In this document: positions 1 through 64,000 of the stretch, piece by piece
How the letters are laid out: each line of letters begins with the position of its first letter
Numbering within the stretch: the stretch's first letter is position 1
IMG/VR virus record: IMGVR_UViG_3300034108_000261
DNA length: 64,000 nt
Direction: 5' to 3' (one strand)
Origin: an uncultured virus (IMG/VR IMGVR_UViG_3300034108_000261)
Lineage: Duplodnaviria > Heunggongvirae > Uroviricota > Caudoviricetes
The notes under the pieces: model-generated
Seen by the model: only the letters and a program-made list of their open reading frames with translations
What the model was told of the DNA's origin: nothing
Databases searched by the model: none
Position numbers and translations under genes: made by a program

Positions 1-1
1 T

Positions 2-331
2 TGGATAAACCTTAATGGTAACCGCAGTAGTATTGATAATAGTAACAGAAACGCCTACAGCAGCAGTCGGGAGTTTGACCCCTTGGTTTGTTGTTGCCGA
101 GGTGACAATATTGACTGTTTTTGTCAGCGCAGTTGCAGTGCCTTGATCGGTTCCTGCTGCAGCAACCGATGCAGTTACCGATGGGATAAATGCGCCAGTT
201 AGTGTCAGGTTCTCGAACGATGGACTGTCACCAGATTGATACTTATCGTCATTGAGGTTGGTAAAGTTATCATCAACCTCATTATTTGTTAAAGGTACGC
301 CCTTGGCGGACCTCAGTGTAATTGTGCTCAT
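2..331 (-). CDS. Partial (runs off the window) virion structural / tail-fibre-like protein
   Basis: Read manually from the ATG at 331, which overlaps the TGA of the upstream ORF: MSTITLRSAKGVPLTNNEVDDNFTNLN... The LT..E.D.NF..L N-terminus is typical of phage fibre/baseplate-attached proteins. Confidence 0.6.
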   Translation of the reverse strand, partial: MSTITLRSAKGVPLTNNEVDDNFTNLNDDKYQSGDSPSFENLTLTGAFIPSVTASVAAAGTDQGTATALTKTVNIVTSATTNQGVKLPTAAVGVSVTIINTTAVTIKVYP

Positions 332-555
332 GCTTTCCTACCTTCATGATTGTTGAGAATTTGTGTTAACAAAGATTTAATTTCCGTCATCTCATTCTTT
401 AATTCATTAATCTCAATTCCATATGACTTCATTTGTTTAAGTCTTTCACGTTGTGCATTATATGCTGCTAATTCGTGTTTATCAGTAGAGACAATTGCTT
501 TGGAGTCTCCATCTCTAATGTATTTATTCGTATCTTGAAGTGCGAATTTTGCCAT
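328..555 (-). CDS. Small hypothetical protein with C-terminal coiled coil
   Basis: 75-aa ORF tightly packed between structural genes; EINELKNEMTEIKSLLTQIL heptad pattern. Confidence 0.7.
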   Translation of the reverse strand: MAKFALQDTNKYIRDGDSKAIVSTDKHELAAYNAQRERLKQMKSYGIEINELKNEMTEIKSLLTQILNNHEGRKA

Positions 556-556
556 A

Positions 557-3500
557 TTATACCTGCAGCGCGATTGCTCTCAGTTCCTTAAACTTAGGAA
601 CAATAGAACTGTTGTTAGAGAACATGACAATCTTAATCGCCATTTTGTCAAATTTGGTATAAGTCGCACCCGAATACGTGTATGTGAAGGGTTCATCTTC
701 TAGTTCGTCAACTTTATTTGCCTTTGGTATTTTATATTCATACTCAACAAATCCAGCAGCGGCAGTAGAACTTAGTGGCGATACGCTCGTCTCTAGTTCC
801 AACCAATCAAGATCTTCAAAGTTTCTAGAGTCTGATGCATTCTGCAACTTAGCATATATTCTTGCTGAAGTTCCTGCTGGTAGATAATTACTCAGATAGA
901 CCCTCAAATCTTCTGAGTTACCATCAAGATTAACTCGGCGCGAAATATATTTAGAACTTGCAGTACCAACATTAGTATCTTCATCTCTATTACCATCATC
1001 TGAATTGATGAAGTTAGAAATACAAATCAATGAACACTTTCTAAGATCGATCACAGGAGAAACTGTATCAGTCATTGTTTTCATACCAAACCGAAGATTC
1101 ATTGACTTATTACCGCCAAGATCAGCAGTCTCATTTGATTTTGAGAAAATTGCTGCTTCTGTTAGGATGTCATTTGTTTCACCAAACGTCAGACGATCGT
1201 ATGTAGATCCTGCACTAGATGCTCCACTTGCAGTCTTGGCATAAGTCCAAACACCCGTAGTTGGCGTGAAGTCCATGTAACCGATATTAGTCTGGATAGA
1301 GTTGATCAGTTTATTTTCAACTTCAGTAACTGTAGTTTTGATTGTTCCGTTTGTGATTATATCTGCGGCAGTAAATACACCTTCCTGCACAACAATCTTC
1401 AGAACATTATACAACGGATCATATTGCTTAACATAACCATACTTTGGTTCATCAGCATCAGAATTATGCCCCTCGACATAAACCTTTTCACCAGCAGTGA
1501 ACTTGGTCGGGGTCACTGCATCATTAGAAACAAGAAGCATCTGCTCTGAAAGTGCAAGATAGTCATAGTTAGAATTCTGGAACTTGGCAGTCGAGATAAC
1601 TGATGTATCAAAGACTGCGCGATACAGAGTAAACTTCATATCTTCTGCTTGCTTTTCGCTCCATGTGCGATTGTTTGCAGAAGTGAACAACATACCAACA
1701 TTTGGTTGTTCTGAAATTCTCTTAGAAACACCAGAAATACCTACTTCATTTTCACCGAGTTCCGAAACCCATGCAGTATATCCAGGATCGTTACCCGCAG
1801 GTAGAAGAACGAAACAATATTCTGTATTGTTTTGCAGATATACTGGTGATGGGAATGTGAAGCGAGTTTCTGCGAATGATGTTACTTCACCTGCGAGATT
1901 CTCAGTTGATACAGCAACCTCGTCTGCACTCAAAGTAACTTCGCCGAATGGAAGAACCTTCTCTGATGGAAATCCGTTAACCATCTCACGAAGTTGTAGA
2001 GTAATTGGAGCAGTTCCCTTAGTTCTGAAGTATACATCCAGACCAGTTGCGAATGTTCCAAATGGCATACCATCAACAAAGAAACTTTGTGCGAGTGGAT
2101 CTAATGCTCCGAAAGGGCCAATACCAAAGAACCCAAGATTTCCAAAATCTGGAAACCCATTATCGTCGAAATTAAACTCTACCAACTCAGGTTCTGCTGG
2201 TGGCCCAGGAGGAGGAGGTGGCGGTGGAGGCGGAGGTGGTGGCGGTATAATTGGAGGAACTGGAACTTCTCTCTCAACAACAATAGTGGGATTATTAGTA
2301 ATATTAGTAATTTCTTCCACTAGAGTAATATTATTAACCACCGTATTTACAACATTGGTTTCATTAACTTCTATTGTATTGTTAGTAACATTAGAAACGT
2401 TTGTAGTGTTGTTAACAGTCGTAAAGGTGTTATTTACTGTAGTATTCTGAATTGTTCCAACTGTTCTCTCGCCGATGCGATTTGCAGTAGTATTGTTTTC
2501 AGTCACCGAACGAGAATCACTAACATTAGTGAAAGATACTTTTGCCTCTCTCGTAGAAACAACAGTTCCCTCGACCACCTGCGAAAGACCATTCGCGGAG
2601 AATGAATTTGTCGCTGAAGTTGTAATGAATGGTGATCTATTAAATGCATCGTCGCAAACTCTAAAGTTCTTGGTTCCTGTTCTAAACGTACCAGCAGGAA
2701 TTTTAAACTGAATTGCAAGTTCGCCATTGGCATCAGTAACCAACGGAGCACCATAAACACCCGTTGGACCAGCAATAGCATATGCAGAATATTCTGCTGG
2801 ATCAGTCGGTGATGCAGTTAGAGCAGCACTTGATAGTGGGCGACAATGTGCTGTAACATCAATACCGTCAAAGAATGGATAGATTCTTGTCAGAGGTTTT
2901 AATCTCTTAGTTTTAACTGTAATTGTTACACTTCTCATATATGGAATGATAGAAGCATTTGTTACGCGATTACCAAGATCCCTCGTCGTAGTTTCTGGAG
3001 TAACACCCATAGTCACACCTTGACGTGTTTGACGCTGCGTAGTGGTTGTCGTTGAGATCTGAATTTGCTCTTGGAAAAGAGTGTCACCAGATACGCGAGT
3101 CTGTCCACCTGTTGTAGTTGTATCGGTCGAAATCGAACGACCAGTTACGATGTCCTGCCAGTCATTCCATTGAGTTCCCCATGCATTTGCCATGGCAGCA
3201 AAGTTGTCGTAGTTGCCGTCAAAGTTTACTGCGAGGTCAGGAAGTTGTGCAGTATCTGTCCAGTTATCAACTGGAGGATCTAGGGTCATATCTCCAATGT
3301 AATTGAATAGGAGTTCTCCAACGCAGTTTCTAGACTTCGAAGCAAATTTATTCTGAGTAAGAACACCATAGTTATATGGAAGTGTTAGAAGATCGCCTGT
3401 CTTTTTTACGCCAATAGAATTTGCAGAATCAAAAATTAGATCAACATTTTCGATATTAAAGTAAGGACGGAGTTCTTGATTGACTGCATCAATCGAGCAA

Positions 3501-6500
3501 CTATAGTTGAGATCCTTTGGATTACCTACATTGTGTCCAGTAAACGCATCTACTAGAATACCATGTTTAAATCTATTCAACATTTCATCTGTGGCACTCG
3601 GAATAAACAGAGACTCTGTTGCTTTTTCGAGAAGTGTCAGAGTAGTATAATATTCTAGGCGAGAAACACGTTGTTCAATTGCACCAATATCGCGCATTGT
3701 ATAGCGTCGATTATCAAGGGTGCGGAAAGTTACACCATATTCATTGCGCCCTGTTGACTTTGCAACATTAGGAGCAAGCGAAGGATATGGTGGAATTGTA
3801 ACGATCGCAATACACATCGCGTTTTCTGGAGTAAGTGGTTCGACAGGAGTTAGTGATGGAGTTCCACTAACTGCGCTGAACACTCCATGGTCATCCATTA
3901 CGATCTTGTCTTTACGACCAACGTAATATTCGTAGTTGATATTAATTTCTTGCTCAGGACGAGGAATAGTAAGATTACTCAATCCCAATGGTTTAAATAT
4001 TGTTCCAGTTGAATTTGCTGGATTGACTGGTACTGACTCGATTGTTGCAAATGTAGCAGGTGTAACTGAGTCGGTAATTCTTACTCGGAAGTCCAGCGTG
4101 TCGCGTAGGTCATACGATTCACCAGTCGTTGGTGAAGTATAAATTGGAATCTCGTATGTCTTGATAAAGGCACTATCAGGTTCTGCACTATCCAATACAT
4201 CATATGAGTCGACCGCGAAGTAACCAGCATTCGTTGACAATGTGACATGAGTAAAGTAACTAAACTTGACAATCAGATTAAAACCTTCCAGGGAAGGTGC
4301 ATTATTTGCTTGTATAAGTTTAGCAAGTTCGTATGTGTTATCACGCTGACCATTATCCAACGTATATTGCGAGGTGATATCAGTACCTGTTGTTACAGCG
4401 GCCGCACGTGTAGTGGTTCCAACTGGTGCTCTGTAAACAGCATCAACAGAGAATACGTCAGCAACGCCCAAGTTTAATGACGCAGCGCCATCTACCTTGA
4501 AGAAGTATTGATTATTGTTACCTGTACCCGAAAGATTTATTGCTGAACCACCCGAAGATGCAGAAACCGAAAATGTATTCGTCCCAAGATTGATTGCGAA
4601 ATATTCAGTTCCATCAGTAAGTCCGCCGATCGGAGTTCCGCCATTCGCTTTATACTTGATTTTATCATTCGTTTGCAGACCGTGATTATTATATGTAATA
4701 ACTTCAGTGCTAGTATTTACTCCAGTAGTAGGAATTTTTAGTGAAAGGTCAAACGCAACATGTCTCGCTCGGTTCAGAGTTTTCCTAAGAGGCGCAGCAA
4801 AGTTTGCTTCGACTGTAGAATATACTGTAACCGTATCAGAGAAACCAAGTCCAGAAAAACTAATAATTTGCGAAGAAGGATCCTGTGCATCAACTGTGCC
4901 TACTGTTAGATCAACAATTGCACCACCAGTATCTCGAACCATCAAAAGATTTCTATTGATGTAAGTTTCAATCGCATCATTTTGATCTTGGATAAAGAAC
5001 TCATTGCCCGATAGTGTAATGCTACCAACACCCGATGTTATATCAATATTTTCATATACCTTAGTATAATATAACGATGTTTCATAACTACCAGAAGGAA
5101 ATGGTGGTTTGATTGTCTTAGTAGCACGCGATGGCATTCTATAGAGTAGTTTATTATATTGTGATGACTTCAATACAGATTCAACAACGTCAGCATAACC
5201 ATCGTTGGTTCCACTGGTCGAGTAATACAATCCACTAACGTCGGCGAAGTCTCCTGCTGTCATCTGAACATCGTAAACGTAGATGTTATACACTGCAGTT
5301 GCAGTTCCTGGAGCATCAGGTCCAACATGTTCAATGTGACGAACACGAGCAGTACCAATTTCAGTACCTTGAACTGCTGTCTGTGAACCAGAAACGCCGT
5401 TTTGCGGGTCGGTGCGTAGAGAAATCTTAGAACCATCTAGTGGCAGAACACCCTTATAGTCTGTTACTACAACATAGTTGCCATAAGCAGAACTAATGGG
5501 AACACTATATTTCTGTACGGTGTCAATACCCTTTTCAGTAATAGCATATTCTGTCTGGCGAGTTTCGTACTCATAACCGCGAACATATGCTTTACCCGCT
5601 TCAAGACCGACTGCAAGAAGAAATTCATCACCACCAAGTTCTTCGGTATAAAGACCGTTATTGCCACCAACATTTAGATGTTCGCGAACAAGAACAGGAA
5701 ATGCCTTTGTCGTATAATTACCTGATTCATCATATGTTCTGCGTGCTAGATTGTCGCCAAGTTTGGCATAGATGTCAGAGGTATGTGTTCTATTAAGACC
5801 ACCAGAAACAACTGTTGCAACTTCATAATATCCGTCTGGGATTGTATCCCCAATATTGACGAAAATTAGGTCAGTCGATACATAGTATCTATCTGCGCCA
5901 GGAGCAGCAAAGTTATATGTGCCTTGTGCTGGATCGAGAAGAGTCTCGCCCACTACACCGTCTCCCGTGTCTAATACTTGCTCATCTGCACCAACGCATA
6001 CACTACCAGTTGGGTTGCCAGTATACTTTGAAAGATAAATTGTCTGCGAACTATGGAGAATAAATTTACCGTCGATATAAAGAATACCTTCACCGACAGT
6101 CATGCGAGTGGCACGACCCCAATAGTTATTTGTCAATACGTCAGTATCAACTTCAAGTGCTTGAACAGTAAATATATCATCTGCTAGAGGGTCTGTATCC
6201 TCTGGGTCTGGAGTTGGCAAAACTGTAAGAGTTTCTGCGCCAGTGAAGTGGACAGCATTTGTGCTACCATCACCGCTTGTGTATCTCAGGTAAAGAGTTC
6301 CTGGATCTGTTGCTGTTGCTTCAATTGCGTCTACGATTACTGCTGTAAGATTGTTACCGCCCTCGACTGTTCTACCGATATATTCTGGCAGTCGTGCATT
6401 TCCAGCAGCATTTGCATCAATTTTTACATATGATAATTCATTATCAATCTGAACGTCGCAACCTGAAACGATCGCGCCATTCTTGAAAATATGGTCGCCG

Positions 6501-6649
6501 AACTTATTAACTTGATTTTGGAGAATGGTTTGTAATTGTGTAAGTTCGCGAGCCTGAACCGCATATCCAGGTTTGAAGAGAATTCTATGAAACTTGTTCG
6601 CCTCATCAAAGTCATCATAATACGGAGATGTATTTAAATTCAGTGCCAT
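557..6649 (-). CDS. Large virion structural protein (VrlC/DUF4815-like, baseplate/tail associated)
   Basis: 2030 aa. N-terminus LNTSPYYDDFD...FHRILFKPGYAVQARELTQLQTILQNQ, plus LARRTYDESGNY and DPLAQSF motifs typical of the giant structural protein of marine/freshwater T4-like phages. Confidence 0.8.
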   Translation of the reverse strand: MALNLNTSPYYDDFDEANKFHRILFKPGYAVQARELTQLQTILQNQVNKFGDHIFKNGAIVSGCDVQIDNELSYVKIDANAAGNARLPEYIGRTVEGGNNLTAVIVDAIEATATDPGTLYLRYTSGDGSTNAVHFTGAETLTVLPTPDPEDTDPLADDIFTVQALEVDTDVLTNNYWGRATRMTVGEGILYIDGKFILHSSQTIYLSKYTGNPTGSVCVGADEQVLDTGDGVVGETLLDPAQGTYNFAAPGADRYYVSTDLIFVNIGDTIPDGYYEVATVVSGGLNRTHTSDIYAKLGDNLARRTYDESGNYTTKAFPVLVREHLNVGGNNGLYTEELGGDEFLLAVGLEAGKAYVRGYEYETRQTEYAITEKGIDTVQKYSVPISSAYGNYVVVTDYKGVLPLDGSKISLRTDPQNGVSGSQTAVQGTEIGTARVRHIEHVGPDAPGTATAVYNIYVYDVQMTAGDFADVSGLYYSTSGTNDGYADVVESVLKSSQYNKLLYRMPSRATKTIKPPFPSGSYETSLYYTKVYENIDITSGVGSITLSGNEFFIQDQNDAIETYINRNLLMVRDTGGAIVDLTVGTVDAQDPSSQIISFSGLGFSDTVTVYSTVEANFAAPLRKTLNRARHVAFDLSLKIPTTGVNTSTEVITYNNHGLQTNDKIKYKANGGTPIGGLTDGTEYFAINLGTNTFSVSASSGGSAINLSGTGNNNQYFFKVDGAASLNLGVADVFSVDAVYRAPVGTTTRAAAVTTGTDITSQYTLDNGQRDNTYELAKLIQANNAPSLEGFNLIVKFSYFTHVTLSTNAGYFAVDSYDVLDSAEPDSAFIKTYEIPIYTSPTTGESYDLRDTLDFRVRITDSVTPATFATIESVPVNPANSTGTIFKPLGLSNLTIPRPEQEININYEYYVGRKDKIVMDDHGVFSAVSGTPSLTPVEPLTPENAMCIAIVTIPPYPSLAPNVAKSTGRNEYGVTFRTLDNRRYTMRDIGAIEQRVSRLEYYTTLTLLEKATESLFIPSATDEMLNRFKHGILVDAFTGHNVGNPKDLNYSCSIDAVNQELRPYFNIENVDLIFDSANSIGVKKTGDLLTLPYNYGVLTQNKFASKSRNCVGELLFNYIGDMTLDPPVDNWTDTAQLPDLAVNFDGNYDNFAAMANAWGTQWNDWQDIVTGRSISTDTTTTGGQTRVSGDTLFQEQIQISTTTTTQRQTRQGVTMGVTPETTTRDLGNRVTNASIIPYMRSVTITVKTKRLKPLTRIYPFFDGIDVTAHCRPLSSAALTASPTDPAEYSAYAIAGPTGVYGAPLVTDANGELAIQFKIPAGTFRTGTKNFRVCDDAFNRSPFITTSATNSFSANGLSQVVEGTVVSTREAKVSFTNVSDSRSVTENNTTANRIGERTVGTIQNTTVNNTFTTVNNTTNVSNVTNNTIEVNETNVVNTVVNNITLVEEITNITNNPTIVVEREVPVPPIIPPPPPPPPPPPPPGPPAEPELVEFNFDDNGFPDFGNLGFFGIGPFGALDPLAQSFFVDGMPFGTFATGLDVYFRTKGTAPITLQLREMVNGFPSEKVLPFGEVTLSADEVAVSTENLAGEVTSFAETRFTFPSPVYLQNNTEYCFVLLPAGNDPGYTAWVSELGENEVGISGVSKRISEQPNVGMLFTSANNRTWSEKQAEDMKFTLYRAVFDTSVISTAKFQNSNYDYLALSEQMLLVSNDAVTPTKFTAGEKVYVEGHNSDADEPKYGYVKQYDPLYNVLKIVVQEGVFTAADIITNGTIKTTVTEVENKLINSIQTNIGYMDFTPTTGVWTYAKTASGASSAGSTYDRLTFGETNDILTEAAIFSKSNETADLGGNKSMNLRFGMKTMTDTVSPVIDLRKCSLICISNFINSDDGNRDEDTNVGTASSKYISRRVNLDGNSEDLRVYLSNYLPAGTSARIYAKLQNASDSRNFEDLDWLELETSVSPLSSTAAAGFVEYEYKIPKANKVDELEDEPFTYTYSGATYTKFDKMAIKIVMFSNNSSIVPKFKELRAIALQV

Positions 6650-6664
6650 ATTTTCCTACTTCTT

Positions 6665-8923
6665 TTAAAAATTGATCAATGCTCTGATTTTTTCGACTTG
6701 ATCAGATGTTCTAATTATTTTAACTCTATTATCTAGATATATGATTTCACCAGTTCTATTGTCAACTTCTGGTTCCAGATAATCAACAAGAATAGGTTCT
6801 GCTACTGTACCTATATTAAAGGAATCGGGTACAATAGATCCTAATGCCACTTCTGTATTCACATTAGTCAACTGAGTCGATACATAAAGTTTTGGTATAA
6901 TAGGCAACAAGTGAATTCTATCTACGACACCATCATTATTACTATCTTCTTTTTGGACAACAATGAATCTTCCTCCATCATCGCCCTCAATAACATCATC
7001 ATAATCTACCAATTCAGGATTATTTATTACGACAACATAACAACAATTGCCAGTATTTGAAGTAAAGTTACTAGAAGATCCGAAAATTCTAGGATTCTTT
7101 ACAATACCTAATTGTCTAAAGTCGTTGTTTAGGAATGTGTCAGAGGTTTCATTGGTAAGAGAAACCGTCAACGATAAACTCTTAGCAAACAACTCTTTCT
7201 GTGGGTTCGACCCGTGTCCACCATATGGTGAGATAATTGCTCTGAACCTTGCGCCAGTTCCTGGAGAATTTTCAGAAGCATTAACTACAGAAATTTCAGC
7301 AAAACTATAACCAGATCCTGGATTTGTAATAGTAATGCCAGTAACTTCGCCGTTAGTTAATGTCAATCTTGCTTGCGCATCTTGTCCATCACCTACAATA
7401 GAGACAGAGGCATCCCCTTGGATGTAACTATTTCCACTTGAGAGAATTACTATTCTGTCAATAGTTCCAGGAATGGCGGCCGCCTCCACATTTTCTTGTG
7501 GTGTGCCACCCTCAGTAAATCCAAGCACCGCAGCTGCAGCTGCAGTTTCGGTAATTGAATCACCAGCGACAGGAATGAAATTGATATTCGCAAACGAGAA
7601 TCCAGATCCAGGTTCGGTTACTGTGACTGAAACTACTTTACCAGCAGTTGCACCTGTTCCCAAAGCAGCAGTTGCTCTGGCACCAGTATAACCTAAACCA
7701 CCGTTTGTTACAGTAATTCCAGTAATTACACCCCCCGTGATAACTGCAGAAGCAGTTGCTCCAGTACCAGTACCTCCTGCAAGATACACCTTAGTTCCTT
7801 CGAATGTTAGCGAATGTGCATCGCCAATACCGAATGAAGTAAAGTCAATCGCAACATCTGTATCTGCATCATCATATGAAGTGGCGAGTTTAATTGTATT
7901 TGCATCAATACGAATTACATAATACGATCTATTGTGTGTTAATCCACCAATAGAATTTCCGCCGCCATTTGAATATTTGACGAGATCAAGGTTCGTAAAC
8001 CCATGACTAGTGATACTAATTTCGTCGGTCGTGAGTGAAATATCACCCGTAGAGGATCCATCAAAGGTTTTAGAGAGCGCAGATCTATACCCCGATCCAC
8101 CATTCGTTACTACGATTTGCGAAACAATATCTTGATTTGCTCCATTTGTAGCACAAGTAGCAAATGCTTCTGCATCTTGTCCTGTGGTACTGTCGATGAT
8201 TACATCAGGTGCAGATTTACCGTCGCCCTGAATACGAACATACGGTGCAGATGAGTATCCTGAACCACCGAACGTAACATCAATTCTGTCTACAAACCCG
8301 TTTACGTCATATTGTGGTTCACCAAACCCAGACATCTTACGAACTGGAATATGCGTTGGTGTTAGAAACTTGGTGACATCACCTGCTTCGACACGAAACA
8401 TAAATTTCCAAATATAACCGTCTGATGTTTCAAACGCATTCGTATCTGTTCCTGTAGGTTTGACTGTGCTTGCAGATGGAAGATCAGAGGATGCATCACC
8501 TCTTTTACCATTACTGATACATTTATATACGTTATATTCATCAGTTATAACATAGAACCTAGCAGTCGATAATGATGATGCACCCCCATCTGGTGCAATC
8601 AATCTTCCGTTCGCATTAGTTTGCCCATATAAATCATCATATTGAGCGTAAACTGTACCTAGTGTCCAATTATATCTTGGTGCCATTAAGACCGCATCAT
8701 TTGCATTTATTCTTTTTACAAACAATGTGTTTCTATGAGACGTGTTTGAGTATGACACAGAGTCAACAGGTTGCTCTGGGTTTTCCTCACCATGAGGTGG
8801 GTTCTCGTCCCATTCGAGAGTGCGGGAGACAAAGAAATAGTAGTAATCGTTTTCGTTGTAAATGTCACGATAAACGCTTCTTGCTATTTCTTGTCGCCCT
8901 TGCGATCTTAGAAGAAGTGGCAT
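6665..8923 (-). CDS. gp8: Baseplate wedge subunit gp8, with inserted Gly-rich beta repeats
   Basis: PRYNW..GTVY..YDD, FYVITDEYNVYKCISN, DGYIWKFMF, GGHG, NDFRQLGIVKNP and C-terminal GEIIYLDNR...R...Q.E.I motifs. Confidence 0.85.
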   Translation of the reverse strand: MPLLLRSQGRQEIARSVYRDIYNENDYYYFFVSRTLEWDENPPHGEENPEQPVDSVSYSNTSHRNTLFVKRINANDAVLMAPRYNWTLGTVYAQYDDLYGQTNANGRLIAPDGGASSLSTARFYVITDEYNVYKCISNGKRGDASSDLPSASTVKPTGTDTNAFETSDGYIWKFMFRVEAGDVTKFLTPTHIPVRKMSGFGEPQYDVNGFVDRIDVTFGGSGYSSAPYVRIQGDGKSAPDVIIDSTTGQDAEAFATCATNGANQDIVSQIVVTNGGSGYRSALSKTFDGSSTGDISLTTDEISITSHGFTNLDLVKYSNGGGNSIGGLTHNRSYYVIRIDANTIKLATSYDDADTDVAIDFTSFGIGDAHSLTFEGTKVYLAGGTGTGATASAVITGGVITGITVTNGGLGYTGARATAALGTGATAGKVVSVTVTEPGSGFSFANINFIPVAGDSITETAAAAAVLGFTEGGTPQENVEAAAIPGTIDRIVILSSGNSYIQGDASVSIVGDGQDAQARLTLTNGEVTGITITNPGSGYSFAEISVVNASENSPGTGARFRAIISPYGGHGSNPQKELFAKSLSLTVSLTNETSDTFLNNDFRQLGIVKNPRIFGSSSNFTSNTGNCCYVVVINNPELVDYDDVIEGDDGGRFIVVQKEDSNNDGVVDRIHLLPIIPKLYVSTQLTNVNTEVALGSIVPDSFNIGTVAEPILVDYLEPEVDNRTGEIIYLDNRVKIIRTSDQVEKIRALINF

Positions 8924-8929
8924 GTTATA

Positions 8930-9382
8930 TTACGATACAGTAACCGTCCAAGTGATAGTCATGCTGTCTGATGCGCCCTTGTTGATAACATCAAACACGG
9001 TGCGGCAAAGCATATCACCTGATGTTGAAGCATTGAAGATTCCTGCCTCAACAACTGCACCAGTACCTTCGCCTGCAGCGAAAGTTGCAACATATTCAAC
9101 AGCGTTGAGAGTTGCAGTCGAACTTGTCAACGCCTTGCGCGAACCAAGAATCGATCCAACGTTGGTATCACCTGCCGCTGCAGCAGTGTCGTCTGAACCA
9201 ACTGCCATGTGAGACATAACATTCTTTGAAGTCCCGACCATACGCGATGCGATATAGTTAAGACCTGTATCAACAACAAGGTTTGTTGTTTCGATATCGT
9301 GCTTGATTTCGCCTGTCACTTCGTCTTGAACGACGATGCGAAGTTTACCAGTAGCACCTGCGATTTTTTCTTTGAGATTCAT
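8930..9382 (-). CDS. Putative tail/baseplate structural protein (tail-fibre N-terminal-like)
   Basis: NLVVDTG...MAVG...EAGIFNA...GDMLCRTVF..INK...ITWTVT pattern; lies inside the baseplate operon. Confidence 0.6.
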   Translation of the reverse strand: MNLKEKIAGATGKLRIVVQDEVTGEIKHDIETTNLVVDTGLNYIASRMVGTSKNVMSHMAVGSDDTAAAAGDTNVGSILGSRKALTSSTATLNAVEYVATFAAGEGTGAVVEAGIFNASTSGDMLCRTVFDVINKGASDSMTITWTVTVS

Positions 9383-9401
9383 TTGAGTTACCTTCTTCTA
9401 G

Positions 9402-12400
9402 TTAAAAATAAACGGCTTGACCAACAAAGTCTGAACCAAAATCACCGTTGACATAATCTTGAGTGTTAATAATTCCTGAATCAGTTATGCCAAGCATGTC
9501 CCCGATTCCTTTATTTATAATCATTCTTGAACTCTCATTCACTCCAACCATATCAATATGCGGAATTTCGTCTTCGATGAAAATAATTTCTGAGGTTTCT
9601 GCGCCATCTGCACTGGAGATTTGCAAAACCTTATTATAGTAGTCCAGAGTTGTTGCAATTTCTGTTTTAGTTAGAAGATTACTAATGATAGAATCTTCAG
9701 AAACAATAAATGAATCCGCCAAAGTCGGGAGTGCAGTTGTGATAGATTTGGCATCTGATGCAAAAATTGTTTCAGACAATACTTTATTGATTACAAATCC
9801 TGGACGCTCTATTGATATGCTTGCAGTGTCTGTGATAACTTTGCCAAACGAAATTATATCAATGATATCGGATGAACTATAAGAATCCGAAACGTTTTTA
9901 CCAAACGCAACTTCAATTGTTTCCTCTGCATTCCATGCAAATTCAGTACCACTATAATCAGGATTTGCCCAGAAATCTCTAGTAACCCAAAGCGGATCTT
10001 CTATTAGAGTTTTACCAAAATCGACTGCAGTAGTATGCGAGGTATAGAACGCATCATTAAATAGTCTAACATATTGAACAACTCTGCTGAAGGAATCGAT
10101 CAGAGTTGTTTCTTCGTCAAACTCTCTGACATATTGCACGACACGATCGAAAGAATCGGTCGACGATATTTCTTCATTAAAAAGTCTGACATATTGAACT
10201 ACACGATCAAATGAATCGCTTAGAGAAGTTCCTTCGTCGAACACTCTAAAATATTGCACGACACGATCGAAAGAATCGGTTGGTGTTGCAACATCGTTAA
10301 ACTCTCTGAAATATTGAACAACACGGTCGAAAGAATCGACCATAGAAGTAGCATCTTCTTCGGTATCATAGAGTCCCTTGTCGTAAAGTAAATCTACTGA
10401 ATCTGACAGATTTGTGAGATCAGAAAGAACCTTATAGAAGTGCACTTTTAGTAAGTCTGAATCTGCTGATGCATATTCAGTTGGGACATAGTCGGGAATC
10501 GCATAGTAAGATCTGCGCCCATCAACATTATCTAATAGAACCTTTTCAAAATCAACAGATCTAGTTTGGTCATTGATCACCGTAATGTCACCAAAGAATT
10601 CATTGAGCACTAGGATTTCTAGAACACCAATATAATCAACCATATCGATTGTCTGTGTGATGAGCAATTCACCAAATACCGCCATACCAGCAGGATGCAC
10701 AGTTTTATTAATTATTGGTAACCATGTATTCGAGGTCACGCCAGATTTAATTACGTAGGAATAGTTCTGGTAATAATAATTGTCTTGTAGTTTGTTGATG
10801 TTCGACAACATACCACGGGAATCTTTAAATCTACCTGCCTTTACGAGAACGGCACCAGTGGTAAATGCAAGAACTGCTTCACATCCATTTGGAGATATGA
10901 TGGTTGTTTGGAATTGTTCCTGCTCGAACTCGAATCCTGTATTGAAGATGGTAACAGCAGTAACGCATCCAGATTCATCAATGGATGAAATTCTAATCGA
11001 TGCTCTGTTATCGCGATTGACCCTAATATATTCATCACCAATATTGAAGAATGGATCATTAATACCATCAGCAAATCTTTCGGCATCATATGTTCCATAC
11101 TCTAATGGATTTGCATCGATAGCATCGATGAGAGTGTCTGTGACAGCAGACATCGGTGGATCTATTACGTATTGACCGACAACACTTTGCTCGTCGATTT
11201 GATAAATCTGCCCGACCCTAAATCCACAATCGTCATCGACGCCATCACCATCACAGGAAATAACTTCTACTGTAGATAATTGACGGATAACATAACCATA
11301 AATCGTATTGGGATCTGATGGCAGATGAATATGAGTTCGAATAGAGTCTGTAGAAAAGACTACTTCAATACTTTCTTCTTCATTCTCATCATCATTTTCA
11401 ATATAACCAGATCCACCTTGGATGACAGCAATCGTATCAACTTCACCATCTACAATGTTTGCACGAAGAACTGCACCTGATCCGTTTGTGCCAGTTAAAG
11501 TTATTTCTGGGGCAGCATAAAACCCTGATCCACCAGAAACGACTGTTACACTTGTGATTACTCCACTAGTTATGTTGAGTGTTGCAACTGCACCTGCACC
11601 TGGAACTTTTAGAGGAGAATTCTTAGGAAGTGATACATTGAGTTCGTAAATTGCTGGTAGAGTGTATGCTAGTTTCTTTACGCCAGTTACCGTCGTTTCG
11701 ATTGTCTTTGGAAAAATCTGAACGCCAGTATTTTCGTAATAAACTAAATTACAAATCTTACCTTGTAAGGTAAATGGATCAACGTCATCATCACCTTCGA
11801 TTATTCTAATAATAACATCTTCAATCCAAACACCATCTGATGCTTTTAGGATGTGCGTCGAGGGGTAAAAGAATTCTACCGTTTCATCATATAGGATCTT
11901 GAACAGAAGTTCGATTGAATCTTCTGCACCCTTAGATTCATAAAAATCGCGAATCAGTTTTACGAGTCTGCGTTGATTGACAAGCACATTTTTTGGAATG
12001 TCTACTGCATATTGCGATCTAAATTGCTCAATGAATGCTTCTAATGTAGTATCGACATCAGAATAATCTTTTGCGCTCAAAAGAAAATTGTTGACTTCTC
12101 CTGATTGATCAAGAAAACGATAATAACCTTCTAGAAAGGTTACGAATCCAGTATATTCATTTTGAACAAATTCGGGAAGTTGCTCCTGAATGAGAAACTC
12201 TAGTTTATTCTTATATGGAGGATCGCCAATTATTGCAGTTATTGATGCACCTTCCCCTTCATCATCTTCGATAGTGACAGTAGGGGGAGTAGTGAAACCA
12301 GATCCCTGATTGATAATATTCAATGCAGTAATTTTACCGCCAACAACAGTTGCTTCTACTGATGCGCCAATACCACCACCACCATCAATTTCAATAGTTG

Positions 12401-12476
12401 GCGAGACATAGTTATTCCCGCCTGAGATTATGGTAAATCCAGTAACAACTTTCTTGGATGGTGGAATAAGATTCAT
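9402..12476 (-). CDS. gp7: Baseplate wedge subunit, gp7-like, with C-terminal repeat extension
   Basis: QLPEFV...FLEGYY, FYESKGAEDSIELLFKILY and LQDNYYYQNYSYVIKS...VHPAGM motifs; position between gp6 and gp8. Confidence 0.7.
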   Translation of the reverse strand: MNLIPPSKKVVTGFTIISGGNNYVSPTIEIDGGGGIGASVEATVVGGKITALNIINQGSGFTTPPTVTIEDDEGEGASITAIIGDPPYKNKLEFLIQEQLPEFVQNEYTGFVTFLEGYYRFLDQSGEVNNFLLSAKDYSDVDTTLEAFIEQFRSQYAVDIPKNVLVNQRRLVKLIRDFYESKGAEDSIELLFKILYDETVEFFYPSTHILKASDGVWIEDVIIRIIEGDDDVDPFTLQGKICNLVYYENTGVQIFPKTIETTVTGVKKLAYTLPAIYELNVSLPKNSPLKVPGAGAVATLNITSGVITSVTVVSGGSGFYAAPEITLTGTNGSGAVLRANIVDGEVDTIAVIQGGSGYIENDDENEEESIEVVFSTDSIRTHIHLPSDPNTIYGYVIRQLSTVEVISCDGDGVDDDCGFRVGQIYQIDEQSVVGQYVIDPPMSAVTDTLIDAIDANPLEYGTYDAERFADGINDPFFNIGDEYIRVNRDNRASIRISSIDESGCVTAVTIFNTGFEFEQEQFQTTIISPNGCEAVLAFTTGAVLVKAGRFKDSRGMLSNINKLQDNYYYQNYSYVIKSGVTSNTWLPIINKTVHPAGMAVFGELLITQTIDMVDYIGVLEILVLNEFFGDITVINDQTRSVDFEKVLLDNVDGRRSYYAIPDYVPTEYASADSDLLKVHFYKVLSDLTNLSDSVDLLYDKGLYDTEEDATSMVDSFDRVVQYFREFNDVATPTDSFDRVVQYFRVFDEGTSLSDSFDRVVQYVRLFNEEISSTDSFDRVVQYVREFDEETTLIDSFSRVVQYVRLFNDAFYTSHTTAVDFGKTLIEDPLWVTRDFWANPDYSGTEFAWNAEETIEVAFGKNVSDSYSSSDIIDIISFGKVITDTASISIERPGFVINKVLSETIFASDAKSITTALPTLADSFIVSEDSIISNLLTKTEIATTLDYYNKVLQISSADGAETSEIIFIEDEIPHIDMVGVNESSRMIINKGIGDMLGITDSGIINTQDYVNGDFGSDFVGQAVYF
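10065..10345 (-). repeat. About 5 tandem 60-nt (20-aa) coding repeats DSFDRVVQY(F/V)R.F.E inside the gp7-like gene
   Basis: acacgatcgaaagaatcg-type units recur at 10141, 10201, 10261 and 10321 (exact 60-nt period), with a degenerate unit at 10081. Confidence 0.9.
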
Positions 12477-14392
12477 TATGTTGTAACCGTTACCTGTAGA
12501 CCCGTAGTAATATTAGCAGCAACATTAGCAGCACTATCTTGATCTAATTTGAGCAGAGAATTTCTAGAAATCGTAGGAATAATTGCTCCCGTATAATCTT
12601 CGAGAGTTCTTGTTAAAATTTTAGTTGTAATATCTGCTGTGACATTTTGTGGTTTGACGTAAATTCTAAATGCATTTGCACCACCCAACAAAGAGATAAA
12701 ATAGCAGGTCGGTATAAGTATTTTGCCTGTTCCGTAATTTATTGTTCCGAAACTAGAAGATAGAACTACATCAGTGCCAATTTGTTTCAGGTAAATTGTT
12801 CCAGTTCCCAATGGATCTGGAGGAGATTGATCTGGAACATCAACCATATATGCGTCATAATAGGTATTATTTAACAACGTATTAAAATACGTAGAACGCA
12901 AACTATTTGGTTGCACAGGTTGTCCGAAATTTGGATCCAATCTGAATGAAATTTGATTTGATACTACACCAGTGAACCGTTTATGTAAAGTAAGATCAAT
13001 ATTATTCGTAATGATCGAACTAGAAGTATCCATGATTTCTGCACTCAATTTTGAATAGTAGAAATCTTGCGCAAGTTTATTCACATTAAGGTCGAAGTGA
13101 TCGATTACAGATTGTCTAACTCTAGTAGCAAGTTCGGATGAAGTTTCGAAAGTTTTCTTCTGATCATATTTAATTGTCGAATTAACACTGATGAATGTAT
13201 ATTCGGGATCAACAAAAACAGGTTGGATCGAGACTACACTCTTTGGTGCGATAATATCTCGCGCGATTGTATCCTTATCTGATTCTGTGATAACCGTGCC
13301 AGCAACTGGATCTAAACAAATAAACACTCTACCATAAATCGGCGGATCATTAATTTCTCCACCCCAAACACTGATAGAATTAATTCCAGGGAATCTTCTC
13401 TTAATCAGAGTTGCGTAGTCATCAGAGGTTACTGCACGATCTCTGGTTGTATTGAATTTTGGTGCATTGAATTTAATACTATCAATGCTCTCTGCTTGCG
13501 CACCACGAGAAGCACGTGTAATGACTTCTACTGTTTTAGTCTCTGTCGATCCAGTAAGGATATTACTCACAGAAAAATTGGATAAGTTATTTGCGCCATC
13601 TGCAGAACCAACAAAATATTCAACAGTAATAATATCACCGTATTCTAATTGCTTCCCTAAAATGTTATCGCCAAATACGATTTGGTATAAACCGTCATAA
13701 CCCATCTCAATCCAAAACACATTACTATTATTATCGATGTTAAGATATGTATCTGAATAATTGAAAGACGTAGTTATATCATCACTTGGGGTTTGAACAG
13801 AAACCGTAACCGTAGTAATATCTACATTTTTGTTTGGAATGATAAATGGTCCAGACAGAGTTGTACTATCTGCAAAGAATGTATTTGCGACTCTGTTGCC
13901 TTCGATTAATTTAATATCCCCGAATGTAAATGTTTTTATCGATCCATTTTGATCTGATACAGTAACAGTATAATCGTCATCAGGTTTAAATGAGTATACA
14001 CCACTTGGTACTAGGTCAGAAGGAATTCCTGTCGCAGTAAAAGAAGTGTTTTTAGATAATGTGAGAGAATCTGGACCGTAGTTTGCTGGTGCGACTACTT
14101 CTAATGAGACTTCTGCTCTTGCACAAGTCTGAGAATTTGGTAAATACCCCATTGTCTTTGCAATAGAAACAACAGAAGATCTTTTTAACGCACTATCGAG
14201 GAACATTTCATTAGCAAGAAGATGTGCAAGAGTAGCATTGTAGTGCGTATTATATGCAAGAACATCGAGTAGGACTGACATTGCAGATCCCTCGAAATTA
14301 TAATCTGAAAATTCATCCTGTGAAGCAAGATATTCTTTCAGGTTTTGCTTGATTCCGTGGAAATCAAGTTCTGTTACTCTAAGTTCTGCCAT
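12476..14392 (-). CDS. gp6: Baseplate wedge subunit gp6
   Basis: ELDFHGIKQNLK...DYNFEGS.MS.LLDVLAYNTHYN, FGDNILGK, RAVTSDDY, VWGGE..DPP.YG.V motifs. Confidence 0.93.
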   Translation of the reverse strand: MAELRVTELDFHGIKQNLKEYLASQDEFSDYNFEGSAMSVLLDVLAYNTHYNATLAHLLANEMFLDSALKRSSVVSIAKTMGYLPNSQTCARAEVSLEVVAPANYGPDSLTLSKNTSFTATGIPSDLVPSGVYSFKPDDDYTVTVSDQNGSIKTFTFGDIKLIEGNRVANTFFADSTTLSGPFIIPNKNVDITTVTVSVQTPSDDITTSFNYSDTYLNIDNNSNVFWIEMGYDGLYQIVFGDNILGKQLEYGDIITVEYFVGSADGANNLSNFSVSNILTGSTETKTVEVITRASRGAQAESIDSIKFNAPKFNTTRDRAVTSDDYATLIKRRFPGINSISVWGGEINDPPIYGRVFICLDPVAGTVITESDKDTIARDIIAPKSVVSIQPVFVDPEYTFISVNSTIKYDQKKTFETSSELATRVRQSVIDHFDLNVNKLAQDFYYSKLSAEIMDTSSSIITNNIDLTLHKRFTGVVSNQISFRLDPNFGQPVQPNSLRSTYFNTLLNNTYYDAYMVDVPDQSPPDPLGTGTIYLKQIGTDVVLSSSFGTINYGTGKILIPTCYFISLLGGANAFRIYVKPQNVTADITTKILTRTLEDYTGAIIPTISRNSLLKLDQDSAANVAANITTGLQVTVTT

Positions 14393-14782
14393 TTAGCGAG
14401 CTCTCTTTAAGAATGTTGAATATGTAATTGGTTCGGGATTGCCGACTACATAGAAACTGATGGTTATGTCATATTGATTAAGGTCAAAATTTGGTGACAC
14501 CTCAACCAATTCAAGTTTACATCTAGGTTCGAACTGAGTGATCAGAAGCGTAATTTGTGCCTCTAACATGTTTGCAGTAACGAGATCCATAGGTTCAAAC
14601 AACATCATATAAATCGGCGAACCAACAATATAGTTAAACGGTCTTTCACCGTTCGCAGTCAACAATAATATTCTAAGCGATTGCTTAACTGAATTGATGT
14701 CAAACTTCATCCCCAAGTCACCCGTTCCAGGATGCGGAGTAAAGGAAAGATCTAAATCTTTGTATATTCTGACTGTCTTCAT
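14393..14782 (-). CDS. gp25: Baseplate wedge subunit gp25
   Basis: YKDLDLSF..HP.TGD...SVKQS...LLT..GERPF...FEPR motif. Confidence 0.93.
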   Translation of the reverse strand: MKTVRIYKDLDLSFTPHPGTGDLGMKFDINSVKQSLRILLLTANGERPFNYIVGSPIYMMLFEPMDLVTANMLEAQITLLITQFEPRCKLELVEVSPNFDLNQYDITISFYVVGNPEPITYSTFLKRAR

Positions 14783-14788
14783 AATACT

Positions 14789-14796
14789 TATTTATA
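14789..14796 (-). promoter_or_regulatory. T4-type late promoter TATAAATA upstream of gp25
   Basis: Exact TATAAATA on the minus strand, 6 nt before the gp25 ATG. Confidence 0.8.
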
Positions 14797-14802
14797 TGCC
14801 TT

Positions 14803-17800
14803 TTAGTATTTTTTAAACGATCCATTTGCCGAAACACGTTTGTGATTATACATGGTAAAGTGTTGGTATCGATTCCCAGATTGTTTAAATGAGATATGAA
14901 TCCAGTGTCCGCCCGAAGGTAGATATTCTAGAAGAACTTGATCGTAAGGAACGTTTTTGATAATCCACTGCACAATCTCGTCATGATATTTCGCCTTACT
15001 CATACCGTTGAATTTCATATCAACTGCCTGCCCGAGCATATGCTGCGAGGTTGTTGATCCTCCAGATGGAATATAATCTCGGAATCCTGATGTGAAATAC
15101 ATTCCAGGGAACTTAGTTCTGATTGGATCTAAGCAGTTTACTGCCAAACAGCGCATGTTTGCAATCATGTCTGCTTTGCTGAATCCACCATACGCTCTCA
15201 ACTTACCCTTGACCATTACATCTTTTAAGGTAAATTTATCAGAGATTTTCATCCCATAATTTACGCCATTTGAAATGTTAATATCTGGGAGTTTGGTTCC
15301 AGTCTTAGTTACATTACATGCAGTAGGTGCGACCTTTCCGCTTTCTGGACTACTTGATCCATCTTCTCCAGGAGTCGCGCTATCCTCAATACCTGCAGCG
15401 TTGCTATCTGCAATACCATCTTCGCCATCATAATCCATACCCTTTGCTTCATCCGGAGAGACACCACCGCCACCTCCAACAAATTCAGGTTCACTTGGAG
15501 TCATCGGTGAAACTGGATCTGCAACAATAGTAATATCAGGAGGAGTACCATCCGATGCGGTCACCGCAGAACCTGCGCTTCCAGGATTTACTGTAATGAT
15601 TGCACCATCAACATTGGTAGCACCACCACCCTTAACATTCATCGTTGAACCTGCTTGGATATTTGTCTTACCAGATGCCTTGATGTTTGTCTCTGCGCCG
15701 TAAACATTCGCCTTCGCGTCGGACTTAATGTTAATATCAGAGGTAGCATCAATATTAATCTTGTTGTTGGACAGAATGTCCACGCTTGTCGCAGATCCAA
15801 GACGCCAAGAACCTGAAGTGGCAGAGTCAATATTACCATTGACATCCATTGAATAATCACCATCGACGCGAGTAGCAAAGGTTCCTTTGACAGCAAGGTT
15901 CATGTTGCCACCGACTTTCCAGTCAACGTTTCCGTGTGTATCGATATTCGTATTACCACCGACTGTAAGATTACAGTTGTTTGCTACATAGATATTACAA
16001 CTGCCACCAACGTGAACATTTGCCTTGCCTTCGATCGTAATAACACCATTGCGATCGATAACCGTATAACCGTCACCAATAATTTTATTTACCTGCGAAC
16101 CATCTGGTCGCATTTCTTGGAACGTGCCTGATTTATGATTTAGAGAAACACGTTCTGCATTCGGCGTATCATCAAATTCCATAGTGTGACCAGATTCACT
16201 CTGGTAGGTATGGTTGTATGGATACTCAGCAGCAAAGGCAGACTTCGGTTGAGAAACAGACTCGCCTGTTCGACCAGCAATAGGTTTCGAAGTTGTCCTT
16301 TGTGCATCATGTTGACCGTGGATCGTTTGATCCTGTGGTAGTGCTTTAGTTTCTCCTGGATTTTTCCCAACCGCGAGTGCATTGACATCACCGTTACCTG
16401 CTTCGAGATATTCTTTCTTGGGATAGACATTATTTGGATCTTTATATCCCTTTGTCGGATCAGTATCTCGAAGTCCCTCGTTTGTGGGTTGATTTGCCAC
16501 AGTTGGTTTTGCCTGAACAAGTTCTGCTGGGTTGGGTGCAGAGATTGTTGGTGATCCAGGTTTTGTTTGTAGAAGATCGTCTAATAATTTGTTTGCCGAA
16601 AACCCAACCCCAAAGAAATCCATGGAAGTTTTTCCACTAGAACTGGTTTTAATCAATCCATTTGCGAACTTAATCGCTGTGTCGATTCCCTGACCATTAG
16701 CAACAGACAGCATTCCCATGATAACATCTTTGGGTGAATCCGCTGTAATTGCCTTTGCAGAAAGAAGAGATTTGATATTTCTATCGAGCAAAGAAACCAT
16801 AGCATTGTTTTGGGAAGATGGATCGTTTAAAAATCCACCACCACCGCCGCCAAGATTAGTAATCTGCTCGATGTGAGCATCATCGATAATTTCTGTGACT
16901 TCTTTTTCATGTGTATCAACCAAAGAAGTAACTACAGAGACTGCATTCGTTAAATTTTCAACAGAAGGTGCTATTCTGAATGGATCAAAAGAAACATCAA
17001 TTGCTTCATTTACTGCAGATGTTTTTCTATCAATTTGGTTGGAAACTAATTCAAATGCAACCTTAGTTGCAGATGGAAGTTTGACTGAATTAGTAATTAA
17101 TGCAGTAGCAGATTTTACCGCAGAAGAAGTAAGTGTCTTTGTTATGGTGTTAACCATTTTATTTGTAGTGCTTAATACTTCATTCGATCCTGAGGCAGAT
17201 GTTGTCAATGCAATCTTTGTAGTAAGACCAGACCCCTCCTTAGAAAGAGTGTTTTTAACAGAAGAAACTGCGGATCCTACCGAACCGTTTGCTTGGTTGA
17301 CAACTGTATTTGCAATCGCTGCTGCACTGCCAATTTTCGCAGTCCAGATTTTAGGATCAGCGAGAGCAGCAAAGTTTAGATTATTACCAACATTACCAAT
17401 GTTCGTTGGAATCGGAAGTCCCAATTTATTAAGAGCATCAAGCGCAAAGTTTTTACCGAGGTTTTTACCAATCAATCCACCAAGACCAAACTTCGCGAGA
17501 GAATCAGATGACTGTTCTCTAATCCAAGTTTTCTTTGTCAGTATTGAAATGTCAGGAATATTCTTTTTAATATTCTCTAATGTTTTTTCGATAGCATTAG
17601 GCGCGACTGCACCAACAGTCTGTAGGGCCTCGAGATTGAAACCATATGCCCCGACTTTACCACTATCTGAAATTGTAGAATGTGAACCGCCGCCAACATC
17701 ATGCGCGATGGATCCCATCAATTGCTTAATTTCTGTCGCAGAAAGAACCTTGCTTATTTTAGTATTATCTAAAATTTTAGATAAATCTTGGTTGAGCAGA

Positions 17801-17811
17801 ACATCCAACAT
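14803..17811 (-). CDS. gp5: gp5 C-terminal part: long N-terminal extension, gp5 beta-helix needle repeats and C-terminal peptidase M15-like domain
   Basis: YPYNHTYQSESGHTMEFDDTPNAERV...HKSGTF and V.G repeats (gp5 needle); C-terminal TSGFR...SQH..GQAVD...WIHIS (M15 zinc-peptidase pattern). Confidence 0.8.
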   Translation of the reverse strand: MLDVLLNQDLSKILDNTKISKVLSATEIKQLMGSIAHDVGGGSHSTISDSGKVGAYGFNLEALQTVGAVAPNAIEKTLENIKKNIPDISILTKKTWIREQSSDSLAKFGLGGLIGKNLGKNFALDALNKLGLPIPTNIGNVGNNLNFAALADPKIWTAKIGSAAAIANTVVNQANGSVGSAVSSVKNTLSKEGSGLTTKIALTTSASGSNEVLSTTNKMVNTITKTLTSSAVKSATALITNSVKLPSATKVAFELVSNQIDRKTSAVNEAIDVSFDPFRIAPSVENLTNAVSVVTSLVDTHEKEVTEIIDDAHIEQITNLGGGGGGFLNDPSSQNNAMVSLLDRNIKSLLSAKAITADSPKDVIMGMLSVANGQGIDTAIKFANGLIKTSSSGKTSMDFFGVGFSANKLLDDLLQTKPGSPTISAPNPAELVQAKPTVANQPTNEGLRDTDPTKGYKDPNNVYPKKEYLEAGNGDVNALAVGKNPGETKALPQDQTIHGQHDAQRTTSKPIAGRTGESVSQPKSAFAAEYPYNHTYQSESGHTMEFDDTPNAERVSLNHKSGTFQEMRPDGSQVNKIIGDGYTVIDRNGVITIEGKANVHVGGSCNIYVANNCNLTVGGNTNIDTHGNVDWKVGGNMNLAVKGTFATRVDGDYSMDVNGNIDSATSGSWRLGSATSVDILSNNKINIDATSDINIKSDAKANVYGAETNIKASGKTNIQAGSTMNVKGGGATNVDGAIITVNPGSAGSAVTASDGTPPDITIVADPVSPMTPSEPEFVGGGGGVSPDEAKGMDYDGEDGIADSNAAGIEDSATPGEDGSSSPESGKVAPTACNVTKTGTKLPDINISNGVNYGMKISDKFTLKDVMVKGKLRAYGGFSKADMIANMRCLAVNCLDPIRTKFPGMYFTSGFRDYIPSGGSTTSQHMLGQAVDMKFNGMSKAKYHDEIVQWIIKNVPYDQVLLEYLPSGGHWIHISFKQSGNRYQHFTMYNHKRVSANGSFKKY

Positions 17812-18914
17812 CAGATAAAGTTCCCGTTCTTAGTAAAGTTTTCCATAAAGCACTTATATAATTCTCGTTTGTGTTGGTGATTCTTATTAATATCAAGACC
17901 AGTTTGTTTAATCAAAATTTCAATGGCATTATCACCAACAAGAGAAGAAGTCTTTACTCCTTTATACTGATAAAATGCAAGGCAGCACTTGGCACTAAAT
18001 TCGACGCTGGAGTTTACTTTTTGTGGATTGGACACTAGATCCTCTCCAATTATCTTACCAATCTTCGCAAATGCATCTTTACCAGTTATTTGCACAAAAG
18101 AATGTCCACGGAATTTATAACCATCCAGTGGAGAGGTGGTAATAGTATTGCAATTGGCATTACCAAGACCCTTACTGGTATCACCATAGATAAAGTTTGC
18201 CATGGCAATTGGACCTGCTGACTTTAACTGACGAGCAAATGCTTCACCTCTATTACGAACTTTCCTGAAATTCTTCAGCATGGTCTTGACTGACCAATTG
18301 GTGTTTTCGGCAATAGGACTAAACGCAGATTCTACACCAGCGATTGCCAGAAATGCAGCAACTGCATTGTTGCTATATCCTGCTGCTCGACATGCTTTAA
18401 TGATTTGATTAATATTTGATTTATTACCACGCGCCATAATGTTTTTAGCAAAACTGCTGCAGTTGCAATTCTTTAACTTTTCTAGAGCAGCAGGATCGAC
18501 TTTATTAGAACTACCACTACCACTACCACTACCATCACTGCCTCCCGAGGTAGGAGAGTTACCTGATCCGTCACCCCCACCGCCGCTACCATTGCTCGCA
18601 GGAACAGCATTAATTGTCCCAACAAAAGCAGGTTGCTGACCTTCTGCGCCATCCATGAAGAATCCCCACACCCAAGTACCTTCTACTGGACCAGTTGGGG
18701 ACCAACCAATACCAGAAGTGCTGGCACTATTTGCGGGCATAATTGGCATCGCCCAAGGAAGATCGTCGGTTGGTAACTGTTCTTTATCATCTGTGTGATA
18801 ACCAAGAATTCGCAATCTTACGCGACCAATACGCATAGGATCTCCACGATCTTCAACACATCCGAAGAACCAATAAAAGTTTGAATCATTATTTGAAAAG
18901 AAATTATCTGCCAT
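17811..18914 (-). CDS. gp5: gp5 N-terminal part: OB-fold plus GH19/chitinase-like lysozyme domain
   Basis: WFFGCVEDR.DP...GRVRLRILGYH...LPWA...GTWVWGFFMDG...QQP (gp5 OB fold); ES...ANFIYG...LGN...DGYKFRG...QITGK (GH19-like). Confidence 0.85.
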   Translation of the reverse strand: MADNFFSNNDSNFYWFFGCVEDRGDPMRIGRVRLRILGYHTDDKEQLPTDDLPWAMPIMPANSASTSGIGWSPTGPVEGTWVWGFFMDGAEGQQPAFVGTINAVPASNGSGGGGDGSGNSPTSGGSDGSGSGSGSSNKVDPAALEKLKNCNCSSFAKNIMARGNKSNINQIIKACRAAGYSNNAVAAFLAIAGVESAFSPIAENTNWSVKTMLKNFRKVRNRGEAFARQLKSAGPIAMANFIYGDTSKGLGNANCNTITTSPLDGYKFRGHSFVQITGKDAFAKIGKIIGEDLVSNPQKVNSSVEFSAKCCLAFYQYKGVKTSSLVGDNAIEILIKQTGLDINKNHQHKRELYKCFMENFTKNGNFI

Positions 18915-18921
18915 TTTTATC

Positions 18922-20868
18922 TCACGAAATGTAAGGTCCAGGATCTTGGAACTTACCGTTTAAATTAATCTCGAAGTGTAGGTGATGTCCTGTAGAATTT
19001 CCAGTATTGTTGACCTGCATAATTTGCTGTCCTGCCTTTACCTTATCTCCCACTTTTACCTTGAGAGACCCCTCGTTTGCATGGGCATATACAGATGTAT
19101 AACCTCCACCATGATCAATGGTAATACGTAAACCATATCCAGAACCTTCACCATAGTGTTTACCTGCATTTTGCCAACCTGCTTTAATAACTGTACCATC
19201 TTTGACTGCGAAAACTGGAGTACCCTTTGGTGCTCCAATATCATACCCTTTATGTCCTGTAGATGCACCAGAGGTAGGTGCTTGCCTTGGTCCAGTTTTA
19301 CTTGTAATTCTACCCTTACCACCAGTTGGGTGAGTCCAACCTGCTTTATTGATCGGTCCAGGAGATGACGGAGATACACCATTTTGCTGATCTGCCTGCA
19401 CTTCAGGATCATCTGCTGCTGGTGGGGTTGGTGCGGGTGCACGTGTGATTGCTTGGAATGCCGTATGGAAAGAATCCTTAGCAATTTCCAAAATCATATT
19501 ATGTGCTACTGGAGTCATCTTGTGGTGAATCGCGGTAATCATCCATACACCAGAAAGAAAGGGATCCCAATGGTTTTTTGGATCTGATTTATCTGCACTG
19601 TCTCCGACCTTGGGATATTTAAAGTTGATAATCTTACCAACTTCAGCGTCAGTTCTTCCAGGAACTGTAATATGCATACGCAATCCAGAAATATCTTCAA
19701 GAACGCTTTGTCTCATACCCAACCATTTATCTGGTGCATAGTCTAGTAATTCATCGTCACTAGTAGTAAGAACTTTTCTATGCACAGGACGGAAGAAACG
19801 TTTAGACAATGCTGAACGAGTTACGTTGGCAGGATATGTCATATTATCTTTTGATTTCTCATCAAATGTTGCTTTACCATTTTCAATACGGTAATTTTCC
19901 ATATGAATAATATCAGGATATGAATATGAATAATCGTGTGGTGCGTTTGTCGCTTCTTTAATCATAATATCGAAAATTGTTGTAGTGCTGGCGAATCTTC
20001 CTTGATCCTGCGACTTTAGAATATCTACTTGTTCATTAAAACGAATATCAGATACAGTGTTGAAACCTTTGTCCAATCCTGGTTTGGAAGTATCAAAAGT
20101 TATTCCCCCAGTCAAATTTGTTTCAGGGTTGACAGGTTTTTGTAAATATACATACTCAGCAAATACAGAACTATCGTCTAATTGACTCTTAATCAAATTG
20201 TCAATAGAAGTAAAATAGAATTGTCTAGTAGTTTCATAGAACAAGAAACTCGGCGATTTTTGTTTAGCACCGATAGATCTTTGCGCTACATAATTGAGGC
20301 AACGGAATGGTGACCACATATTTGCAACGAATGCAATTTTACCCTCGTGTGGAGTATCTGCGATGACCATCGGAGTTTCATCTTTATTATCGATTCCACC
20401 GAAGCAACGTTTTTGCTTTAGATAATCAGTATAAAGTTTATCTGCGATTTCATCGGTAGTACCCTCGTACTTTTTACTTACTTGAGTAATATTATCACTG
20501 ACTGCTTCCATGGAACAGAAGTATAATGCATACATTTGTTCACGGTCAGCATTCAACATTCTATTCTTAATCGAATAAATTGAAAATGTCTTTTTGATAC
20601 TTTCACCATATTCATCACCAAAAGATGGAGTTTGGACCCAAAGATTTAAAAGTTCGTCTCCAACGAGAGGTAATCCAGAAAGAAGTTCTTTCGAGTCTAC
20701 AACAATCAGAACACCCTGTAGTGCATTGGAAAATATATCCTCATAGATGTTAAGTTCGACAATAAAATTTTTGATGTCAAGAACCTCGCCGTTGACACTT
20801 TGAATCTCAACAGTCTTAAAAGAAACGTCACCTGGATTTGATAACTGTTTTGATTTTGGATCCGACAT
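18922..20868 (-). CDS. Baseplate hub-like tail protein (gp27-like) fused to a C-terminal M23 peptidase
   Basis: ELNIYEDIF...LPLVGDE, FLFYET and SG.W.ITAI.H hub motifs; C-terminal HKGYD...YAH...TG.STG.HLHFE M23 motifs. Confidence 0.75.
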   Translation of the reverse strand: MSDPKSKQLSNPGDVSFKTVEIQSVNGEVLDIKNFIVELNIYEDIFSNALQGVLIVVDSKELLSGLPLVGDELLNLWVQTPSFGDEYGESIKKTFSIYSIKNRMLNADREQMYALYFCSMEAVSDNITQVSKKYEGTTDEIADKLYTDYLKQKRCFGGIDNKDETPMVIADTPHEGKIAFVANMWSPFRCLNYVAQRSIGAKQKSPSFLFYETTRQFYFTSIDNLIKSQLDDSSVFAEYVYLQKPVNPETNLTGGITFDTSKPGLDKGFNTVSDIRFNEQVDILKSQDQGRFASTTTIFDIMIKEATNAPHDYSYSYPDIIHMENYRIENGKATFDEKSKDNMTYPANVTRSALSKRFFRPVHRKVLTTSDDELLDYAPDKWLGMRQSVLEDISGLRMHITVPGRTDAEVGKIINFKYPKVGDSADKSDPKNHWDPFLSGVWMITAIHHKMTPVAHNMILEIAKDSFHTAFQAITRAPAPTPPAADDPEVQADQQNGVSPSSPGPINKAGWTHPTGGKGRITSKTGPRQAPTSGASTGHKGYDIGAPKGTPVFAVKDGTVIKAGWQNAGKHYGEGSGYGLRITIDHGGGYTSVYAHANEGSLKVKVGDKVKAGQQIMQVNNTGNSTGHHLHFEINLNGKFQDPGPYIS

Positions 20869-20869
20869 A

Positions 20870-21400
20870 TTATACTCTAATTAATCTTTGGAATTCCGAA
20901 ACAAACTTACCAATTAAATTCTTTGGAATATACTTTATTTGTCGCTTCTGCTCATTTAACTCGACTTCATAGTCCCAGTTCGAAACTGGTTCATGTTCAC
21001 CCGATAGAACTTTTGCCGAATTATAATCAACAATAATTCCTTGTGGGACACCTTGTGATGCAAGCATATCTGTAGTCCTGTAATGATGCACTGCTTGGTA
21101 TATATTATTCTCACCGTATTTTTCTACGCAATACGAATAAAGATCTTTATCTTTTCTTGGCCATTCTTCGCGAACATCAACGATATTGTTTGTCAGTAGT
21201 AGAACCCAATGATAATCTTCTCTTCCATACATTTTATATGCGAGCAATTCTGGAGTTTCTCCATTTTCAATGTAAGTTGTTTCTAAAAAGTCCACATTTT
21301 TAATAGGAGTTTTTGGTGCTACACGAAGAAAAATATCTGTGATGCCCTTATAGGTGCCATCGAACTTTCCTCTTAATACTGGAAATTGTCTAAAATACAT
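20870..21400 (-). CDS. gp53: Baseplate wedge subunit gp53
   Basis: MYF..FP, GETPE.LA...YG....HWVLLL.N, EWP, HHY, YE..LNE.KR.IK motifs. Confidence 0.9.
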   Translation of the reverse strand: MYFRQFPVLRGKFDGTYKGITDIFLRVAPKTPIKNVDFLETTYIENGETPELLAYKMYGREDYHWVLLLTNNIVDVREEWPRKDKDLYSYCVEKYGENNIYQAVHHYRTTDMLASQGVPQGIIVDYNSAKVLSGEHEPVSNWDYEVELNEQKRQIKYIPKNLIGKFVSEFQRLIRV

Positions 21401-21401
21401 C

Positions 21402-22514
21402 TTAATATCCTTGATTGACTCTTTGTGCAGTCATTAGTTCTAGTTCTAAGAATTCTAGACGCATAGTCGCATGGGTTGGCATACCATTATCGAATGTAGT
21501 AAATCCAGTATCACTTCCATAATCTATTGTCATATTAGTAAGAACGCAAGTGGAAATTTTGCGAACAAATTGGTTTTCTTTTCCTGCATGATAATATACA
21601 ATGGTAAATTCTGAAGGATAGTTGAAGAAGTATCCAGAGTCTTTGAGTTCTGGATGCATATGATATGCAAACTTTTGAATGATTCCCATACTATCCCCCT
21701 TTCCGCCAGTTGTGCGATTAAAAATCGCCTTTGCTTCTGCTTCACTTCTTGGGGCAAAATTATATTCGAATATAAAAGATCTATTACTCATCGATTTGAA
21801 GAATTGTTCTTTGTATGGGTTGGTCACAGTTTTAGTTGTGGATTCTAGCACTTTATTAACATCAAGCGCATTGTCGCTTAAAACTTTAGAAATTTTACCG
21901 CCTGAACGTAATGCCAGTTTCATGTTATCTGTACTTAGTGGATTCATTGCACCCAAGAGAGACTGGTTACCAGCACCGATCGCACCGAGCAATGTGCCCA
22001 TTTCACCTTCTTTCCAAGTTGCTCGATATCCTGCAGACATTTTATTTTCAGGCATCTGTAGAGCAATGGCACCAGCACCTGTATATAGTTCCTGATTACC
22101 TGACAATGCTCCGATGGCACCACCAACAAGTCCACCACCTAAAGTTTTTGCTGCAACGCTACCAAGGCGACCCAAAAGACTAACGCCACCAGCATTTTTA
22201 CCGCCACCATTAGTCAACTGTTCTGCGATGCCAAGACCAGCACCAATACCTGCACCTAGAGCAGCAGTTTGAGCAGTGGCATTTTTTGGTTGTTGTGTAT
22301 TTTGCTGACTTTTATCAAAGACCTGTCCACCATTGTTCTTGAACGATTCACCAAGACGAGAACCTTCTCTTACCAATGGATAAAAGACAACATAATGCGG
22401 GGATTGCGTTTCTACATCAAGTGGATACCGAAGCGCACTGCCACTATCGATTCCATATTTTTGAATGTGCGCTTCTCTCGCATCATCTTTTGGCGTAAAT
22501 TTGATTTGCGACAC
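21402..22514 (-). CDS. gp48: Baseplate tail-tube cap gp48
   Basis: LRYP, NPYKEQFF...RSF.FEY.FAPRS..EA, YPSEF, CVLTNM.IDY, L.F.E.E motifs. Confidence 0.85.
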   Translation of the reverse strand: MSQIKFTPKDDAREAHIQKYGIDSGSALRYPLDVETQSPHYVVFYPLVREGSRLGESFKNNGGQVFDKSQQNTQQPKNATAQTAALGAGIGAGLGIAEQLTNGGGKNAGGVSLLGRLGSVAAKTLGGGLVGGAIGALSGNQELYTGAGAIALQMPENKMSAGYRATWKEGEMGTLLGAIGAGNQSLLGAMNPLSTDNMKLALRSGGKISKVLSDNALDVNKVLESTTKTVTNPYKEQFFKSMSNRSFIFEYNFAPRSEAEAKAIFNRTTGGKGDSMGIIQKFAYHMHPELKDSGYFFNYPSEFTIVYYHAGKENQFVRKISTCVLTNMTIDYGSDTGFTTFDNGMPTHATMRLEFLELELMTAQRVNQGY

Positions 22515-22546
22515 GAATAAATATCCCTTAGATTGGTATTTTCTTA

Positions 22547-22554
22547 TATTTATA
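22547..22554 (-). promoter_or_regulatory. T4-type late promoter TATAAATA for the gp48 operon, overlapping a divergent AATAAATA (about 22516-22523, + strand) for gp4
   Basis: Exact motif seen in the short divergent intergenic region. Confidence 0.7.
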
Positions 22555-22997
22555 TGGTTTATTCAAAAGATTCACTCAAAGGCAGATATAATATACAGAA
22601 ACCCAATAAGTATATCGGGGATCCGAGCAACATCATCTTCCGTTCTAGTTACGAACTAAAGTTTATGAAATGGTGTGATGCGAATGATAATGTTTCGGAG
22701 TGGGGTTCAGAAGAACTTGCAATACCATATAGATCTCCTGTTGATGGAAGAGTCCATAGATACTTCGTCGACTTCTATATTAAAGTCAATGATCAACGTT
22801 ACTTGATAGAAATTAAACCTGCTAAGTTTACGCAGGAACCCAAAATCCCAAAACGAAGAACAAAACAGTTTCTCCAAGAAGTAATGAATTGGGGTGTGAA
22901 TCAAGCAAAGTGGAAAGCAGCAACTGAATTCTGTTTAGATAGAAAATGGAAATTCCTGATATTAACTGAAAAAGAATTGGGAATAACGAATAAATAG
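22554..22997 (+). CDS. gp4: Head completion nuclease gp4 (TnsA-like)
   Basis: KY.GDPSNIIFRSSYE.KFM.WCD...WGSEE..IPY.SP.DGRVHRYFVDF...EIKP...NQAKW.AA. ATG 22554 preferred over the ORF-track start at 22533. Confidence 0.92.
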   Translation: MVYSKDSLKGRYNIQKPNKYIGDPSNIIFRSSYELKFMKWCDANDNVSEWGSEELAIPYRSPVDGRVHRYFVDFYIKVNDQRYLIEIKPAKFTQEPKIPKRRTKQFLQEVMNWGVNQAKWKAATEFCLDRKWKFLILTEKELGITNK

Positions 22998-23002
22998 TTA
23001 TT

Positions 23003-23575
23003 ATGGCAAATCCTTTCGAAAACCTTCGTGCTAAAGCTGGGGATGGACAAAAGTCTATCTGGTGGTATATGCGCAATGCTCAAAAATTAGTCGGCGCGAG
23101 TTTATCGCCGAATACAGCAATGCAATCTGATATTGGAGAACTAAAGTCAAACATCGAAATCGGTTCGATGTATATGTACTATTACGATCCAAAATGGAAA
23201 AACGAATTACCATTCTATGATGCCTTCCCGTTAGTGCTGCCATTCGGTCCAGCACCTGGAGGGTTTTATGGTATCAATCTGCACTACGCACCATATCTGG
23301 TAAGAGGAAAGATTCTAGGCGAGTTGCTTGATTACACAAATTCAAAAACATTTAGTCCCACTACCAAAATTCAAATGTCGTATCAAATGTTACAGAGCAT
23401 TAGCACTGCAAATGAGGTTAAACCTTGCATCAAGCATTATTTGACAACTCATGTGCAATCAAGATTTATGAAGATAAATCCCATCGACTGGAAAAGTGCC
23501 ATATTTTTACCCCTTGAAGCATTCCAGAAAAAAACAAAAGAAGAAGTATTCAGAGACTCGAGGAGTAAATACTAA
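23003..23575 (+). CDS. gp2: DNA end protector protein gp2
   Basis: YYYDPK.K..LPFYD.FPLV...GFYGINLHY...KPCIKHYL..HV.S motifs. Confidence 0.92.
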   Translation: MANPFENLRAKAGDGQKSIWWYMRNAQKLVGASLSPNTAMQSDIGELKSNIEIGSMYMYYYDPKWKNELPFYDAFPLVLPFGPAPGGFYGINLHYAPYLVRGKILGELLDYTNSKTFSPTTKIQMSYQMLQSISTANEVKPCIKHYLTTHVQSRFMKINPIDWKSAIFLPLEAFQKKTKEEVFRDSRSKY

Positions 23576-24279
23576 TGGCAGCGGCAGGCAACGGGATACA
23601 AGAATTTCTCGCAGAAGTGGGTGCAAAGGACTTAGCACGTTCACACAGATTCGAAGTAATTCTCGGCACACCGAAATGTATGAATGGTTTGGAAAATAGC
23701 ATTACCAATGCACTTCTAAATATTCCTGGAGTTCCAGAAGCATCAGAATTTCTTCTGGGACAGAAAAACACTCCCGAAAATAATAACACTGCTTATACAT
23801 CACTAATGTGCGAAGAAGCAATCTTTCCTGGATTAGTGATGGGTTCAAAACCATTCAAGTATAATAACCGTGTCGAGAATCGAGCAACTTTTCTAGACTA
23901 TACTGGCGAATCTGCAACATTTACTTTCCTTTGTGATAAAGACTGGAAAGTAAAGAAATACTTCGACACATGGATGCGCAAGATCGTAAATCCTGAGAAA
24001 CGATATGTTGGATATTATGAGGATTATACGTGTCAAATCGTTTTAAATTCACTGGATCAAAACGACCAAGTAACACAAACATGGATCATGGAAGAAGCAT
24101 GGCCTAGAGCAATGGCACCTGTTTCATTAGCATGGTCCAATACACAATTCGTTAGACTGCCAATAACCTTTACATTTAGAAATTGGAGACTGCAGCAAAA
24201 TGTCGGATCAAGAATGGAAAATGTGCTTGGTGGACTGGCTGGCGATACATATGCGGACAGAGGGCAACCCCTCGGATAA
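23575..24279 (+). CDS. Tail-tube initiator / tail-tube family protein (gp54/gp19-like)
   Basis: LARSHRFEV, CE....PG, TF.CD.D...K.YFD.W, YY..Y, AWP....V.L.W, TFTFR.W motifs. Confidence 0.75.
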   Translation: MAAAGNGIQEFLAEVGAKDLARSHRFEVILGTPKCMNGLENSITNALLNIPGVPEASEFLLGQKNTPENNNTAYTSLMCEEAIFPGLVMGSKPFKYNNRVENRATFLDYTGESATFTFLCDKDWKVKKYFDTWMRKIVNPEKRYVGYYEDYTCQIVLNSLDQNDQVTQTWIMEEAWPRAMAPVSLAWSNTQFVRLPITFTFRNWRLQQNVGSRMENVLGGLAGDTYADRGQPLG

Positions 24280-24296
24280 ATTATTAGGAGAATATT

Positions 24297-24977
24297 ATGT
24301 TACCTGTTATGGAAACACCAACGTTTTACGTTGAAATGATTGGAAGTAAAGAGCGAGTTAAATTCAGACCATTCTTAGTTAGAGAAGAAAAGTTGCTGAT
24401 CATGGCATCAGAATCTGAAGATCAATCTGAAATGTTAAACGTGATGCAAGAAATTGTCGACGTTTGTAGTTTCGGTAAATTGGTAGGCAAAGATCTCCCG
24501 TTCTTTGAACTCCAAAATATCTTCATTAAACTTCGCTCTGAATCTATTGGTCAGATTACCGAGTTTAATTTGGTATGTGGTGAGTGCGGTCATAAGACTG
24601 CAGCGGAACTTGACTTGACAACAATTAAACCCACCATTACCGAGGGTCATACAAATAAAATCGATTTCGGAAACGGTCTTGGGGTTATTATGCGGTATCC
24701 AACTTCGATCGATATGGGAGGCGATTCCGTAACATATGATTTAGTAGTTTCTTGCATCGATAGTGTCTACACTACAGATGAAGTCTTCACAACTAAAGAT
24801 ATTCAACGAAAAGACGTAGAGCAATTTGTTGACAATCTAACCTCTTCACAGTTTAAGAAGATTACAGAATTCTTTCTTTCTATGCCCAGAGTCGAACATA
24901 AGATTGAGTACGATTGCTCGAACTGTTCAACAAATAATGTAATTTTCCTCGACGGTGTAGAAAGTTTTTTCGAATAA
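24297..24977 (+). CDS. gp26: Baseplate hub subunit/chaperone gp26
   Basis: KFRPFLVREEKLL..A.ES, LRS.S.G, CGEC, MRYP, FF..MP, CSNC...G...FF motifs. Confidence 0.9.
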   Translation: MLPVMETPTFYVEMIGSKERVKFRPFLVREEKLLIMASESEDQSEMLNVMQEIVDVCSFGKLVGKDLPFFELQNIFIKLRSESIGQITEFNLVCGECGHKTAAELDLTTIKPTITEGHTNKIDFGNGLGVIMRYPTSIDMGGDSVTYDLVVSCIDSVYTTDEVFTTKDIQRKDVEQFVDNLTSSQFKKITEFFLSMPRVEHKIEYDCSNCSTNNVIFLDGVESFFE

Positions 24978-24994
24978 CCCTTTCTCATGACAAC

Positions 24995-25153
24995 ATGAGG
25001 AATCATTATAAGACCAACTTTATTTTAATGCACGAACATAAATATTCGTTAAGTGAACTTGAAAATATGATTCCTTGGGAAAGGGAAGTTTATGTTGGTT
25101 TATTGGCAATGCACTTAAAAGAAAAAGCAGATAAGCAAAGGCAGCAACAATAA
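24995..25153 (+). CDS. gp51: gp51-like small baseplate hub assembly protein (possibly made as a -1 frameshift extension of gp26)
   Basis: Read manually: MRNHYKTNFILMHEHKYSLSELENMIPWEREVYVGLLAMHLKEKADKQRQQQ (52 aa, below the ORF-track cutoff). KYSL.ELENMIPWER is the conserved motif of this family. Confidence 0.8.
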   Translation: MRNHYKTNFILMHEHKYSLSELENMIPWEREVYVGLLAMHLKEKADKQRQQQ

Positions 25154-27819
25154 TGGAAACCAAGTCCGCATCAGAAAGATTTGCGAGGGTAATAGAAACC
25201 GCCAAGAACACTTCGAGTTCTGGTGAAAAACCAATGCAATCTGAAGAAAAGGACAAATTGTTCTCTGAAGTTCGCAAGGTTCTAGATCTTAATAAGAATA
25301 GACCTGCTGATAAGGAAGCATCTGCAAGATTGGTAAATAGTTTTATTCAATCTATCGAAAGGAATACATCTGATGTAATCCGCACAATGGAATCCCAAGA
25401 CAAGAAACTCATGGAGGATACGTTGGATGCAATTACAAAATTGCAATTCAAGACGGTCGACGAGTTTAAGAAATCACTCAAAGACATCAATGACCTTGCA
25501 TCAAAAATGATTGCTAGAAGCGAAAGTGGTGGTCCAGGACAACTTGGTGAAATTGGTAAAGAGTTACAACAGCAAGCTCTAGGCGAACGCTTCAAGGCAG
25601 AAGGATTAACACTAGAAGGTAAAGACGACACATTCGTCAATCGTCTGAAACAAGAATTGTTTGGAAACTCAAAAGAACCTGGAAGAGAAGGCACGCCAAC
25701 TAAAGGATTCAGAGAAGGTTTCAAAAACGCTGGCAGCGAATTCATGGGCGGATTCAAGAAAGGATTGACGCCGCAGAGCGGAGTTCTTGGGAGCATATTC
25801 AAATCTCAAGAATCCCGTCGCGAAGAAATTCGTAATGAAACCAATCAATCGAATGAAAGACTTTCAGAAGTAGAACGTTTAAAGAAAATGTTTTCTGAGG
25901 CAATCGGTAGCAAAACAGAAACCAATAAGTCTACCAATAATAATTCAACGACGACCAGTCAGTCAACCAATGACGTTAATAAGTCAACGACGACCAATCA
26001 GTCTGCCAATGACGTTAATAAGTCAACGACGACCAGTCAGTCTTCGTCAAATGACACCGCAACAGAAACGAATCAGTCTGCAAGTCAATCTGTTGCAGAA
26101 TTTACATCTGTAGATAAAATGGTAAATCTTACTGAAGAACAAAAGAAGATTTTAGAGCAGCAAGGCATCAAACCATCTTCCGAGAAAGATTTCTCGTATA
26201 GAAAAGATGGTAAACCTGTTTCAATGGAAGAGATTAATAAAACTCTGGAAGCAAAACACAAAGAATCTATACAACCAAAGGTAAAGATTCAATCTGCAAA
26301 AGGTGGAGTTGTAGTAGGAGATAAGAATGATGTTGCATCTATCTTAACTGAAATCAAACAACTCATCACAGAGATTAAAGATAAGTTATTCAAACGTGCT
26401 GGTGTTGCACCTTCTGGCAAAAAACAGTTAGACCCAAGTTCCAGCGTAAAAGATGTAATGACTCGCAACAAAATAGCACAGGCAGAAGCAGAACAAGCAT
26501 CTGCAGACGCCCAAAAACGTGCTGAAAATATTGATAAACAAAACGCCGAAAAGGCATCTGCAACAGTAGAAGCGAAAGAACAATCTACCCCGAAAGTAGT
26601 TATCGGCGGAACAGAATCTGCAAACACTAGAGTCACACCAGAAACTCCTACAACTGGTAACGGTGAGCAAGATGAAGGTGGAGGATCTCTGTTTGGCGGG
26701 ATCGCTGCTGGGTATGCTGGGTTCAAAGCTGGCGGTCAGGGTCTATTTAAAAAACTAGAAAATCAAAGATACTCTAGTCGTCTCTCCAACTTTGGTGCAA
26801 AAGCAGGTGGTGTATTCGAGAGAGGCACCAATGCAGTAGATGGTGCTGTTGATCGAGTAAGGGGAACTGCAAATACTCTGAGAACAAAGGCGACTGACCT
26901 TGTTAAAAACAGAGGTTTACGAGCAGAACAATTATTAGACAAGAATGGTAGACCTCTTGCTGGTGCTGCTAAGCAGTCTCGAATTGGTAAAGTGATGCGA
27001 GATCGTATTGCGGGAGTTAGTGAAAGCGGTAAAGGGATGTTTAATAAAGCATCTCAATTTATCGGCAAAAACACCGCAAAGGGTGCCACCGCTGGTAAAA
27101 TTGCTGAGAGTGGTATGGGCATGCTCAGTAAAGCAAAAGGTGCTATCAGCAAGGTCGCAGAAAAGGGAATGTCTAAAGTTGGTGGCAAGATTGCTACAAA
27201 GGGTGCTGCTAAAATAGGCGCAAAGGCAGTTGGTAAATCTCTACTGAAAAAGATTCCAATTATTGGTGCAATTGCTGGTCTTGGGTTTGGTGCCATGCGT
27301 GCACTACAAGGAGACTTCGTTGGCGCTGCAGGTGAAGTAGCGTCGGGTGTCGCCTCTACTGTTCCTGGAGCGGGAACTGCTGCGTCATTTGCAATTGACG
27401 CTGGTCTTGCAGCAAGAGATATTTCCAGAGCAGGTAATGAAGACTCAACAGAGGGTTCAACTGAATCCGTCGACGGAGCGAGAGCAGAAGGTGGTCCAGT
27501 ATCTGCCAAGGGTTCATATCTGGTTGGTGAAAATGGACCAGAATTATTCACACCTAATACAGCAGGTTCAATTAAAACTAATCAAATTACCAAGAGCAAT
27601 TTGGAAACTGGGAATAATACTGCTGCGGCGAATTTAAAAGAAATGACAGATAGTGCTAGAGAAGATACTGCGCCAGTTATTAATGTTCCACCACCAACTG
27701 TAATTCAACAACCTGCTGCACCGCAACAAAATAATGGTAGCGGATCTCTACCGATGGATACGGTCAGAACTGAAGACAGTAGTTGGCAAAGGTTCCAGAA
27801 TAAAAGATCTTTCGGATAA
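25153..27819 (+). CDS. Tape-measure-like / tail-length protein (gp29 position)
   Basis: 888 aa, helical and Ala/Gly/Lys rich; KKIPIIG..AGL.FG segment and ARAEGGPV....YLVGENGPELFTP motif typical of tape-measure C-termini; follows gp26/gp51. Confidence 0.65.
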   Translation: METKSASERFARVIETAKNTSSSGEKPMQSEEKDKLFSEVRKVLDLNKNRPADKEASARLVNSFIQSIERNTSDVIRTMESQDKKLMEDTLDAITKLQFKTVDEFKKSLKDINDLASKMIARSESGGPGQLGEIGKELQQQALGERFKAEGLTLEGKDDTFVNRLKQELFGNSKEPGREGTPTKGFREGFKNAGSEFMGGFKKGLTPQSGVLGSIFKSQESRREEIRNETNQSNERLSEVERLKKMFSEAIGSKTETNKSTNNNSTTTSQSTNDVNKSTTTNQSANDVNKSTTTSQSSSNDTATETNQSASQSVAEFTSVDKMVNLTEEQKKILEQQGIKPSSEKDFSYRKDGKPVSMEEINKTLEAKHKESIQPKVKIQSAKGGVVVGDKNDVASILTEIKQLITEIKDKLFKRAGVAPSGKKQLDPSSSVKDVMTRNKIAQAEAEQASADAQKRAENIDKQNAEKASATVEAKEQSTPKVVIGGTESANTRVTPETPTTGNGEQDEGGGSLFGGIAAGYAGFKAGGQGLFKKLENQRYSSRLSNFGAKAGGVFERGTNAVDGAVDRVRGTANTLRTKATDLVKNRGLRAEQLLDKNGRPLAGAAKQSRIGKVMRDRIAGVSESGKGMFNKASQFIGKNTAKGATAGKIAESGMGMLSKAKGAISKVAEKGMSKVGGKIATKGAAKIGAKAVGKSLLKKIPIIGAIAGLGFGAMRALQGDFVGAAGEVASGVASTVPGAGTAASFAIDAGLAARDISRAGNEDSTEGSTESVDGARAEGGPVSAKGSYLVGENGPELFTPNTAGSIKTNQITKSNLETGNNTAAANLKEMTDSAREDTAPVINVPPPTVIQQPAAPQQNNGSGSLPMDTVRTEDSSWQRFQNKRSFG
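25945..26043 (+). repeat. About 2.5 copies of a 39-nt (13-aa, STTTSQS.NDVNK) coding tandem repeat
   Basis: tcaacgacgacc recurs at 25945, 25984 and 26023. Confidence 0.85.
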
Positions 27820-27852
27820 AAAAAGGGGGACAATTAAGTCCCCCTTTTCATT
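27818..27852. terminator. Bidirectional intrinsic terminator between convergent genes
   Basis: aaaaaa-gggggac-aattaa-gtccccc-ttttcatttt. Confidence 0.85.
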
Positions 27853-28773
27853 TTAGTCGTCAGCGAGACTCGAGAAGTAACTCATCGTGTCATCGTCACT
27901 GTCTTCCTTCCATGGCGGCGAATCATCGGTCACCGTAGAAGTTGCAGACTTCATCTTAGTTTCAACGAACAGTTCGTCTTCAGCATCCAGCGGATTAACC
28001 TTCTCGGCAGTTGCTACGCGAGCACCACCCGAAAGGACTGCATTCAACTTCGCCTTCAGTTCGTCATATGACTTGAAGTTTGAAGGATCGAGGAACGCTG
28101 CGAGAGAATGGGTCTTACCCCAGATCTGCTCCAACTTATCTTCGTCATCAGACAAAGGAGTTGGTCCATCAAATTCCGATTTATCGTAGTTACGATAACC
28201 TTCAACCTGACGAATGCGCAACTTGAAGTTAGCACCTTCCCATAGATCGAACGGATTGACTGGTTGTTCATCTTCGAACGTAGGTTGCATCACGTCCTTA
28301 ATCTTATCGAAGATCTTCTTACCGTACTTATACAGGAAGACCTTACCTTCGTTCTCTGGATTCGCGGGATCGCGAATAACAAGGACGTTCGAGATGTAAG
28401 TGAGGCGACGCTTCTGCTTGCGAGCAATTTCCTTGTTCGCTTCGACGCCTGAGTTCCACAGTTCGGAATTCAGTTCGCCAACAGGATCTGGTTTGTTGAG
28501 AGTAGTAAGCGAGTTTTCGATATACCACTTACCAGTTGGACCTTGGAAACCATGGTCCCATACGCGAACCCACGGAAGTTCTTCACCTGCAGGAGCAGGG
28601 AGGAAGCGAAGCACTGCTTGACCGTTACCTGCCTTATCGACAGTCGGTTTCCAGAAACGATCATCGTCTCCACGCTTTTCTGTAGTGGGGTTTGCGATTG
28701 ACTCGACTGCCTTCATGAGCGAGTCAAAATTTCCGCGTTGCTTGCGGAGTTCGGATAGAGAATTACTTGACAT
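27853..28773 (-). CDS. gp32: Single-stranded DNA-binding protein gp32
   Basis: DDRFWKP..DKAGNG.AV.RFLPA, HGFQGP.GKWYIENSLTT, YKYGKKIFDKI, NYDKSEF motifs and acidic C-terminus. Confidence 0.96.
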   Translation of the reverse strand: MSSNSLSELRKQRGNFDSLMKAVESIANPTTEKRGDDDRFWKPTVDKAGNGQAVLRFLPAPAGEELPWVRVWDHGFQGPTGKWYIENSLTTLNKPDPVGELNSELWNSGVEANKEIARKQKRRLTYISNVLVIRDPANPENEGKVFLYKYGKKIFDKIKDVMQPTFEDEQPVNPFDLWEGANFKLRIRQVEGYRNYDKSEFDGPTPLSDDEDKLEQIWGKTHSLAAFLDPSNFKSYDELKAKLNAVLSGGARVATAEKVNPLDAEDELFVETKMKSATSTVTDDSPPWKEDSDDDTMSYFSSLADD

Positions 28774-28808
28774 ATGTATTGTCCTTATGTTTGCGTTGTA
28801 TGTTTGGT

Positions 28809-28973
28809 TTATTTTGTATCATAATATAAATCTTCATCAGGATCTTCATCCCGATTAGTATAGTATTTATACAAATTATTTTTGCTTTTACGTATTTTAT
28901 TTACGTCTTTTTCATTATGTCTAATGCGGTCGGAACCACGGTCGTCATAATCGCTTCTACGAGACTTACCCAT
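28809..28973 (-). CDS. Small hypothetical protein (54 aa)
   Basis: Read manually: MGKSRRSDYDDRGSDRIRHNEK...DLYYDTK; fills the gp59-gp32 gap. Confidence 0.55.
   Translation of the reverse strand: MGKSRRSDYDDRGSDRIRHNEKDVNKIRKSKNNLYKYYTNRDEDPDEDLYYDTK
28864..28871 (-). promoter_or_regulatory. T4-type late promoter TATAAATA upstream of gp32
   Basis: Exact motif on the minus strand about 90 nt before the gp32 ATG. Confidence 0.55.
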
Positions 28974-28975
28974 AG

Positions 28976-29560
28976 TTATTTTACCACCGTCCCAATCTCC
29001 TGTTCTAGTTGGCGGATGTAGTGATCTTTGTCTATTTTGACAAAGGGTTTATATTTCTTTACCAAATGCGCGAAGTCATTCCAAATAAAATCATTCGATA
29101 AAGAACTATAGTCGGTATTATCTATTATACCTATTTTTGCCAAAATAGCAATAGATTCTAGAGAAATCTTTTTACCAAGATACATTTTTAATACTTTAGG
29201 ATGTTGCCCATTAATTACTTCGAATGGGTCTCCGTCTGCATAAAGAGTTTGGATATCCTGTTTAAAAGTATATCCCAATTTCTGCATGCGTGTTTGCCAT
29301 TCTGCATAGACATCATTCGCCTCTGTATCAAACACACCACCCCACTGATTCCCAGAAACAAAATTAGCAACTAGAAAATCAATGATTTCAGTTTTTGTTT
29401 TTGTTTCTGCCAACTTTCGCAACGCAAATAAGTCTTTACGTTTCAGAAATGCTTCTCTGGAAACCTTTACCCCTTTACGGGATTTGGTGATATCAAAATC
29501 AGGTCGAGTGAAATGTAATCTCAACGAGAGATACAATTGATAAACTTTATAAGAGTCCAT
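28976..29560 (-). CDS. gp59: Helicase loader gp59
   Basis: Y.LYL.L.LHF....D, F.KRKD...KL, F.VANFV, GQHP..L..YL...IS.E motifs; gp33-gp59-gp32 synteny. Confidence 0.85.
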   Translation of the reverse strand: MDSYKVYQLYLSLRLHFTRPDFDITKSRKGVKVSREAFLKRKDLFALRKLAETKTKTEIIDFLVANFVSGNQWGGVFDTEANDVYAEWQTRMQKLGYTFKQDIQTLYADGDPFEVINGQHPKVLKMYLGKKISLESIAILAKIGIIDNTDYSSLSNDFIWNDFAHLVKKYKPFVKIDKDHYIRQLEQEIGTVVK

Positions 29561-29823
29561 CAGAGAGGCAGAATCCCATCATCGTTTTTCAACATGTTGA
29601 GTTGTTGTGCCTCGACTCGAATTTTTTCTTTTAGTGATGAACTAATAAGACCAGCAACAGAACTAACCTCAATATTTCGTTTCTCACAATAGTCAATGAG
29701 AATATCCATACAGGGTGATCTAGAGTCTCTTGCAAGTTTTTCAATAAAGATGGAAAACTCTGCTGCTGTCTTAAATTGCTTTGTAATCAAAAATTCATCA
29801 GTTACTGGAATTTCTTCCGTCAT
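29560..29823 (-). CDS. gp33: Late-transcription coactivator gp33
   Basis: FS..IE.......D....YCE...IE...V..LIS..LKEKI..EA..LN.L motif. Confidence 0.88.
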   Translation of the reverse strand: MTEEIPVTDEFLITKQFKTAAEFSIFIEKLARDSRSPCMDILIDYCEKRNIEVSSVAGLISSSLKEKIRVEAQQLNMLKNDDGILPL

Positions 29824-29826
29824 AAT

Positions 29827-30447
29827 CTATCCTGCGTAAAAAATATGTCTACCGATTTTAGTAACTCTCTGTAACTTCCAACCTGGACTAACATAGTCAG
29901 CATGGTAGAATAGAACGTTACTATTAACTACTATACGCGTATTGATCTCAGAAGTCAATACTTTTTTCGCAATATCTTTTGCTTCAGCATATAATACTGG
30001 GTCTTTGGCAGGTCGACGCATACACGTCCAACTGAACTGACAGACCCTACTTGTTCTCTGATAAACGACAGAGCAAACGTTTGATGGATATTTTGGATTG
30101 CGAACTCTATTTAAAGTTACACCTGCAACCGCGATTTTACCCTTTCTGGGTTCATTACCTGCCTCGTAGTAGATGTTATCTGCTAGACAAGTTATTGCTG
30201 CAGAATTTTGTGACAGGTATTTTTGTTTTTCTTTTTTAACGTTTTTTTGTATGATTTCTTCTTGTTTTTGTAAAATTTCTTGGTTTTGTCGTTTTACGCT
30301 TTCGACTTTCTCATATCCACCGACAGTGTATTCCATTGCGGTGTCTTCGATTCTTTCTTTTGCATAACTCAATGATACACAATATATTACAATTACCACT
30401 AAAATTGAAGAAAGAATTTTCAATGTCTTCTTATTAAAGGAAGGCAT
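29827..30447 (-). CDS. SleB/Hydrolase_2 family cell-wall hydrolase with N-terminal membrane anchor
   Basis: CLA.NIYYEA.NE...GK.AVA.VTLNRV....P..VC.VVYQ....CQFSW...FYHADYVSP.W...IGRHIFY. ATG 30447 follows an AAGGA RBS; the ORF track starts at 30519. Confidence 0.9.
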   Translation of the reverse strand: MPSFNKKTLKILSSILVVIVIYCVSLSYAKERIEDTAMEYTVGGYEKVESVKRQNQEILQKQEEIIQKNVKKEKQKYLSQNSAAITCLADNIYYEAGNEPRKGKIAVAGVTLNRVRNPKYPSNVCSVVYQRTSRVCQFSWTCMRRPAKDPVLYAEAKDIAKKVLTSEINTRIVVNSNVLFYHADYVSPGWKLQRVTKIGRHIFYAG

Positions 30448-30564
30448 CTCTATTCCTTGGATTGTTGAACTGGAGAGAGGATTAACCAGTGACTCCCTAC
30501 ACTGGGCACTTTTTTTCAAAGGTGCATTATATTTAGGGTTTAAAGACTCCCAATAGTCTCTGTT

Positions 30565-30880
30565 TACCGTTGATTTAGAACGGTTGGCGGTTTATTCTGT
30601 TTCGAGGGAAACCGCCGAAAACCCAATGCTAGCTTATGCAGCTAGAGCAAAGGCAACGTTATCGTTTGCATTTACAGTTTGTGGCGCTTTGCCAGTCAAT
30701 CAGTCTCGGTATTCCTATTACACGAAAATCGAATTCCAAGGTCACCCCCATCATAGATACACCATCATCCCTCACTTTAGTAGGCACCCCTTTCGGGTCG
30801 GACCTTGATGTATCTATGGTGGAGGTGGAGGGAGTCGAACCCTCGTCTTTCCGCTTTTATTGTCAACTGTCAACAACTGA
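30565..30880 (-). ncRNA. ssrA: Two-piece (circularly permuted) tmRNA
   Basis: Minus-strand order: T-arm GAGGGTTCGACTCCCTC plus CACCTCC-A-CCA (ends 30817), intervening hairpin, 5' acceptor strand GGGGGTG (30749-30743, G3.U70 alanine identity pair), then tag frame ANDNVAFALAA* (30669-30634). Outer ends are approximate. Confidence 0.92.
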
Positions 30881-30885
30881 TATAT

Positions 30886-30916
30886 TATTTATACTATAGT
30901 TTTGGTCAGAAGTCAA
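30886..30916 (-). promoter_or_regulatory. Composite promoter for tmRNA: sigma70-like TTGACT-N17-TATAAA overlapping late TATAAATA
   Basis: Minus strand ttgacttctgaccaaaactatagtataaata. Confidence 0.7.
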
Positions 30917-31590
30917 GCCAAATAATAACCATTTTCATAATAATCACGAGTTCGAAGCAATTCTTTCACCCAGTTGTCTCGCTTCTCGATAAACACCTGA
31001 GGTTCATCACCCTCGACTGCAATAAGAACTACCAACCACGGAACAGGAATCCCAGTTCGTTCCTCATACATGATTGCATATGCTGCAGTCTGCATAAAGT
31101 AAGAACTGATATGTTCTTTCTTTTTGGGTTTGCTAGATGTCTTGAAGTCGATGACTGCTCGGAGACGGTTATAATCGGCGATACAGTCGACACGACCTGC
31201 CATACGGAGGTGGTCGCTGTAGAGCGCAAGTTCTTGGCAGTGAATGTCGCCAATCGGATCGAGAACAGGTTTGAACTTCTTGAACATCTCAACGTCAAGT
31301 AGAGATGCTTTCGTAGTTGTATACGCTTCTTCTAAATCTTCGTTCTTAAGATATGATTCAGTTAATGAGTGAATCTTAGTTCCACGAGTTGATGCTTTGT
31401 TCGAGATCTTATTCGCTTCTTCTTCACCAACACGTTTTCGCCAAGCAGCGATTCCATCTCTGGATAGAACCCCGAGAACAGTGGTAGCAGAAGGATACGC
31501 TACACCAGAGGCATTAACGTAAACTCTGCTACCATCTTCGTTCGTAGTTGATTGTGCGAAATCTTCATAGTCATATATCGTCTTAAACAT
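30913..31590 (-). CDS. PD-(D/E)XK exonuclease (Cas4/RecB-like phage exonuclease)
   Basis: YPS.TTVL, WRKRVGEEEAN, RGT.IH, AGRVDCIA, IDFKTS, YF.Q..AYA.M motifs. Confidence 0.88.
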   Translation of the reverse strand: MFKTIYDYEDFAQSTTNEDGSRVYVNASGVAYPSATTVLGVLSRDGIAAWRKRVGEEEANKISNKASTRGTKIHSLTESYLKNEDLEEAYTTTKASLLDVEMFKKFKPVLDPIGDIHCQELALYSDHLRMAGRVDCIADYNRLRAVIDFKTSSKPKKKEHISSYFMQTAAYAIMYEERTGIPVPWLVVLIAVEGDEPQVFIEKRDNWVKELLRTRDYYENGYYLA

Positions 31591-31595
31591 AATTC

Positions 31596-31624
31596 ATTAT
31601 ACTATAATTTTATAGAAAAGTCAA
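31596..31624 (-). promoter_or_regulatory. sigma70-like promoter TTGACT-N17-TATAAT
   Basis: Near-consensus match directly upstream of the exonuclease ATG. Confidence 0.7.
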
Positions 31625-31911
31625 GCCATTTCTTCAATAAATTCTTTTAATTTTAAATTATAAAAACCATAATATGCCATCTGATCTTCAACCTCGGTAT
31701 AATTTTCTGCTGCAATCACCGCATTTGCATCGTCAATTTCTCTGGTTAGATGAGCAATAAAATCTGCATTAGCAGGATCTTCTGCATCTAATGCATCTAA
31801 TTGATTTTGTAACTGAGATGGGCGCTGTAGTGCAAGACTTTTTGGTTGGATTGGCAGACCCGTAAATGCATCACCGAGTGATGCATGAAAATCTTCTAGT
31901 AGTGTTGACAT
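31621..31911 (-). CDS. Hypothetical protein (96 aa, acidic)
   Basis: ORF with GGAG RBS between phoH and the exonuclease gene. Confidence 0.65.
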   Translation of the reverse strand: MSTLLEDFHASLGDAFTGLPIQPKSLALQRPSQLQNQLDALDAEDPANADFIAHLTREIDDANAVIAAENYTEVEDQMAYYGFYNLKLKEFIEEMA

Positions 31912-31920
31912 TTTTATCTC

Positions 31921-32679
31921 CTATGCTGCGTAACGACTTTCATATTCTAGTCGAGCAATTATATATTCTTTTACAAGTTTTGATCGAACGATATCGTCTA
32001 CAGTAAACTCAACAGTTTTAAATGAAGGCATCATGTCTGCAATTGCAATAAATTTCTGCAACCCAGACATATCGTTCTTCTTATATAGGTCAGTTTGGCG
32101 GAAGTCTCCGCAGAAAATGACCTTTGAGTTCTTACCGATACGAGTCATGATAGAATTGAGTTCCATATCTGTCATATTCTGACATTCATCGACAACTACG
32201 ATGGAGTTGTCTAGAGTGATACCACGAACGAATGATGTGATAAGGAAGTGAACCATTTTTTGTTCTTGTAGACGAGCAAATGGTTGAATATGATTGAAAA
32301 GATCTTCACAGATTTCAACATATGGCATAGTGTAAACTTCTGTCTTTTCTTTTTCGTCTCCAGGAAGATGCCCGATCTCGCGCGAAGGAACTGCTGAGCG
32401 CACAATAACGAGACGTTCGAAATTGCTGGAACTATCTAATACTTCTTCTAATGCTTTATATAGAGCGATGAATGTTTTACCAGTGCCAGCGACACCATGT
32501 AGTAGGACTGCGGATGCTTGCTTATCATAAATTTCAAAGAAGGATCTTTGATTGAAATTTAGAGGGGAAATTTGTTTCAAATCATTGTATGAAACTTTAC
32601 ACTTAGAACTTCTCTCTTGTTGAATGATAGTTTCGGATGGGGCGACGAGTTGTAGATTATTTTGTTTTCTTCTCGACAT
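31921..32679 (-). CDS. phoH: PhoH family ATPase
   Basis: G.AGTGKTF, IGHLPG...EK, SFVRGITL, DECQN, TRIG..SK.IF.GD..Q.D, DIVRS motifs. Confidence 0.95.
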   Translation of the reverse strand: MSRRKQNNLQLVAPSETIIQQERSSKCKVSYNDLKQISPLNFNQRSFFEIYDKQASAVLLHGVAGTGKTFIALYKALEEVLDSSSNFERLVIVRSAVPSREIGHLPGDEKEKTEVYTMPYVEICEDLFNHIQPFARLQEQKMVHFLITSFVRGITLDNSIVVVDECQNMTDMELNSIMTRIGKNSKVIFCGDFRQTDLYKKNDMSGLQKFIAIADMMPSFKTVEFTVDDIVRSKLVKEYIIARLEYESRYAA

Positions 32680-32713
32680 TTGCAGTCCTTATTTTAACTA
32701 GAGGGTTGATACG

Positions 32714-32745
32714 AAAAAGGCGACTCCACTACGGAGTCGCCTTTA
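32714..32745 (-). terminator. Intrinsic terminator hairpin between the denV-like gene and phoH
   Basis: Minus strand aaaggcgactcc-gtagt-ggagtcgcctttttcg. Confidence 0.7.
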
Positions 32746-32810
32746 TTTTCCGAGGACATCGGAATCTGAAATTGGGATGGGAGTTCTTTTTTGTTCCATA
32801 CAAGTATTTA

Positions 32811-33350
32811 TTAAACTGCGACACTCCACCACTCTGGAATCGGGCGATTTTTCCACTTTGCCATAGTTTTTTTTGCGCCGACATAATAGTTACGATACGA
32901 CTGAATAGAGTCAGGAACTTTGTATTCATCTGGCATCGCAGGAGTAGGTTGCGTTTTATAACCGATAGGAATATTAATAGGAGGTTTACGTAACCAATAT
33001 ACTAGACGGTCACAAGAATGGATCTTGCCATATCGGTGAGTGTATTCAGATAAGAGGGATTGGAATAGGCATACAAGCCAGTTATAATTGTTGTTAGACT
33101 GGCGAACCCAAACAGCACTCGGATGATTGATGTGTGTCGCCTTGTATAGTTGCCCCTCAAGAGAAGTATCTTCTAACCGCCATCGTTTGATCTTTCGTCC
33201 AGAGGAAGCATCGATATATTCTTTGCCGTCGAGAACACGGTGCGCAGTTGATAGTAACTGGGCATACTCGAGGATCATCTTTACGACATGTTTGTCGTTA
33301 TGGTATTCTGCGCACTTGGTGACATCGCTGTCAAGATAAAAAATATTCAT
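32811..33350 (-). CDS. Pyrimidine-dimer DNA glycosylase (endonuclease V / DenV-like family)
   Basis: MNIFYLD...AEYH.DKHVVKMILEYAQLLSTAH, YKATH.NHPS..W, EY..RYGK.H, AMPDEYK, YR.YY...K motifs. Confidence 0.8.
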   Translation of the reverse strand: MNIFYLDSDVTKCAEYHNDKHVVKMILEYAQLLSTAHRVLDGKEYIDASSGRKIKRWRLEDTSLEGQLYKATHINHPSAVWVRQSNNNYNWLVCLFQSLLSEYTHRYGKIHSCDRLVYWLRKPPINIPIGYKTQPTPAMPDEYKVPDSIQSYRNYYVGAKKTMAKWKNRPIPEWWSVAV

Positions 33351-33356
33351 AATGTA

Positions 33357-33635
33357 TTACTCGTCAAATGGAATCTCTTCCATGTTATTAATTATGTTTT
33401 GTATCGCAACTTTAGCGACATCACTTATTATACTGTTTCCTATCGAAAAGTCAAGTGCTTTTCTGACAAAAATTGGATCTAAGGTAGTTAATATATCTGC
33501 ATTGTATTTCTTTTCACATTCTGGATAAGTATTCAATGCAGCAAGAACAAGTTCTACCTCAAAGTCCGTATATAAAGATATACGATACCTTCTATGCGAT
33601 AGAAATCTATCTGGAAAATTAACTACTCTACCCAT
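33357..33635 (-). CDS. Hypothetical protein (92 aa)
   Basis: ORF preceded by AATAAATA; no recognised motif. Confidence 0.6.
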   Translation of the reverse strand: MGRVVNFPDRFLSHRRYRISLYTDFEVELVLAALNTYPECEKKYNADILTTLDPIFVRKALDFSIGNSIISDVAKVAIQNIINNMEEIPFDE

Positions 33636-33649
33636 AACAATATTTATTC

Positions 33650-35077
33650 TTAAAAGACCTTCACATTATAGATATTTTGGAACATGGCAGCATCCTTTTC
33701 ATCATTTACCATTGGAAATCCTTTAATGTTCAGACTAGTATTAAGTAACATCGGACAACCTGTTTCTTCATACCATCTTGTCAGCAATTCAAACAATCCT
33801 GGATGCTGTTGCTTGTTTACAGTTTGGACGCGAGATGTGCCATCAACGTGAACGATAGCAGGGAACTTTGTAGGAAATTTACATCTTGCAGTAAACTGCA
33901 TGTAAGGGGATACTTCAACTGGCATGTCAAAATACTCCGCTGCATGTTGCTCAAGGATGACTGGTGCGAATGGTCTAAACTTTTGTCTGCGTTTGATTGC
34001 ATTTACTCTGTCCTTAATGTCAATTCTGGTTGGATCTGCCAACAAACTCCGATTACCCAAAGCACGTGGACCAAATTCTGCTCGCCCATTTGCAACACCC
34101 ACTATACCGTCTTTTTTAAGAAAAGTCAATAGATTTTCTACAGGATATTCCCCCTCGATATTCTCGCCGAGATATGGACCTTGCCAGTTTAATTTTCTGC
34201 GATTGTTTGCAGCAATAGCACCAAGACTGCTCCCTGAATCTCCAGGATTTGGCATGACCCATACATTCTTGAAATACTTTAACGCGATATGATTTGCACT
34301 ACAGTTTAGCGCACAACCACCCATAAGAACAAGATTTCCTTGTAAGGTGTCTTTCATCTTTGCACGAATCAGTAATTTTTCAAATTCTTCTTCGTATACT
34401 TTTTGCGTTGCTGCGGCAACACTATAATGGTCCAAATCAAAGTCATCATTACGCCACCAACGACATCCGCGATGAAGGTTTTCAGATTCCCAAAGATTTC
34501 TAACTTCGTCATAATATTTTTCGGCATCACCATATGCTACCATCCCCATTAAGATATATTCATCTTCGTTTGCTTTAAGACCAACTCGGTCTGTCATAGC
34601 AGAATAGAACAACCCCAGTGACTTGGGATAATCCATTGACCATTTCTTTGTAAGGTTACTACCAGAACATTTCCAGATTGATGCTGTATCAAATTCACCG
34701 ATAGCATCGATTACAAGAGCAGTCGCAGATTCGAACCGAGAAGTATAGAAACCTGCAGCGGCATGCGACTCATGGTGCGAGGCAAACTCGACAGGGACAT
34801 CAAGTCCAAATTCTTTTAGATACTGCCTTACGCTAAATCGAACTAATCCCTGCCCAGAAAGAAATCTACGCATCGCTCTCAATTTGGGTTTCTCATACCA
34901 ATGTATCTTTTCTGGTTTACCGAACTTCAGCGCTGCGTTGATCAGATCGACATTTAGATGTTTGTCATTTTTAACGCCACTATATCGTTCGACGTGTGAT
35001 GCGAATAGAATCTCGTCCCCGCTAACAACAGTCAACGCCGCATCATGTGCGGCGGCAGATATACCCCATTCAATCAT
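33650..35077 (-). CDS. Carbamoyltransferase (NodU/CmcH/TobZ family)
   Basis: GIS...HDAA, ERYS..KND, HH.SHAA, DAIGE, GGCALN, PGD.G..LGA, GRAEFGPRALGNRS.LADP, FRPFAP, H.DGTSRVQTV, LNTSLN motifs. Confidence 0.95.
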   Translation of the reverse strand: MIEWGISAAAHDAALTVVSGDEILFASHVERYSGVKNDKHLNVDLINAALKFGKPEKIHWYEKPKLRAMRRFLSGQGLVRFSVRQYLKEFGLDVPVEFASHHESHAAAGFYTSRFESATALVIDAIGEFDTASIWKCSGSNLTKKWSMDYPKSLGLFYSAMTDRVGLKANEDEYILMGMVAYGDAEKYYDEVRNLWESENLHRGCRWWRNDDFDLDHYSVAAATQKVYEEEFEKLLIRAKMKDTLQGNLVLMGGCALNCSANHIALKYFKNVWVMPNPGDSGSSLGAIAANNRRKLNWQGPYLGENIEGEYPVENLLTFLKKDGIVGVANGRAEFGPRALGNRSLLADPTRIDIKDRVNAIKRRQKFRPFAPVILEQHAAEYFDMPVEVSPYMQFTARCKFPTKFPAIVHVDGTSRVQTVNKQQHPGLFELLTRWYEETGCPMLLNTSLNIKGFPMVNDEKDAAMFQNIYNVKVF

Positions 35078-35174
35078 AGATAAAGGGATCTTGTTTTCTT
35101 ATTTTTTTTATTCGGCGAATGTGCGATCTCTTTAAGAGATAACTTTTAATTTTTTGTATTAATGATTTTATCAT
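35070..35174 (-). CDS. 34-aa basic peptide ending QDPFIYD, coupled to the carbamoyltransferase
   Basis: Read manually: MIKSLIQKIKSYLLKRSHIRRIKKIRKQDPFIYD*. Its stop overlaps the carbamoyltransferase start. PFIY-ending small ORFs are common neighbours of these enzymes. Confidence 0.6.
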   Translation of the reverse strand: MIKSLIQKIKSYLLKRSHIRRIKKIRKQDPFIYD

Positions 35175-35997
35175 ACAATTCCTCTGCAAATAATACATGC
35201 GCTATCTCGGGTGGGTGCTTAAACCCACACGGAGGCGGCACCGTTCCACGCATCTGGTTGTTATACCAAGTAAACAACGATGTGGTTGGATCAATGCTAT
35301 AATCTAGTATCTCTTGAAATATTTTCTCGAACGTCGGTAAATATTGCCAATCAAAATAAATGTCTGCAAAAATATTGCCATGCTTTGATTCCGGAGCATT
35401 ATAAAAAAGAAGTTCTTTTGGAAAAACTGGTTGCATGTAAAAATCGAAATTATTTACAACGCAAAAATTCTTAAAATTTTGTAATGAAAACAGATAAGTT
35501 TGCATGACTTTATAGTCGTTATAATGCATGTCACTATCTTGAACCGAACGGTCGCTCATGACTCTTGATACAGGTACGCCTGTGTTTTCTGGCGAAAAGG
35601 ACAAGTATCTATGCGGGGTTGTCACCCCCAAAAAGATCAGATCTGTTTTCGGATTTAACTTTCTAGTATAGTGACCGCGAAATAAATCTAGAGTCATATG
35701 ATCCACTGCAGATCCAGGTATAGCATAATTAACATGCTCCAAACCAAGTTTATCTGCCAATTTAGCAGCATAACTTCGTTTCGAAGAAACATTAATGTAT
35801 TCCCTAGAAGTCATCTTGCCTGCACGAGAAACATAGTCTTCAAATTTATGCATGGGTTTTCTATCAGCAATCCACTGATGTTTCATTTTATTGCACTCGT
35901 CAAAACTAATCCCAAGCACTTCATGGTCCATTAATTCTGACCCCGCAGTAAATGAACATCCGAATGAAATTAGTCGTGTTTTCCCTTCAAGTTTCAT
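35146..35997 (-). CDS. SGNH/GDSL-like hydrolase or acyltransferase
   Basis: FGCSFTAG, NYA.PG and late HP...H motifs. Start taken at MKLEGK (ATGA overlap with the upstream stop); the ORF track starts at 36084. Confidence 0.6.
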   Translation of the reverse strand: MKLEGKTRLISFGCSFTAGSELMDHEVLGISFDECNKMKHQWIADRKPMHKFEDYVSRAGKMTSREYINVSSKRSYAAKLADKLGLEHVNYAIPGSAVDHMTLDLFRGHYTRKLNPKTDLIFLGVTTPHRYLSFSPENTGVPVSRVMSDRSVQDSDMHYNDYKVMQTYLFSLQNFKNFCVVNNFDFYMQPVFPKELLFYNAPESKHGNIFADIYFDWQYLPTFEKIFQEILDYSIDPTTSLFTWYNNQMRGTVPPPCGFKHPPEIAHVLFAEELYDKIINTKN

Positions 35998-37154
35998 TTT
36001 CTGTGATCTTTTGTCATTGGTCTTGGATTTTCTACTTCTTTTCCATCCAAAAAGGTGGATAGACTGTTTCGTAAATCTACGCACTGTTTTCGCATTTTAC
36101 CATCTTGGGGTAAAGAAGGTATCTCAGCGTCATACAATGCAATCACTTCTTCGAGTTCTTTCCGTGACATATTATGACACGCCATGTGGTCGGGATAATA
36201 CAAGTAGTTGAAATTTAATGGGTTTGAATTAGTAAAACGTACATATTGATTTACTATCTTGTAAAGAGCAATTGTGTCTCTGACGTTCATTTTACTTATT
36301 GTCATAACGATAGAAACATTTGATGTGTGTAAATCGAATTCCTTTGCTATAATTTCTTCTTGGCAGTATTTTAAATTATCCAAAACTTGATCCCACTTAG
36401 CACCAACTCTAAGTTTCTCAAACTTATCACCATAAGAATCTATACTGAAAGACAAAACAATACCTCTGAATTTTTTCCAGATATCAATCTCTTTTCTAGT
36501 TGGTCTTTGTGTTCCATTCGTATTGTATTGCAATATTGTTTTTTCTGGATTAGATAATTGATCCAACCACTCAAAGTGTGTTTTATTTAGTAGAGGTTCT
36601 CCACCTGCAATATCAATTCTAAAATATCCATTTTCTCCAGGATTTAATTTCTTATACTGTTCTAAATCATAAGACCAAGCAATCTCTTCGTTTAAACGAT
36701 CGTATGTATACCTGTCCAATTTTCCTTCGCGTAAGAGTTCGGTTGCAATTGCAGTCGAGCATGCAGGAGTGCATATGGTGCAGCGAAGATTACATAATCT
36801 CCCAGTTTTTAACTGTAGATATTCTAGAGAAACTTCTTCAGGTGGTGTTTGCATTGTTCCATTATGCAACATCCACATATCTTGTTGACGTTTACTGTCT
36901 CGCCCTTCTTCTTCTGCAAATTTACATTGATTACAACCACTCGGCCAAACACCTTGCGATAGTTGGTCACGATATTCTTGGAATTCTTCTTTTAAAATAG
37001 TCTCTGCATTTTCTATATCTACAAGTTTACTTTTTTTATCTACTTTATGAATGAAAAGACAACATGGTGTTAAGTAACCATCAGTGTCAACGTGCACGGA
37101 TTTCCACATAGACGGACAATAAATTTTAGGTTCGCTCATATTGATAGATACCAA
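35994..37154 (-). CDS. Radical SAM enzyme with N-terminal twitch/SPASM-like Cys cluster (5 of 5)
   Basis: CNLRCTIC, AGGEPL, YNTNGT; N-terminal C...PCC...C..C. Confidence 0.9.
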   Translation of the reverse strand: MVSINMSEPKIYCPSMWKSVHVDTDGYLTPCCLFIHKVDKKSKLVDIENAETILKEEFQEYRDQLSQGVWPSGCNQCKFAEEEGRDSKRQQDMWMLHNGTMQTPPEEVSLEYLQLKTGRLCNLRCTICTPACSTAIATELLREGKLDRYTYDRLNEEIAWSYDLEQYKKLNPGENGYFRIDIAGGEPLLNKTHFEWLDQLSNPEKTILQYNTNGTQRPTRKEIDIWKKFRGIVLSFSIDSYGDKFEKLRVGAKWDQVLDNLKYCQEEIIAKEFDLHTSNVSIVMTISKMNVRDTIALYKIVNQYVRFTNSNPLNFNYLYYPDHMACHNMSRKELEEVIALYDAEIPSLPQDGKMRKQCVDLRNSLSTFLDGKEVENPRPMTKDHRK

Positions 37155-38425
37155 TCTCTTACCTCTGGGTCAATAATTGCAGTTAGACTCTCAAAGGTGT
37201 GTTTTCCAAGAAGAAACTTTTCTCTGTGTTGCCAGTTTTTCTTCATCAGTTTTAACATTTCCGGATCCGAATAAATCGGGTTATTGCTTTTGTCCAATTT
37301 ATACGATTTTAATATTGCAATCGTTCTTTCTTTTCCTCTCAAGGAACACTCTTCAAACCGTTTAATGGCATGATCAAGTATTCGGTCAAAAATATGTTGT
37401 GGGTATAACCGAATATCTAGGAATCCTTGTTGAGTCTGTTTGTTAATATGATTGAATAATTTATGTGAGTGAAGTTCTGGATCATACGGTTCATAAAATT
37501 CAAACCACCTATCGATATCCATAAGAACTGGAGCAGACATAACACTAGAAAGACCGAATTGGTTTCTTTCGTTTAGTCTAGAATGGTATTCTTTCCAGTT
37601 GGCAGAAACAGTATCCCATGATGCGCCATCTCTACAAAATTCAAAAGTTTCATGCGTGCCATCTAGGCTTGCCTGTATACTTGGTTGGTAAAATTTTAGA
37701 AGTTCGGGTATTAGTTTCCCCTTCCAGTGAAGGCGAGTCAGATTGCTGTTATAATGAATAAAGATATTATATAAAAATGCAGGATCTTCGGATTGAATTT
37801 CTAATAATTTTTCAACCACTTTCCAATGCACATGCGACATCATTGGTTCGCCGCCAGCCCAATAAATCTTCGTCAATCTTCGCTGGTCTAGACACTCAAT
37901 AATTTCTTGTGCCATAGAATCTTCAAAATCATAATCTATGACGAATTCTTTACCAGTCGCCCACATTTTAGGTCGCTGTCCCCACATATCAGCGAACAGT
38001 GAAGCATGCGTCGAACTGTATATTGGTCCACAACTCAAACACTGCAGATTACAATGTATTGTTCGATAGTCAAAATATGTAGGAAGCACTGAAGCAGAAC
38101 CATCATCATTCGTTTTGCTTATGGTTTCGGCAATTGTTTCTTCTTCACTCTGCTGACCCCTCCAACTCTGTTGGCGTAAAGATTCAATGTTCTGTTCTTC
38201 ATTTTTATAACAGACTGAACAGGCATCAATCTTTTCTCCTGCTATCATCTTTTTTCGAACATCTTTCATTACAGAAGAATTCCAGAAGTCCTTGGTTTCC
38301 GTCTTTTCTTCCGAAACAATGTCATCTGATATACAGCAAAGTTTTCGCTCGTATTGCGATCCGATGTAACTATGATCCCATGGATATTTACAAATACTTT
38401 TATTATTTTCAGTATTGATAGTCAT
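37136..38425 (-). CDS. Radical SAM enzyme with N-terminal twitch/SPASM-like Cys cluster (4 of 5)
   Basis: CNLQCLSC, AGGEPM, YNSNL, SLDG; N-terminal C..PW...CC...C..C. Confidence 0.9.
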   Translation of the reverse strand: MTINTENNKSICKYPWDHSYIGSQYERKLCCISDDIVSEEKTETKDFWNSSVMKDVRKKMIAGEKIDACSVCYKNEEQNIESLRQQSWRGQQSEEETIAETISKTNDDGSASVLPTYFDYRTIHCNLQCLSCGPIYSSTHASLFADMWGQRPKMWATGKEFVIDYDFEDSMAQEIIECLDQRRLTKIYWAGGEPMMSHVHWKVVEKLLEIQSEDPAFLYNIFIHYNSNLTRLHWKGKLIPELLKFYQPSIQASLDGTHETFEFCRDGASWDTVSANWKEYHSRLNERNQFGLSSVMSAPVLMDIDRWFEFYEPYDPELHSHKLFNHINKQTQQGFLDIRLYPQHIFDRILDHAIKRFEECSLRGKERTIAILKSYKLDKSNNPIYSDPEMLKLMKKNWQHREKFLLGKHTFESLTAIIDPEVRDWYLSI

Positions 38426-39602
38426 AATTGAATATATCTTTCCACGGACCCATTTTTCTACTTAGTTGAACAACGTCTAAGTATTTATTGCCTTGTTGCC
38501 AATGCAAATCGTTTTGCGATTCAACACGAAGATAAGATTTCATCGTTTCCGTTAGAATCCAATTTGAGTATGGCGACTCTTCATAGAGTTGCGTTAGATC
38601 TTTCTTGAATTGTTTAGAGGCACAATTTAATGAAAGGTAATCGGGAAAGACAATAAAGTTTTGGTTTATTGTTGTGTGGGGTTTTAATTTGGTCAAAGGG
38701 ACTGCCCACTCATAGAACTCTGGAAGAAATGGTGCATTCAACCATTGTATACTACATGTAATATTTAATGCCGCAATATGTGGATTCTCTAACAATTTTC
38801 TAATATTTTCATTCGACCTATCCCAATCATTCGGATAACGAATAAACTTGTTCTTATCTCCGACTGCATCCATGCTACAACCAAGAGTTACTACCTTAAA
38901 GTGTTTCCAGTAATCGCTAAACGATTCATCATATGTGGTGCAGTTTGTATTATAACTTATGTGAATATTTTTAGCGACATCCCACTCAATCAATCTTTCG
39001 AGCAATTTCCAATGCATTGGCATAATGAACGGTTCGCCGCCATTAATATACAAGTATTTTAGCGAATCTTTGTGTTCGTATAACTGATCGATAATATCCT
39101 CATTGAACCATTGGAAATTATCAAAGTCAGATACATTTTTTGTCATGAATGGTAGTTGATCAGACCATTCTTTATAGTCAGTAACAAGAGAAGAACTAGA
39201 ATCTGGATAACACATCAAACACTTTAAGTTACAAAGATTACTCAAGCGAATATCCAGAAACTCTAATTGAGGTTTCTCAATATTTTCCCAACGATTATTC
39301 TCCGTTATTCGACGAGACTTCCCACCATGTTGTTCAATTTTATAACACCCCTCGCATGCGGTGGGATATTTGTGATCGAGCATTTCTTCTCGAACTTTAT
39401 TAACAGAATAACTATTAAAAATATCATTTATAGTGTGCGTTTTAAGATTGAGCATTCTTCCATGTTCATCTTTTGCAAACCCACTATCTGGTCCATTCAT
39501 CTTAGAAACGCAACAAATAGAAACGTTTCCGTTTGGATGGAGGTTCATGTGGTTAAACGGTAGGGCACAATACCCATCGTTTCTTAAAGAGTGTTGAACC
39601 AC
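38409..39602 (-). CDS. Radical SAM enzyme with N-terminal twitch/SPASM-like Cys cluster (3 of 5)
   Basis: CNLKCLMC, NGGEPF, YNTN, IRYP..W; N-terminal C.LPF...CC...C..C. Confidence 0.9.
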   Translation of the reverse strand: MVQHSLRNDGYCALPFNHMNLHPNGNVSICCVSKMNGPDSGFAKDEHGRMLNLKTHTINDIFNSYSVNKVREEMLDHKYPTACEGCYKIEQHGGKSRRITENNRWENIEKPQLEFLDIRLSNLCNLKCLMCYPDSSSSLVTDYKEWSDQLPFMTKNVSDFDNFQWFNEDIIDQLYEHKDSLKYLYINGGEPFIMPMHWKLLERLIEWDVAKNIHISYNTNCTTYDESFSDYWKHFKVVTLGCSMDAVGDKNKFIRYPNDWDRSNENIRKLLENPHIAALNITCSIQWLNAPFLPEFYEWAVPLTKLKPHTTINQNFIVFPDYLSLNCASKQFKKDLTQLYEESPYSNWILTETMKSYLRVESQNDLHWQQGNKYLDVVQLSRKMGPWKDIFNYDYQY

Positions 39603-40921
39603 TGTATAAACTCCTCTGGGAATACATCTATTGGTTTATTTCTACGAGCACTATATTGAGAATAGAACTTTTTAAAATCTTTGCGATTCTTCTCAAGATC
39701 AGTATCGTAAGAATGCGGTGTTTCAATAATATTCACATAAGAAATCAATCGTTTAACATCGCTTCTCTCTGTGAATGTAAGATTTGGATTGTTGCAATTA
39801 TCTTCATACCAATCAGAAAGTTGTTGATACGATTTTTGTCTCAGAGCATCAGGCAAAACTGTTAAACTTTGAAATGCGGGAAACCGCAGGAAATTAATAC
39901 TCATACTAATACGATTTCGATATTTCTGTTTCCATATCATAACTTGATTCATGAAATCAGTAATATTGAACAAACACAATGCATTAATCGTCATCATAAC
40001 AACAATGCGCTTGACGTTAGATTCTCCAAGAATCCGCTCAACATTATCACACCAGGATTCATAATCCAACCCATCGCGAATATACTCTGCTTGCGCACCC
40101 GTAGTTTCCATACTTGTGAATATAGTAAGATTATTAATATCGTGCGACCTCTCTATCAGTCTATCGATAATAGATTTCTTTGCACCAAGGTTACTGTTGA
40201 TTCCCAATTCGAATTTGTATTTTTCTTCTGCAAACAGATCGATGAGTTTCCAAACATCTGTACTCATCAGCGGTTCGCCGCCAGTAACTCTTAGCGTACG
40301 AAGTTCCTTGCTTAGTTCTGGCCACCATTCCCAAAATGCCTTGATGTATGGATTTTCTGATTTCTCGTGACAATTATTTGTAGTGCCATCATGCTTGAAT
40401 GCTCCACCACCCGAAGTTTCTAGATCATAATGCCCATGCTTCTTTATATCTCGTTCCCAAGTTGTGCTAAAGTTTGCATTGCAATAACTGCATGCGAAGT
40501 TACATGTTCTATCAAACATAACTTCTAACGTCGGCGGAATAATACGAGCATCTGCTGGTGTATCGAACCAAGATTGCATTTCTTCTGGTGTAAACTGCAA
40601 TGACTTAAAAACACGATCTGAAATATAATCAGAACCCATGCTCTCAATTTTCCAACAGTAATCGCACTCAGAAGGTTTATGTCCCTCTTTCATGAGTTGG
40701 CGCATTTTTATTTTATGGTCAGTATTATGCAGTTTTGCAGGATCTGATAAAATCTGCTCCGGATCTATCTTATGAACAGGAGGAAGATGGCAACTGCTAG
40801 TTTCTCCGCTGTTTAACCACAGAGTACTATTTCCCCATTTCGCACCGCAAAACGATGCAGATTTAGAATTTAGTATACTGTTTCTGAATTGAAGTAATCC
40901 GTCATCCATAATAGTCATCAT
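39584..40921 (-). CDS. Radical SAM enzyme with N-terminal twitch/SPASM-like Cys cluster (2 of 5)
   Basis: CNFACSYC, TGGEPL, INSNL; N-terminal FC.AKW...SCH...ECDYCW. Confidence 0.9.
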   Translation of the reverse strand: MMTIMDDGLLQFRNSILNSKSASFCGAKWGNSTLWLNSGETSSCHLPPVHKIDPEQILSDPAKLHNTDHKIKMRQLMKEGHKPSECDYCWKIESMGSDYISDRVFKSLQFTPEEMQSWFDTPADARIIPPTLEVMFDRTCNFACSYCNANFSTTWERDIKKHGHYDLETSGGGAFKHDGTTNNCHEKSENPYIKAFWEWWPELSKELRTLRVTGGEPLMSTDVWKLIDLFAEEKYKFELGINSNLGAKKSIIDRLIERSHDINNLTIFTSMETTGAQAEYIRDGLDYESWCDNVERILGESNVKRIVVMMTINALCLFNITDFMNQVMIWKQKYRNRISMSINFLRFPAFQSLTVLPDALRQKSYQQLSDWYEDNCNNPNLTFTERSDVKRLISYVNIIETPHSYDTDLEKNRKDFKKFYSQYSARRNKPIDVFPEEFIQWFNTL

Positions 40922-42326
40922 CCATCAAATATGCAAGTTCTGGGAAAGTATCAACGAATGATGTTTTCCTGCGTTTATCTAAACTGCGAGTGTAGTTCCT
41001 GAAGTCTTTATACAAAGACTGTGATTCTTTTGTCGATCTCATGTAGTCGACCAATCGTTTTACTTGGTCAACTTCTTCTAAATAAAATGTTTCTTGAACA
41101 GACTTCTTCGACGTCAATTTATGTTTGTCGATATAATCTATCCACAAATCGCCATACTTCTGCTTATCTTCATCTGACAATAATGTTAAGCACAGCATTC
41201 GAGGCCAGCGAAGATATGACAGGTGAGTTCTTACTCTAAATTCGTGTATCTTACTGTAATATTTCAATCGCATTTCTCTGATATATTCCAAATATTCCAG
41301 AAGAGTTGGTGCGCTTGTCAAGTTTATTGTTGTCATGTAATGCAACCGTGTTGTATTCGGCGTATTATCCAGAACATATTTACAGTTCTTTTTGAACTCA
41401 TCAAATTGCATACCAAATCTAGAATACTCGGCATGTTTACCCGTGCTCTCTAGTGATGTATATACGTCGAACAATTTAATGTTACAAGAGATTCTATTGA
41501 TGTATTCCACCAATTTCTCGACTAATTTATCAGGAACATTGAGATTAGTATTAATCGCGAGTGTTAAATTAGGATTTGGGTTCTCCGCGATATAATCAAG
41601 AACTCGCCAAGTATGTTTACTGAGCAAGGGTTCGCCGCCAGTTATTCTAAACGTATGAAGATTGGGATAGAGGTCAGGCCACCATTCCCAGAAAGCATCA
41701 ATATATGGATTTTGTTCTTTGCGATGAATTGGAAGTTTTCCAACTTCCTTCAACCATCCAAGATCGTGCAATTTGAAATCTTCCAATTCAATTGGACCGT
41801 GCGTTTCAATTTCTTCCTGCCACCTCGAGGAACTTTCTGGACTGCAGTATACACATTTAAAATTGCATGTAGATTCGAATGCAACTTCCAGATATGACGG
41901 ATCGATATTCGCGCCATCGCCAGATTTGACAATTTCATCAATGTGCGGGAGCGCCCACGAATACGTAGATTTGTATATCCGATCACTCATCCAATCTTTG
42001 TTTAGATTCTCAATCTTCCAACAATAATCACATTCTTTAGTTTGCACGCCATTAAGCATGTCAATACGTGCTGCCTTTTTAACAGCAGTATTGTGAATAC
42101 CCCGTGGGTTATCTTTAATATCTTCTAGTGTAATCTTGTGCCGTGAAGGGTGGTGACAACTATGTGTCTCGCCACTATACAAAAGAATGGTTGACTGTTT
42201 CCATTTTGCTGCACAAAAAGATGGACTAACCGAGTTGATTACTTCTCGTTTTTCTTTGAGAAAATTCCAGTATGAATCTACTGAATGGACGTCTAGATTA
42301 TGCTCTTCGTGTGCACCATCACTCAT
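40902..42326 (-). CDS. Radical SAM enzyme with N-terminal twitch/SPASM-like Cys cluster (1 of 5)
   Basis: CNFKCVYC, TGGEPL, INTNL; N-terminal FC.AKW...SCHH...ECDYCW. Confidence 0.9.
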   Translation of the reverse strand: MSDGAHEEHNLDVHSVDSYWNFLKEKREVINSVSPSFCAAKWKQSTILLYSGETHSCHHPSRHKITLEDIKDNPRGIHNTAVKKAARIDMLNGVQTKECDYCWKIENLNKDWMSDRIYKSTYSWALPHIDEIVKSGDGANIDPSYLEVAFESTCNFKCVYCSPESSSRWQEEIETHGPIELEDFKLHDLGWLKEVGKLPIHRKEQNPYIDAFWEWWPDLYPNLHTFRITGGEPLLSKHTWRVLDYIAENPNPNLTLAINTNLNVPDKLVEKLVEYINRISCNIKLFDVYTSLESTGKHAEYSRFGMQFDEFKKNCKYVLDNTPNTTRLHYMTTINLTSAPTLLEYLEYIREMRLKYYSKIHEFRVRTHLSYLRWPRMLCLTLLSDEDKQKYGDLWIDYIDKHKLTSKKSVQETFYLEEVDQVKRLVDYMRSTKESQSLYKDFRNYTRSLDKRRKTSFVDTFPELAYLMDDDYYG

Positions 42327-42907
42327 TTTTTATAACCCACTGCCATGTATCTATAGAAATGTCCACACTTCAACATACCTGCATATTGTGGATCTTTAAT
42401 GTTGTTGATTTTTAAGAATTCCTCTAGACTATTAGCAAGACGAACATGCTCAGGATTTTCTAGATTATTTCCTTGGACGATATATTTAGTCGTGCTAGGA
42501 ATAGAGTCCCACCAAGCATCGTAAACTTCTTGCGTAACATGCTCGCTGCTGGTATTGATCACCAGATCGGGATGTATGTTGATTGGCATACCATTTTTCA
42601 TGTCATGTTGACGAAAGACAATATCGTGATAACACTCGTCGATAGCAGCGAATACATGCCTACAACTAGAATCTAAATCTGTGGTTAGAATTCGGGCATC
42701 TGGAAATTTATGTGCAATAAACTGTGCAAGAACTCCATACCATCCACCGAAAATTACGATAGATCGATCCATTGGAGTTACGTGTTCAAGCAACCATTTC
42801 TTACTTTCGATCTGACTCGGCCAAAAGTTTTCCGAGAAACGATATGCATTATCTGGATTATTACGGATATATTGCATCCATAACATTACAACATCAAAAT
42901 TAACCAC
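42323..42907 (-). CDS. Class I SAM-dependent methyltransferase-like protein
   Basis: SK.WL, IFGGWYG (motif I), D.D, INTS.EH, Q.NN motifs. Confidence 0.75.
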   Translation of the reverse strand: MVNFDVVMLWMQYIRNNPDNAYRFSENFWPSQIESKKWLLEHVTPMDRSIVIFGGWYGVLAQFIAHKFPDARILTTDLDSSCRHVFAAIDECYHDIVFRQHDMKNGMPINIHPDLVINTSSEHVTQEVYDAWWDSIPSTTKYIVQGNNLENPEHVRLANSLEEFLKINNIKDPQYAGMLKCGHFYRYMAVGYKK

Positions 42908-43301
42908 GGCGCATCCTCGCTACTTCAATTGCTTGTTCGTCATTCATAATAGGGACCGCATTGGACTTATGCATAGTCGCGATACCTTTAATCAATGTTC
43001 CAGTATATGTATTCTCTTTGCGAGCGAAGGTTACGCCAATACCATCACCAGAAGGATAAAGTTCGCGATGATTGGAAACATAACGCTCTGGCATCGGAGT
43101 GCCACGAAGTTTAGGTTTAAAGTTACCTTGACGATACTGAACATATTCGTCAAATGTTTTGGTCGCCGTGCCAAGACGCTTCATCTGCTTATTGTGATCG
43201 ACCCAATCCTGGGCATACTTAGCAGTCACACCCTTGTTTGAAGTTTTGCGCTTGCGAGTGCTAGTGGTAGTGAAGGCATGTGACATAAGTTGCATAGACA
43301 T
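42900..43301 (-). CDS. Conserved phage hypothetical protein
   Basis: C-terminal YTG....GIATMHKSNAVPI......A.MRR motif common in T4-like phages. Confidence 0.75.
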   Translation of the reverse strand: MSMQLMSHAFTTTSTRKRKTSNKGVTAKYAQDWVDHNKQMKRLGTATKTFDEYVQYRQGNFKPKLRGTPMPERYVSNHRELYPSGDGIGVTFARKENTYTGTLIKGIATMHKSNAVPIMNDEQAIEVARMRRG

Positions 43302-43331
43302 AATATAATCCTTTTCATAGACGACATAGTC

Positions 43332-43360
43332 AGTATACCCGTATTCGAGGCAAAAGTCAA
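43332..43360 (-). promoter_or_regulatory. Early-type promoter TTGACT-N17-TATACT
   Basis: Minus strand ttgacttttgcctcgaatacgggtatact. Confidence 0.8.
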
Positions 43361-43394
43361 GGGAAAAAAAGATTTTATTTTAGCAAATGAGGTG

Positions 43395-43423
43395 TTGACT
43401 TTTATCTCAGTTTGGGGTATACT
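43395..43423 (+). promoter_or_regulatory. Early-type promoter TTGACT-N17-TATACT (divergent from 43332-43360)
   Basis: ttgacttttatctcagtttggggtatact. Confidence 0.8.
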
Positions 43424-43450
43424 GGTAATACTAAGAAAAGGAAACGTAAA

Positions 43451-43633
43451 ATGAAAACAGCAATCATAAATCAGATTTTAGAACTCAAGACCGCAGCAAT
43501 CAACGCAAATTTCGATTTTCCAACCGAAGACATAGAAAATAGTAACGGAACTTTAGAAGAATTCAAAGCATTTTTACAAGAACTCAAAGATTATTTAGAA
43601 GAAGATAGACAATTTTACGAAAACCTAAAATAA
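43451..43633 (+). CDS. Small acidic hypothetical protein
   Basis: ATG 43451 after an AAGGA RBS (MKTAIINQ...). The ORF-track start at 43412 lies inside the promoter. Confidence 0.65.
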   Translation: MKTAIINQILELKTAAINANFDFPTEDIENSNGTLEEFKAFLQELKDYLEEDRQFYENLK

Positions 43634-43637
43634 AGGC

Positions 43638-43666
43638 TTGACTTTTCCCTAGAAATAGGGTATATT
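43638..43666 (+). promoter_or_regulatory. Early-type promoter TTGACT-N17-TATATT
   Basis: ttgacttttccctagaaatagggtatatt. Confidence 0.75.
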
Positions 43667-43687
43667 GGTAATAATAAGGAGATTGTT

Positions 43688-43912
43688 ATGAATGATTTTG
43701 AAATTTCTACTGAAGCAGAAACACTGTTGACTACGCTCGGTTATGAGTGGGATGGTTGGGGTTATATTGCAGAGGATTTCCTCGAAATTAACTTCGAATT
43801 GGAAGCGAATGGTGTTCCAAGTTATCAGTCGTTCGAAGATTTTCTTCGTCGTAAATTAGAATGGAAGCAGTCGCTGAAGAGCGATATGATAGATGAAAGG
43901 ATTACAGCATAA
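43688..43912 (+). CDS. Small acidic hypothetical protein
   Basis: TAAGGAG RBS, 74 aa. Confidence 0.75.
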   Translation: MNDFEISTEAETLLTTLGYEWDGWGYIAEDFLEINFELEANGVPSYQSFEDFLRRKLEWKQSLKSDMIDERITA

Positions 43913-44130
43913 TGCCATACGTTACTACAGAAGTCCATATCGAACTTGATGAGTTTGACGACCGCGAACTAATTGAAGAACTCACAGATCGAGGTTACTA
44001 CGTTAGTAAAGGAACCCAAGATTGTAGAACTCCGCTCGAAAGTCTTTACGATGCATGGGTCTACAAGACTGGCAATTTTGAAGATCTATTTCGGCAATTT
44101 TGCCAACAATCAATTGGGAGAAGTTTTTAA
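43912..44130 (+). CDS. Small hypothetical protein
   Basis: TAATG overlap with the previous gene; ELDEFDD.ELIEEL..RG motif seen in phage early proteins. Confidence 0.7.
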   Translation: MPYVTTEVHIELDEFDDRELIEELTDRGYYVSKGTQDCRTPLESLYDAWVYKTGNFEDLFRQFCQQSIGRSF

Positions 44131-44300
44131 TGTCTACATCTATTCACGATCAGGAACTCGATGAGCACTTCGGTCGAGTTGAAAGCGAACTCAACACACA
44201 AGAAGTAACAGAAACTCCTGTTGTGTTTTTCCGATTCAACGAAGACAAGGACAATCCACTACTTACTTGGACGTGGCACGGTAAACCCCATCGAAGTTAG
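44130..44300 (+). CDS. Small hypothetical protein
   Basis: TAATG overlap (MSTSIHDQELD...); its 3' end overlaps the convergent cyclase gene. Confidence 0.5.
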   Translation: MSTSIHDQELDEHFGRVESELNTQEVTETPVVFFRFNEDKDNPLLTWTWHGKPHRS

Positions 44301-46314
44301 CAGGAGGTTCGCCCTCCATGCGCTCGAGCATCATGTCATAGTAATTTACCAACTCTCCTTGCCAGCACTTCTTTAAGTCGCTGGCAAACTTTTTAGCAAC
44401 TTCCCATTTACCTTCGCGATACAGTTGCAAGAACTTATCATGTTGGAGATGCCCTGCTGCATCAAAGAACGGAAATGCCGTATATATTCTGGCAGGTTCT
44501 GTCTTACCTTTAACTGCGATCAGGTCAAGTTCTACTACTTGGTATACATCCCCAACCAATTCGGCAGTTTGCGGTCCGAGGACGAGTTTGACGCCATAAG
44601 GTTTGGACTGACCTTCGAGGCGAGCAGCCAAATTAACCCCATCGCCCAAGCAAGTATAATCAAAACGCTGGTCGCTGCCCATATTACCAACAACCACAGT
44701 GGCAGTGTTAATGCCAAGACCCATACCGAAAGCGGGAATGCCTTCGCTTTTAACTTCTTCATTGAAAGTCTCCAAATCTTTGAGCATTTGAAAGGCAGTT
44801 TGAACCGCATCTAAAGCATGTTTGTTATTATCTAACGGTGCATTCCAGAATGCCATCTGAGCATCACCAATATACTTATCTAGTGTACCCTTGTTCTCAA
44901 GGATTGCTCTTGTCATCACTGTCATATAGCGGTTCATAATCTTAGTAAGACCTTGAACATCTTCGCCATAGTGTTCGGAGATTGTAGTAAAACCGCGAAC
45001 GTCTGTGAACATGATCGACAGTTCTCGAGAGTCACCACCAAGTGTCAGAAGTTCTGGTTGTCTTTGTAACTGAGCAACGAGATCTGGTGACAGATAGGTT
45101 CCGAACTGTTTCTTAATTTGCTGCTTCTGTAGATATTCAGAAATATACTTTGCAGTAAAGATGTGAATATAGATAAGAGCAATAGCAAATATGTTAAATG
45201 TTACATCGAACAGAATACCTTTGCTTGCGAACAGATACACAGGCAGATAGAAATATCCACCGAGAATCGCAGCAATATAAATTATAGAGAATTTAAAACG
45301 AGAAAGAATGATCAATGCCAGAGCAAGACAAAGAAAAGCAGCAAGATCCGCAAGTTGACTCCAAACAGGAATCGACACAGAGTCTCCATTTATCAGAGTT
45401 TCAAGAATACTCGCCTGAAGGACGTGGGGATGTTGCGCACCTGATGGAGTCGCTACAGGGTTCGCAATTCCAGCAGCAGTTACGCCAAGAATTACAATTT
45501 TCCCATCAAGACGAGGAATATCAGAACCTAATTCAACAGATGGAAATACGTAATTGGGATTGATGAACGTTCTTCCATATTCGTCTGTCTTAATGGTTTC
45601 AAAAGAAGGAATTCGTAATGCCTCAACTCCCGTCTGATTTATCTTCGCTTGATATGACGGATCTCCAGCAGCAACACGCAGCATCTCTAGAGCAAATGCG
45701 GGATAGTATTCGCCAGATGATTGCGCTAGAAGAGGAACTCGCCTTACGACCCCATCTGTTTCGGGTAAAGTCGATGTTATCCCAACACCGACAGCGGCTT
45801 CTTGAAGAACTGAGATATTACTTAGAACGCATGGATATTGAGGAAGAAATTCAGTTGGTTCTCCATCGCCGACTACGGCAACGCCTGTTCTCCGAATTGT
45901 CGCACTTGCCCGTGAACAAGAGTCACTTACCGTCTGACTAAGAACAACTGGATACTGATTTAAGGTATCCGCAAGAACTCGATCAGTCCCCATCCGATCA
46001 GACTCAGGCATAAGTATAGTGCTACCAACAAGAGTAGCCCCTCTGCCATAAATATCGCCAATAATTTTAGCGTGGACTTCGCGAGGGAAAGGCCACTGTC
46101 CATATTTTTCAATTGCTTTCTCCCCAATATTAACAGTTACAATTTGTTCGGATTGTGTCGGCGAACCGAGCATCAAATAATCATAAAACTTCAATCTTGT
46201 GGATTCAACCAAGTATGGGTTTGCTAGTTTTACTGTTAACAATACCGCAAAAGTAATCAGTGCCAACCAAGGCGAGAGTAGAACTTTTTTAGTTTTTTGT
46301 ATAAGAGTATCCAT
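44263..46314 (-). CDS. CHASE2-domain membrane class III adenylate/guanylate cyclase
   Basis: YGQWPFPR, D.DGVVRR.PL (CHASE2), three TM helices, then MFTDVRGFT, DKYIGDA.MAFWNAP, G.GINT...VGNMGS..RFDYT..GD.VNLAARLEG, VKGK. The Lys in DKYIGD indicates ATP specificity. Confidence 0.95.
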   Translation of the reverse strand: MDTLIQKTKKVLLSPWLALITFAVLLTVKLANPYLVESTRLKFYDYLMLGSPTQSEQIVTVNIGEKAIEKYGQWPFPREVHAKIIGDIYGRGATLVGSTILMPESDRMGTDRVLADTLNQYPVVLSQTVSDSCSRASATIRRTGVAVVGDGEPTEFLPQYPCVLSNISVLQEAAVGVGITSTLPETDGVVRRVPLLAQSSGEYYPAFALEMLRVAAGDPSYQAKINQTGVEALRIPSFETIKTDEYGRTFINPNYVFPSVELGSDIPRLDGKIVILGVTAAGIANPVATPSGAQHPHVLQASILETLINGDSVSIPVWSQLADLAAFLCLALALIILSRFKFSIIYIAAILGGYFYLPVYLFASKGILFDVTFNIFAIALIYIHIFTAKYISEYLQKQQIKKQFGTYLSPDLVAQLQRQPELLTLGGDSRELSIMFTDVRGFTTISEHYGEDVQGLTKIMNRYMTVMTRAILENKGTLDKYIGDAQMAFWNAPLDNNKHALDAVQTAFQMLKDLETFNEEVKSEGIPAFGMGLGINTATVVVGNMGSDQRFDYTCLGDGVNLAARLEGQSKPYGVKLVLGPQTAELVGDVYQVVELDLIAVKGKTEPARIYTAFPFFDAAGHLQHDKFLQLYREGKWEVAKKFASDLKKCWQGELVNYYDMMLERMEGEPPANFDGVYRATSK

Positions 46315-47743
46315 TACATGGTCCAGTCGTGCATGTTATTTCCATTTTCGCAGAGTCGGCAGTGGTCAAGTTATTTTGCGTGACAGTTACACCAATTCCA
46401 GGACTATTTAGTAAAAGTTGAAATTGCTTTGCAGAAGCACCTAATTGAGTAACAGATGCAGTAGCGCCACCAAACGGTGCGCTGATATCCAGAAAATGGT
46501 TACCAGTCCCTTGTTGCAAGGTACTGATATTATTAGAGTTTCCTAAAGCATTGATAAACAACGATTTTCCTCCAGCATCTTTTTGTTGCGCTGAGATTTG
46601 ATTGCCAAGTCCATTGGTAATAATCTCGGCGTATTTACTGCCTTGTTGTTGCGTCAACGACACTACGTTGTTATTACCTGTAACGGAAACTTCTGCTAAG
46701 TTCTTACCAATTGGAGTTGTCGCTGTTCCCTGATTAATAGTTACGCTGTTGCTGTTGCCGTTAATCGTCATTGCTTGTGCGCCATTCACACCACGAATTT
46801 GATTCTGCTTCGAGAACTGTTCAACGTAAACAGAATTACTAGAACCAGTTACATTGATGTAGATAGAGTTTTGTGTAATCGCATTTGTTTGATTAATCTT
46901 CAATGATTGGTTCGCGCTGATAGAAGCGAGAGGATATGTTGGAGTAGGAGGAGCAGGTGGAGGAGGTGGTGGCGCAGAAGAACCAGCATTCGGTTGAACT
47001 GGAGTAAATGCTGTTCCATTCAGTGAAGTTGTTCCTTGCATCTGATCAATGAAAAGAATTGGCGACAATGCAGTATCGCCTAGATTGAATGAGGCAAATC
47101 CCAGAAGATAGTTTCCGTCAGCAGGAACTGTGAAGACTGCGACTTGCCAACCAGTGGCACCGTAAGATCCCACAGAATAATTTCCAGTTCCTTGATTGGT
47201 GAATCCCAGAAGCGCGAAGTTTTGAGTTTGCCCGTTGATTGTCGGAGTACCATTACCACCAGTAACAGTGATCATCGATCCATCATTGTATGGAACATAA
47301 TCGGTTGAGACATACTGCCAAGCATAAGTGTATGTTGTACCTGCTTGAAGAAACACTGTTCTACTAATAGAAGTCGCATTGGTAGGATACATGCTACCAT
47401 TAGAGTAAATAGTATTTCTAATTGATGTAATTGTAGAACCTGACAACCCCAAAGTAGTCATGGCGCCATCAAATCCAGGAGAACCATTTCCTGCCTGTAG
47501 CGATACCATGTAAGATCCATACGGAGTTACTGTCCAGCACTTACCGCCACCTGGACAATAGTTAGTCATACCAGTTGTTACTTGAACACCAGAACCACTA
47601 TCACTCCACGAAGTTCTTGTGGCAGTTGAACCGTTACTAACAGTCCAACCAGTATAGTTACCATTTTCGAAACCGTAGTTCGTTACCTGTGCGAACGCTG
47701 GTATCGTAAAGAATAGTAAAAATAGAGCAATTAGTTTTTTCAT
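46289..47743 (-). CDS. Secreted protein: N-terminal beta-sandwich domain, poly-Pro linker, C-terminal curlin-like repeats
   Basis: Signal peptide MKKLIALFLLFFTIPAFA; NYGFENG..GW; PPPPPAPP linker; repeated I...G..N...I.Q units. Confidence 0.65.
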   Translation of the reverse strand: MKKLIALFLLFFTIPAFAQVTNYGFENGNYTGWTVSNGSTATRTSWSDSGSGVQVTTGMTNYCPGGGKCWTVTPYGSYMVSLQAGNGSPGFDGAMTTLGLSGSTITSIRNTIYSNGSMYPTNATSISRTVFLQAGTTYTYAWQYVSTDYVPYNDGSMITVTGGNGTPTINGQTQNFALLGFTNQGTGNYSVGSYGATGWQVAVFTVPADGNYLLGFASFNLGDTALSPILFIDQMQGTTSLNGTAFTPVQPNAGSSAPPPPPPAPPTPTYPLASISANQSLKINQTNAITQNSIYINVTGSSNSVYVEQFSKQNQIRGVNGAQAMTINGNSNSVTINQGTATTPIGKNLAEVSVTGNNNVVSLTQQQGSKYAEIITNGLGNQISAQQKDAGGKSLFINALGNSNNISTLQQGTGNHFLDISAPFGGATASVTQLGASAKQFQLLLNSPGIGVTVTQNNLTTADSAKMEITCTTGPCNGYSYTKN

Positions 47744-48897
47744 CTTGCACCTGTTTCTTGCATCACAGTTATATTACCTTGTGGTCTACCAGTTCCCGAT
47801 GTTGTCCACTTATCGTCTACAAAGTTGTAAACATCTATCAAACCATTTTGAACAGATACAACTTGCGCTTCGTTACCTTTCTCCAACCAGATAGTAACTG
47901 CCTGTTGTCTGTCTTCTGACAGTCGAGTATATACCCAACCGACCTGAACGTTCTTCTTGAATGTTGGTGATACATTAGTATAGACGGTTTCTGCTGGAAT
48001 ACTACCTTCATTATATTCAGCAAAAACTTCTAGTAGTTCTTGTGGTGTTGCTGCTCGACGCATCGACACAGCAACTTGTTCTGTATTATCATTCGTACCT
48101 GCATCGGGATCCTTATTGTCATCCGATGCTGCTTTTGCTGGGTTAGTGAATTTCTTTAAACTATCTCTGGCAAGTTGTAGTAAACTCTGACCATCATCTG
48201 TTTCCAACGGAACAATTTGAACATTGTTGTCTAATGTCTTAATCAAAGGATTGATGACTACTGGTGGAGCAGGAGGAGCAAAGTTATTTTCTACGACTGT
48301 TGCTTGGAATGGTTGGTTCAACGTAACTACACCAGATGCAGTAATAACTTCAATCATACCCGTCGGACATTGAGCAGTTTGTTTTGTGATGTCTAATTCG
48401 TTATAACATTCGGGAACCAGCACGACCGTAGAACGACCTGCTTCATCAACCGACATAACGAAGTCTGTGCCACGAACTGCGATAGTAGCAGTCGGTGTGC
48501 GAATGTTTACGCCTCGTGGGTTTGTTTTCGCGACTTTACCTGATGCGTATCTGACGGTGCCAAGTGCGACCCGAAGTCCAAGTTTGCCCTTCGTCTTCCC
48601 TCCCCCATCATACACAAAGTCGTCCACAAGAAGTCGCGAGTTTTCTGTAATATTAACCGTAGTCGAGTCATTAAATGTAATCCTAAATCTGCCTTGACTG
48701 TTTGTTGAAACAGTGTCCATCTTTTGAACTCGTGCACCCTTAGATGCAACTGTAGTCTTGGCGCCACGCTTAATAGCACCGCCTCCTCTGAAATCTGTTA
48801 TCGACCCAATATCCGCAAAGGCAGGAGTCGATAACAGAAATATCAGTAGAAGATTAGTGACCAGTTTTGATATTAAACGTGCCATTTGATCCCACAC
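47740..48897 (-). CDS. FecR-domain periplasmic protein
   Basis: Signal/TM segment; D.V.T...R.TF.D.T.V.I.ENS.L.VD, G..RY.SG, I.TPTA.IAVRGTDF motifs. Confidence 0.85.
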   Translation of the reverse strand: MWDQMARLISKLVTNLLLIFLLSTPAFADIGSITDFRGGGAIKRGAKTTVASKGARVQKMDTVSTNSQGRFRITFNDSTTVNITENSRLLVDDFVYDGGGKTKGKLGLRVALGTVRYASGKVAKTNPRGVNIRTPTATIAVRGTDFVMSVDEAGRSTVVLVPECYNELDITKQTAQCPTGMIEVITASGVVTLNQPFQATVVENNFAPPAPPVVINPLIKTLDNNVQIVPLETDDGQSLLQLARDSLKKFTNPAKAASDDNKDPDAGTNDNTEQVAVSMRRAATPQELLEVFAEYNEGSIPAETVYTNVSPTFKKNVQVGWVYTRLSEDRQQAVTIWLEKGNEAQVVSVQNGLIDVYNFVDDKWTTSGTGRPQGNITVMQETGAR

Positions 48898-49627
48898 TAT
48901 TAATATTGATCACAGTTTCAGATGCACCATACTGTTGTGTTGTTACAGTGTTTAGCGAACCTGTCAGATTTACATATAGTGAGTGACCGAATGTTCCACC
49001 GAGATCGGTTTGTGTAACATCAAAGTCATTATAGTTGCCTGTCACCAGAATAGTTTGTGACGCATTTGGTGATAGTGCATCCATGTTGATTGTGTTATTG
49101 TTACCGTTGAAATCCATAGAGTTACGGATATTAGCACCCGAACCACGGAAAACAAACGAGTTGTTATTACCAGTGAACTTGGCATTCATGTCGAGTTGAT
49201 TACATGAGGAGTCAGTAACTTCAGTTCCGCAACGAATAGTAGCAGTGTTCAAATCGCCAATTTGACGAATTGTTACATCGGCGATTCCTTGGGCTCCTGT
49301 ATCGGATACGACACCCATATAAAGTTGGTTTCCATTGCCTGTCTGTATTGCGATAACGCTCTGGTTATCACCACGTAGGTAAATAGGATCAAGAGTAGAA
49401 CCGATAACGTTAGCAGTACCAGTTTGAACGATGTTAACATCTACGTTACCCCCTTCTTGATCGATATATACCTTATTTGTTGTTGCAACAGTATTCGCCT
49501 CTGTTTCGTTTGGTGAAGTTGTTACGATTGCTGGAGGAGTTGGTGCTGTTGGCAGCACGGTTTGTGCAATCACAGATGTTCCATAACAAAGAGCAGCGCC
49601 AACTAATAAAAACTTACTTAGTTTCAT
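48854..49627 (-). CDS. Curlin-like subunit (CsgA/CsgB-type repeats)
   Basis: Signal peptide MKLSKFLLVGAALCYGTSVIA; repeated I.Q.G..N units (YIDQEGGN, IVQTGTAN, AIQTGNGN, IRQIGDLN); directly downstream of csgG. Confidence 0.7.
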   Translation of the reverse strand: MKLSKFLLVGAALCYGTSVIAQTVLPTAPTPPAIVTTSPNETEANTVATTNKVYIDQEGGNVDVNIVQTGTANVIGSTLDPIYLRGDNQSVIAIQTGNGNQLYMGVVSDTGAQGIADVTIRQIGDLNTATIRCGTEVTDSSCNQLDMNAKFTGNNNSFVFRGSGANIRNSMDFNGNNNTINMDALSPNASQTILVTGNYNDFDVTQTDLGGTFGHSLYVNLTGSLNTVTTQQYGASETVININSVGSNGTFNIKTGH

Positions 49628-50438
49628 TTGTTGTTTCCTTTTGTTTGAATCTCCATAGATTCTTAGTTTCACCATCCTTGATCAACTCAACAACGGCCGT
49701 TTCTATGGCTGAACGGATCGCATAACTACCTGCTTCATTACTTGTTTGTTGTCCATCAAATTCAAACGCTTTAGTCGCCATATCGAAGAATGTGAAAGCA
49801 GTTACCCCCTCGGAAGTAGAGAGAACAGTTTTCTCTACAGTAACCGAATTGAGGACTTCACCAGTTTGGACAGAAACTAGGCGAAGACTAACTGTAACTT
49901 GGTCTTGTGTGTATTGCTGGTATGGACCGACGCCAAGGAATCTAGCACCAGTACCACCAGTTTTAATATTCGAGTTATAATCAATGATACCACCTTCTAT
50001 GATGATACCTGCAACCTTTAGCGGTGGAAGAGGTTCAGCACCTTCTCCAGAAATCTGTTCGCGCATCTGGCGAACAAGTTGACGTTCTTTAATCAGCGAA
50101 TCGATACCAACACGCTCAACAGGAATAAACCACTTACCATTACCTGTGTCTTGTAGAGTCTTAATCAGATATGCGTCTGCACCCTGAGTTACCGCAGTCG
50201 AGAAACTTGCAAGAGTTGAAGATGGTTTACGTTGACCAGTTCTATCGGTGAACGAATATAATGCGATAGGAATTGGTTGTCCGTCTAACTCAGGAAGATC
50301 CTTGAACAACTTTGGATTAGCAAAACGTTTGACTTCTGCGTCATCTCTGAACAGATATGATTGGTTGGCAGTAGGATGAAGTGCACCAACACAACCAGAA
50401 AGGACGAGCAAAAGCGGAAGGAGAATTAACTTTTTCAT
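49614..50438 (-). CDS. csgG: Curli secretion channel lipoprotein CsgG
   Basis: Lipobox LSGC; Y.F.D.TGQRKP...SFSTAVTQG, WF..VER.G.D.L.KERQ.R, EGGII.Y.SN..TGG.GAR..G.G, Y..D.VTV.LR.VSV.TGE motifs. Confidence 0.93.
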   Translation of the reverse strand: MKKLILLPLLLVLSGCVGALHPTANQSYLFRDDAEVKRFANPKLFKDLPELDGQPIPIALYSFTDRTGQRKPSSTLASFSTAVTQGADAYLIKTLQDTGNGKWFIPVERVGIDSLIKERQLVRQMREQISGEGAEPLPPLKVAGIIIEGGIIDYNSNIKTGGTGARFLGVGPYQQYTQDQVTVSLRLVSVQTGEVLNSVTVEKTVLSTSEGVTAFTFFDMATKAFEFDGQQTSNEAGSYAIRSAIETAVVELIKDGETKNLWRFKQKETTNETK

Positions 50439-50447
50439 AACGTCTCC

Positions 50448-50897
50448 TTAGAATGCGAATGTAGCAATAGGAACGACAACAACCGTAGTGTTACCATTCT
50501 TATCAACAACTGTCAGTCTAACTTCGGTTCCAGTCTTGACGTAACTTACGGAGTTACCGTCGAGGTTGAATGTCCCTGCACTGGCATTTCCACCTTCTGC
50601 GAACAGATTGTTCGAAAGTTGCGTAGCAAGTTGGGCATATACCTGAGAGGTAAACAGCGCCATGAATTTAGCGAGTGGCGTATTAGATGCCTCTGCTCTT
50701 GCTAGTGCTGCCTTTGCTGCCTCAGCATCTTTAATTGCCTGTTCACGCGAACGCTCTTGCGAGTCGATTGATTGCACGTGTGAAGACCACCCATAACCAG
50801 TAAAGGAAGGTGATTTAAATTGTTGGACAATAGGATCTGCGTATACTGGACTACTTAGACTTAGTAGTGCCAGGAGCATCGTCGCTCGTTTTAGCAT
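50448..50897 (-). CDS. csgF: Curli assembly component CsgF
   Basis: Signal peptide then FKSPSF.G; F....SQVYAQL..QL...LF and G.F.L.G motifs; adjacent to csgG. Confidence 0.8.
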   Translation of the reverse strand: MLKRATMLLALLSLSSPVYADPIVQQFKSPSFTGYGWSSHVQSIDSQERSREQAIKDAEAAKAALARAEASNTPLAKFMALFTSQVYAQLATQLSNNLFAEGGNASAGTFNLDGNSVSYVKTGTEVRLTVVDKNGNTTVVVVPIATFAF

Positions 50898-50965
50898 CTT
50901 TCTCTTCCTTTTTGTTTTTGTTGTCAGAAGAAAAATTTAAATCAAAGGAAAATACTTTAAGGATC

Positions 50966-51232
50966 TCAATCTTTAGATTTAGTGTCATTACTGTGATCCT
51001 CTTTTATTTGCAAAACTACACTCACCTTCTGGTTTAATCTAATCAAATCGTTGTCGAGCATACGAACACGATCAATCAACGCAATCAAAATTACGTTTGT
51101 CTCACCAATCAACGGCATCAATTTATCAGTTACGAACTTATAAATGAACCAAACAAAATATCCCATACCGACAGATGCGACGATTGGGAATCCATATTGT
51201 TTAACTAGTTCTGCTACAATTGATGGATCCAT
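50966..51232 (-). CDS. Small single-TM membrane protein (YvrJ/holin-like), paralog of the adjacent gene
   Basis: YGFPIVA..GMGYFVWFI...LIDR.RMLDND.IR. Confidence 0.7.
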   Translation of the reverse strand: MDPSIVAELVKQYGFPIVASVGMGYFVWFIYKFVTDKLMPLIGETNVILIALIDRVRMLDNDLIRLNQKVSVVLQIKEDHSNDTKSKD

Positions 51233-51519
51233 TAATCTTTCCGAGCATCGTTCTTCCCGTCTGCTCGTGCGATTCTGTCTAGATCTGGTTTAAGACCCAA
51301 GGCGGAACTAACAACTGCATCAACGCGAATAATATCATGGTTCATTGTCTTGACTCGGTTGTCGAGTCCCATAATAATACCCTGCATTCCCTTGAGTGCT
51401 TTAACAACGCTCTCGAGAATGTAGTTGATAACAAAATATACGAAGACACCCGCAAGTAAAGCACCTGCGATTGGGAATCCCACATCTCCGATCAATTTAA
51501 ATATAGCATCGTATGTCAT
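51232..51519 (-). CDS. Small single-TM membrane protein (YvrJ/holin-like)
   Basis: VGFPIAG...G.FVYF.I...LDNRVKTMNHD.IR.D......GL.PD..RIARA.GK.DAR.D. Confidence 0.7.
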   Translation of the reverse strand: MTYDAIFKLIGDVGFPIAGALLAGVFVYFVINYILESVVKALKGMQGIIMGLDNRVKTMNHDIIRVDAVVSSALGLKPDLDRIARADGKNDARKD

Positions 51520-51524
51520 ACGAT

Positions 51525-51532
51525 TATTTATA
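51525..51532 (-). promoter_or_regulatory. T4-type late promoter TATAAATA heading the curli/cyclase operon
   Basis: Exact motif 5 nt upstream of the ATG at 51519. Confidence 0.75.
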
Positions 51533-51537
51533 AGAAG

Positions 51538-52653
51538 TTATCTTATAATGTCAATTTTTCCAATTGAGTCAGCATTCCAAACCTCTAAGTCGCGTCGTAA
51601 ACGACCTTCTGCAACCAGATTATCATATCTAGACGTTGCCTTACGCTTCCACCACGAAATAATATTATCCATATAATGTTTATCAAAGTTTTGTCCAGGA
51701 ATTAACTTATCCTGCTTACCGAGAATAACTTCTTTGGAATTTTCATACCCGTATGTTGAAATATAGAAACGTTTCTTAGTAGTAATGTCTTTATTTAGTT
51801 TGAGAGCATCGCAGAATACAGAATAGTATTCGGAGTCATGTTCTTTCAGGGATTTACTGATGATGCTATTCATCTTATTCTGCATCTTCATCTTATATGA
51901 TGCTACACCGTCGCGACCAAACAATGGCGCTCCGCCGTTTTTCTCGTAGAACCATTCCATGGTCTCATCCCAGAAATCGTCTGAGAAAGAGAGAACAAAA
52001 TTACTAAGAGTGTCGCCTGTATAACGAATGAACGGTTTTAGTCCATCATACTGAGATGCTTGCTTGATGCTGCCATATAATGAAGTGGTTTCAAATAGAC
52101 AAGTGTCCATGTTATACTTCTTGTTAAACATCTCGCGAAACTCGTGCGAGGTGCAAAGAAGTGCAAGAAGTTTACCACCCAGATAATTAAATCCGAACGG
52201 TTGAGCAGGAACAATGATGAAACCCATCACCGCATGCTTGTTGAACGATTTTAGATCGGGAACTTGCCCGAACCATTCATTGCGTGGACGTGAATTGATA
52301 AAGGGACTGGCGACGCGACAGAATCCTACGTGCTTACCCGTATTCTTTTCTCTTACGATAAACTTGATTTCCTTCCCGAACGAATTTTCATTACAAAAGG
52401 AAGAAGTGATTTCTACCATTGTCGAGAATTCGCTCGGGGAAGGTTCATAGATCTCAAGATCCATGTCTTCAGGGTGCATATTAAAGTCGGAGAACAAATT
52501 GTTCTCGGGTTCAAACCCTGGAAGAGAGTGTGGAAGGGTTTTTAACCGCTCCAGTTTTTTCATGCGCATGTGGTCGTCAATACGACCATAATTTGACATG
52601 TAGTCAACGAATCGTTTTGCGATGTATTCTGCGTCGTGTTTTTCTAATATCAT
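51538..52653 (-). CDS. DUF4338-like (DruA-like) protein
   Basis: IVP.QPFG.NYLGGKLLALLC.S.E, ETTSLYG, SQYDGLKP motifs. Confidence 0.6.
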   Translation of the reverse strand: MILEKHDAEYIAKRFVDYMSNYGRIDDHMRMKKLERLKTLPHSLPGFEPENNLFSDFNMHPEDMDLEIYEPSPSEFSTMVEITSSFCNENSFGKEIKFIVREKNTGKHVGFCRVASPFINSRPRNEWFGQVPDLKSFNKHAVMGFIIVPAQPFGFNYLGGKLLALLCTSHEFREMFNKKYNMDTCLFETTSLYGSIKQASQYDGLKPFIRYTGDTLSNFVLSFSDDFWDETMEWFYEKNGGAPLFGRDGVASYKMKMQNKMNSIISKSLKEHDSEYYSVFCDALKLNKDITTKKRFYISTYGYENSKEVILGKQDKLIPGQNFDKHYMDNIISWWKRKATSRYDNLVAEGRLRRDLEVWNADSIGKIDIIR

Positions 52654-53196
52654 TTAACCAGTATAAAGCATTTTTTTGATAAAGTCAATGATTTTTTGCT
52701 GATCATCAAAAGATTCATTAAGAAACTCGGTCATTTCCATCTGAAGAACGAAGTTGGAACGAATGTTATTGATTTTACTTTCGCGACCCTTCAACCAAGT
52801 CTCGTCTTGGTTACTACCACGTTCTGCGTAGCGAACATTTCGAGTTTCCTTCGTGGTTTGTAGATAAACGATACTGGTGTCATACTTATCGACACATTCC
52901 TCTAGGAATGAACCTGTGCAAAGACGATCGCCCTCGAAAAGAACAATATCTGTAGCAGCGCGAGATGCAAGAAACTTCACTGCCTCTGGTTGAACTGCCA
53001 TCGACATCTTGTCAGTGCCACCGAAGACTTCACCTTCTTCATACTTACCCAGAACGTAAATGTTGTCCTTGTTATGATAGGGAACCAACTTTACATCAGT
53101 CTTCACTTCACGGGAAATGCCAACCTCGTCTAGCAAACGCTTCATAAGGGTAGACTTACCGCTTCCAGGTTCACCGAAAATTGCAATTACTTTCAT
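52654..53196 (-). CDS. P-loop nucleotide kinase (candidate 5-hydroxymethylpyrimidine DNA kinase)
   Basis: GEPGSGKST Walker A, LGKY....F.GTD.MS, FEGDRL, R...RGS.Q...W..GR motifs; overlaps the aGPT-Pplase2 gene. Confidence 0.75.
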   Translation of the reverse strand: MKVIAIFGEPGSGKSTLMKRLLDEVGISREVKTDVKLVPYHNKDNIYVLGKYEEGEVFGGTDKMSMAVQPEAVKFLASRAATDIVLFEGDRLCTGSFLEECVDKYDTSIVYLQTTKETRNVRYAERGSNQDETWLKGRESKINNIRSNFVLQMEMTEFLNESFDDQQKIIDFIKKMLYTG

Positions 53197-54194
53197 CCAA
53201 ATAAATCCTCTAATCCAACTGATTTCTGTTCAACATCGAACATCCAATTCATTCTATCTAGTGTTCCAGATCGAACGTATTCACCACACTTGTCCTTATT
53301 AACACCATATCGCGAAAGCAGTCGAGAGTCAAGTGTTTCTTCGCGAGATTGCCATAAAACATTCCACTCAATACCATACCAACCGTCTGCTGCTACCTTA
53401 TTGATCTCGTCTGCTTGACGATCTAGATAAAAACCTAGATATCGCGACGACCTTTCTCGGAAGATTTTCTTGAACGAGCAAAGACAGGTTTCCATAGTAA
53501 ATGCGTCGAACTGTGGTGCAAGAGTTGGATACCGATGACGCAATTCATCCAGAATCGACTGAGACTCAGCTTCCAACCACTGGTATTCTTTCGGGGTGAG
53601 TTTACCATTAATCCATTCTTCCTTATTAAGAGCATAACAGAGACCATTGCGGTGCGACTTGCTACCTGAATAGTCATTCAGCATTAGACTGGTAGGTTCA
53701 ATCTTAATTCCTGCAGTATGCTTTAGATGCTGCATATAGAACCAAGTCGTATAACGACCGAACTTGTGATAATTGGTATTGATAACCTTCCAAAGATTAT
53801 CGAAGTTTTGCTGTTCATTATCGCCGTAGTGAGATTCTAGAACTTCACGCTGCGATTTCTTGCCCATAAACTTCTGATACGACTCGAACATAGAAGGCAA
53901 ATGCCCTTTATTGTATTTCGTATCTGTTTGATAACGAAGTCTTTTATAGTTTTCGTTATTCCACCATGTAATACGGTCTACAGTCGCAAGTTCGTAGTCT
54001 GGGAACTCATTCTTGAGCACCCAAGATGTTGGAAGGTAATAGGTGTTACCGTATAACCAGCACAACCAAATACGTTCTTCGTCATTGTGTTCATATCGCT
54101 TATTGAGGTAGTTGGTCTGCCAGACCGAAGGATCGCAATCCTTGTGACTAACAGACCAAGCATACCAGCGAATGAACAATTCGCGATTATTCAT
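53193..54194 (-). CDS. alpha-glutamyl/putrescinyl thymine pyrophosphorylase clade 2 (amino acid:DNA transferase family)
   Basis: W...LYG.TY, DTKY.KG, FGRY..WFY...L, SHRNGL, MET.LC.FKK, RY.G.Y.DR motifs. Confidence 0.8.
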   Translation of the reverse strand: MNNRELFIRWYAWSVSHKDCDPSVWQTNYLNKRYEHNDEERIWLCWLYGNTYYLPTSWVLKNEFPDYELATVDRITWWNNENYKRLRYQTDTKYNKGHLPSMFESYQKFMGKKSQREVLESHYGDNEQQNFDNLWKVINTNYHKFGRYTTWFYMQHLKHTAGIKIEPTSLMLNDYSGSKSHRNGLCYALNKEEWINGKLTPKEYQWLEAESQSILDELRHRYPTLAPQFDAFTMETCLCSFKKIFRERSSRYLGFYLDRQADEINKVAADGWYGIEWNVLWQSREETLDSRLLSRYGVNKDKCGEYVRSGTLDRMNWMFDVEQKSVGLEDLFG

Positions 54195-55732
54195 TCAACA
54201 TAATCTTCTGCAGCAATCCACTCACCAGTTTCCTCGTCATGATACGAGTCGGTTTTTTTATCGTAATAGTGCGTAATCTTACCATCATCATATATTGGAG
54301 TAATGGTATTGCACTCGTCGTATGCTGGAATTTCCATATCAATTTCTGTCATCATGTTTTTGGTAAATGAATCTAAAAGAATAATTTTAAGATTACATCT
54401 AGGATTCATTCTTTTAACTGATGCAGTTAGTTTTTTAAAATATGTATCCCAATTCTCATAATCTGTTAATCCAGCGTGATGCGTAATGATTACACCATCC
54501 CAGATATCCGCCTGTCCCATCTTATTTAGAACACCACCAACACCAGCATTATAAATCGCACCAGAGGTTACTGTAATACTGGCATGATTAGGATACTTCA
54601 AGTCAATTTCTTTTTGAATGTGAGTTAGATCAGTTTTAGAGTATATCTGGTAATTCATCTCAGCAATTGCCTGATCAGTTTTAATTCGCTCAATCGCCTT
54701 CTTCAAATTAGATGAAATGACTGCCCGTGTCCAAACAGGATCGAATTGATGCGTTACGCTTAACTTAAACTTATCGCTCTGCAGTAAAGTAAATTTATCG
54801 TCGTCAAGATCCTTGAGTTTCTTCGCATAACTCTGGATGATTGCACGCTGGCAGTCAGCAGGTGTATTCCCCTTCTTCTTAAATGGTTTATGATTTGCTA
54901 GGTTTCCGTAATAATCGATTGTGCAATCATCGTCATCAAAATCACTGCTATTGATATAGATGACGGGTGCGCTAATCCAACCTGCATCAAGCGCCGCACG
55001 AGAAGTATGGTTCCCATCAATAATTAATTTTGTTCCGTCTGGATATACGACAACAACAATCGGTTGAACATGTTTTCTCGCCTCAGCAGGATCAGACCGC
55101 ATCTGGGTTGCAATTTCATCAACATGTGCAGGATCATACAATTCTGCACGAACCTGATTGTGTCCAAATTCTGCAATTACGGTAATGGGTTCTTCAATTG
55201 TCGTATAATAACCGTTCTTAACCAACTTGAGAATTTTCTTAGCAAGTTTTGTATTAGCAAGAGCAAAAACATCAACAGGTTTCGGTGCAGGTTCAATACC
55301 ATTGATCCAATCGATACCAACCTTAGAATGTTCGACAGTAATTATGGACATATCTAAAATACCTCCATCACCACCACCACCATTACTGGAGTTATACCAC
55401 ATATCATTACGACGAGCATCAGCAGATTTTAGTAGATACCGCTCAAGGATAATAGCAATTCTGGCAGAACCAAAATAAAGAATTGTTCTACGAAGATGAC
55501 CTAATGACCATGCTCGTTGAAGTTCTGGATTTTTAGAAGAGAAAATATATCCATCATCAACATCTGCGCTCTTACGAAATCCGATATAACGCTTGCCAGT
55601 TACAAAGTCATACCAACCATAAACATATCCTTTGGTCTTAGCAGAAATTGTAGATAATAGTTCTTCTATCTCATAATCACAATCGTCAAAACTAGAAACT
55701 TCCTTGATTTGCGGGGTGCGTGTCATTGCCAT
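54191..55732 (-). CDS. Protein with N-terminal GIY-YIG(Seg)-like domain and central ParB/Srx-like domain
   Basis: YVY......GKRYIG......DDGY..SS, later E...L...YN; PIVVV......IIDGNHT..AA. Confidence 0.55.
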   Translation of the reverse strand: MAMTRTPQIKEVSSFDDCDYEIEELLSTISAKTKGYVYGWYDFVTGKRYIGFRKSADVDDGYIFSSKNPELQRAWSLGHLRRTILYFGSARIAIILERYLLKSADARRNDMWYNSSNGGGGDGGILDMSIITVEHSKVGIDWINGIEPAPKPVDVFALANTKLAKKILKLVKNGYYTTIEEPITVIAEFGHNQVRAELYDPAHVDEIATQMRSDPAEARKHVQPIVVVVYPDGTKLIIDGNHTSRAALDAGWISAPVIYINSSDFDDDDCTIDYYGNLANHKPFKKKGNTPADCQRAIIQSYAKKLKDLDDDKFTLLQSDKFKLSVTHQFDPVWTRAVISSNLKKAIERIKTDQAIAEMNYQIYSKTDLTHIQKEIDLKYPNHASITVTSGAIYNAGVGGVLNKMGQADIWDGVIITHHAGLTDYENWDTYFKKLTASVKRMNPRCNLKIILLDSFTKNMMTEIDMEIPAYDECNTITPIYDDGKITHYYDKKTDSYHDEETGEWIAAEDYVE

Positions 55733-55764
55733 AATATAAAAAATCCTTCATAATTTAGACAACC

Positions 55765-55793
55765 ATTATACTAAACTTTAGGGGAAAAGTAAA
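55765..55793 (-). promoter_or_regulatory. sigma70-like promoter TTTACT-N17-TATAAT for the GIY-YIG/ParB-like gene
   Basis: Minus strand tttacttttcccctaaagtttagtataat. Confidence 0.55.
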
Positions 55794-56323
55794 GGGTTTT
55801 CTTCAAGTTTCGCAAATACTTTTACGCATCCGCCTTTACCCTTTCTAAACACTGCTTTGTTAATGACAGTATCGTTGATGTCATACAGACCATCTTGGTA
55901 GGTTGGACCGTTGAGTTTGAACATGGACAGTTGACTGCCTGATTTCTGCTCACCGAGGAAAGTAAATCCACATTTCTCGTAGAATTGGACTGCATCTGCT
56001 TCTGCAGAAACTCGGAAGTATGCAGCGTTGTATCGATGCGCCTCAGCAATAGCAAAGTCACACAACGTCCTGCCAACACCCTTACCACGCGAGGCATAGA
56101 ATGTGTGAAGTAACTGCAGGTTGGCAATGATGGGAGTTCGCTTAGAGAATGATACGATGATAGCGCCGAGAAGATTATCATCTTCCCAGACGCCCATACA
56201 GTTATCCCAGAGTTCTTGCATGTCTGCCTTTGCGACAAAAGTCTTTGCAAAGGAATCTTGCTTCTGAGTTGTAATGTGTTTACTAAATTCTTCGCGACTG
56301 GTTCGACGCAACCTAGACAACAT
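55778..56323 (-). CDS. GNAT-family acetyltransferase
   Basis: LQLLHT....RGKGVGR.L (acetyl-CoA motif A) and A..FYEKCGF (motif B). Start taken at MLSRLRR; the ORF track extends to 56422. Confidence 0.85.
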   Translation of the reverse strand: MLSRLRRTSREEFSKHITTQKQDSFAKTFVAKADMQELWDNCMGVWEDDNLLGAIIVSFSKRTPIIANLQLLHTFYASRGKGVGRTLCDFAIAEAHRYNAAYFRVSAEADAVQFYEKCGFTFLGEQKSGSQLSMFKLNGPTYQDGLYDINDTVINKAVFRKGKGGCVKVFAKLEENPLLFP

Positions 56324-57200
56324 CGTGGAATTCTCGCTTCTTCTCACCGCGAGACTTGTCATACTTGGTATTAATCCAACCAGCGTATTCGTTAAGATCC
56401 CAGATGAATGGAGGGAAGTCAAAGTCGTAGTAATCTAGGATTTCCCTTACACTCGCCCAACTGCCATTCAATGCAGCATCAATAAACGCAGTCGCGAACT
56501 TGAACTGATCTTCAATCTGCTTACGATCGGTAGTTGAACGGAAGCAACGGAACTCAATCGTACCAGTATGCTTCATGCAATACATGTTGATCGCATAACG
56601 GAAAGGACGACCCATGGAAACGCCATCTTTACCTGCTGCATGCATCTTAATAAACGAATCGAAGTCAGTTGCAAGGTTAGCAATGTTATCACACATGTAA
56701 TCAGGCATCTCACGACCACCGTCAAACTTGAGATATGTCGTAGCACCCTTTGCTGACTTCATACCACCACCATCGCGGAACTGATAACACGCTTCAATAG
56801 TGTCTTTCTGGTTTGCCTTGATAAACGCAGTAAGACGCTTCAGTGCATCAATGTCATCTTTCAGACCTGGAACAAAAACGTGAAGGTGTCCATGGTTGAC
56901 GCAGGATGCAGTTGGTTCGTTGCCGAAATCGACAAACAACTCATGAATTTGCATGATGCGATCAACCTGCTCCTCCCACGTGCGAGTTGGTTTGGTATTA
57001 ATCTCGCCACCAAAAGGAGGTTCCACCCCCAATGGGTCACACGCGACAAAACGATACGGTTTGTGAATGTTTACAATGTCAGTTTCCGCAAACTCCCATG
57101 CACCAAGTTCTTCTGGAATCTCAACACGACGATCTATGTCCCCCCACTCAATTTCGTACCCATAAGTGAAGTCTTCAGTATCATATTTCATATTTACCAT
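56313..57200 (-). CDS. Putative amidoligase (glutamine synthetase / glutamate-cysteine ligase fold, COOH-NH2 ligase)
   Basis: YGYEIE, GGEIN.KP, HLHV, RYAIN, GTIEFR motifs. Confidence 0.75.
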   Translation of the reverse strand: MVNMKYDTEDFTYGYEIEWGDIDRRVEIPEELGAWEFAETDIVNIHKPYRFVACDPLGVEPPFGGEINTKPTRTWEEQVDRIMQIHELFVDFGNEPTASCVNHGHLHVFVPGLKDDIDALKRLTAFIKANQKDTIEACYQFRDGGGMKSAKGATTYLKFDGGREMPDYMCDNIANLATDFDSFIKMHAAGKDGVSMGRPFRYAINMYCMKHTGTIEFRCFRSTTDRKQIEDQFKFATAFIDAALNGSWASVREILDYYDFDFPPFIWDLNEYAGWINTKYDKSRGEKKREFHDVV

Positions 57201-57876
57201 ATTGCAAGTCCTTATTATTAGTATTTACTGCTGTTTCAGTAATTTCACCATCAGAAACAGTATAAACTATATTCATGTCACAGTCAATAGTTTTTTCTAC
57301 ACCTGCACGATTAAAAATATCATGAGTAGAAGCAACAATTACGCCATTTTCAGTTCTATACTGTGTAAGTGGGCGTTTACCATTGCGGTAGAAGCGAAAA
57401 ATCTTGTCAGAATGAACTTCACACGCTGAAATTGACGCATCAGGCCAACGTTCAAGTGGATTTTCACCATTTTCAACGGTTTTTAGCAAAAGTTCGCTGT
57501 CATTTCGGGTTTCAGTCGCGTAAGAACTAATTTTTGACCAATTTTCGGGTAATTCTTGTGTAATTACACCGTTATGCACGATTGCAACCTTGTCAGTGAA
57601 CAATGGTTGGTTAAATTCTAGGTCTGAAGTGCTATAACGACAGTGTGCAACCATATAAAGGTTGCCATCTTCATTCAACATGCTATACATGTCAATGCCA
57701 GCAAGGAATTCATCCGCTGGAAGTGGTGCTTTGATGGTAAAGATTGTGTTTTTGCGAACAAACGACACACCTGTTGCGTGTAACCCCCGAATACGAGACT
57801 CGGAGATAACACGCTTCAGAAGCATCATGTCTTCAGCGTTGGGATTTTGAAGAAATGCGCCGACAACACCGCACAT
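57181..57876 (-). CDS. Class II (Ntn) glutamine amidotransferase
   Basis: N-terminal MCG, RG..ATG, H.RYST, QP, HNG.I, DSE, RN..RPL motifs. Confidence 0.9.
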   Translation of the reverse strand: MCGVVGAFLQNPNAEDMMLLKRVISESRIRGLHATGVSFVRKNTIFTIKAPLPADEFLAGIDMYSMLNEDGNLYMVAHCRYSTSDLEFNQPLFTDKVAIVHNGVITQELPENWSKISSYATETRNDSELLLKTVENGENPLERWPDASISACEVHSDKIFRFYRNGKRPLTQYRTENGVIVASTHDIFNRAGVEKTIDCDMNIVYTVSDGEITETAVNTNNKDLQYGKYEI

Positions 57877-59213
57877 TAGAACAAATCCTCTAGTGAAGAC
57901 TCCACCTTGAACGCTGCAGGGTGGAACTTTTCTACAATTTCACGACCCATCTTACCTTCGAGGTATTCATACCACTCAGGTTCGTCCCACATTCCAGGCG
58001 AAACGCCATTCCAGAGTGGGCGATAGAACTTGTGGTTGCGATCCATTCGACGATCGGTTACAAACTGTTCGCGAGTCTGCTCATATTCCCATGGTCCAAG
58101 ATCTAGCATTGCTTCGCGGAAATAGCAAACCAACGAAATGCGTTCAGCATCTGGAGTATCTAGAACAATCTCAGTATTAGCATGCATAATCTCGTGATTG
58201 TTAACAAGCAAAAGATCTCCTGGACGAACGTTCACTGCCATACGATATTCTGGGAATACCAGATAACCACCAGTATAGTTACCCTTACCAACTACCAGAA
58301 GATTCGACAATCCGCTATCTAGATCGCCAGCATCTCGGTGACACGCAGTGCGGAAAGTCTTGTTGACAGTAATGGTGGTAAACACTGTCTCGGGAACGAG
58401 GAAGCGAGGGTCCAACTTGTCTGCCGCTGCTCGTTGATTACCCCAACGCCACGGTAGGAGTTCCTTAAAACCTCTGTCTAGAGACTGGAGGAACGGGAAC
58501 GAAAGAGCAAACTTCTCTGGTTCGTCACGAGTATACGAAGTAGCACGACCGAAGGGAATACGAGGATAACGGTCGAACCAACCAGCAACGCCAGAGAATA
58601 CTGACTTCGCATAGTTAGTCTGCGAAACCCACTTAGTGGCAATCATCTTCGCTTCTTCTGCGCACTGCTCCTTGGTCTTATTATGAAGACCGTCGACCCA
58701 CTTATCGAACCAACCGAAGTATTCGGGATATGTCTTACAGACCTGACTGCGCAACCAGACCTGTCCTCGAGTCTCGTCCTCGGTAGAACGACCTGCGCCT
58801 TCATACTTCTTACGGATAGACTCAATGGAAAGGTCGTCAATCAAACGTCCATCGGTATTCATCAGGAAGTCTAGAACCTCGAGTTCGTAACTGGTAACCC
58901 AATCACGCCCACCACGACCCTCTACGCCAAGAAGTTCTCCGCGAGGTCCAGCAGCGAGTCCACGATTCTGGGATTCTTTTGCTGCCTCGCGGAGACCGAT
59001 GTATGCGGAATCTCGTTCTTCCTGCGTAAACCAGTTCTTACGAAACTTGAACGCAATACGCTGTTCGTCGCCAAGACTTGGAGAACCGAATACCGATTCC
59101 ATGTAGCAGTCTGTGTCTTCATTAATAACAATGTCATAATGACTGTCATCAACATATTGACCGAGCAAATGCTCACAGTCAAGTTTAGACTCAGCAACAA
59201 TAATTTTTACCAT
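57876..59213 (-). CDS. TET/JBP-family 2-oxoglutarate-Fe(II) dioxygenase
   Basis: FTT.TVN..FRTACHRDAGD (HxD), GG.L.FPEY, GDLL....HE..H.NT, R.S.V.Y.RE motifs. Confidence 0.85.
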   Translation of the reverse strand: MVKIIVAESKLDCEHLLGQYVDDSHYDIVINEDTDCYMESVFGSPSLGDEQRIAFKFRKNWFTQEERDSAYIGLREAAKESQNRGLAAGPRGELLGVEGRGGRDWVTSYELEVLDFLMNTDGRLIDDLSIESIRKKYEGAGRSTEDETRGQVWLRSQVCKTYPEYFGWFDKWVDGLHNKTKEQCAEEAKMIATKWVSQTNYAKSVFSGVAGWFDRYPRIPFGRATSYTRDEPEKFALSFPFLQSLDRGFKELLPWRWGNQRAAADKLDPRFLVPETVFTTITVNKTFRTACHRDAGDLDSGLSNLLVVGKGNYTGGYLVFPEYRMAVNVRPGDLLLVNNHEIMHANTEIVLDTPDAERISLVCYFREAMLDLGPWEYEQTREQFVTDRRMDRNHKFYRPLWNGVSPGMWDEPEWYEYLEGKMGREIVEKFHPAAFKVESSLEDLF

Positions 59214-59262
59214 AATATCTCCAAAACTTTTCTTACATTATATGTAGGCAACTTTAAATACT

Positions 59263-59291
59263 ACTATACTAGATTTCTCGACAAATGTCAA
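59263..59291 (-). promoter_or_regulatory. sigma70-like promoter TTGACA-N17-TATAGT heading the modification operon
   Basis: Minus strand ttgacatttgtcgagaaatctagtatagt. Confidence 0.7.
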
Positions 59292-59848
59292 GTCTTTTTC
59301 AGCACATCGTCAAAAGAAATCGGCGTGTAGTTAATCTGCTCCACGCATACACACAGGTAGCGAGGGTCTGGTTCGGTAACAAGTCCAGTCATGTAACCAT
59401 GAACCATGTTGGTTCTTGTATGCATGATCCGATTACCATGCAGGTGACCGTGGACGTTGCGCTTGAACCGCTCACCTACACAGTCTGGGTGAAGAGGAAT
59501 ATGAGACAGGATGAACTGATCCACAAACACGCGAACGCCATGAATCTGCTCGAACCCTGCCCCATAATAATCCTTATCCTTGTAAATGTCATGATTTCCA
59601 CGGATAAGGATTTTCCGCCCATTCAGACGCTTCACTGTTTCCAGATGGCGTCGGGCGATTACTACATCCCCAAGATGATACACTGTATCTTGCGGACGAA
59701 CTGTCTTGTTCCAGTTGTCTACCATTGCCTCGTCCATCTCCTCGGTGGAGGTGAAAGGACGGAGAGGACTACCATCCTCTAGGGTAAACTTTTCCCATGT
59801 GCTGGTATGTCCAAAATGGGTATCACTGATTAGAAATCTAGCTGGCAT
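59288..59848 (-). CDS. Calcineurin-like metallophosphoesterase
   Basis: SDTHFGH, HLGD, GNHD, SHIP, HGHLH motifs. Confidence 0.92.
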   Translation of the reverse strand: MPARFLISDTHFGHTSTWEKFTLEDGSPLRPFTSTEEMDEAMVDNWNKTVRPQDTVYHLGDVVIARRHLETVKRLNGRKILIRGNHDIYKDKDYYGAGFEQIHGVRVFVDQFILSHIPLHPDCVGERFKRNVHGHLHGNRIMHTRTNMVHGYMTGLVTEPDPRYLCVCVEQINYTPISFDDVLKKT

Positions 59849-59987
59849 TTTGCTTTCCGTTGTATATTCGTGTTGCTTCTACACTGAGCGACAATACGGC
59901 AGTTGCATTGATACGACAAGCGATGTTCAAAACAATCCACTTAGCGATGTATGCAGTGATACGTTCTTTGCGACTTAAATTCATCAT
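59838..59987 (-). CDS. Small hypothetical protein (49 aa)
   Basis: MMNLSRKERITAYIAKW...; ATGA overlap with the upstream gene, which ends in a GGAGG RBS. Confidence 0.55.
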   Translation of the reverse strand: MMNLSRKERITAYIAKWIVLNIACRINATAVLSLSVEATRIYNGKQNAS

Positions 59988-60475
59988 GCTGCCTCCTGTG
60001 CTGCACACCACTTGTGATAAAGACCGACTTCGCGACCATATGCCTCGATCTCCCAAGGAGAATCGAAATAGGCATCTTCCTTGCCCTTTGGTTTCCAGAT
60101 TTGACCCATCCACTTGCTGTAGATTTTGAGACCACCACGAGCAGCGACCGCATGACCAGTCGCGAGTTCGTTCTTCGCGTGTTGCTTGACGTGAACCATC
60201 TCGTGACCAAGAACCTTGATCATTTCATTCACGTCTTGGTTCTTGAGACCGATCGTGAACCAGCGAGGGTTCTTCGTGCCGTCCTCATCGACGCACTCAC
60301 CTTCGAGGTCAAAGTTTTTCCAAACTTCGATATCTAGTGTCAGATTTTGAACCATACGAGGGTCCATCAGTTGCGCTGCAAAAAACTCTGCTGCTTTAAT
60401 CAACTTCGCTTTCTCGGCGCGACGACCAATCATTCCCGTTACTGTGATATTCATATTCAATTCCTTCATAACCAA
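59984..60475 (-). CDS. HExxH zinc metallopeptidase-like protein
   Basis: LGHEMVHVKQ and Y...PWEIEAY motifs; the true start may be slightly downstream. Confidence 0.7.
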   Translation of the reverse strand: MVMKELNMNITVTGMIGRRAEKAKLIKAAEFFAAQLMDPRMVQNLTLDIEVWKNFDLEGECVDEDGTKNPRWFTIGLKNQDVNEMIKVLGHEMVHVKQHAKNELATGHAVAARGGLKIYSKWMGQIWKPKGKEDAYFDSPWEIEAYGREVGLYHKWCAAQEAA

Positions 60476-60482
60476 TACAGAC

Positions 60483-60511
60483 AGTATACCCTAAAACGCA
60501 ACAGAAGTCAA
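60483..60511 (-). promoter_or_regulatory. Early-type promoter TTGACT-N17-TATACT
   Basis: Minus strand ttgacttctgttgcgttttagggtatact. Confidence 0.8.
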
Positions 60512-60717
60512 GCCCCTATTAGGTCGTCAAGCACAATATTAATTATTTCTTCGAAGTCATCATCAGGGTGAAGGCGAGTTCCTGCCCAGACATTCATCAT
60601 AAGTCCATCAACATATTCACGGAGTTCTTCACCATGAGTACCAGAGACGCATTCATAGATGTAGTCAAAGGCATCAGGTGCAATGGCGAGAGCATCAAGT
60701 ATTTTTTGTTCAGTCAT
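60508..60717 (-). CDS. Small acidic hypothetical protein
   Basis: MTEQKILDALA... after an AAGGA RBS; the ORF-track start at 60756 is in the promoter. Confidence 0.7.
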   Translation of the reverse strand: MTEQKILDALAIAPDAFDYIYECVSGTHGEELREYVDGLMMNVWAGTRLHPDDDFEEIINIVLDDLIGA

Positions 60718-60744
60718 ATCAATTTCCTTTTTTATCATATACAC

Positions 60745-60773
60745 AGTATACCCCAAAACAAGGCAGAAGTCAA
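60745..60773 (-). promoter_or_regulatory. Early-type promoter TTGACT-N17-TATACT
   Basis: Minus strand ttgacttctgccttgttttggggtatact. Confidence 0.8.
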
Positions 60774-60795
60774 GCCCTCATTTGTCTTTTTTCAA

Positions 60796-61548
60796 TTATA
60801 TTTTGTCCAAAAAACGAGAAGCAACCACTTCGTTCCACTCTCTCCCTGGATGCATCAGGTCTCGACCCTCAATGCGATTGATCGTTAAATCACCACTAAC
60901 ATTCTCCATTGGCATCTCTATTAGCGGAACGCCAATGCTATTACAGATGGTCTGAACCCCCATCACGTTCTTCAACTGATTCATCTCTGCGTTAGCAGGG
61001 TGCGACAACCAACCATGGTAAAATTCGTTAATCTTGGCAGTAACAGAATCTGGTAGATACGATGCATTCGGCATAATATTCAGAATATGGTTATCCAACA
61101 CGATTTCCATCCTCCCTACTTTGGGTGTTAGCATCATAACATACTTCGGACGCAATAGTGGAATCCAGTGGTGTGCCAAACGAAAACACGTATCCGACGA
61201 CCCCGCTCCTATACCAAGGTTATAATGACGAAGTCCAAGGCTACTCGCTACTTTATACGTCCAACTACTTTCTAGATCTACACCTATCCCTGCAGTAAGG
61301 GAACACCCAAGGAAAAGCACAGAGTCGTTCGGTTCGTAAGTAAACTCCTCAGACCGAAACCCATCTTTATTGAATGTGTAAGAAATACTGTCTCGCGTCC
61401 ATCCATACTCCTCTAGCAATGCTCGTTTTGCTGGGTCTGCCATGTTGGCATCAAAACGGTCTTCAGAGTCAGACTGACTCCACTTTACCGTCTTGCCTGC
61501 ATGTCCGAGGTTTATACTATACCAACTTTGTCCGTAACTCTTAGTCAT
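60796..61548 (-). CDS. SGNH/GDSL-like protein
   Basis: Y.FN..GFRS, FLGCS.T.G.G, NLG..AGS and RD..HPG motifs. Confidence 0.65.
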   Translation of the reverse strand: MTKSYGQSWYSINLGHAGKTVKWSQSDSEDRFDANMADPAKRALLEEYGWTRDSISYTFNKDGFRSEEFTYEPNDSVLFLGCSLTAGIGVDLESSWTYKVASSLGLRHYNLGIGAGSSDTCFRLAHHWIPLLRPKYVMMLTPKVGRMEIVLDNHILNIMPNASYLPDSVTAKINEFYHGWLSHPANAEMNQLKNVMGVQTICNSIGVPLIEMPMENVSGDLTINRIEGRDLMHPGREWNEVVASRFLDKI

Positions 61549-62082
61549 TTAACTCTTCCATTGTTTCCATTCTTCTACTGGAACCCTCTCCCGAGTTGCC
61601 ATCAATTGGTTATAAACCTCAACGCATCGTTCCAAGTCCTGTAGAGTGTATACCGAATTCTCTACATAAACATCTGCTGCAGTTGTAGTATAGTGTCGTG
61701 TATTCGTTCGAACAGACTGCTTCTGCATAGTATCTATCCTAGGAATATACTGCTCGAGGTCATAGAAATCTATAATACGAAAATTAACATCGATAAAGTC
61801 AATGGTAAGAAATCTATTTACTTTTAGATTATGTAGATACGGTGCAGAATGTCGAGCAAACTCCTCGAGTCGTAACTTCGGTGGTCCATTGCATAAGAAT
61901 GGCATAGAGGAAACAACACGGTCTATAGGGTTACGAAGAACCAATATGGGATTGTGGTGCAGCATCCAGTCGCGCATACCAAACCCGTGTGGTGTTTCCT
62001 GTTTAAAGTAGTTAAACATGTTGGTAGACCCACAGCGAAGGTTTGCCATGACAGCACAATTACGATTGCAATGGATAAACAT
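61549..62082 (-). CDS. Sulfotransferase-like protein (short)
   Basis: RCGSTN (5'-PAPS-binding-like) and LRNPIDRVVS (3'-phosphate-binding-like) motifs. Confidence 0.5.
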   Translation of the reverse strand: MFIHCNRNCAVMANLRCGSTNMFNYFKQETPHGFGMRDWMLHHNPILVLRNPIDRVVSSMPFLCNGPPKLRLEEFARHSAPYLHNLKVNRFLTIDFIDVNFRIIDFYDLEQYIPRIDTMQKQSVRTNTRHYTTTAADVYVENSVYTLQDLERCVEVYNQLMATRERVPVEEWKQWKS

Positions 62083-62286
62083 GTTGAACCTTTTAGAGTC
62101 CTAATCTGGCCGCAAAAAAATTAATTCGGCATTATATAGGAAAGTGTGTAGCGGGAGAGGGAAGTGTTTTTGATCGAAGACTGAGACGATGTTGAAGCAA
62201 GTGGGCGCTTAACCCCTCGTGCGGCTCGGGTACCTTGTCCAACTTTCCATAGCTCACTTTCTCTGGAGAGAGTACTGCTACCTCAC

Positions 62287-62529
62287 TTACACGCCACGTG
62301 GGACGCGAAGGAGGCGCATGACGTCTTTGTCAAGATAGTCACCCAGAGCAGTCCACTGACGGAAAGCGACACACTCGGTCATTCGAGCAGCGCAACGGTC
62401 GATGTTGGCACAACCTTCGCAGGGAACATCACGTGTGTTCTCTGGGGTGTTCAGGGGAAGGAGGGCATTCGCCGACCGACCCTTGAGGTAATCTTGTTCA
62501 CAACCAACGGAGAAATATTCGGTATTCAT
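62287..62529 (-). CDS. Small Cys-rich hypothetical protein (possible metal binding)
   Basis: PCEGC....RC.....EC.AF; AAGGA RBS. Confidence 0.7.
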   Translation of the reverse strand: MNTEYFSVGCEQDYLKGRSANALLPLNTPENTRDVPCEGCANIDRCAARMTECVAFRQWTALGDYLDKDVMRLLRVPRGV

Positions 62530-62558
62530 AATAACTTTTCCTTTTTAACTATACTACC

Positions 62559-62587
62559 AGTATACCCTATTTTTGGGATAAAGTCAA
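62559..62587 (-). promoter_or_regulatory. Early-type promoter TTGACT-N17-TATACT
   Basis: Minus strand ttgactttatcccaaaaatagggtatact. Confidence 0.8.
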
Positions 62588-62591
62588 CAAC

Positions 62592-62744
62592 TCATTTGCC
62601 TTTTCCTGAATTAATTTCAATTATCCTGTCCCAATTGATATTGTACGGTAATTTCATGTCGCGGAACTCAATGAGTTGTGCTACCTTGTCTTCCGCTTGT
62701 TGAAATATCTTGTAAACGTCTGCTAGTGTGTATTCGTAAGCCAT
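62592..62744 (-). CDS. Small hypothetical protein (50 aa)
   Basis: Read manually: MAYEYTLADVYKIFQQAEDK...INSGKGK; AAGG RBS and its own promoter. Confidence 0.65.
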   Translation of the reverse strand: MAYEYTLADVYKIFQQAEDKVAQLIEFRDMKLPYNINWDRIIEINSGKGK

Positions 62745-62777
62745 AATTTAAACCTTTCTTTCAAAGACGACATAGTC

Positions 62778-62806
62778 AGTATACCTCGATTTGCTGTGGA
62801 AGTCAA
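62778..62806 (-). promoter_or_regulatory. Early-type promoter TTGACT-N17-TATACT
   Basis: Minus strand ttgacttccacagcaaatcgaggtatact. Confidence 0.8.
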
Positions 62807-62825
62807 CACTTTTCTTCATCTTATT

Positions 62826-62866
62826 ACAAATAAAATGATCCCCCTGCCATTGCTGACAGAGGGACC
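62826..62866 (-). terminator. Probable intrinsic terminator
   Basis: Minus strand gtccctctgtca-gcaa-tggcagggggat-cattttatttg (GNRA-capped stem plus U-rich tail). Confidence 0.6.
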
Positions 62867-62902
62867 ATGGGGTGCACAGAGAGGAAAAGGAAAGGAAACT
62901 CC

Positions 62903-63184
62903 CTATGCAGCAAACTCTTGGTCGACCCACTCTTGGCGACGAGCATCAGCACGTTTGTTGTATGCATTCGCTTCGACCTGCTGATTGGTGAAGTCGACGA
63001 TGTGGGTCAGTTCGTCCACACCCTTGTCTGCGATGTCCGCGAGACATGCAGAGAGATACCCGAGAACGAAGGAGTTGTTGCCATCACCGAGAGTGCGGAG
63101 ATTGACGAACAACTGGTCGACCAGATCCTTGGTGGAGTAGACACGAGTCACAGCAGGGTGGCAGTAGTTTACAGAATCAGTCAT
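62903..63184 (-). CDS. Hypothetical protein (93 aa)
   Basis: ORF packed 2 nt after the upstream gene; GGAG RBS. Confidence 0.7.
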   Translation of the reverse strand: MTDSVNYCHPAVTRVYSTKDLVDQLFVNLRTLGDGNNSFVLGYLSACLADIADKGVDELTHIVDFTNQQVEANAYNKRADARRQEWVDQEFAA

Positions 63185-63186
63185 AA

Positions 63187-63411
63187 TTACATGCTCCAGT
63201 AGGTTTCAGAGGAAGGATCGCAAGCGAGAGGAGTATTGACAGGGATCTTTACTTCCTTGCCAGACATCAGCGAGGTGACGGTCTTGGTGGTAAATTGTCC
63301 CAGATAGAACGCTTCAGCGAGAGCATCGCGCTTCAGACGGTGGGCATTGACCATTTCATTGCCATTCTTCATCACGAGGTAGACGCCATTCATTTTTTCA
63401 ACGGTAAACAT
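63187..63411 (-). CDS. Small hypothetical protein with a conserved phage C-terminal motif
   Basis: V..LMSG....I..NTP..CDPSSETYWSM; AAGGA RBS before MFTVEK. Confidence 0.75.
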   Translation of the reverse strand: MFTVEKMNGVYLVMKNGNEMVNAHRLKRDALAEAFYLGQFTTKTVTSLMSGKEVKIPVNTPLACDPSSETYWSM

Positions 63412-63438
63412 AATCAAGTTCCTTTTCTTAGTATTACC

Positions 63439-63467
63439 ATTCTACCCCAAAACGTGCCAGAAGTCAA
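63439..63467 (-). promoter_or_regulatory. Early-type promoter TTGACT-N17-TAGAAT
   Basis: Minus strand ttgacttctggcacgttttggggtagaat. Confidence 0.7.
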
Positions 63468-63634
63468 CACTTTTCTTGCTTCCCGACAACTTTTTTTTGT
63501 GCGGGTGTCGCGGTCAGTGGCGAAGTGTGAGTGGACTAAGACGAACCTCGACACACCCCGACACGCCCCATTTCACTCCATTCGATTCAAGAACAGGACT
63601 ATGCGTAATTTACACTAAATGTTAGTGAAAATCA

Positions 63635-63853
63635 CTAACTTACTCCAAACAGTTCATCTAATGCTATTTGCTTCTCACTAGGAATTCTTTCTATTGGGTA
63701 TCTATTCCCTGCAGGAAATCCGATATATGCATTCAGTTTATTGAGAGTGTTTCTCTCTTCCACCCATGCCTGCATCTTATCATCATCATTTAGCATATCA
63801 TACGTCCAGTCGTCAATACGCTTCTGTAAATCATCAAATGTTCTAGCAGTCAT
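63635..63853 (-). CDS. Small hypothetical protein
   Basis: MTARTFDDLQ..., ATGA overlap with the upstream partial gene. Confidence 0.6.
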   Translation of the reverse strand: MTARTFDDLQKRIDDWTYDMLNDDDKMQAWVEERNTLNKLNAYIGFPAGNRYPIERIPSEKQIALDELFGVS

Positions 63854-63999
63854 TCTGTTAGATCTTTCCATTCTTGCACGGATATTCTCTCTTTGGTTCT
63901 CATAAATTCGTTATAGATTTTTAGTTCTTCTCGCAGATCCTCCAGAGAATATACATCGTTTGGTACATGCACATCCTCTACTACTGCGGTATCATCTAT
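63850..63999 (-). CDS. Partial CDS (C-terminus), paralog of the sulfotransferase-like 61549-62082
   Basis: Read manually: ...TAVVEDVHVPNDVYSLEDLREELKIYNEFMRTKERISVQEWKDLTE*, which aligns by eye with TTAADVYVENSVYTLQDLERCVEVYNQLMATRERVPVEEWKQWKS. Confidence 0.7.
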   Translation of the reverse strand: MDDTAVVEDVHVPNDVYSLEDLREELKIYNEFMRTKERISVQEWKDLTE

Positions 64000-64000
64000 C

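Follow-up and report, generated by a model that had tools for sequence, protein, structure and literature searches.

A predicted TET/JBP-initiated thymidine hypermodification cassette in an uncultured T4-like myovirus

Eight co-oriented, abutting genes occupy the minus strand at 51538-59213 of a 64-kb stretch of viral DNA (the window, meaning the whole stretch analyzed). Do they encode the hypermodification of a DNA base, and if so, of which base and by what chemistry? The interpretation put forward in the initial annotation, a new pathway with a hydroxymethyl handle made by a TET/JBP enzyme, was partly supported as a whole. At a probability of about 80%, protein families and gene context point to a cassette for post-replicative thymidine hypermodification that belongs to the published 'TET/JBP (5mYOX clade C1)-initiated' class, in an uncultured T4-like myovirus.

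Gene row and protein families

The observation of co-oriented, mostly overlapping genes was confirmed by the ORF listing; neighboring genes overlapped by 1-20 nt or abutted, and the sole gap (45 nt) separated the GNAT and 513-aa genes (Table 1). The row did not arise by chance, since the same order recurred in related viral contigs. The GNAT reading frame extends to a TTG at 56422 (55778-56422, 214 aa); the ATG given in Table 1 is the likelier start, and relatives were 182-205 aa long. The best sigma70-like site within 50800-60600 was located just upstream of the TET gene, as first described. However, a single promoter for the row was unsupported, because additional 10/12 sites were found inside it (57287-57259 and 52688-52660) and such sites were only weakly enriched in the scan (34 vs 22.6 ± 4.4 in shuffles).

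Table 1. Features of the gene row and its upstream region.
Feature	Position	Strand	Details
TET/JBP-family dioxygenase (5mYOX)	57876-59213	-	445 aa; Tet_JBP
Stand-alone class II (Ntn) glutamine amidotransferase domain (GATase)	57181-57876	-	231 aa; GATase_6
Divergent Amidoligase_2-like protein (glutamine-synthetase-like COOH-NH2 ligase)	56313-57200	-	295 aa; family-level match
GNAT acyltransferase	55778-56323	-	181 aa from ATG 56323; Acetyltransf_10
ParB-fold protein with GIY-YIG-like N-terminus	54191-55732	-	513 aa; PHROG ParB-like, fold match
AADT (amino acid:DNA transferase, aGPT-Pplase2)	53193-54194	-	333 aa; Pfam ADDT
P-loop kinase, 5-hydroxymethyluracil DNA kinase family	52654-53196	-	180 aa; Ploopntkinase3
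DruA/DUF4338-like GNAT-fold protein	51538-52653	-	371 aa; Pfam DruA
Sigma70-like promoter match TTGACA-17-TATAGT	59263-59291	-	11/12 consensus positions; consensus match only

Seven of the eight proteins matched Pfam at E ≤ 0.01, six of them above the curated cut-off. These six covered the proposed Tet_JBP, class II GATase, GNAT, aGPT-Pplase2, P-loop kinase and DUF4338-like assignments, so that the dioxygenase and the transferase fell in the families expected of them. The dioxygenase matched Tet_JBP (5.6e-23, 81.4 bits; cut-off 34.9) and phrog_24024 (2.7e-151), and its translation carried HRDAGD (HxD), a distal H in NNHEIMHANTE, and RISLVCYFR; it is predicted to be a thymine-to-5hmU oxidase acting on DNA. 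The amidotransferase matched GATase_6 (2.4e-9, 37.7 bits; cut-off 27), while its alignment to PurF (residues 1-231, 2e-10) was far under that model's own cut-off. It retained an MCGVVG start (Cys2), HCRYSTSD, HNGVI and NDSE, motifs to which we assigned roles from PurF/GlmS, some presumably in binding free glutamine. The AADT matched ADDT/aGPT-Pplase2 (1.1e-20, 74.9 bits; cut-off 26.2); its C239 was invariant among 58 distinct sequences, and its closest cultured homologues were Ackermannviridae and Cr30 proteins with 28-32% identity. Matches for the remaining proteins were Ploopntkinase3 for the kinase (1.8e-14, 54.2 bits; cut-off 27), Acetyltransf_10 for the GNAT (1.8e-12, 47.8 bits; cut-off 23.6), whose closest NCBIfam model was Sat2 (9e-6), and DruA for residues 85-193 of the DruA-like protein (1.2e-11, 44.8 bits; cut-off 27). 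The amidoligase assignment was weak for the window protein (Amidoligase_2, 17.2 bits; cut-off 22) but held at the family level, where 15 of 16 aligned members matched PF12224 at E ≤ 0.1 (best 2.6e-8); the motifs ExE, GGE.NTKPT, HxH and TxEFR were invariant, and 602 homologues were found.

Core, optional and exchangeable genes

Eighty loci were fetched with the AADT, and the 20 with at least 6 kb upstream and at least 1.5 kb downstream of it were counted. TET, GATase and kinase genes were present in all 20, a conserved co-occurrence across related viral contigs. The amidoligase was found in 15, the window-type GNAT in 13 and the window-type ParB-like gene in 7. Gene order was always TET-GAT-(AmL-GNAT)-(slot)-AADT-Kin. 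The fixed core is TET-GATase-AADT-kinase, the amidoligase and GNAT form a pair that can be missing, and the ParB-like gene occupies an exchangeable slot; 'core' applies to the one AADT family (62-100% identity) through which all loci were retrieved. The GATase thus goes with the core rather than pairing with the amidoligase as originally proposed.

The DruA/DUF4338-like gene, initially listed as a possible pathway member, was ruled out as part of the module by its presence in only 3 of the 20 loci and its occurrence in T4-like cyanophages without the cassette, where the genes are 47-52% identical. It was found in 0/17 of the diverged loci among the 20. In S-SSM7 it lies between gp44 and gp62, and it has 5876 homologues; it is common among marine T4-like phages and abuts the conserved module without belonging to it. 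Its model (pLDDT 83.3) gave GNAT acetyltransferases as best Foldseek matches (SpeG 6vfm, E 7.6e-4).

The 513-aa gene, left unnamed in the initial annotation, encodes a ParB-fold protein in the middle of the row. It had no Pfam match; PHROG ParB-like (6.9e-6) and a PDB profile match to Noc 7ng0 (1.1e-4) were obtained, and PF02195 was precomputed in 6 of 60 homologues. The AF2 model (pLDDT 83.7, pTM 0.71) best matched Noc, MxParB, BsParB, CcParB and KorB in Foldseek (E 4e-5 to 5e-4) and pNOB8 ParB-N in VIA (Z 8.5). Three domains were distinguished, namely a GIY-YIG-like N-terminal domain (~34-116), a ParB/Srx-fold nucleotide-binding domain (~162-354) and an alpha/beta C-terminal domain (~362-470). 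The protein is a candidate TET activator and may help TET. It may also be no activator at all, given an architecture unlike that of published activators and its absence or replacement in relatives. The gene would then be a selfish insert resembling a homing endonuclease, or would encode a nuclease against unmodified DNA, in a hot spot of the cassette; we consider this less likely than not. Residues 34-116 resembled the I-TevI catalytic domain (VIA Z 6.4, rmsd 2.9, 79 aligned, 23% identity) and UvrC GIY-YIG (Z 4.1), E97 and N114 were invariant across 35 sequences, and one related genome (G003) had stand-alone GIY-YIG-only ORFs elsewhere that resembled this N-terminus. The slot was empty in many related cassettes, and the protein was missing from two of four near-complete related genomes. 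In relatives 96-97% identical, the slot held a different ~500-aa protein sharing only a 21-column motif with it, and in one locus (L014) the counterpart of the 513-aa protein was only 83% identical, where flanking genes were 94-100% identical. However, the replacement proteins retained the ParB signature motif, and the Arg position expected from I-TevI was, by eye, unconserved in the family consensus, making nuclease activity doubtful. Further, O'Toole et al. (PMC13229309) describe precisely this context, a ParB-fold protein beside a 5mYOX of clade C1, for the published activators.

Predicted chemistry, target base and clamp-like tails

In the favored pathway, dTMP would be made by the phage ThyX and ordinary T incorporated; judging from family, context and published homologues, TET/JBP would then hydroxylate T in DNA to 5-hydroxymethyluracil, a step the ParB-fold protein may assist. 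By family, the P-loop kinase would phosphorylate the hydroxymethyl group and the AADT would swap the phosphate for an amine nucleophile. The stand-alone Ntn glutaminase would most likely supply ammonia from glutamine to give 5-aminomethyluracil, and the optional amidoligase and GNAT might acylate or cap this amine, giving a predicted amide-bearing base. Against this course, the nearest characterized relatives of the AADT, of the ViI type (28-29% identity), use serine, and tailoring enzymes of the PLP or FAD kind are missing from the cassette.

Instead of donating ammonia, the GATase may act as a hydrolase. As a thiol hydrolase, it would trim a glutamine or gamma-glutamyl adduct from the AADT or amidoligase and leave an SP10-like glutamyl-type base. 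Amidoligase_2 families reportedly neighbor GATase-like thiol peptidases. SP10 has alpha-glutamylthymidine, and its transfer step was postulated to use glutamate (PMC8989533). This alternative is unlikely, given that the full PurF-type glutaminase motif set was kept and that the GATase was present in all five fully covered cassettes without an amidoligase. Less probable still, TET would oxidize T iteratively to 5-carboxyuracil, and amidoligase and GATase would amidate it to a 5-carboxamide, beside or replacing the kinase/AADT route. An ATP-dependent ligase with a glutaminase is the usual route from carboxylate to amide, and the TET and GATase genes overlapped by one base in the window and adjoined in most related loci. 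Phage T-dioxygenases are also described to 'support iterative oxidation of T' (PMC13229309). However, kinase and AADT occurred in 20/20 cassettes and the amidoligase was absent from five, indicating that the GATase is invariably partnered with the kinase and AADT.

As first suggested, TET/JBP rather than a dUMP hydroxymethylase probably generates the hydroxymethyl handle, acting on DNA. ThyX was present in 5/5 related records, four of them 92-100% complete, and profile searches of these five found Thymidylat_synt (PF00303) in none and DNA_methylase (PF00145) in none; neither a hydroxymethylase nor a C5-methyltransferase was seen among the scanned ORFs of the 64-kb window. The presence of ThyX and absence of a ThyA-type hydroxymethylase and C5-methyltransferase in near-complete relatives support post-replicative thymine oxidation. 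That TET instead targets 5-methylcytosine, making cytosine the hypermodified base as in the phage TET systems of clades A/B, is very improbable: the TET/JBP family includes 5mC oxidases (PMC8256090) and published T-dioxygenases oxidize 5mC too in vitro (PMC13229309), but the lack of a C5-methyltransferase in the five related records and the scanned window ORFs argues against it, as do a kinase and AADT of the thymidine pathway (PMC8989533).

TET and AADT of the window ended in SSLEDLF and VGLEDLFG. Among the 290 ORFs of the window with 50 aa or more, only three fit a loose form of this C-terminal pattern, TET and AADT being two of them. Polymerases of four related genomes ended in ASLEDLFT, SSLEGFFG, ASLEDFFG and SSLESFFG. 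One relative taken over its entire 150 kb (G002) had two strict-pattern matches among its 699 ORFs, namely the polymerase and AADT, against 0.018 expected by chance. Across loci the tail was present in TET (39/44), AADT (72/80) and GNAT (6/40; 26/40 with a looser pattern), and was absent from GATase (0/55), amidoligase (0/42), kinase (0/73) and ParB-like proteins (0/15). The acidic-hydrophobic tail that ends the DNA polymerase of this phage lineage therefore also ends TET, AADT and, in many relatives, the GNAT. The shared tail suggests that the modification enzymes are probably tethered to the sliding clamp, where TET and AADT would work just behind the fork. The motif was not common to every expected clamp ligand, as the gp33-like protein of the window phage ended in DDGILPL.

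Comparison with known systems

In T4, an acidic-hydrophobic C-terminal tail is the sliding-clamp docking motif; its ligands include gp43, gp55 and gp33, and the tails described here, of the form S/G-L-E/D-x-F/L-F at the extreme C-terminus, resemble that of gp43 (ASLDFLFG). In the present phage, by contrast, a dioxygenase and a base transferase bear the predicted docking tail, and the gp33-like protein is without it. T4 alpha-glucosyltransferase co-purifies with gp45, a precedent for a gp45-binding DNA-modifying enzyme (PMC13216743).

The initial annotation named no characterized pathway with this enzyme set. Such gene sets have already been published as a genomic class (Lee et al. 2021, PMC8989533; O'Toole et al. 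2026, PMC13229309). Section 5 of O'Toole et al. describes GATases, P-loop kinases and AADTs as 'consistently linked' to the ParB-dependent T-dioxygenases of clade C1. In the same paper, phage 5mYOXs of this clade turned T into 5hmU both in E. coli and in vitro, some of them needing their cognate ParB. Their neighborhoods, like the window, combine a TET/JBP gene, without a C5-methyltransferase in those described, with ParB-fold, GATase, kinase (PF18751) and AADT (PF18724) genes, and their ParBs share MxParB and CcParB as closest structural matches with the window protein. By eye, the blocks FRK...NRG..AG, G..DR.PR.P..R, FTT.TVN...T..H.D.GD and ERIS.V.Y.R recur in both the window TET and the tested 5mYOX171-198 sequences. 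However, the window TET is 445 aa long, with a longer insert and a longer C-terminal tail, when the tested enzymes are ~300-340 aa, and the window ParB-fold protein has extra GIY-YIG-like N-terminal and alpha/beta C-terminal domains where theirs are built as NBD-linker-CTD. None of the tested constructs described came from the related contigs found here; the window TET is likened to clade C1 by motifs and neighborhood. The parts of that paper used here do not mention a clamp tail, 'sliding clamp' there denoting ParB or KorB clamps.

Lee et al. presented metavirome contigs with TET_JBP, 5-HMUDK and aGPT-Pplase2 (Fig. 2, sequences 22-25). As here, these were described without a dUMP hydroxymethylase; TET_JBP was predicted to form 5hmU in situ as the substrate of the neighboring kinase and AADT. 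Amidoligase and glutaminotransferase genes were noted, their functions being left open (PMC8989533). The kinase and AADT chemistry was reconstituted for M6, ViI and PaMx11 (PMC8989533). PaMx11 is the likely chemical parallel for the GNAT step: it forms 5-acetylaminomethyl-dU through a kinase (gp49), a Gly:DNA transferase (gp46), an FAD lyase (gp47) and an acetyltransferase (gp48) (PMC8989533), so that, as proposed here, an amine is unmasked on the C5 methyl after kinase and AADT action and then acetylated by a GNAT. PaMx11 differs in that 5-hmdU is incorporated at replication and the FAD enzyme unmasks the amine from a glycine adduct; in the present cassette TET replaces the hydroxymethylase, and a glutaminase and amidoligase stand in place of the FAD enzyme.

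The gene row, its conservation and its neighbours

PHROG and Pfam scans identified the window as part of a T4-like myovirus genome, with genes for baseplate wedge and hub, tail tube, gp32, gp59, a gp33-like protein, PhoH and a DenV-like glycosylase. The closest virus record had 56% of sampled words in common with the window, and the closest cultured relative of the gp6-like baseplate protein, that of Pelagibacter phage HTVC008M, was only 36.6% identical. Eight minus-strand genes, overlapping or abutting, were found within 51538-59213 in the ORF listing; a sigma70-like sequence at 59291-59263 (TTGACA-17-TATAGT), a strong consensus match, is the predicted promoter. A megablast search of 50,697 phage records with 51538-59291 as the query gave zero matches. 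The families given in the initial annotation to TET (TET/JBP dioxygenase, or 5mYOX), GATase (Ntn glutamine amidotransferase/glutaminase), GNAT, AADT (amino acid:DNA transferase) and the P-loop kinase were all recovered above the Pfam cut-offs, as was the DUF4338-like call through the DruA profile. The amidoligase call stood at the family level, with 15 of 16 aligned homologues matching PF12224 at E ≤ 0.1 (best 2.6e-8), whereas the window protein itself fell below the cut-off, its match spanning 36 residues only. No precomputed Pfam domain was attached to any of the 120 amidoligase homologues listed, of 602, and a PDB profile search with the family returned only noise at E > 1. The likely start of the GNAT is the ATG at 56323, giving a protein of 181 aa, the size of its relatives.

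When AADT was used as the query, 125 related stretches were retrieved from IMG/VR, suggesting that this uncultured, T4-like lineage is widespread; 80 were kept as loci and compared by tblastn of the window proteins and by ORF maps. Presence was counted in the 20 of 80 loci that extended at least 6 kb upstream and at least 1.5 kb downstream of AADT, and separately in the 17 of these with an AADT less than 95% identical (diverged loci). Synteny across related phages, proposed at the outset as a check on the pathway, was clear: kinase, AADT, GATase and TET occurred together in all 20 fully covered loci, in the fixed order TET-GATase-(amidoligase-GNAT)-(slot)-AADT-(small ORF)-kinase. Cassettes without the amidoligase had a different GNAT of 213-220 aa between GATase and AADT. 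Among variant loci, L032 contained two 2OG-Fe(II) oxygenases (2OG-FeII_Oxy_5; 7504-8106 and 9424-9993), L058 two radical-SAM genes (10974-14458), one with a weak B12-binding match, and L017 a TET-associated glycosyltransferase and an LMW phosphatase (7855-8652 and 9586-10008).

Genes of the cassette and its neighbour, with Pfam scores, presence in related loci (window-type proteins for GNAT and slot) and polymerase-like C-terminal tails among homologues
Product	Coordinates	Strand	Match (bits; cut-off)	Loci	Diverged loci	Tail, strict	Tail, looser
TET	57876-59213	-	Tet_JBP, PF12851 (81.4; 34.9)	20/20	17/17	39/44	41/44
GATase	57181-57876	-	GATase_6 (37.7; 27)	20/20	17/17	0/55	0/55
Amidoligase	56313-57200	-	Amidoligase_2, PF12224 (17.2; 22, below)	15/20	12/17	0/42	0/42
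GNAT	55778-56422	-	Acetyltransf_10 (47.8; 23.6)	13/20	10/17	6/40	26/40
Slot protein, 513 aa	54191-55732	-	zero Pfam matches	7/20	5/17	0/15	0/15
AADT	53193-54194	-	ADDT, PF18724, formerly aGPT-Pplase2 (74.9; 26.2)			72/80	79/80
Kinase	52654-53196	-	Ploopntkinase3, PF18751, 5hmU DNA kinase (54.2; 27)	20/20	17/17	0/73	0/73
DruA-like	51538-52653	-	DruA (44.8; 27)	3/20	0/17
Alternative slot proteins	L011:2605-4041, L012:1343-2842, L015:2320-3858, L016/L018:8470-10008		ORF maps/tblastn

The DUF4338-like gene had been counted as a pathway member, but it was absent from every diverged locus and present in phages without the cassette, copies 47-52% identical being carried by T4-like cyanophages and Pelagibacter phages; it is a neighbour outside the module. 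In S-SSM7 the homologue lies between the clamp-loader genes gp44 and gp62. In the window the gene directly adjoins that of the kinase, with a separate promoter-like site at 52688-52660; its database homologues numbered 5876, compared with 602 for the amidoligase and 60 for the slot protein. Only residues 85-193 were covered by the DruA profile. The predicted model (pLDDT 83.3) had a GNAT-like core, with SpeG and RimI-type acetyltransferases as the top Foldseek matches (E 7.6e-4 and above), and one record annotates a homologue as 'methylcarbamoylase mom'. A Druantia system (DruA with DruB-E, including the large DruE helicase) was considered and rejected, as the gene is flanked by that of the kinase and by two small phrog_18771 genes, and no helicase-like Druantia partner was found among the window ORFs scanned with Pfam and PHROG. 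These two tandem paralogues (50966-51519, minus strand; 88 and 95 aa) lie directly downstream of the DruA-like gene and stay with it in close relatives.

A metallophosphoesterase gene (59288-59848, minus strand; PdeM-like, 3e-9; phrog_547) was located directly upstream of the TET promoter match; a 44% identical copy was present in L073, L075 and L076, in L073 about 5 kb downstream of the cassette. A 51-nt direct repeat on the plus strand (43385-43435 and 43628-43678, 73% identity) contained TTGACT-17-TATACT/TATATT and stood ahead of small ORFs of 72-74 aa on the same strand. Minus-strand copies of the hexamer pair were present at 60511, 57287 and 52688, and this is probably the early promoter type of the phage. 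Five tandem radical-SAM genes occupied the minus strand at 35994-37154, 37136-38425, 38409-39602, 39584-40921 and 40902-42326, two of them with an N-terminal SPASM match; adjoining them were a gene for a carbamoyltransferase (33650-35077) and one encoding 312 aa (35146-36084) for which the scans gave zero matches. The whole minus-strand stretch 33650-42326 may represent another cluster of the same phage, for modification or for a natural product. Region 43250-44300 was considered as a source of precursor peptides for the radical-SAM genes and rejected, since what lies there is small ORFs on the plus strand, preceded by repeated promoter-like elements. A 683-aa protein encoded at 44263-46314 (minus strand) combined a CHASE2 sensor (4.8e-38) with an adenylate/guanylate cyclase (9.4e-18) and matched phrog_35576 over its full length. 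A curli-like row followed at 47740-50897 (minus strand), comprising a FecR-like gene (47740-48897), a weak curlin-repeat protein (48854-49675), CsgG (49614-50438, 1.5e-52) and CsgF (50448-50897, 3.9e-16); PHROG families were assigned to three of the four, indicating that other phages carry them.

Core enzymes and their C-terminal tails

The initial annotation had suggested a search elsewhere in the genome for a dUMP hydroxymethylase or a C5-methyltransferase. Five related records were searched, of which four are 92-100% complete: the ThyA family (PF00303), which includes dUMP and dCMP hydroxymethylases, gave 0 of 5, as did the C5-methyltransferase family (PF00145), and ThyX was found in all five. 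Profile-search controls were positive in 10, 9 and 5 of 14 reference genomes. Neither a C5-methyltransferase nor a dUMP hydroxymethylase was detected among the ORFs scanned in the 64-kb window. This enzyme complement, with ThyX and without the other two families, fits a route in which ordinary T is incorporated and then oxidised in DNA.

The TET translation retained HRDAGD (HxD), a distal His in MHANTE, and RISLVCYFR; we take HxD...H to be the iron triad and the Arg to be the 2-oxoglutarate site. The closest cultured TET homologues were those of Stenotrophomonas phage DLP6 (48%), C48C1 (46%) and Caulobacter phage Cr30 (44%). In DLP6 and Cr30, whose records were both inspected, TET was not part of this same cassette. 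The DLP6 gene (locus L001, 10001-11347) is annotated 'SNF2 DNA repair protein' and its product ends in TLGDFFV; in Cr30 (locus L002) TET (10001-11302), an AADT-like gene (13147-13899, 32%) and a kinase-like gene (18361-18888, 34%) were scattered over about 9 kb. Both phages are cultured and carry homologues, making them suited to measurement of the base.

The GATase begins with MCGVVG, the Cys following the initial Met, and keeps the PurF-type motifs HCRYSTSD, HNGVI and NDSE. It aligned with the glutaminase half of PurF only, and no synthase domain was found in its 231 aa. GATases of the window (57181-57230) and of related loci had a [K/V]-D-[L/Y]-Q motif a few residues before the C-terminus (e.g., NKDLQYGKYEI, KDLQYEL, AVDYQL) in otherwise variable tails; the motif may serve to dock a partner. 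AADT was aligned over profile positions 19-231 of 232 and was 28-32% identical to its nearest cultured homologues, a level at which substrate specificity would not carry over from the M6, PaMx11, ViI and PhiW-14 enzymes. Across 58 distinct sequences C239 was invariant and C20 nearly so; the invariant Cys239 fits the thiolate mechanism proposed for the family in the available text of PMC8989533. A conserved cysteine is expected in the family, for attack at C6.

TET and AADT of the window ended in SSLEDLF and VGLEDLFG, and among the 290 ORFs of 50 aa or more in the window a loose C-terminal pattern retrieved only 3, these two included. Family-B polymerases of four related genomes had the tails ASLEDLFT, SSLEGFFG, ASLEDFFG and SSLESFFG, and T4 gp43 ends in ASLDFLFG. 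In the whole 150-kb genome of a related virus (G002), the strict pattern selected 2 of 699 ORFs, those encoding the polymerase and AADT, against an expectation of 0.018; its TET tail, SSLADLF, was one residue off. The tail counts in the table exclude L001-L003, hits covering less than 70% of the query and hits running off the locus. Similar acidic-hydrophobic C-termini of T4 gp43, gp55 and gp33 are described as interchangeable ligands of the sliding clamp gp45 (PMC2988020, available text), and gp45 is stated to co-purify with T4 alpha-glucosyltransferase (PMC13216743, available text). However, the gp33-like protein of the window ends in DDGILPL whereas the C-terminus of T4 gp33 is a gp45 ligand, which counts against the clamp idea. 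Zero papers tying a phage TET or AADT to the sliding clamp were returned by a full-text literature search, and the polymerase-like tails of these enzymes look like an unpublished feature. Recruitment of base-modifying enzymes by the clamp, if it occurs, would account for the ability of a post-replicative pathway to keep up with replication.

The slot protein

The protein encoded between GNAT and AADT was assigned to the ParB/Srx fold from a ParB-like PHROG match (6.9e-6), a PDB search with a profile built from the protein and its homologues, which reached chains of Noc and ParB (1.1e-4), precomputed PF02195 in 6 of its 60 database homologues, and an AlphaFold2 model (pLDDT 83.7, pTM 0.71) for which Foldseek returned Noc, the ParB of M. 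xanthus, B. subtilis and C. crescentus, and KorB (E 4e-5 to 5e-4). In VIA alignments, residues 162-354 resembled the pNOB8 ParB-N domain (Z 8.5), and residues 34-116 the GIY-YIG catalytic domain of I-TevI (Z 6.4, rmsd 2.9, 79 aligned), with the GIY-YIG-like sequence YVYGW...YIGF...E97...N114. For residues 362-470 the matches, of alpha/beta and nuclease-like types, were many but weak (Z 4-6), and none pointed to a clear fold.

Pfam ParB_N was too insensitive for surveying relatives, missing the slot protein even in the related record G004, and a profile of our own was used. Homologues were found in G002, G004 and G006, only two small GIY-YIG-only ORFs in G003, and none in G005; the slot protein was missing from 2 of 4 near-complete related genomes. 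Relatives with 91-100% identical flanking genes had another protein of 478-512 aa between GNAT and AADT, without the GIY-YIG-like N-terminus, and in other cassettes the slot was empty. The two kinds of slot protein were aligned by hhalign over only 21 columns ('VVVYPDG..DGN', the ParB 'DGN' stretch; probability 5%). From these sequence comparisons the slot looks like a hot spot of gene replacement.

The slot protein sits where published clusters place the ParB activator of the dioxygenase. However, the published cognate ParB homologues have an NBD at the N-terminus and a dimerisation domain at the C-terminus, and lack a DNA-binding domain, whereas the slot protein has an extra GIY-YIG-like domain in front and a C-terminal alpha/beta domain without a clear match. 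A selfish or nuclease role for this GIY-YIG/ParB protein is the rival to activation of TET.

Proposed pathway and comparison with published systems

Phages gain protection against restriction and CRISPR nucleases from hypermodified thymines in their DNA, and such bases are a source of new DNA chemistry and enzymes. Tailoring in the AADT family of the window looks combinatorial. In the pathway that the sequence evidence makes most likely, dTMP from ThyX would be incorporated as T, clamp-tethered TET would convert T to 5hmU, the kinase would form 5-phosphomethyl-U, and AADT, also clamp-tethered, would replace the phosphate. GATase would give ammonia to the AADT step to yield 5-aminomethyl-U, the amine of which would be acylated by the amidoligase and GNAT. 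Ammonia donation is the simplest reading, given that GATase is intact, has no synthase domain and always accompanies the TET-AADT-kinase core; set against it are the rivals that GATase acts as a hydrolase or that a 5-carboxy-U is amidated. The full scheme, in which TET, AADT and often the GNAT of relatives ride the clamp behind the fork by a polymerase-type tail and 5-aminomethyluracil, made directly from glutamine with ammonia from GATase, is acylated by the amidoligase and GNAT to an undescribed base, is tentative, and we give it a probability of roughly 0.35.

A literature search returned zero papers giving the product of such a cassette. The initial claim of a new pathway was right in kind, but the pathway logic is already in print in the available text of two papers (PMC8989533, PMC13229309). 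The first reports that the steps catalysed by kinase and AADT were reconstituted for M6, ViI and PaMx11 (Lee et al. 2021), and describes metavirome contigs with TET_JBP in place of the dUMP hydroxymethylase, in which the amidoligase and glutaminotransferase genes are, in that text, left without an assigned function. In the second, clade C1 and C2 phage 5mYOXs convert T to 5hmU, and one 5mYOX subclass depends on a cognate ParB; this subclass is described as 'consistently linked' with genes for GATase, P-loop kinase and AADT (O'Toole et al. 2026). None of the tested constructs in the available part of that paper comes from the contigs found here, and the window TET was likened by eye to the 5mYOX sequences in its supplement. 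The cassette of the window is a real, conserved, further member of this published kind.
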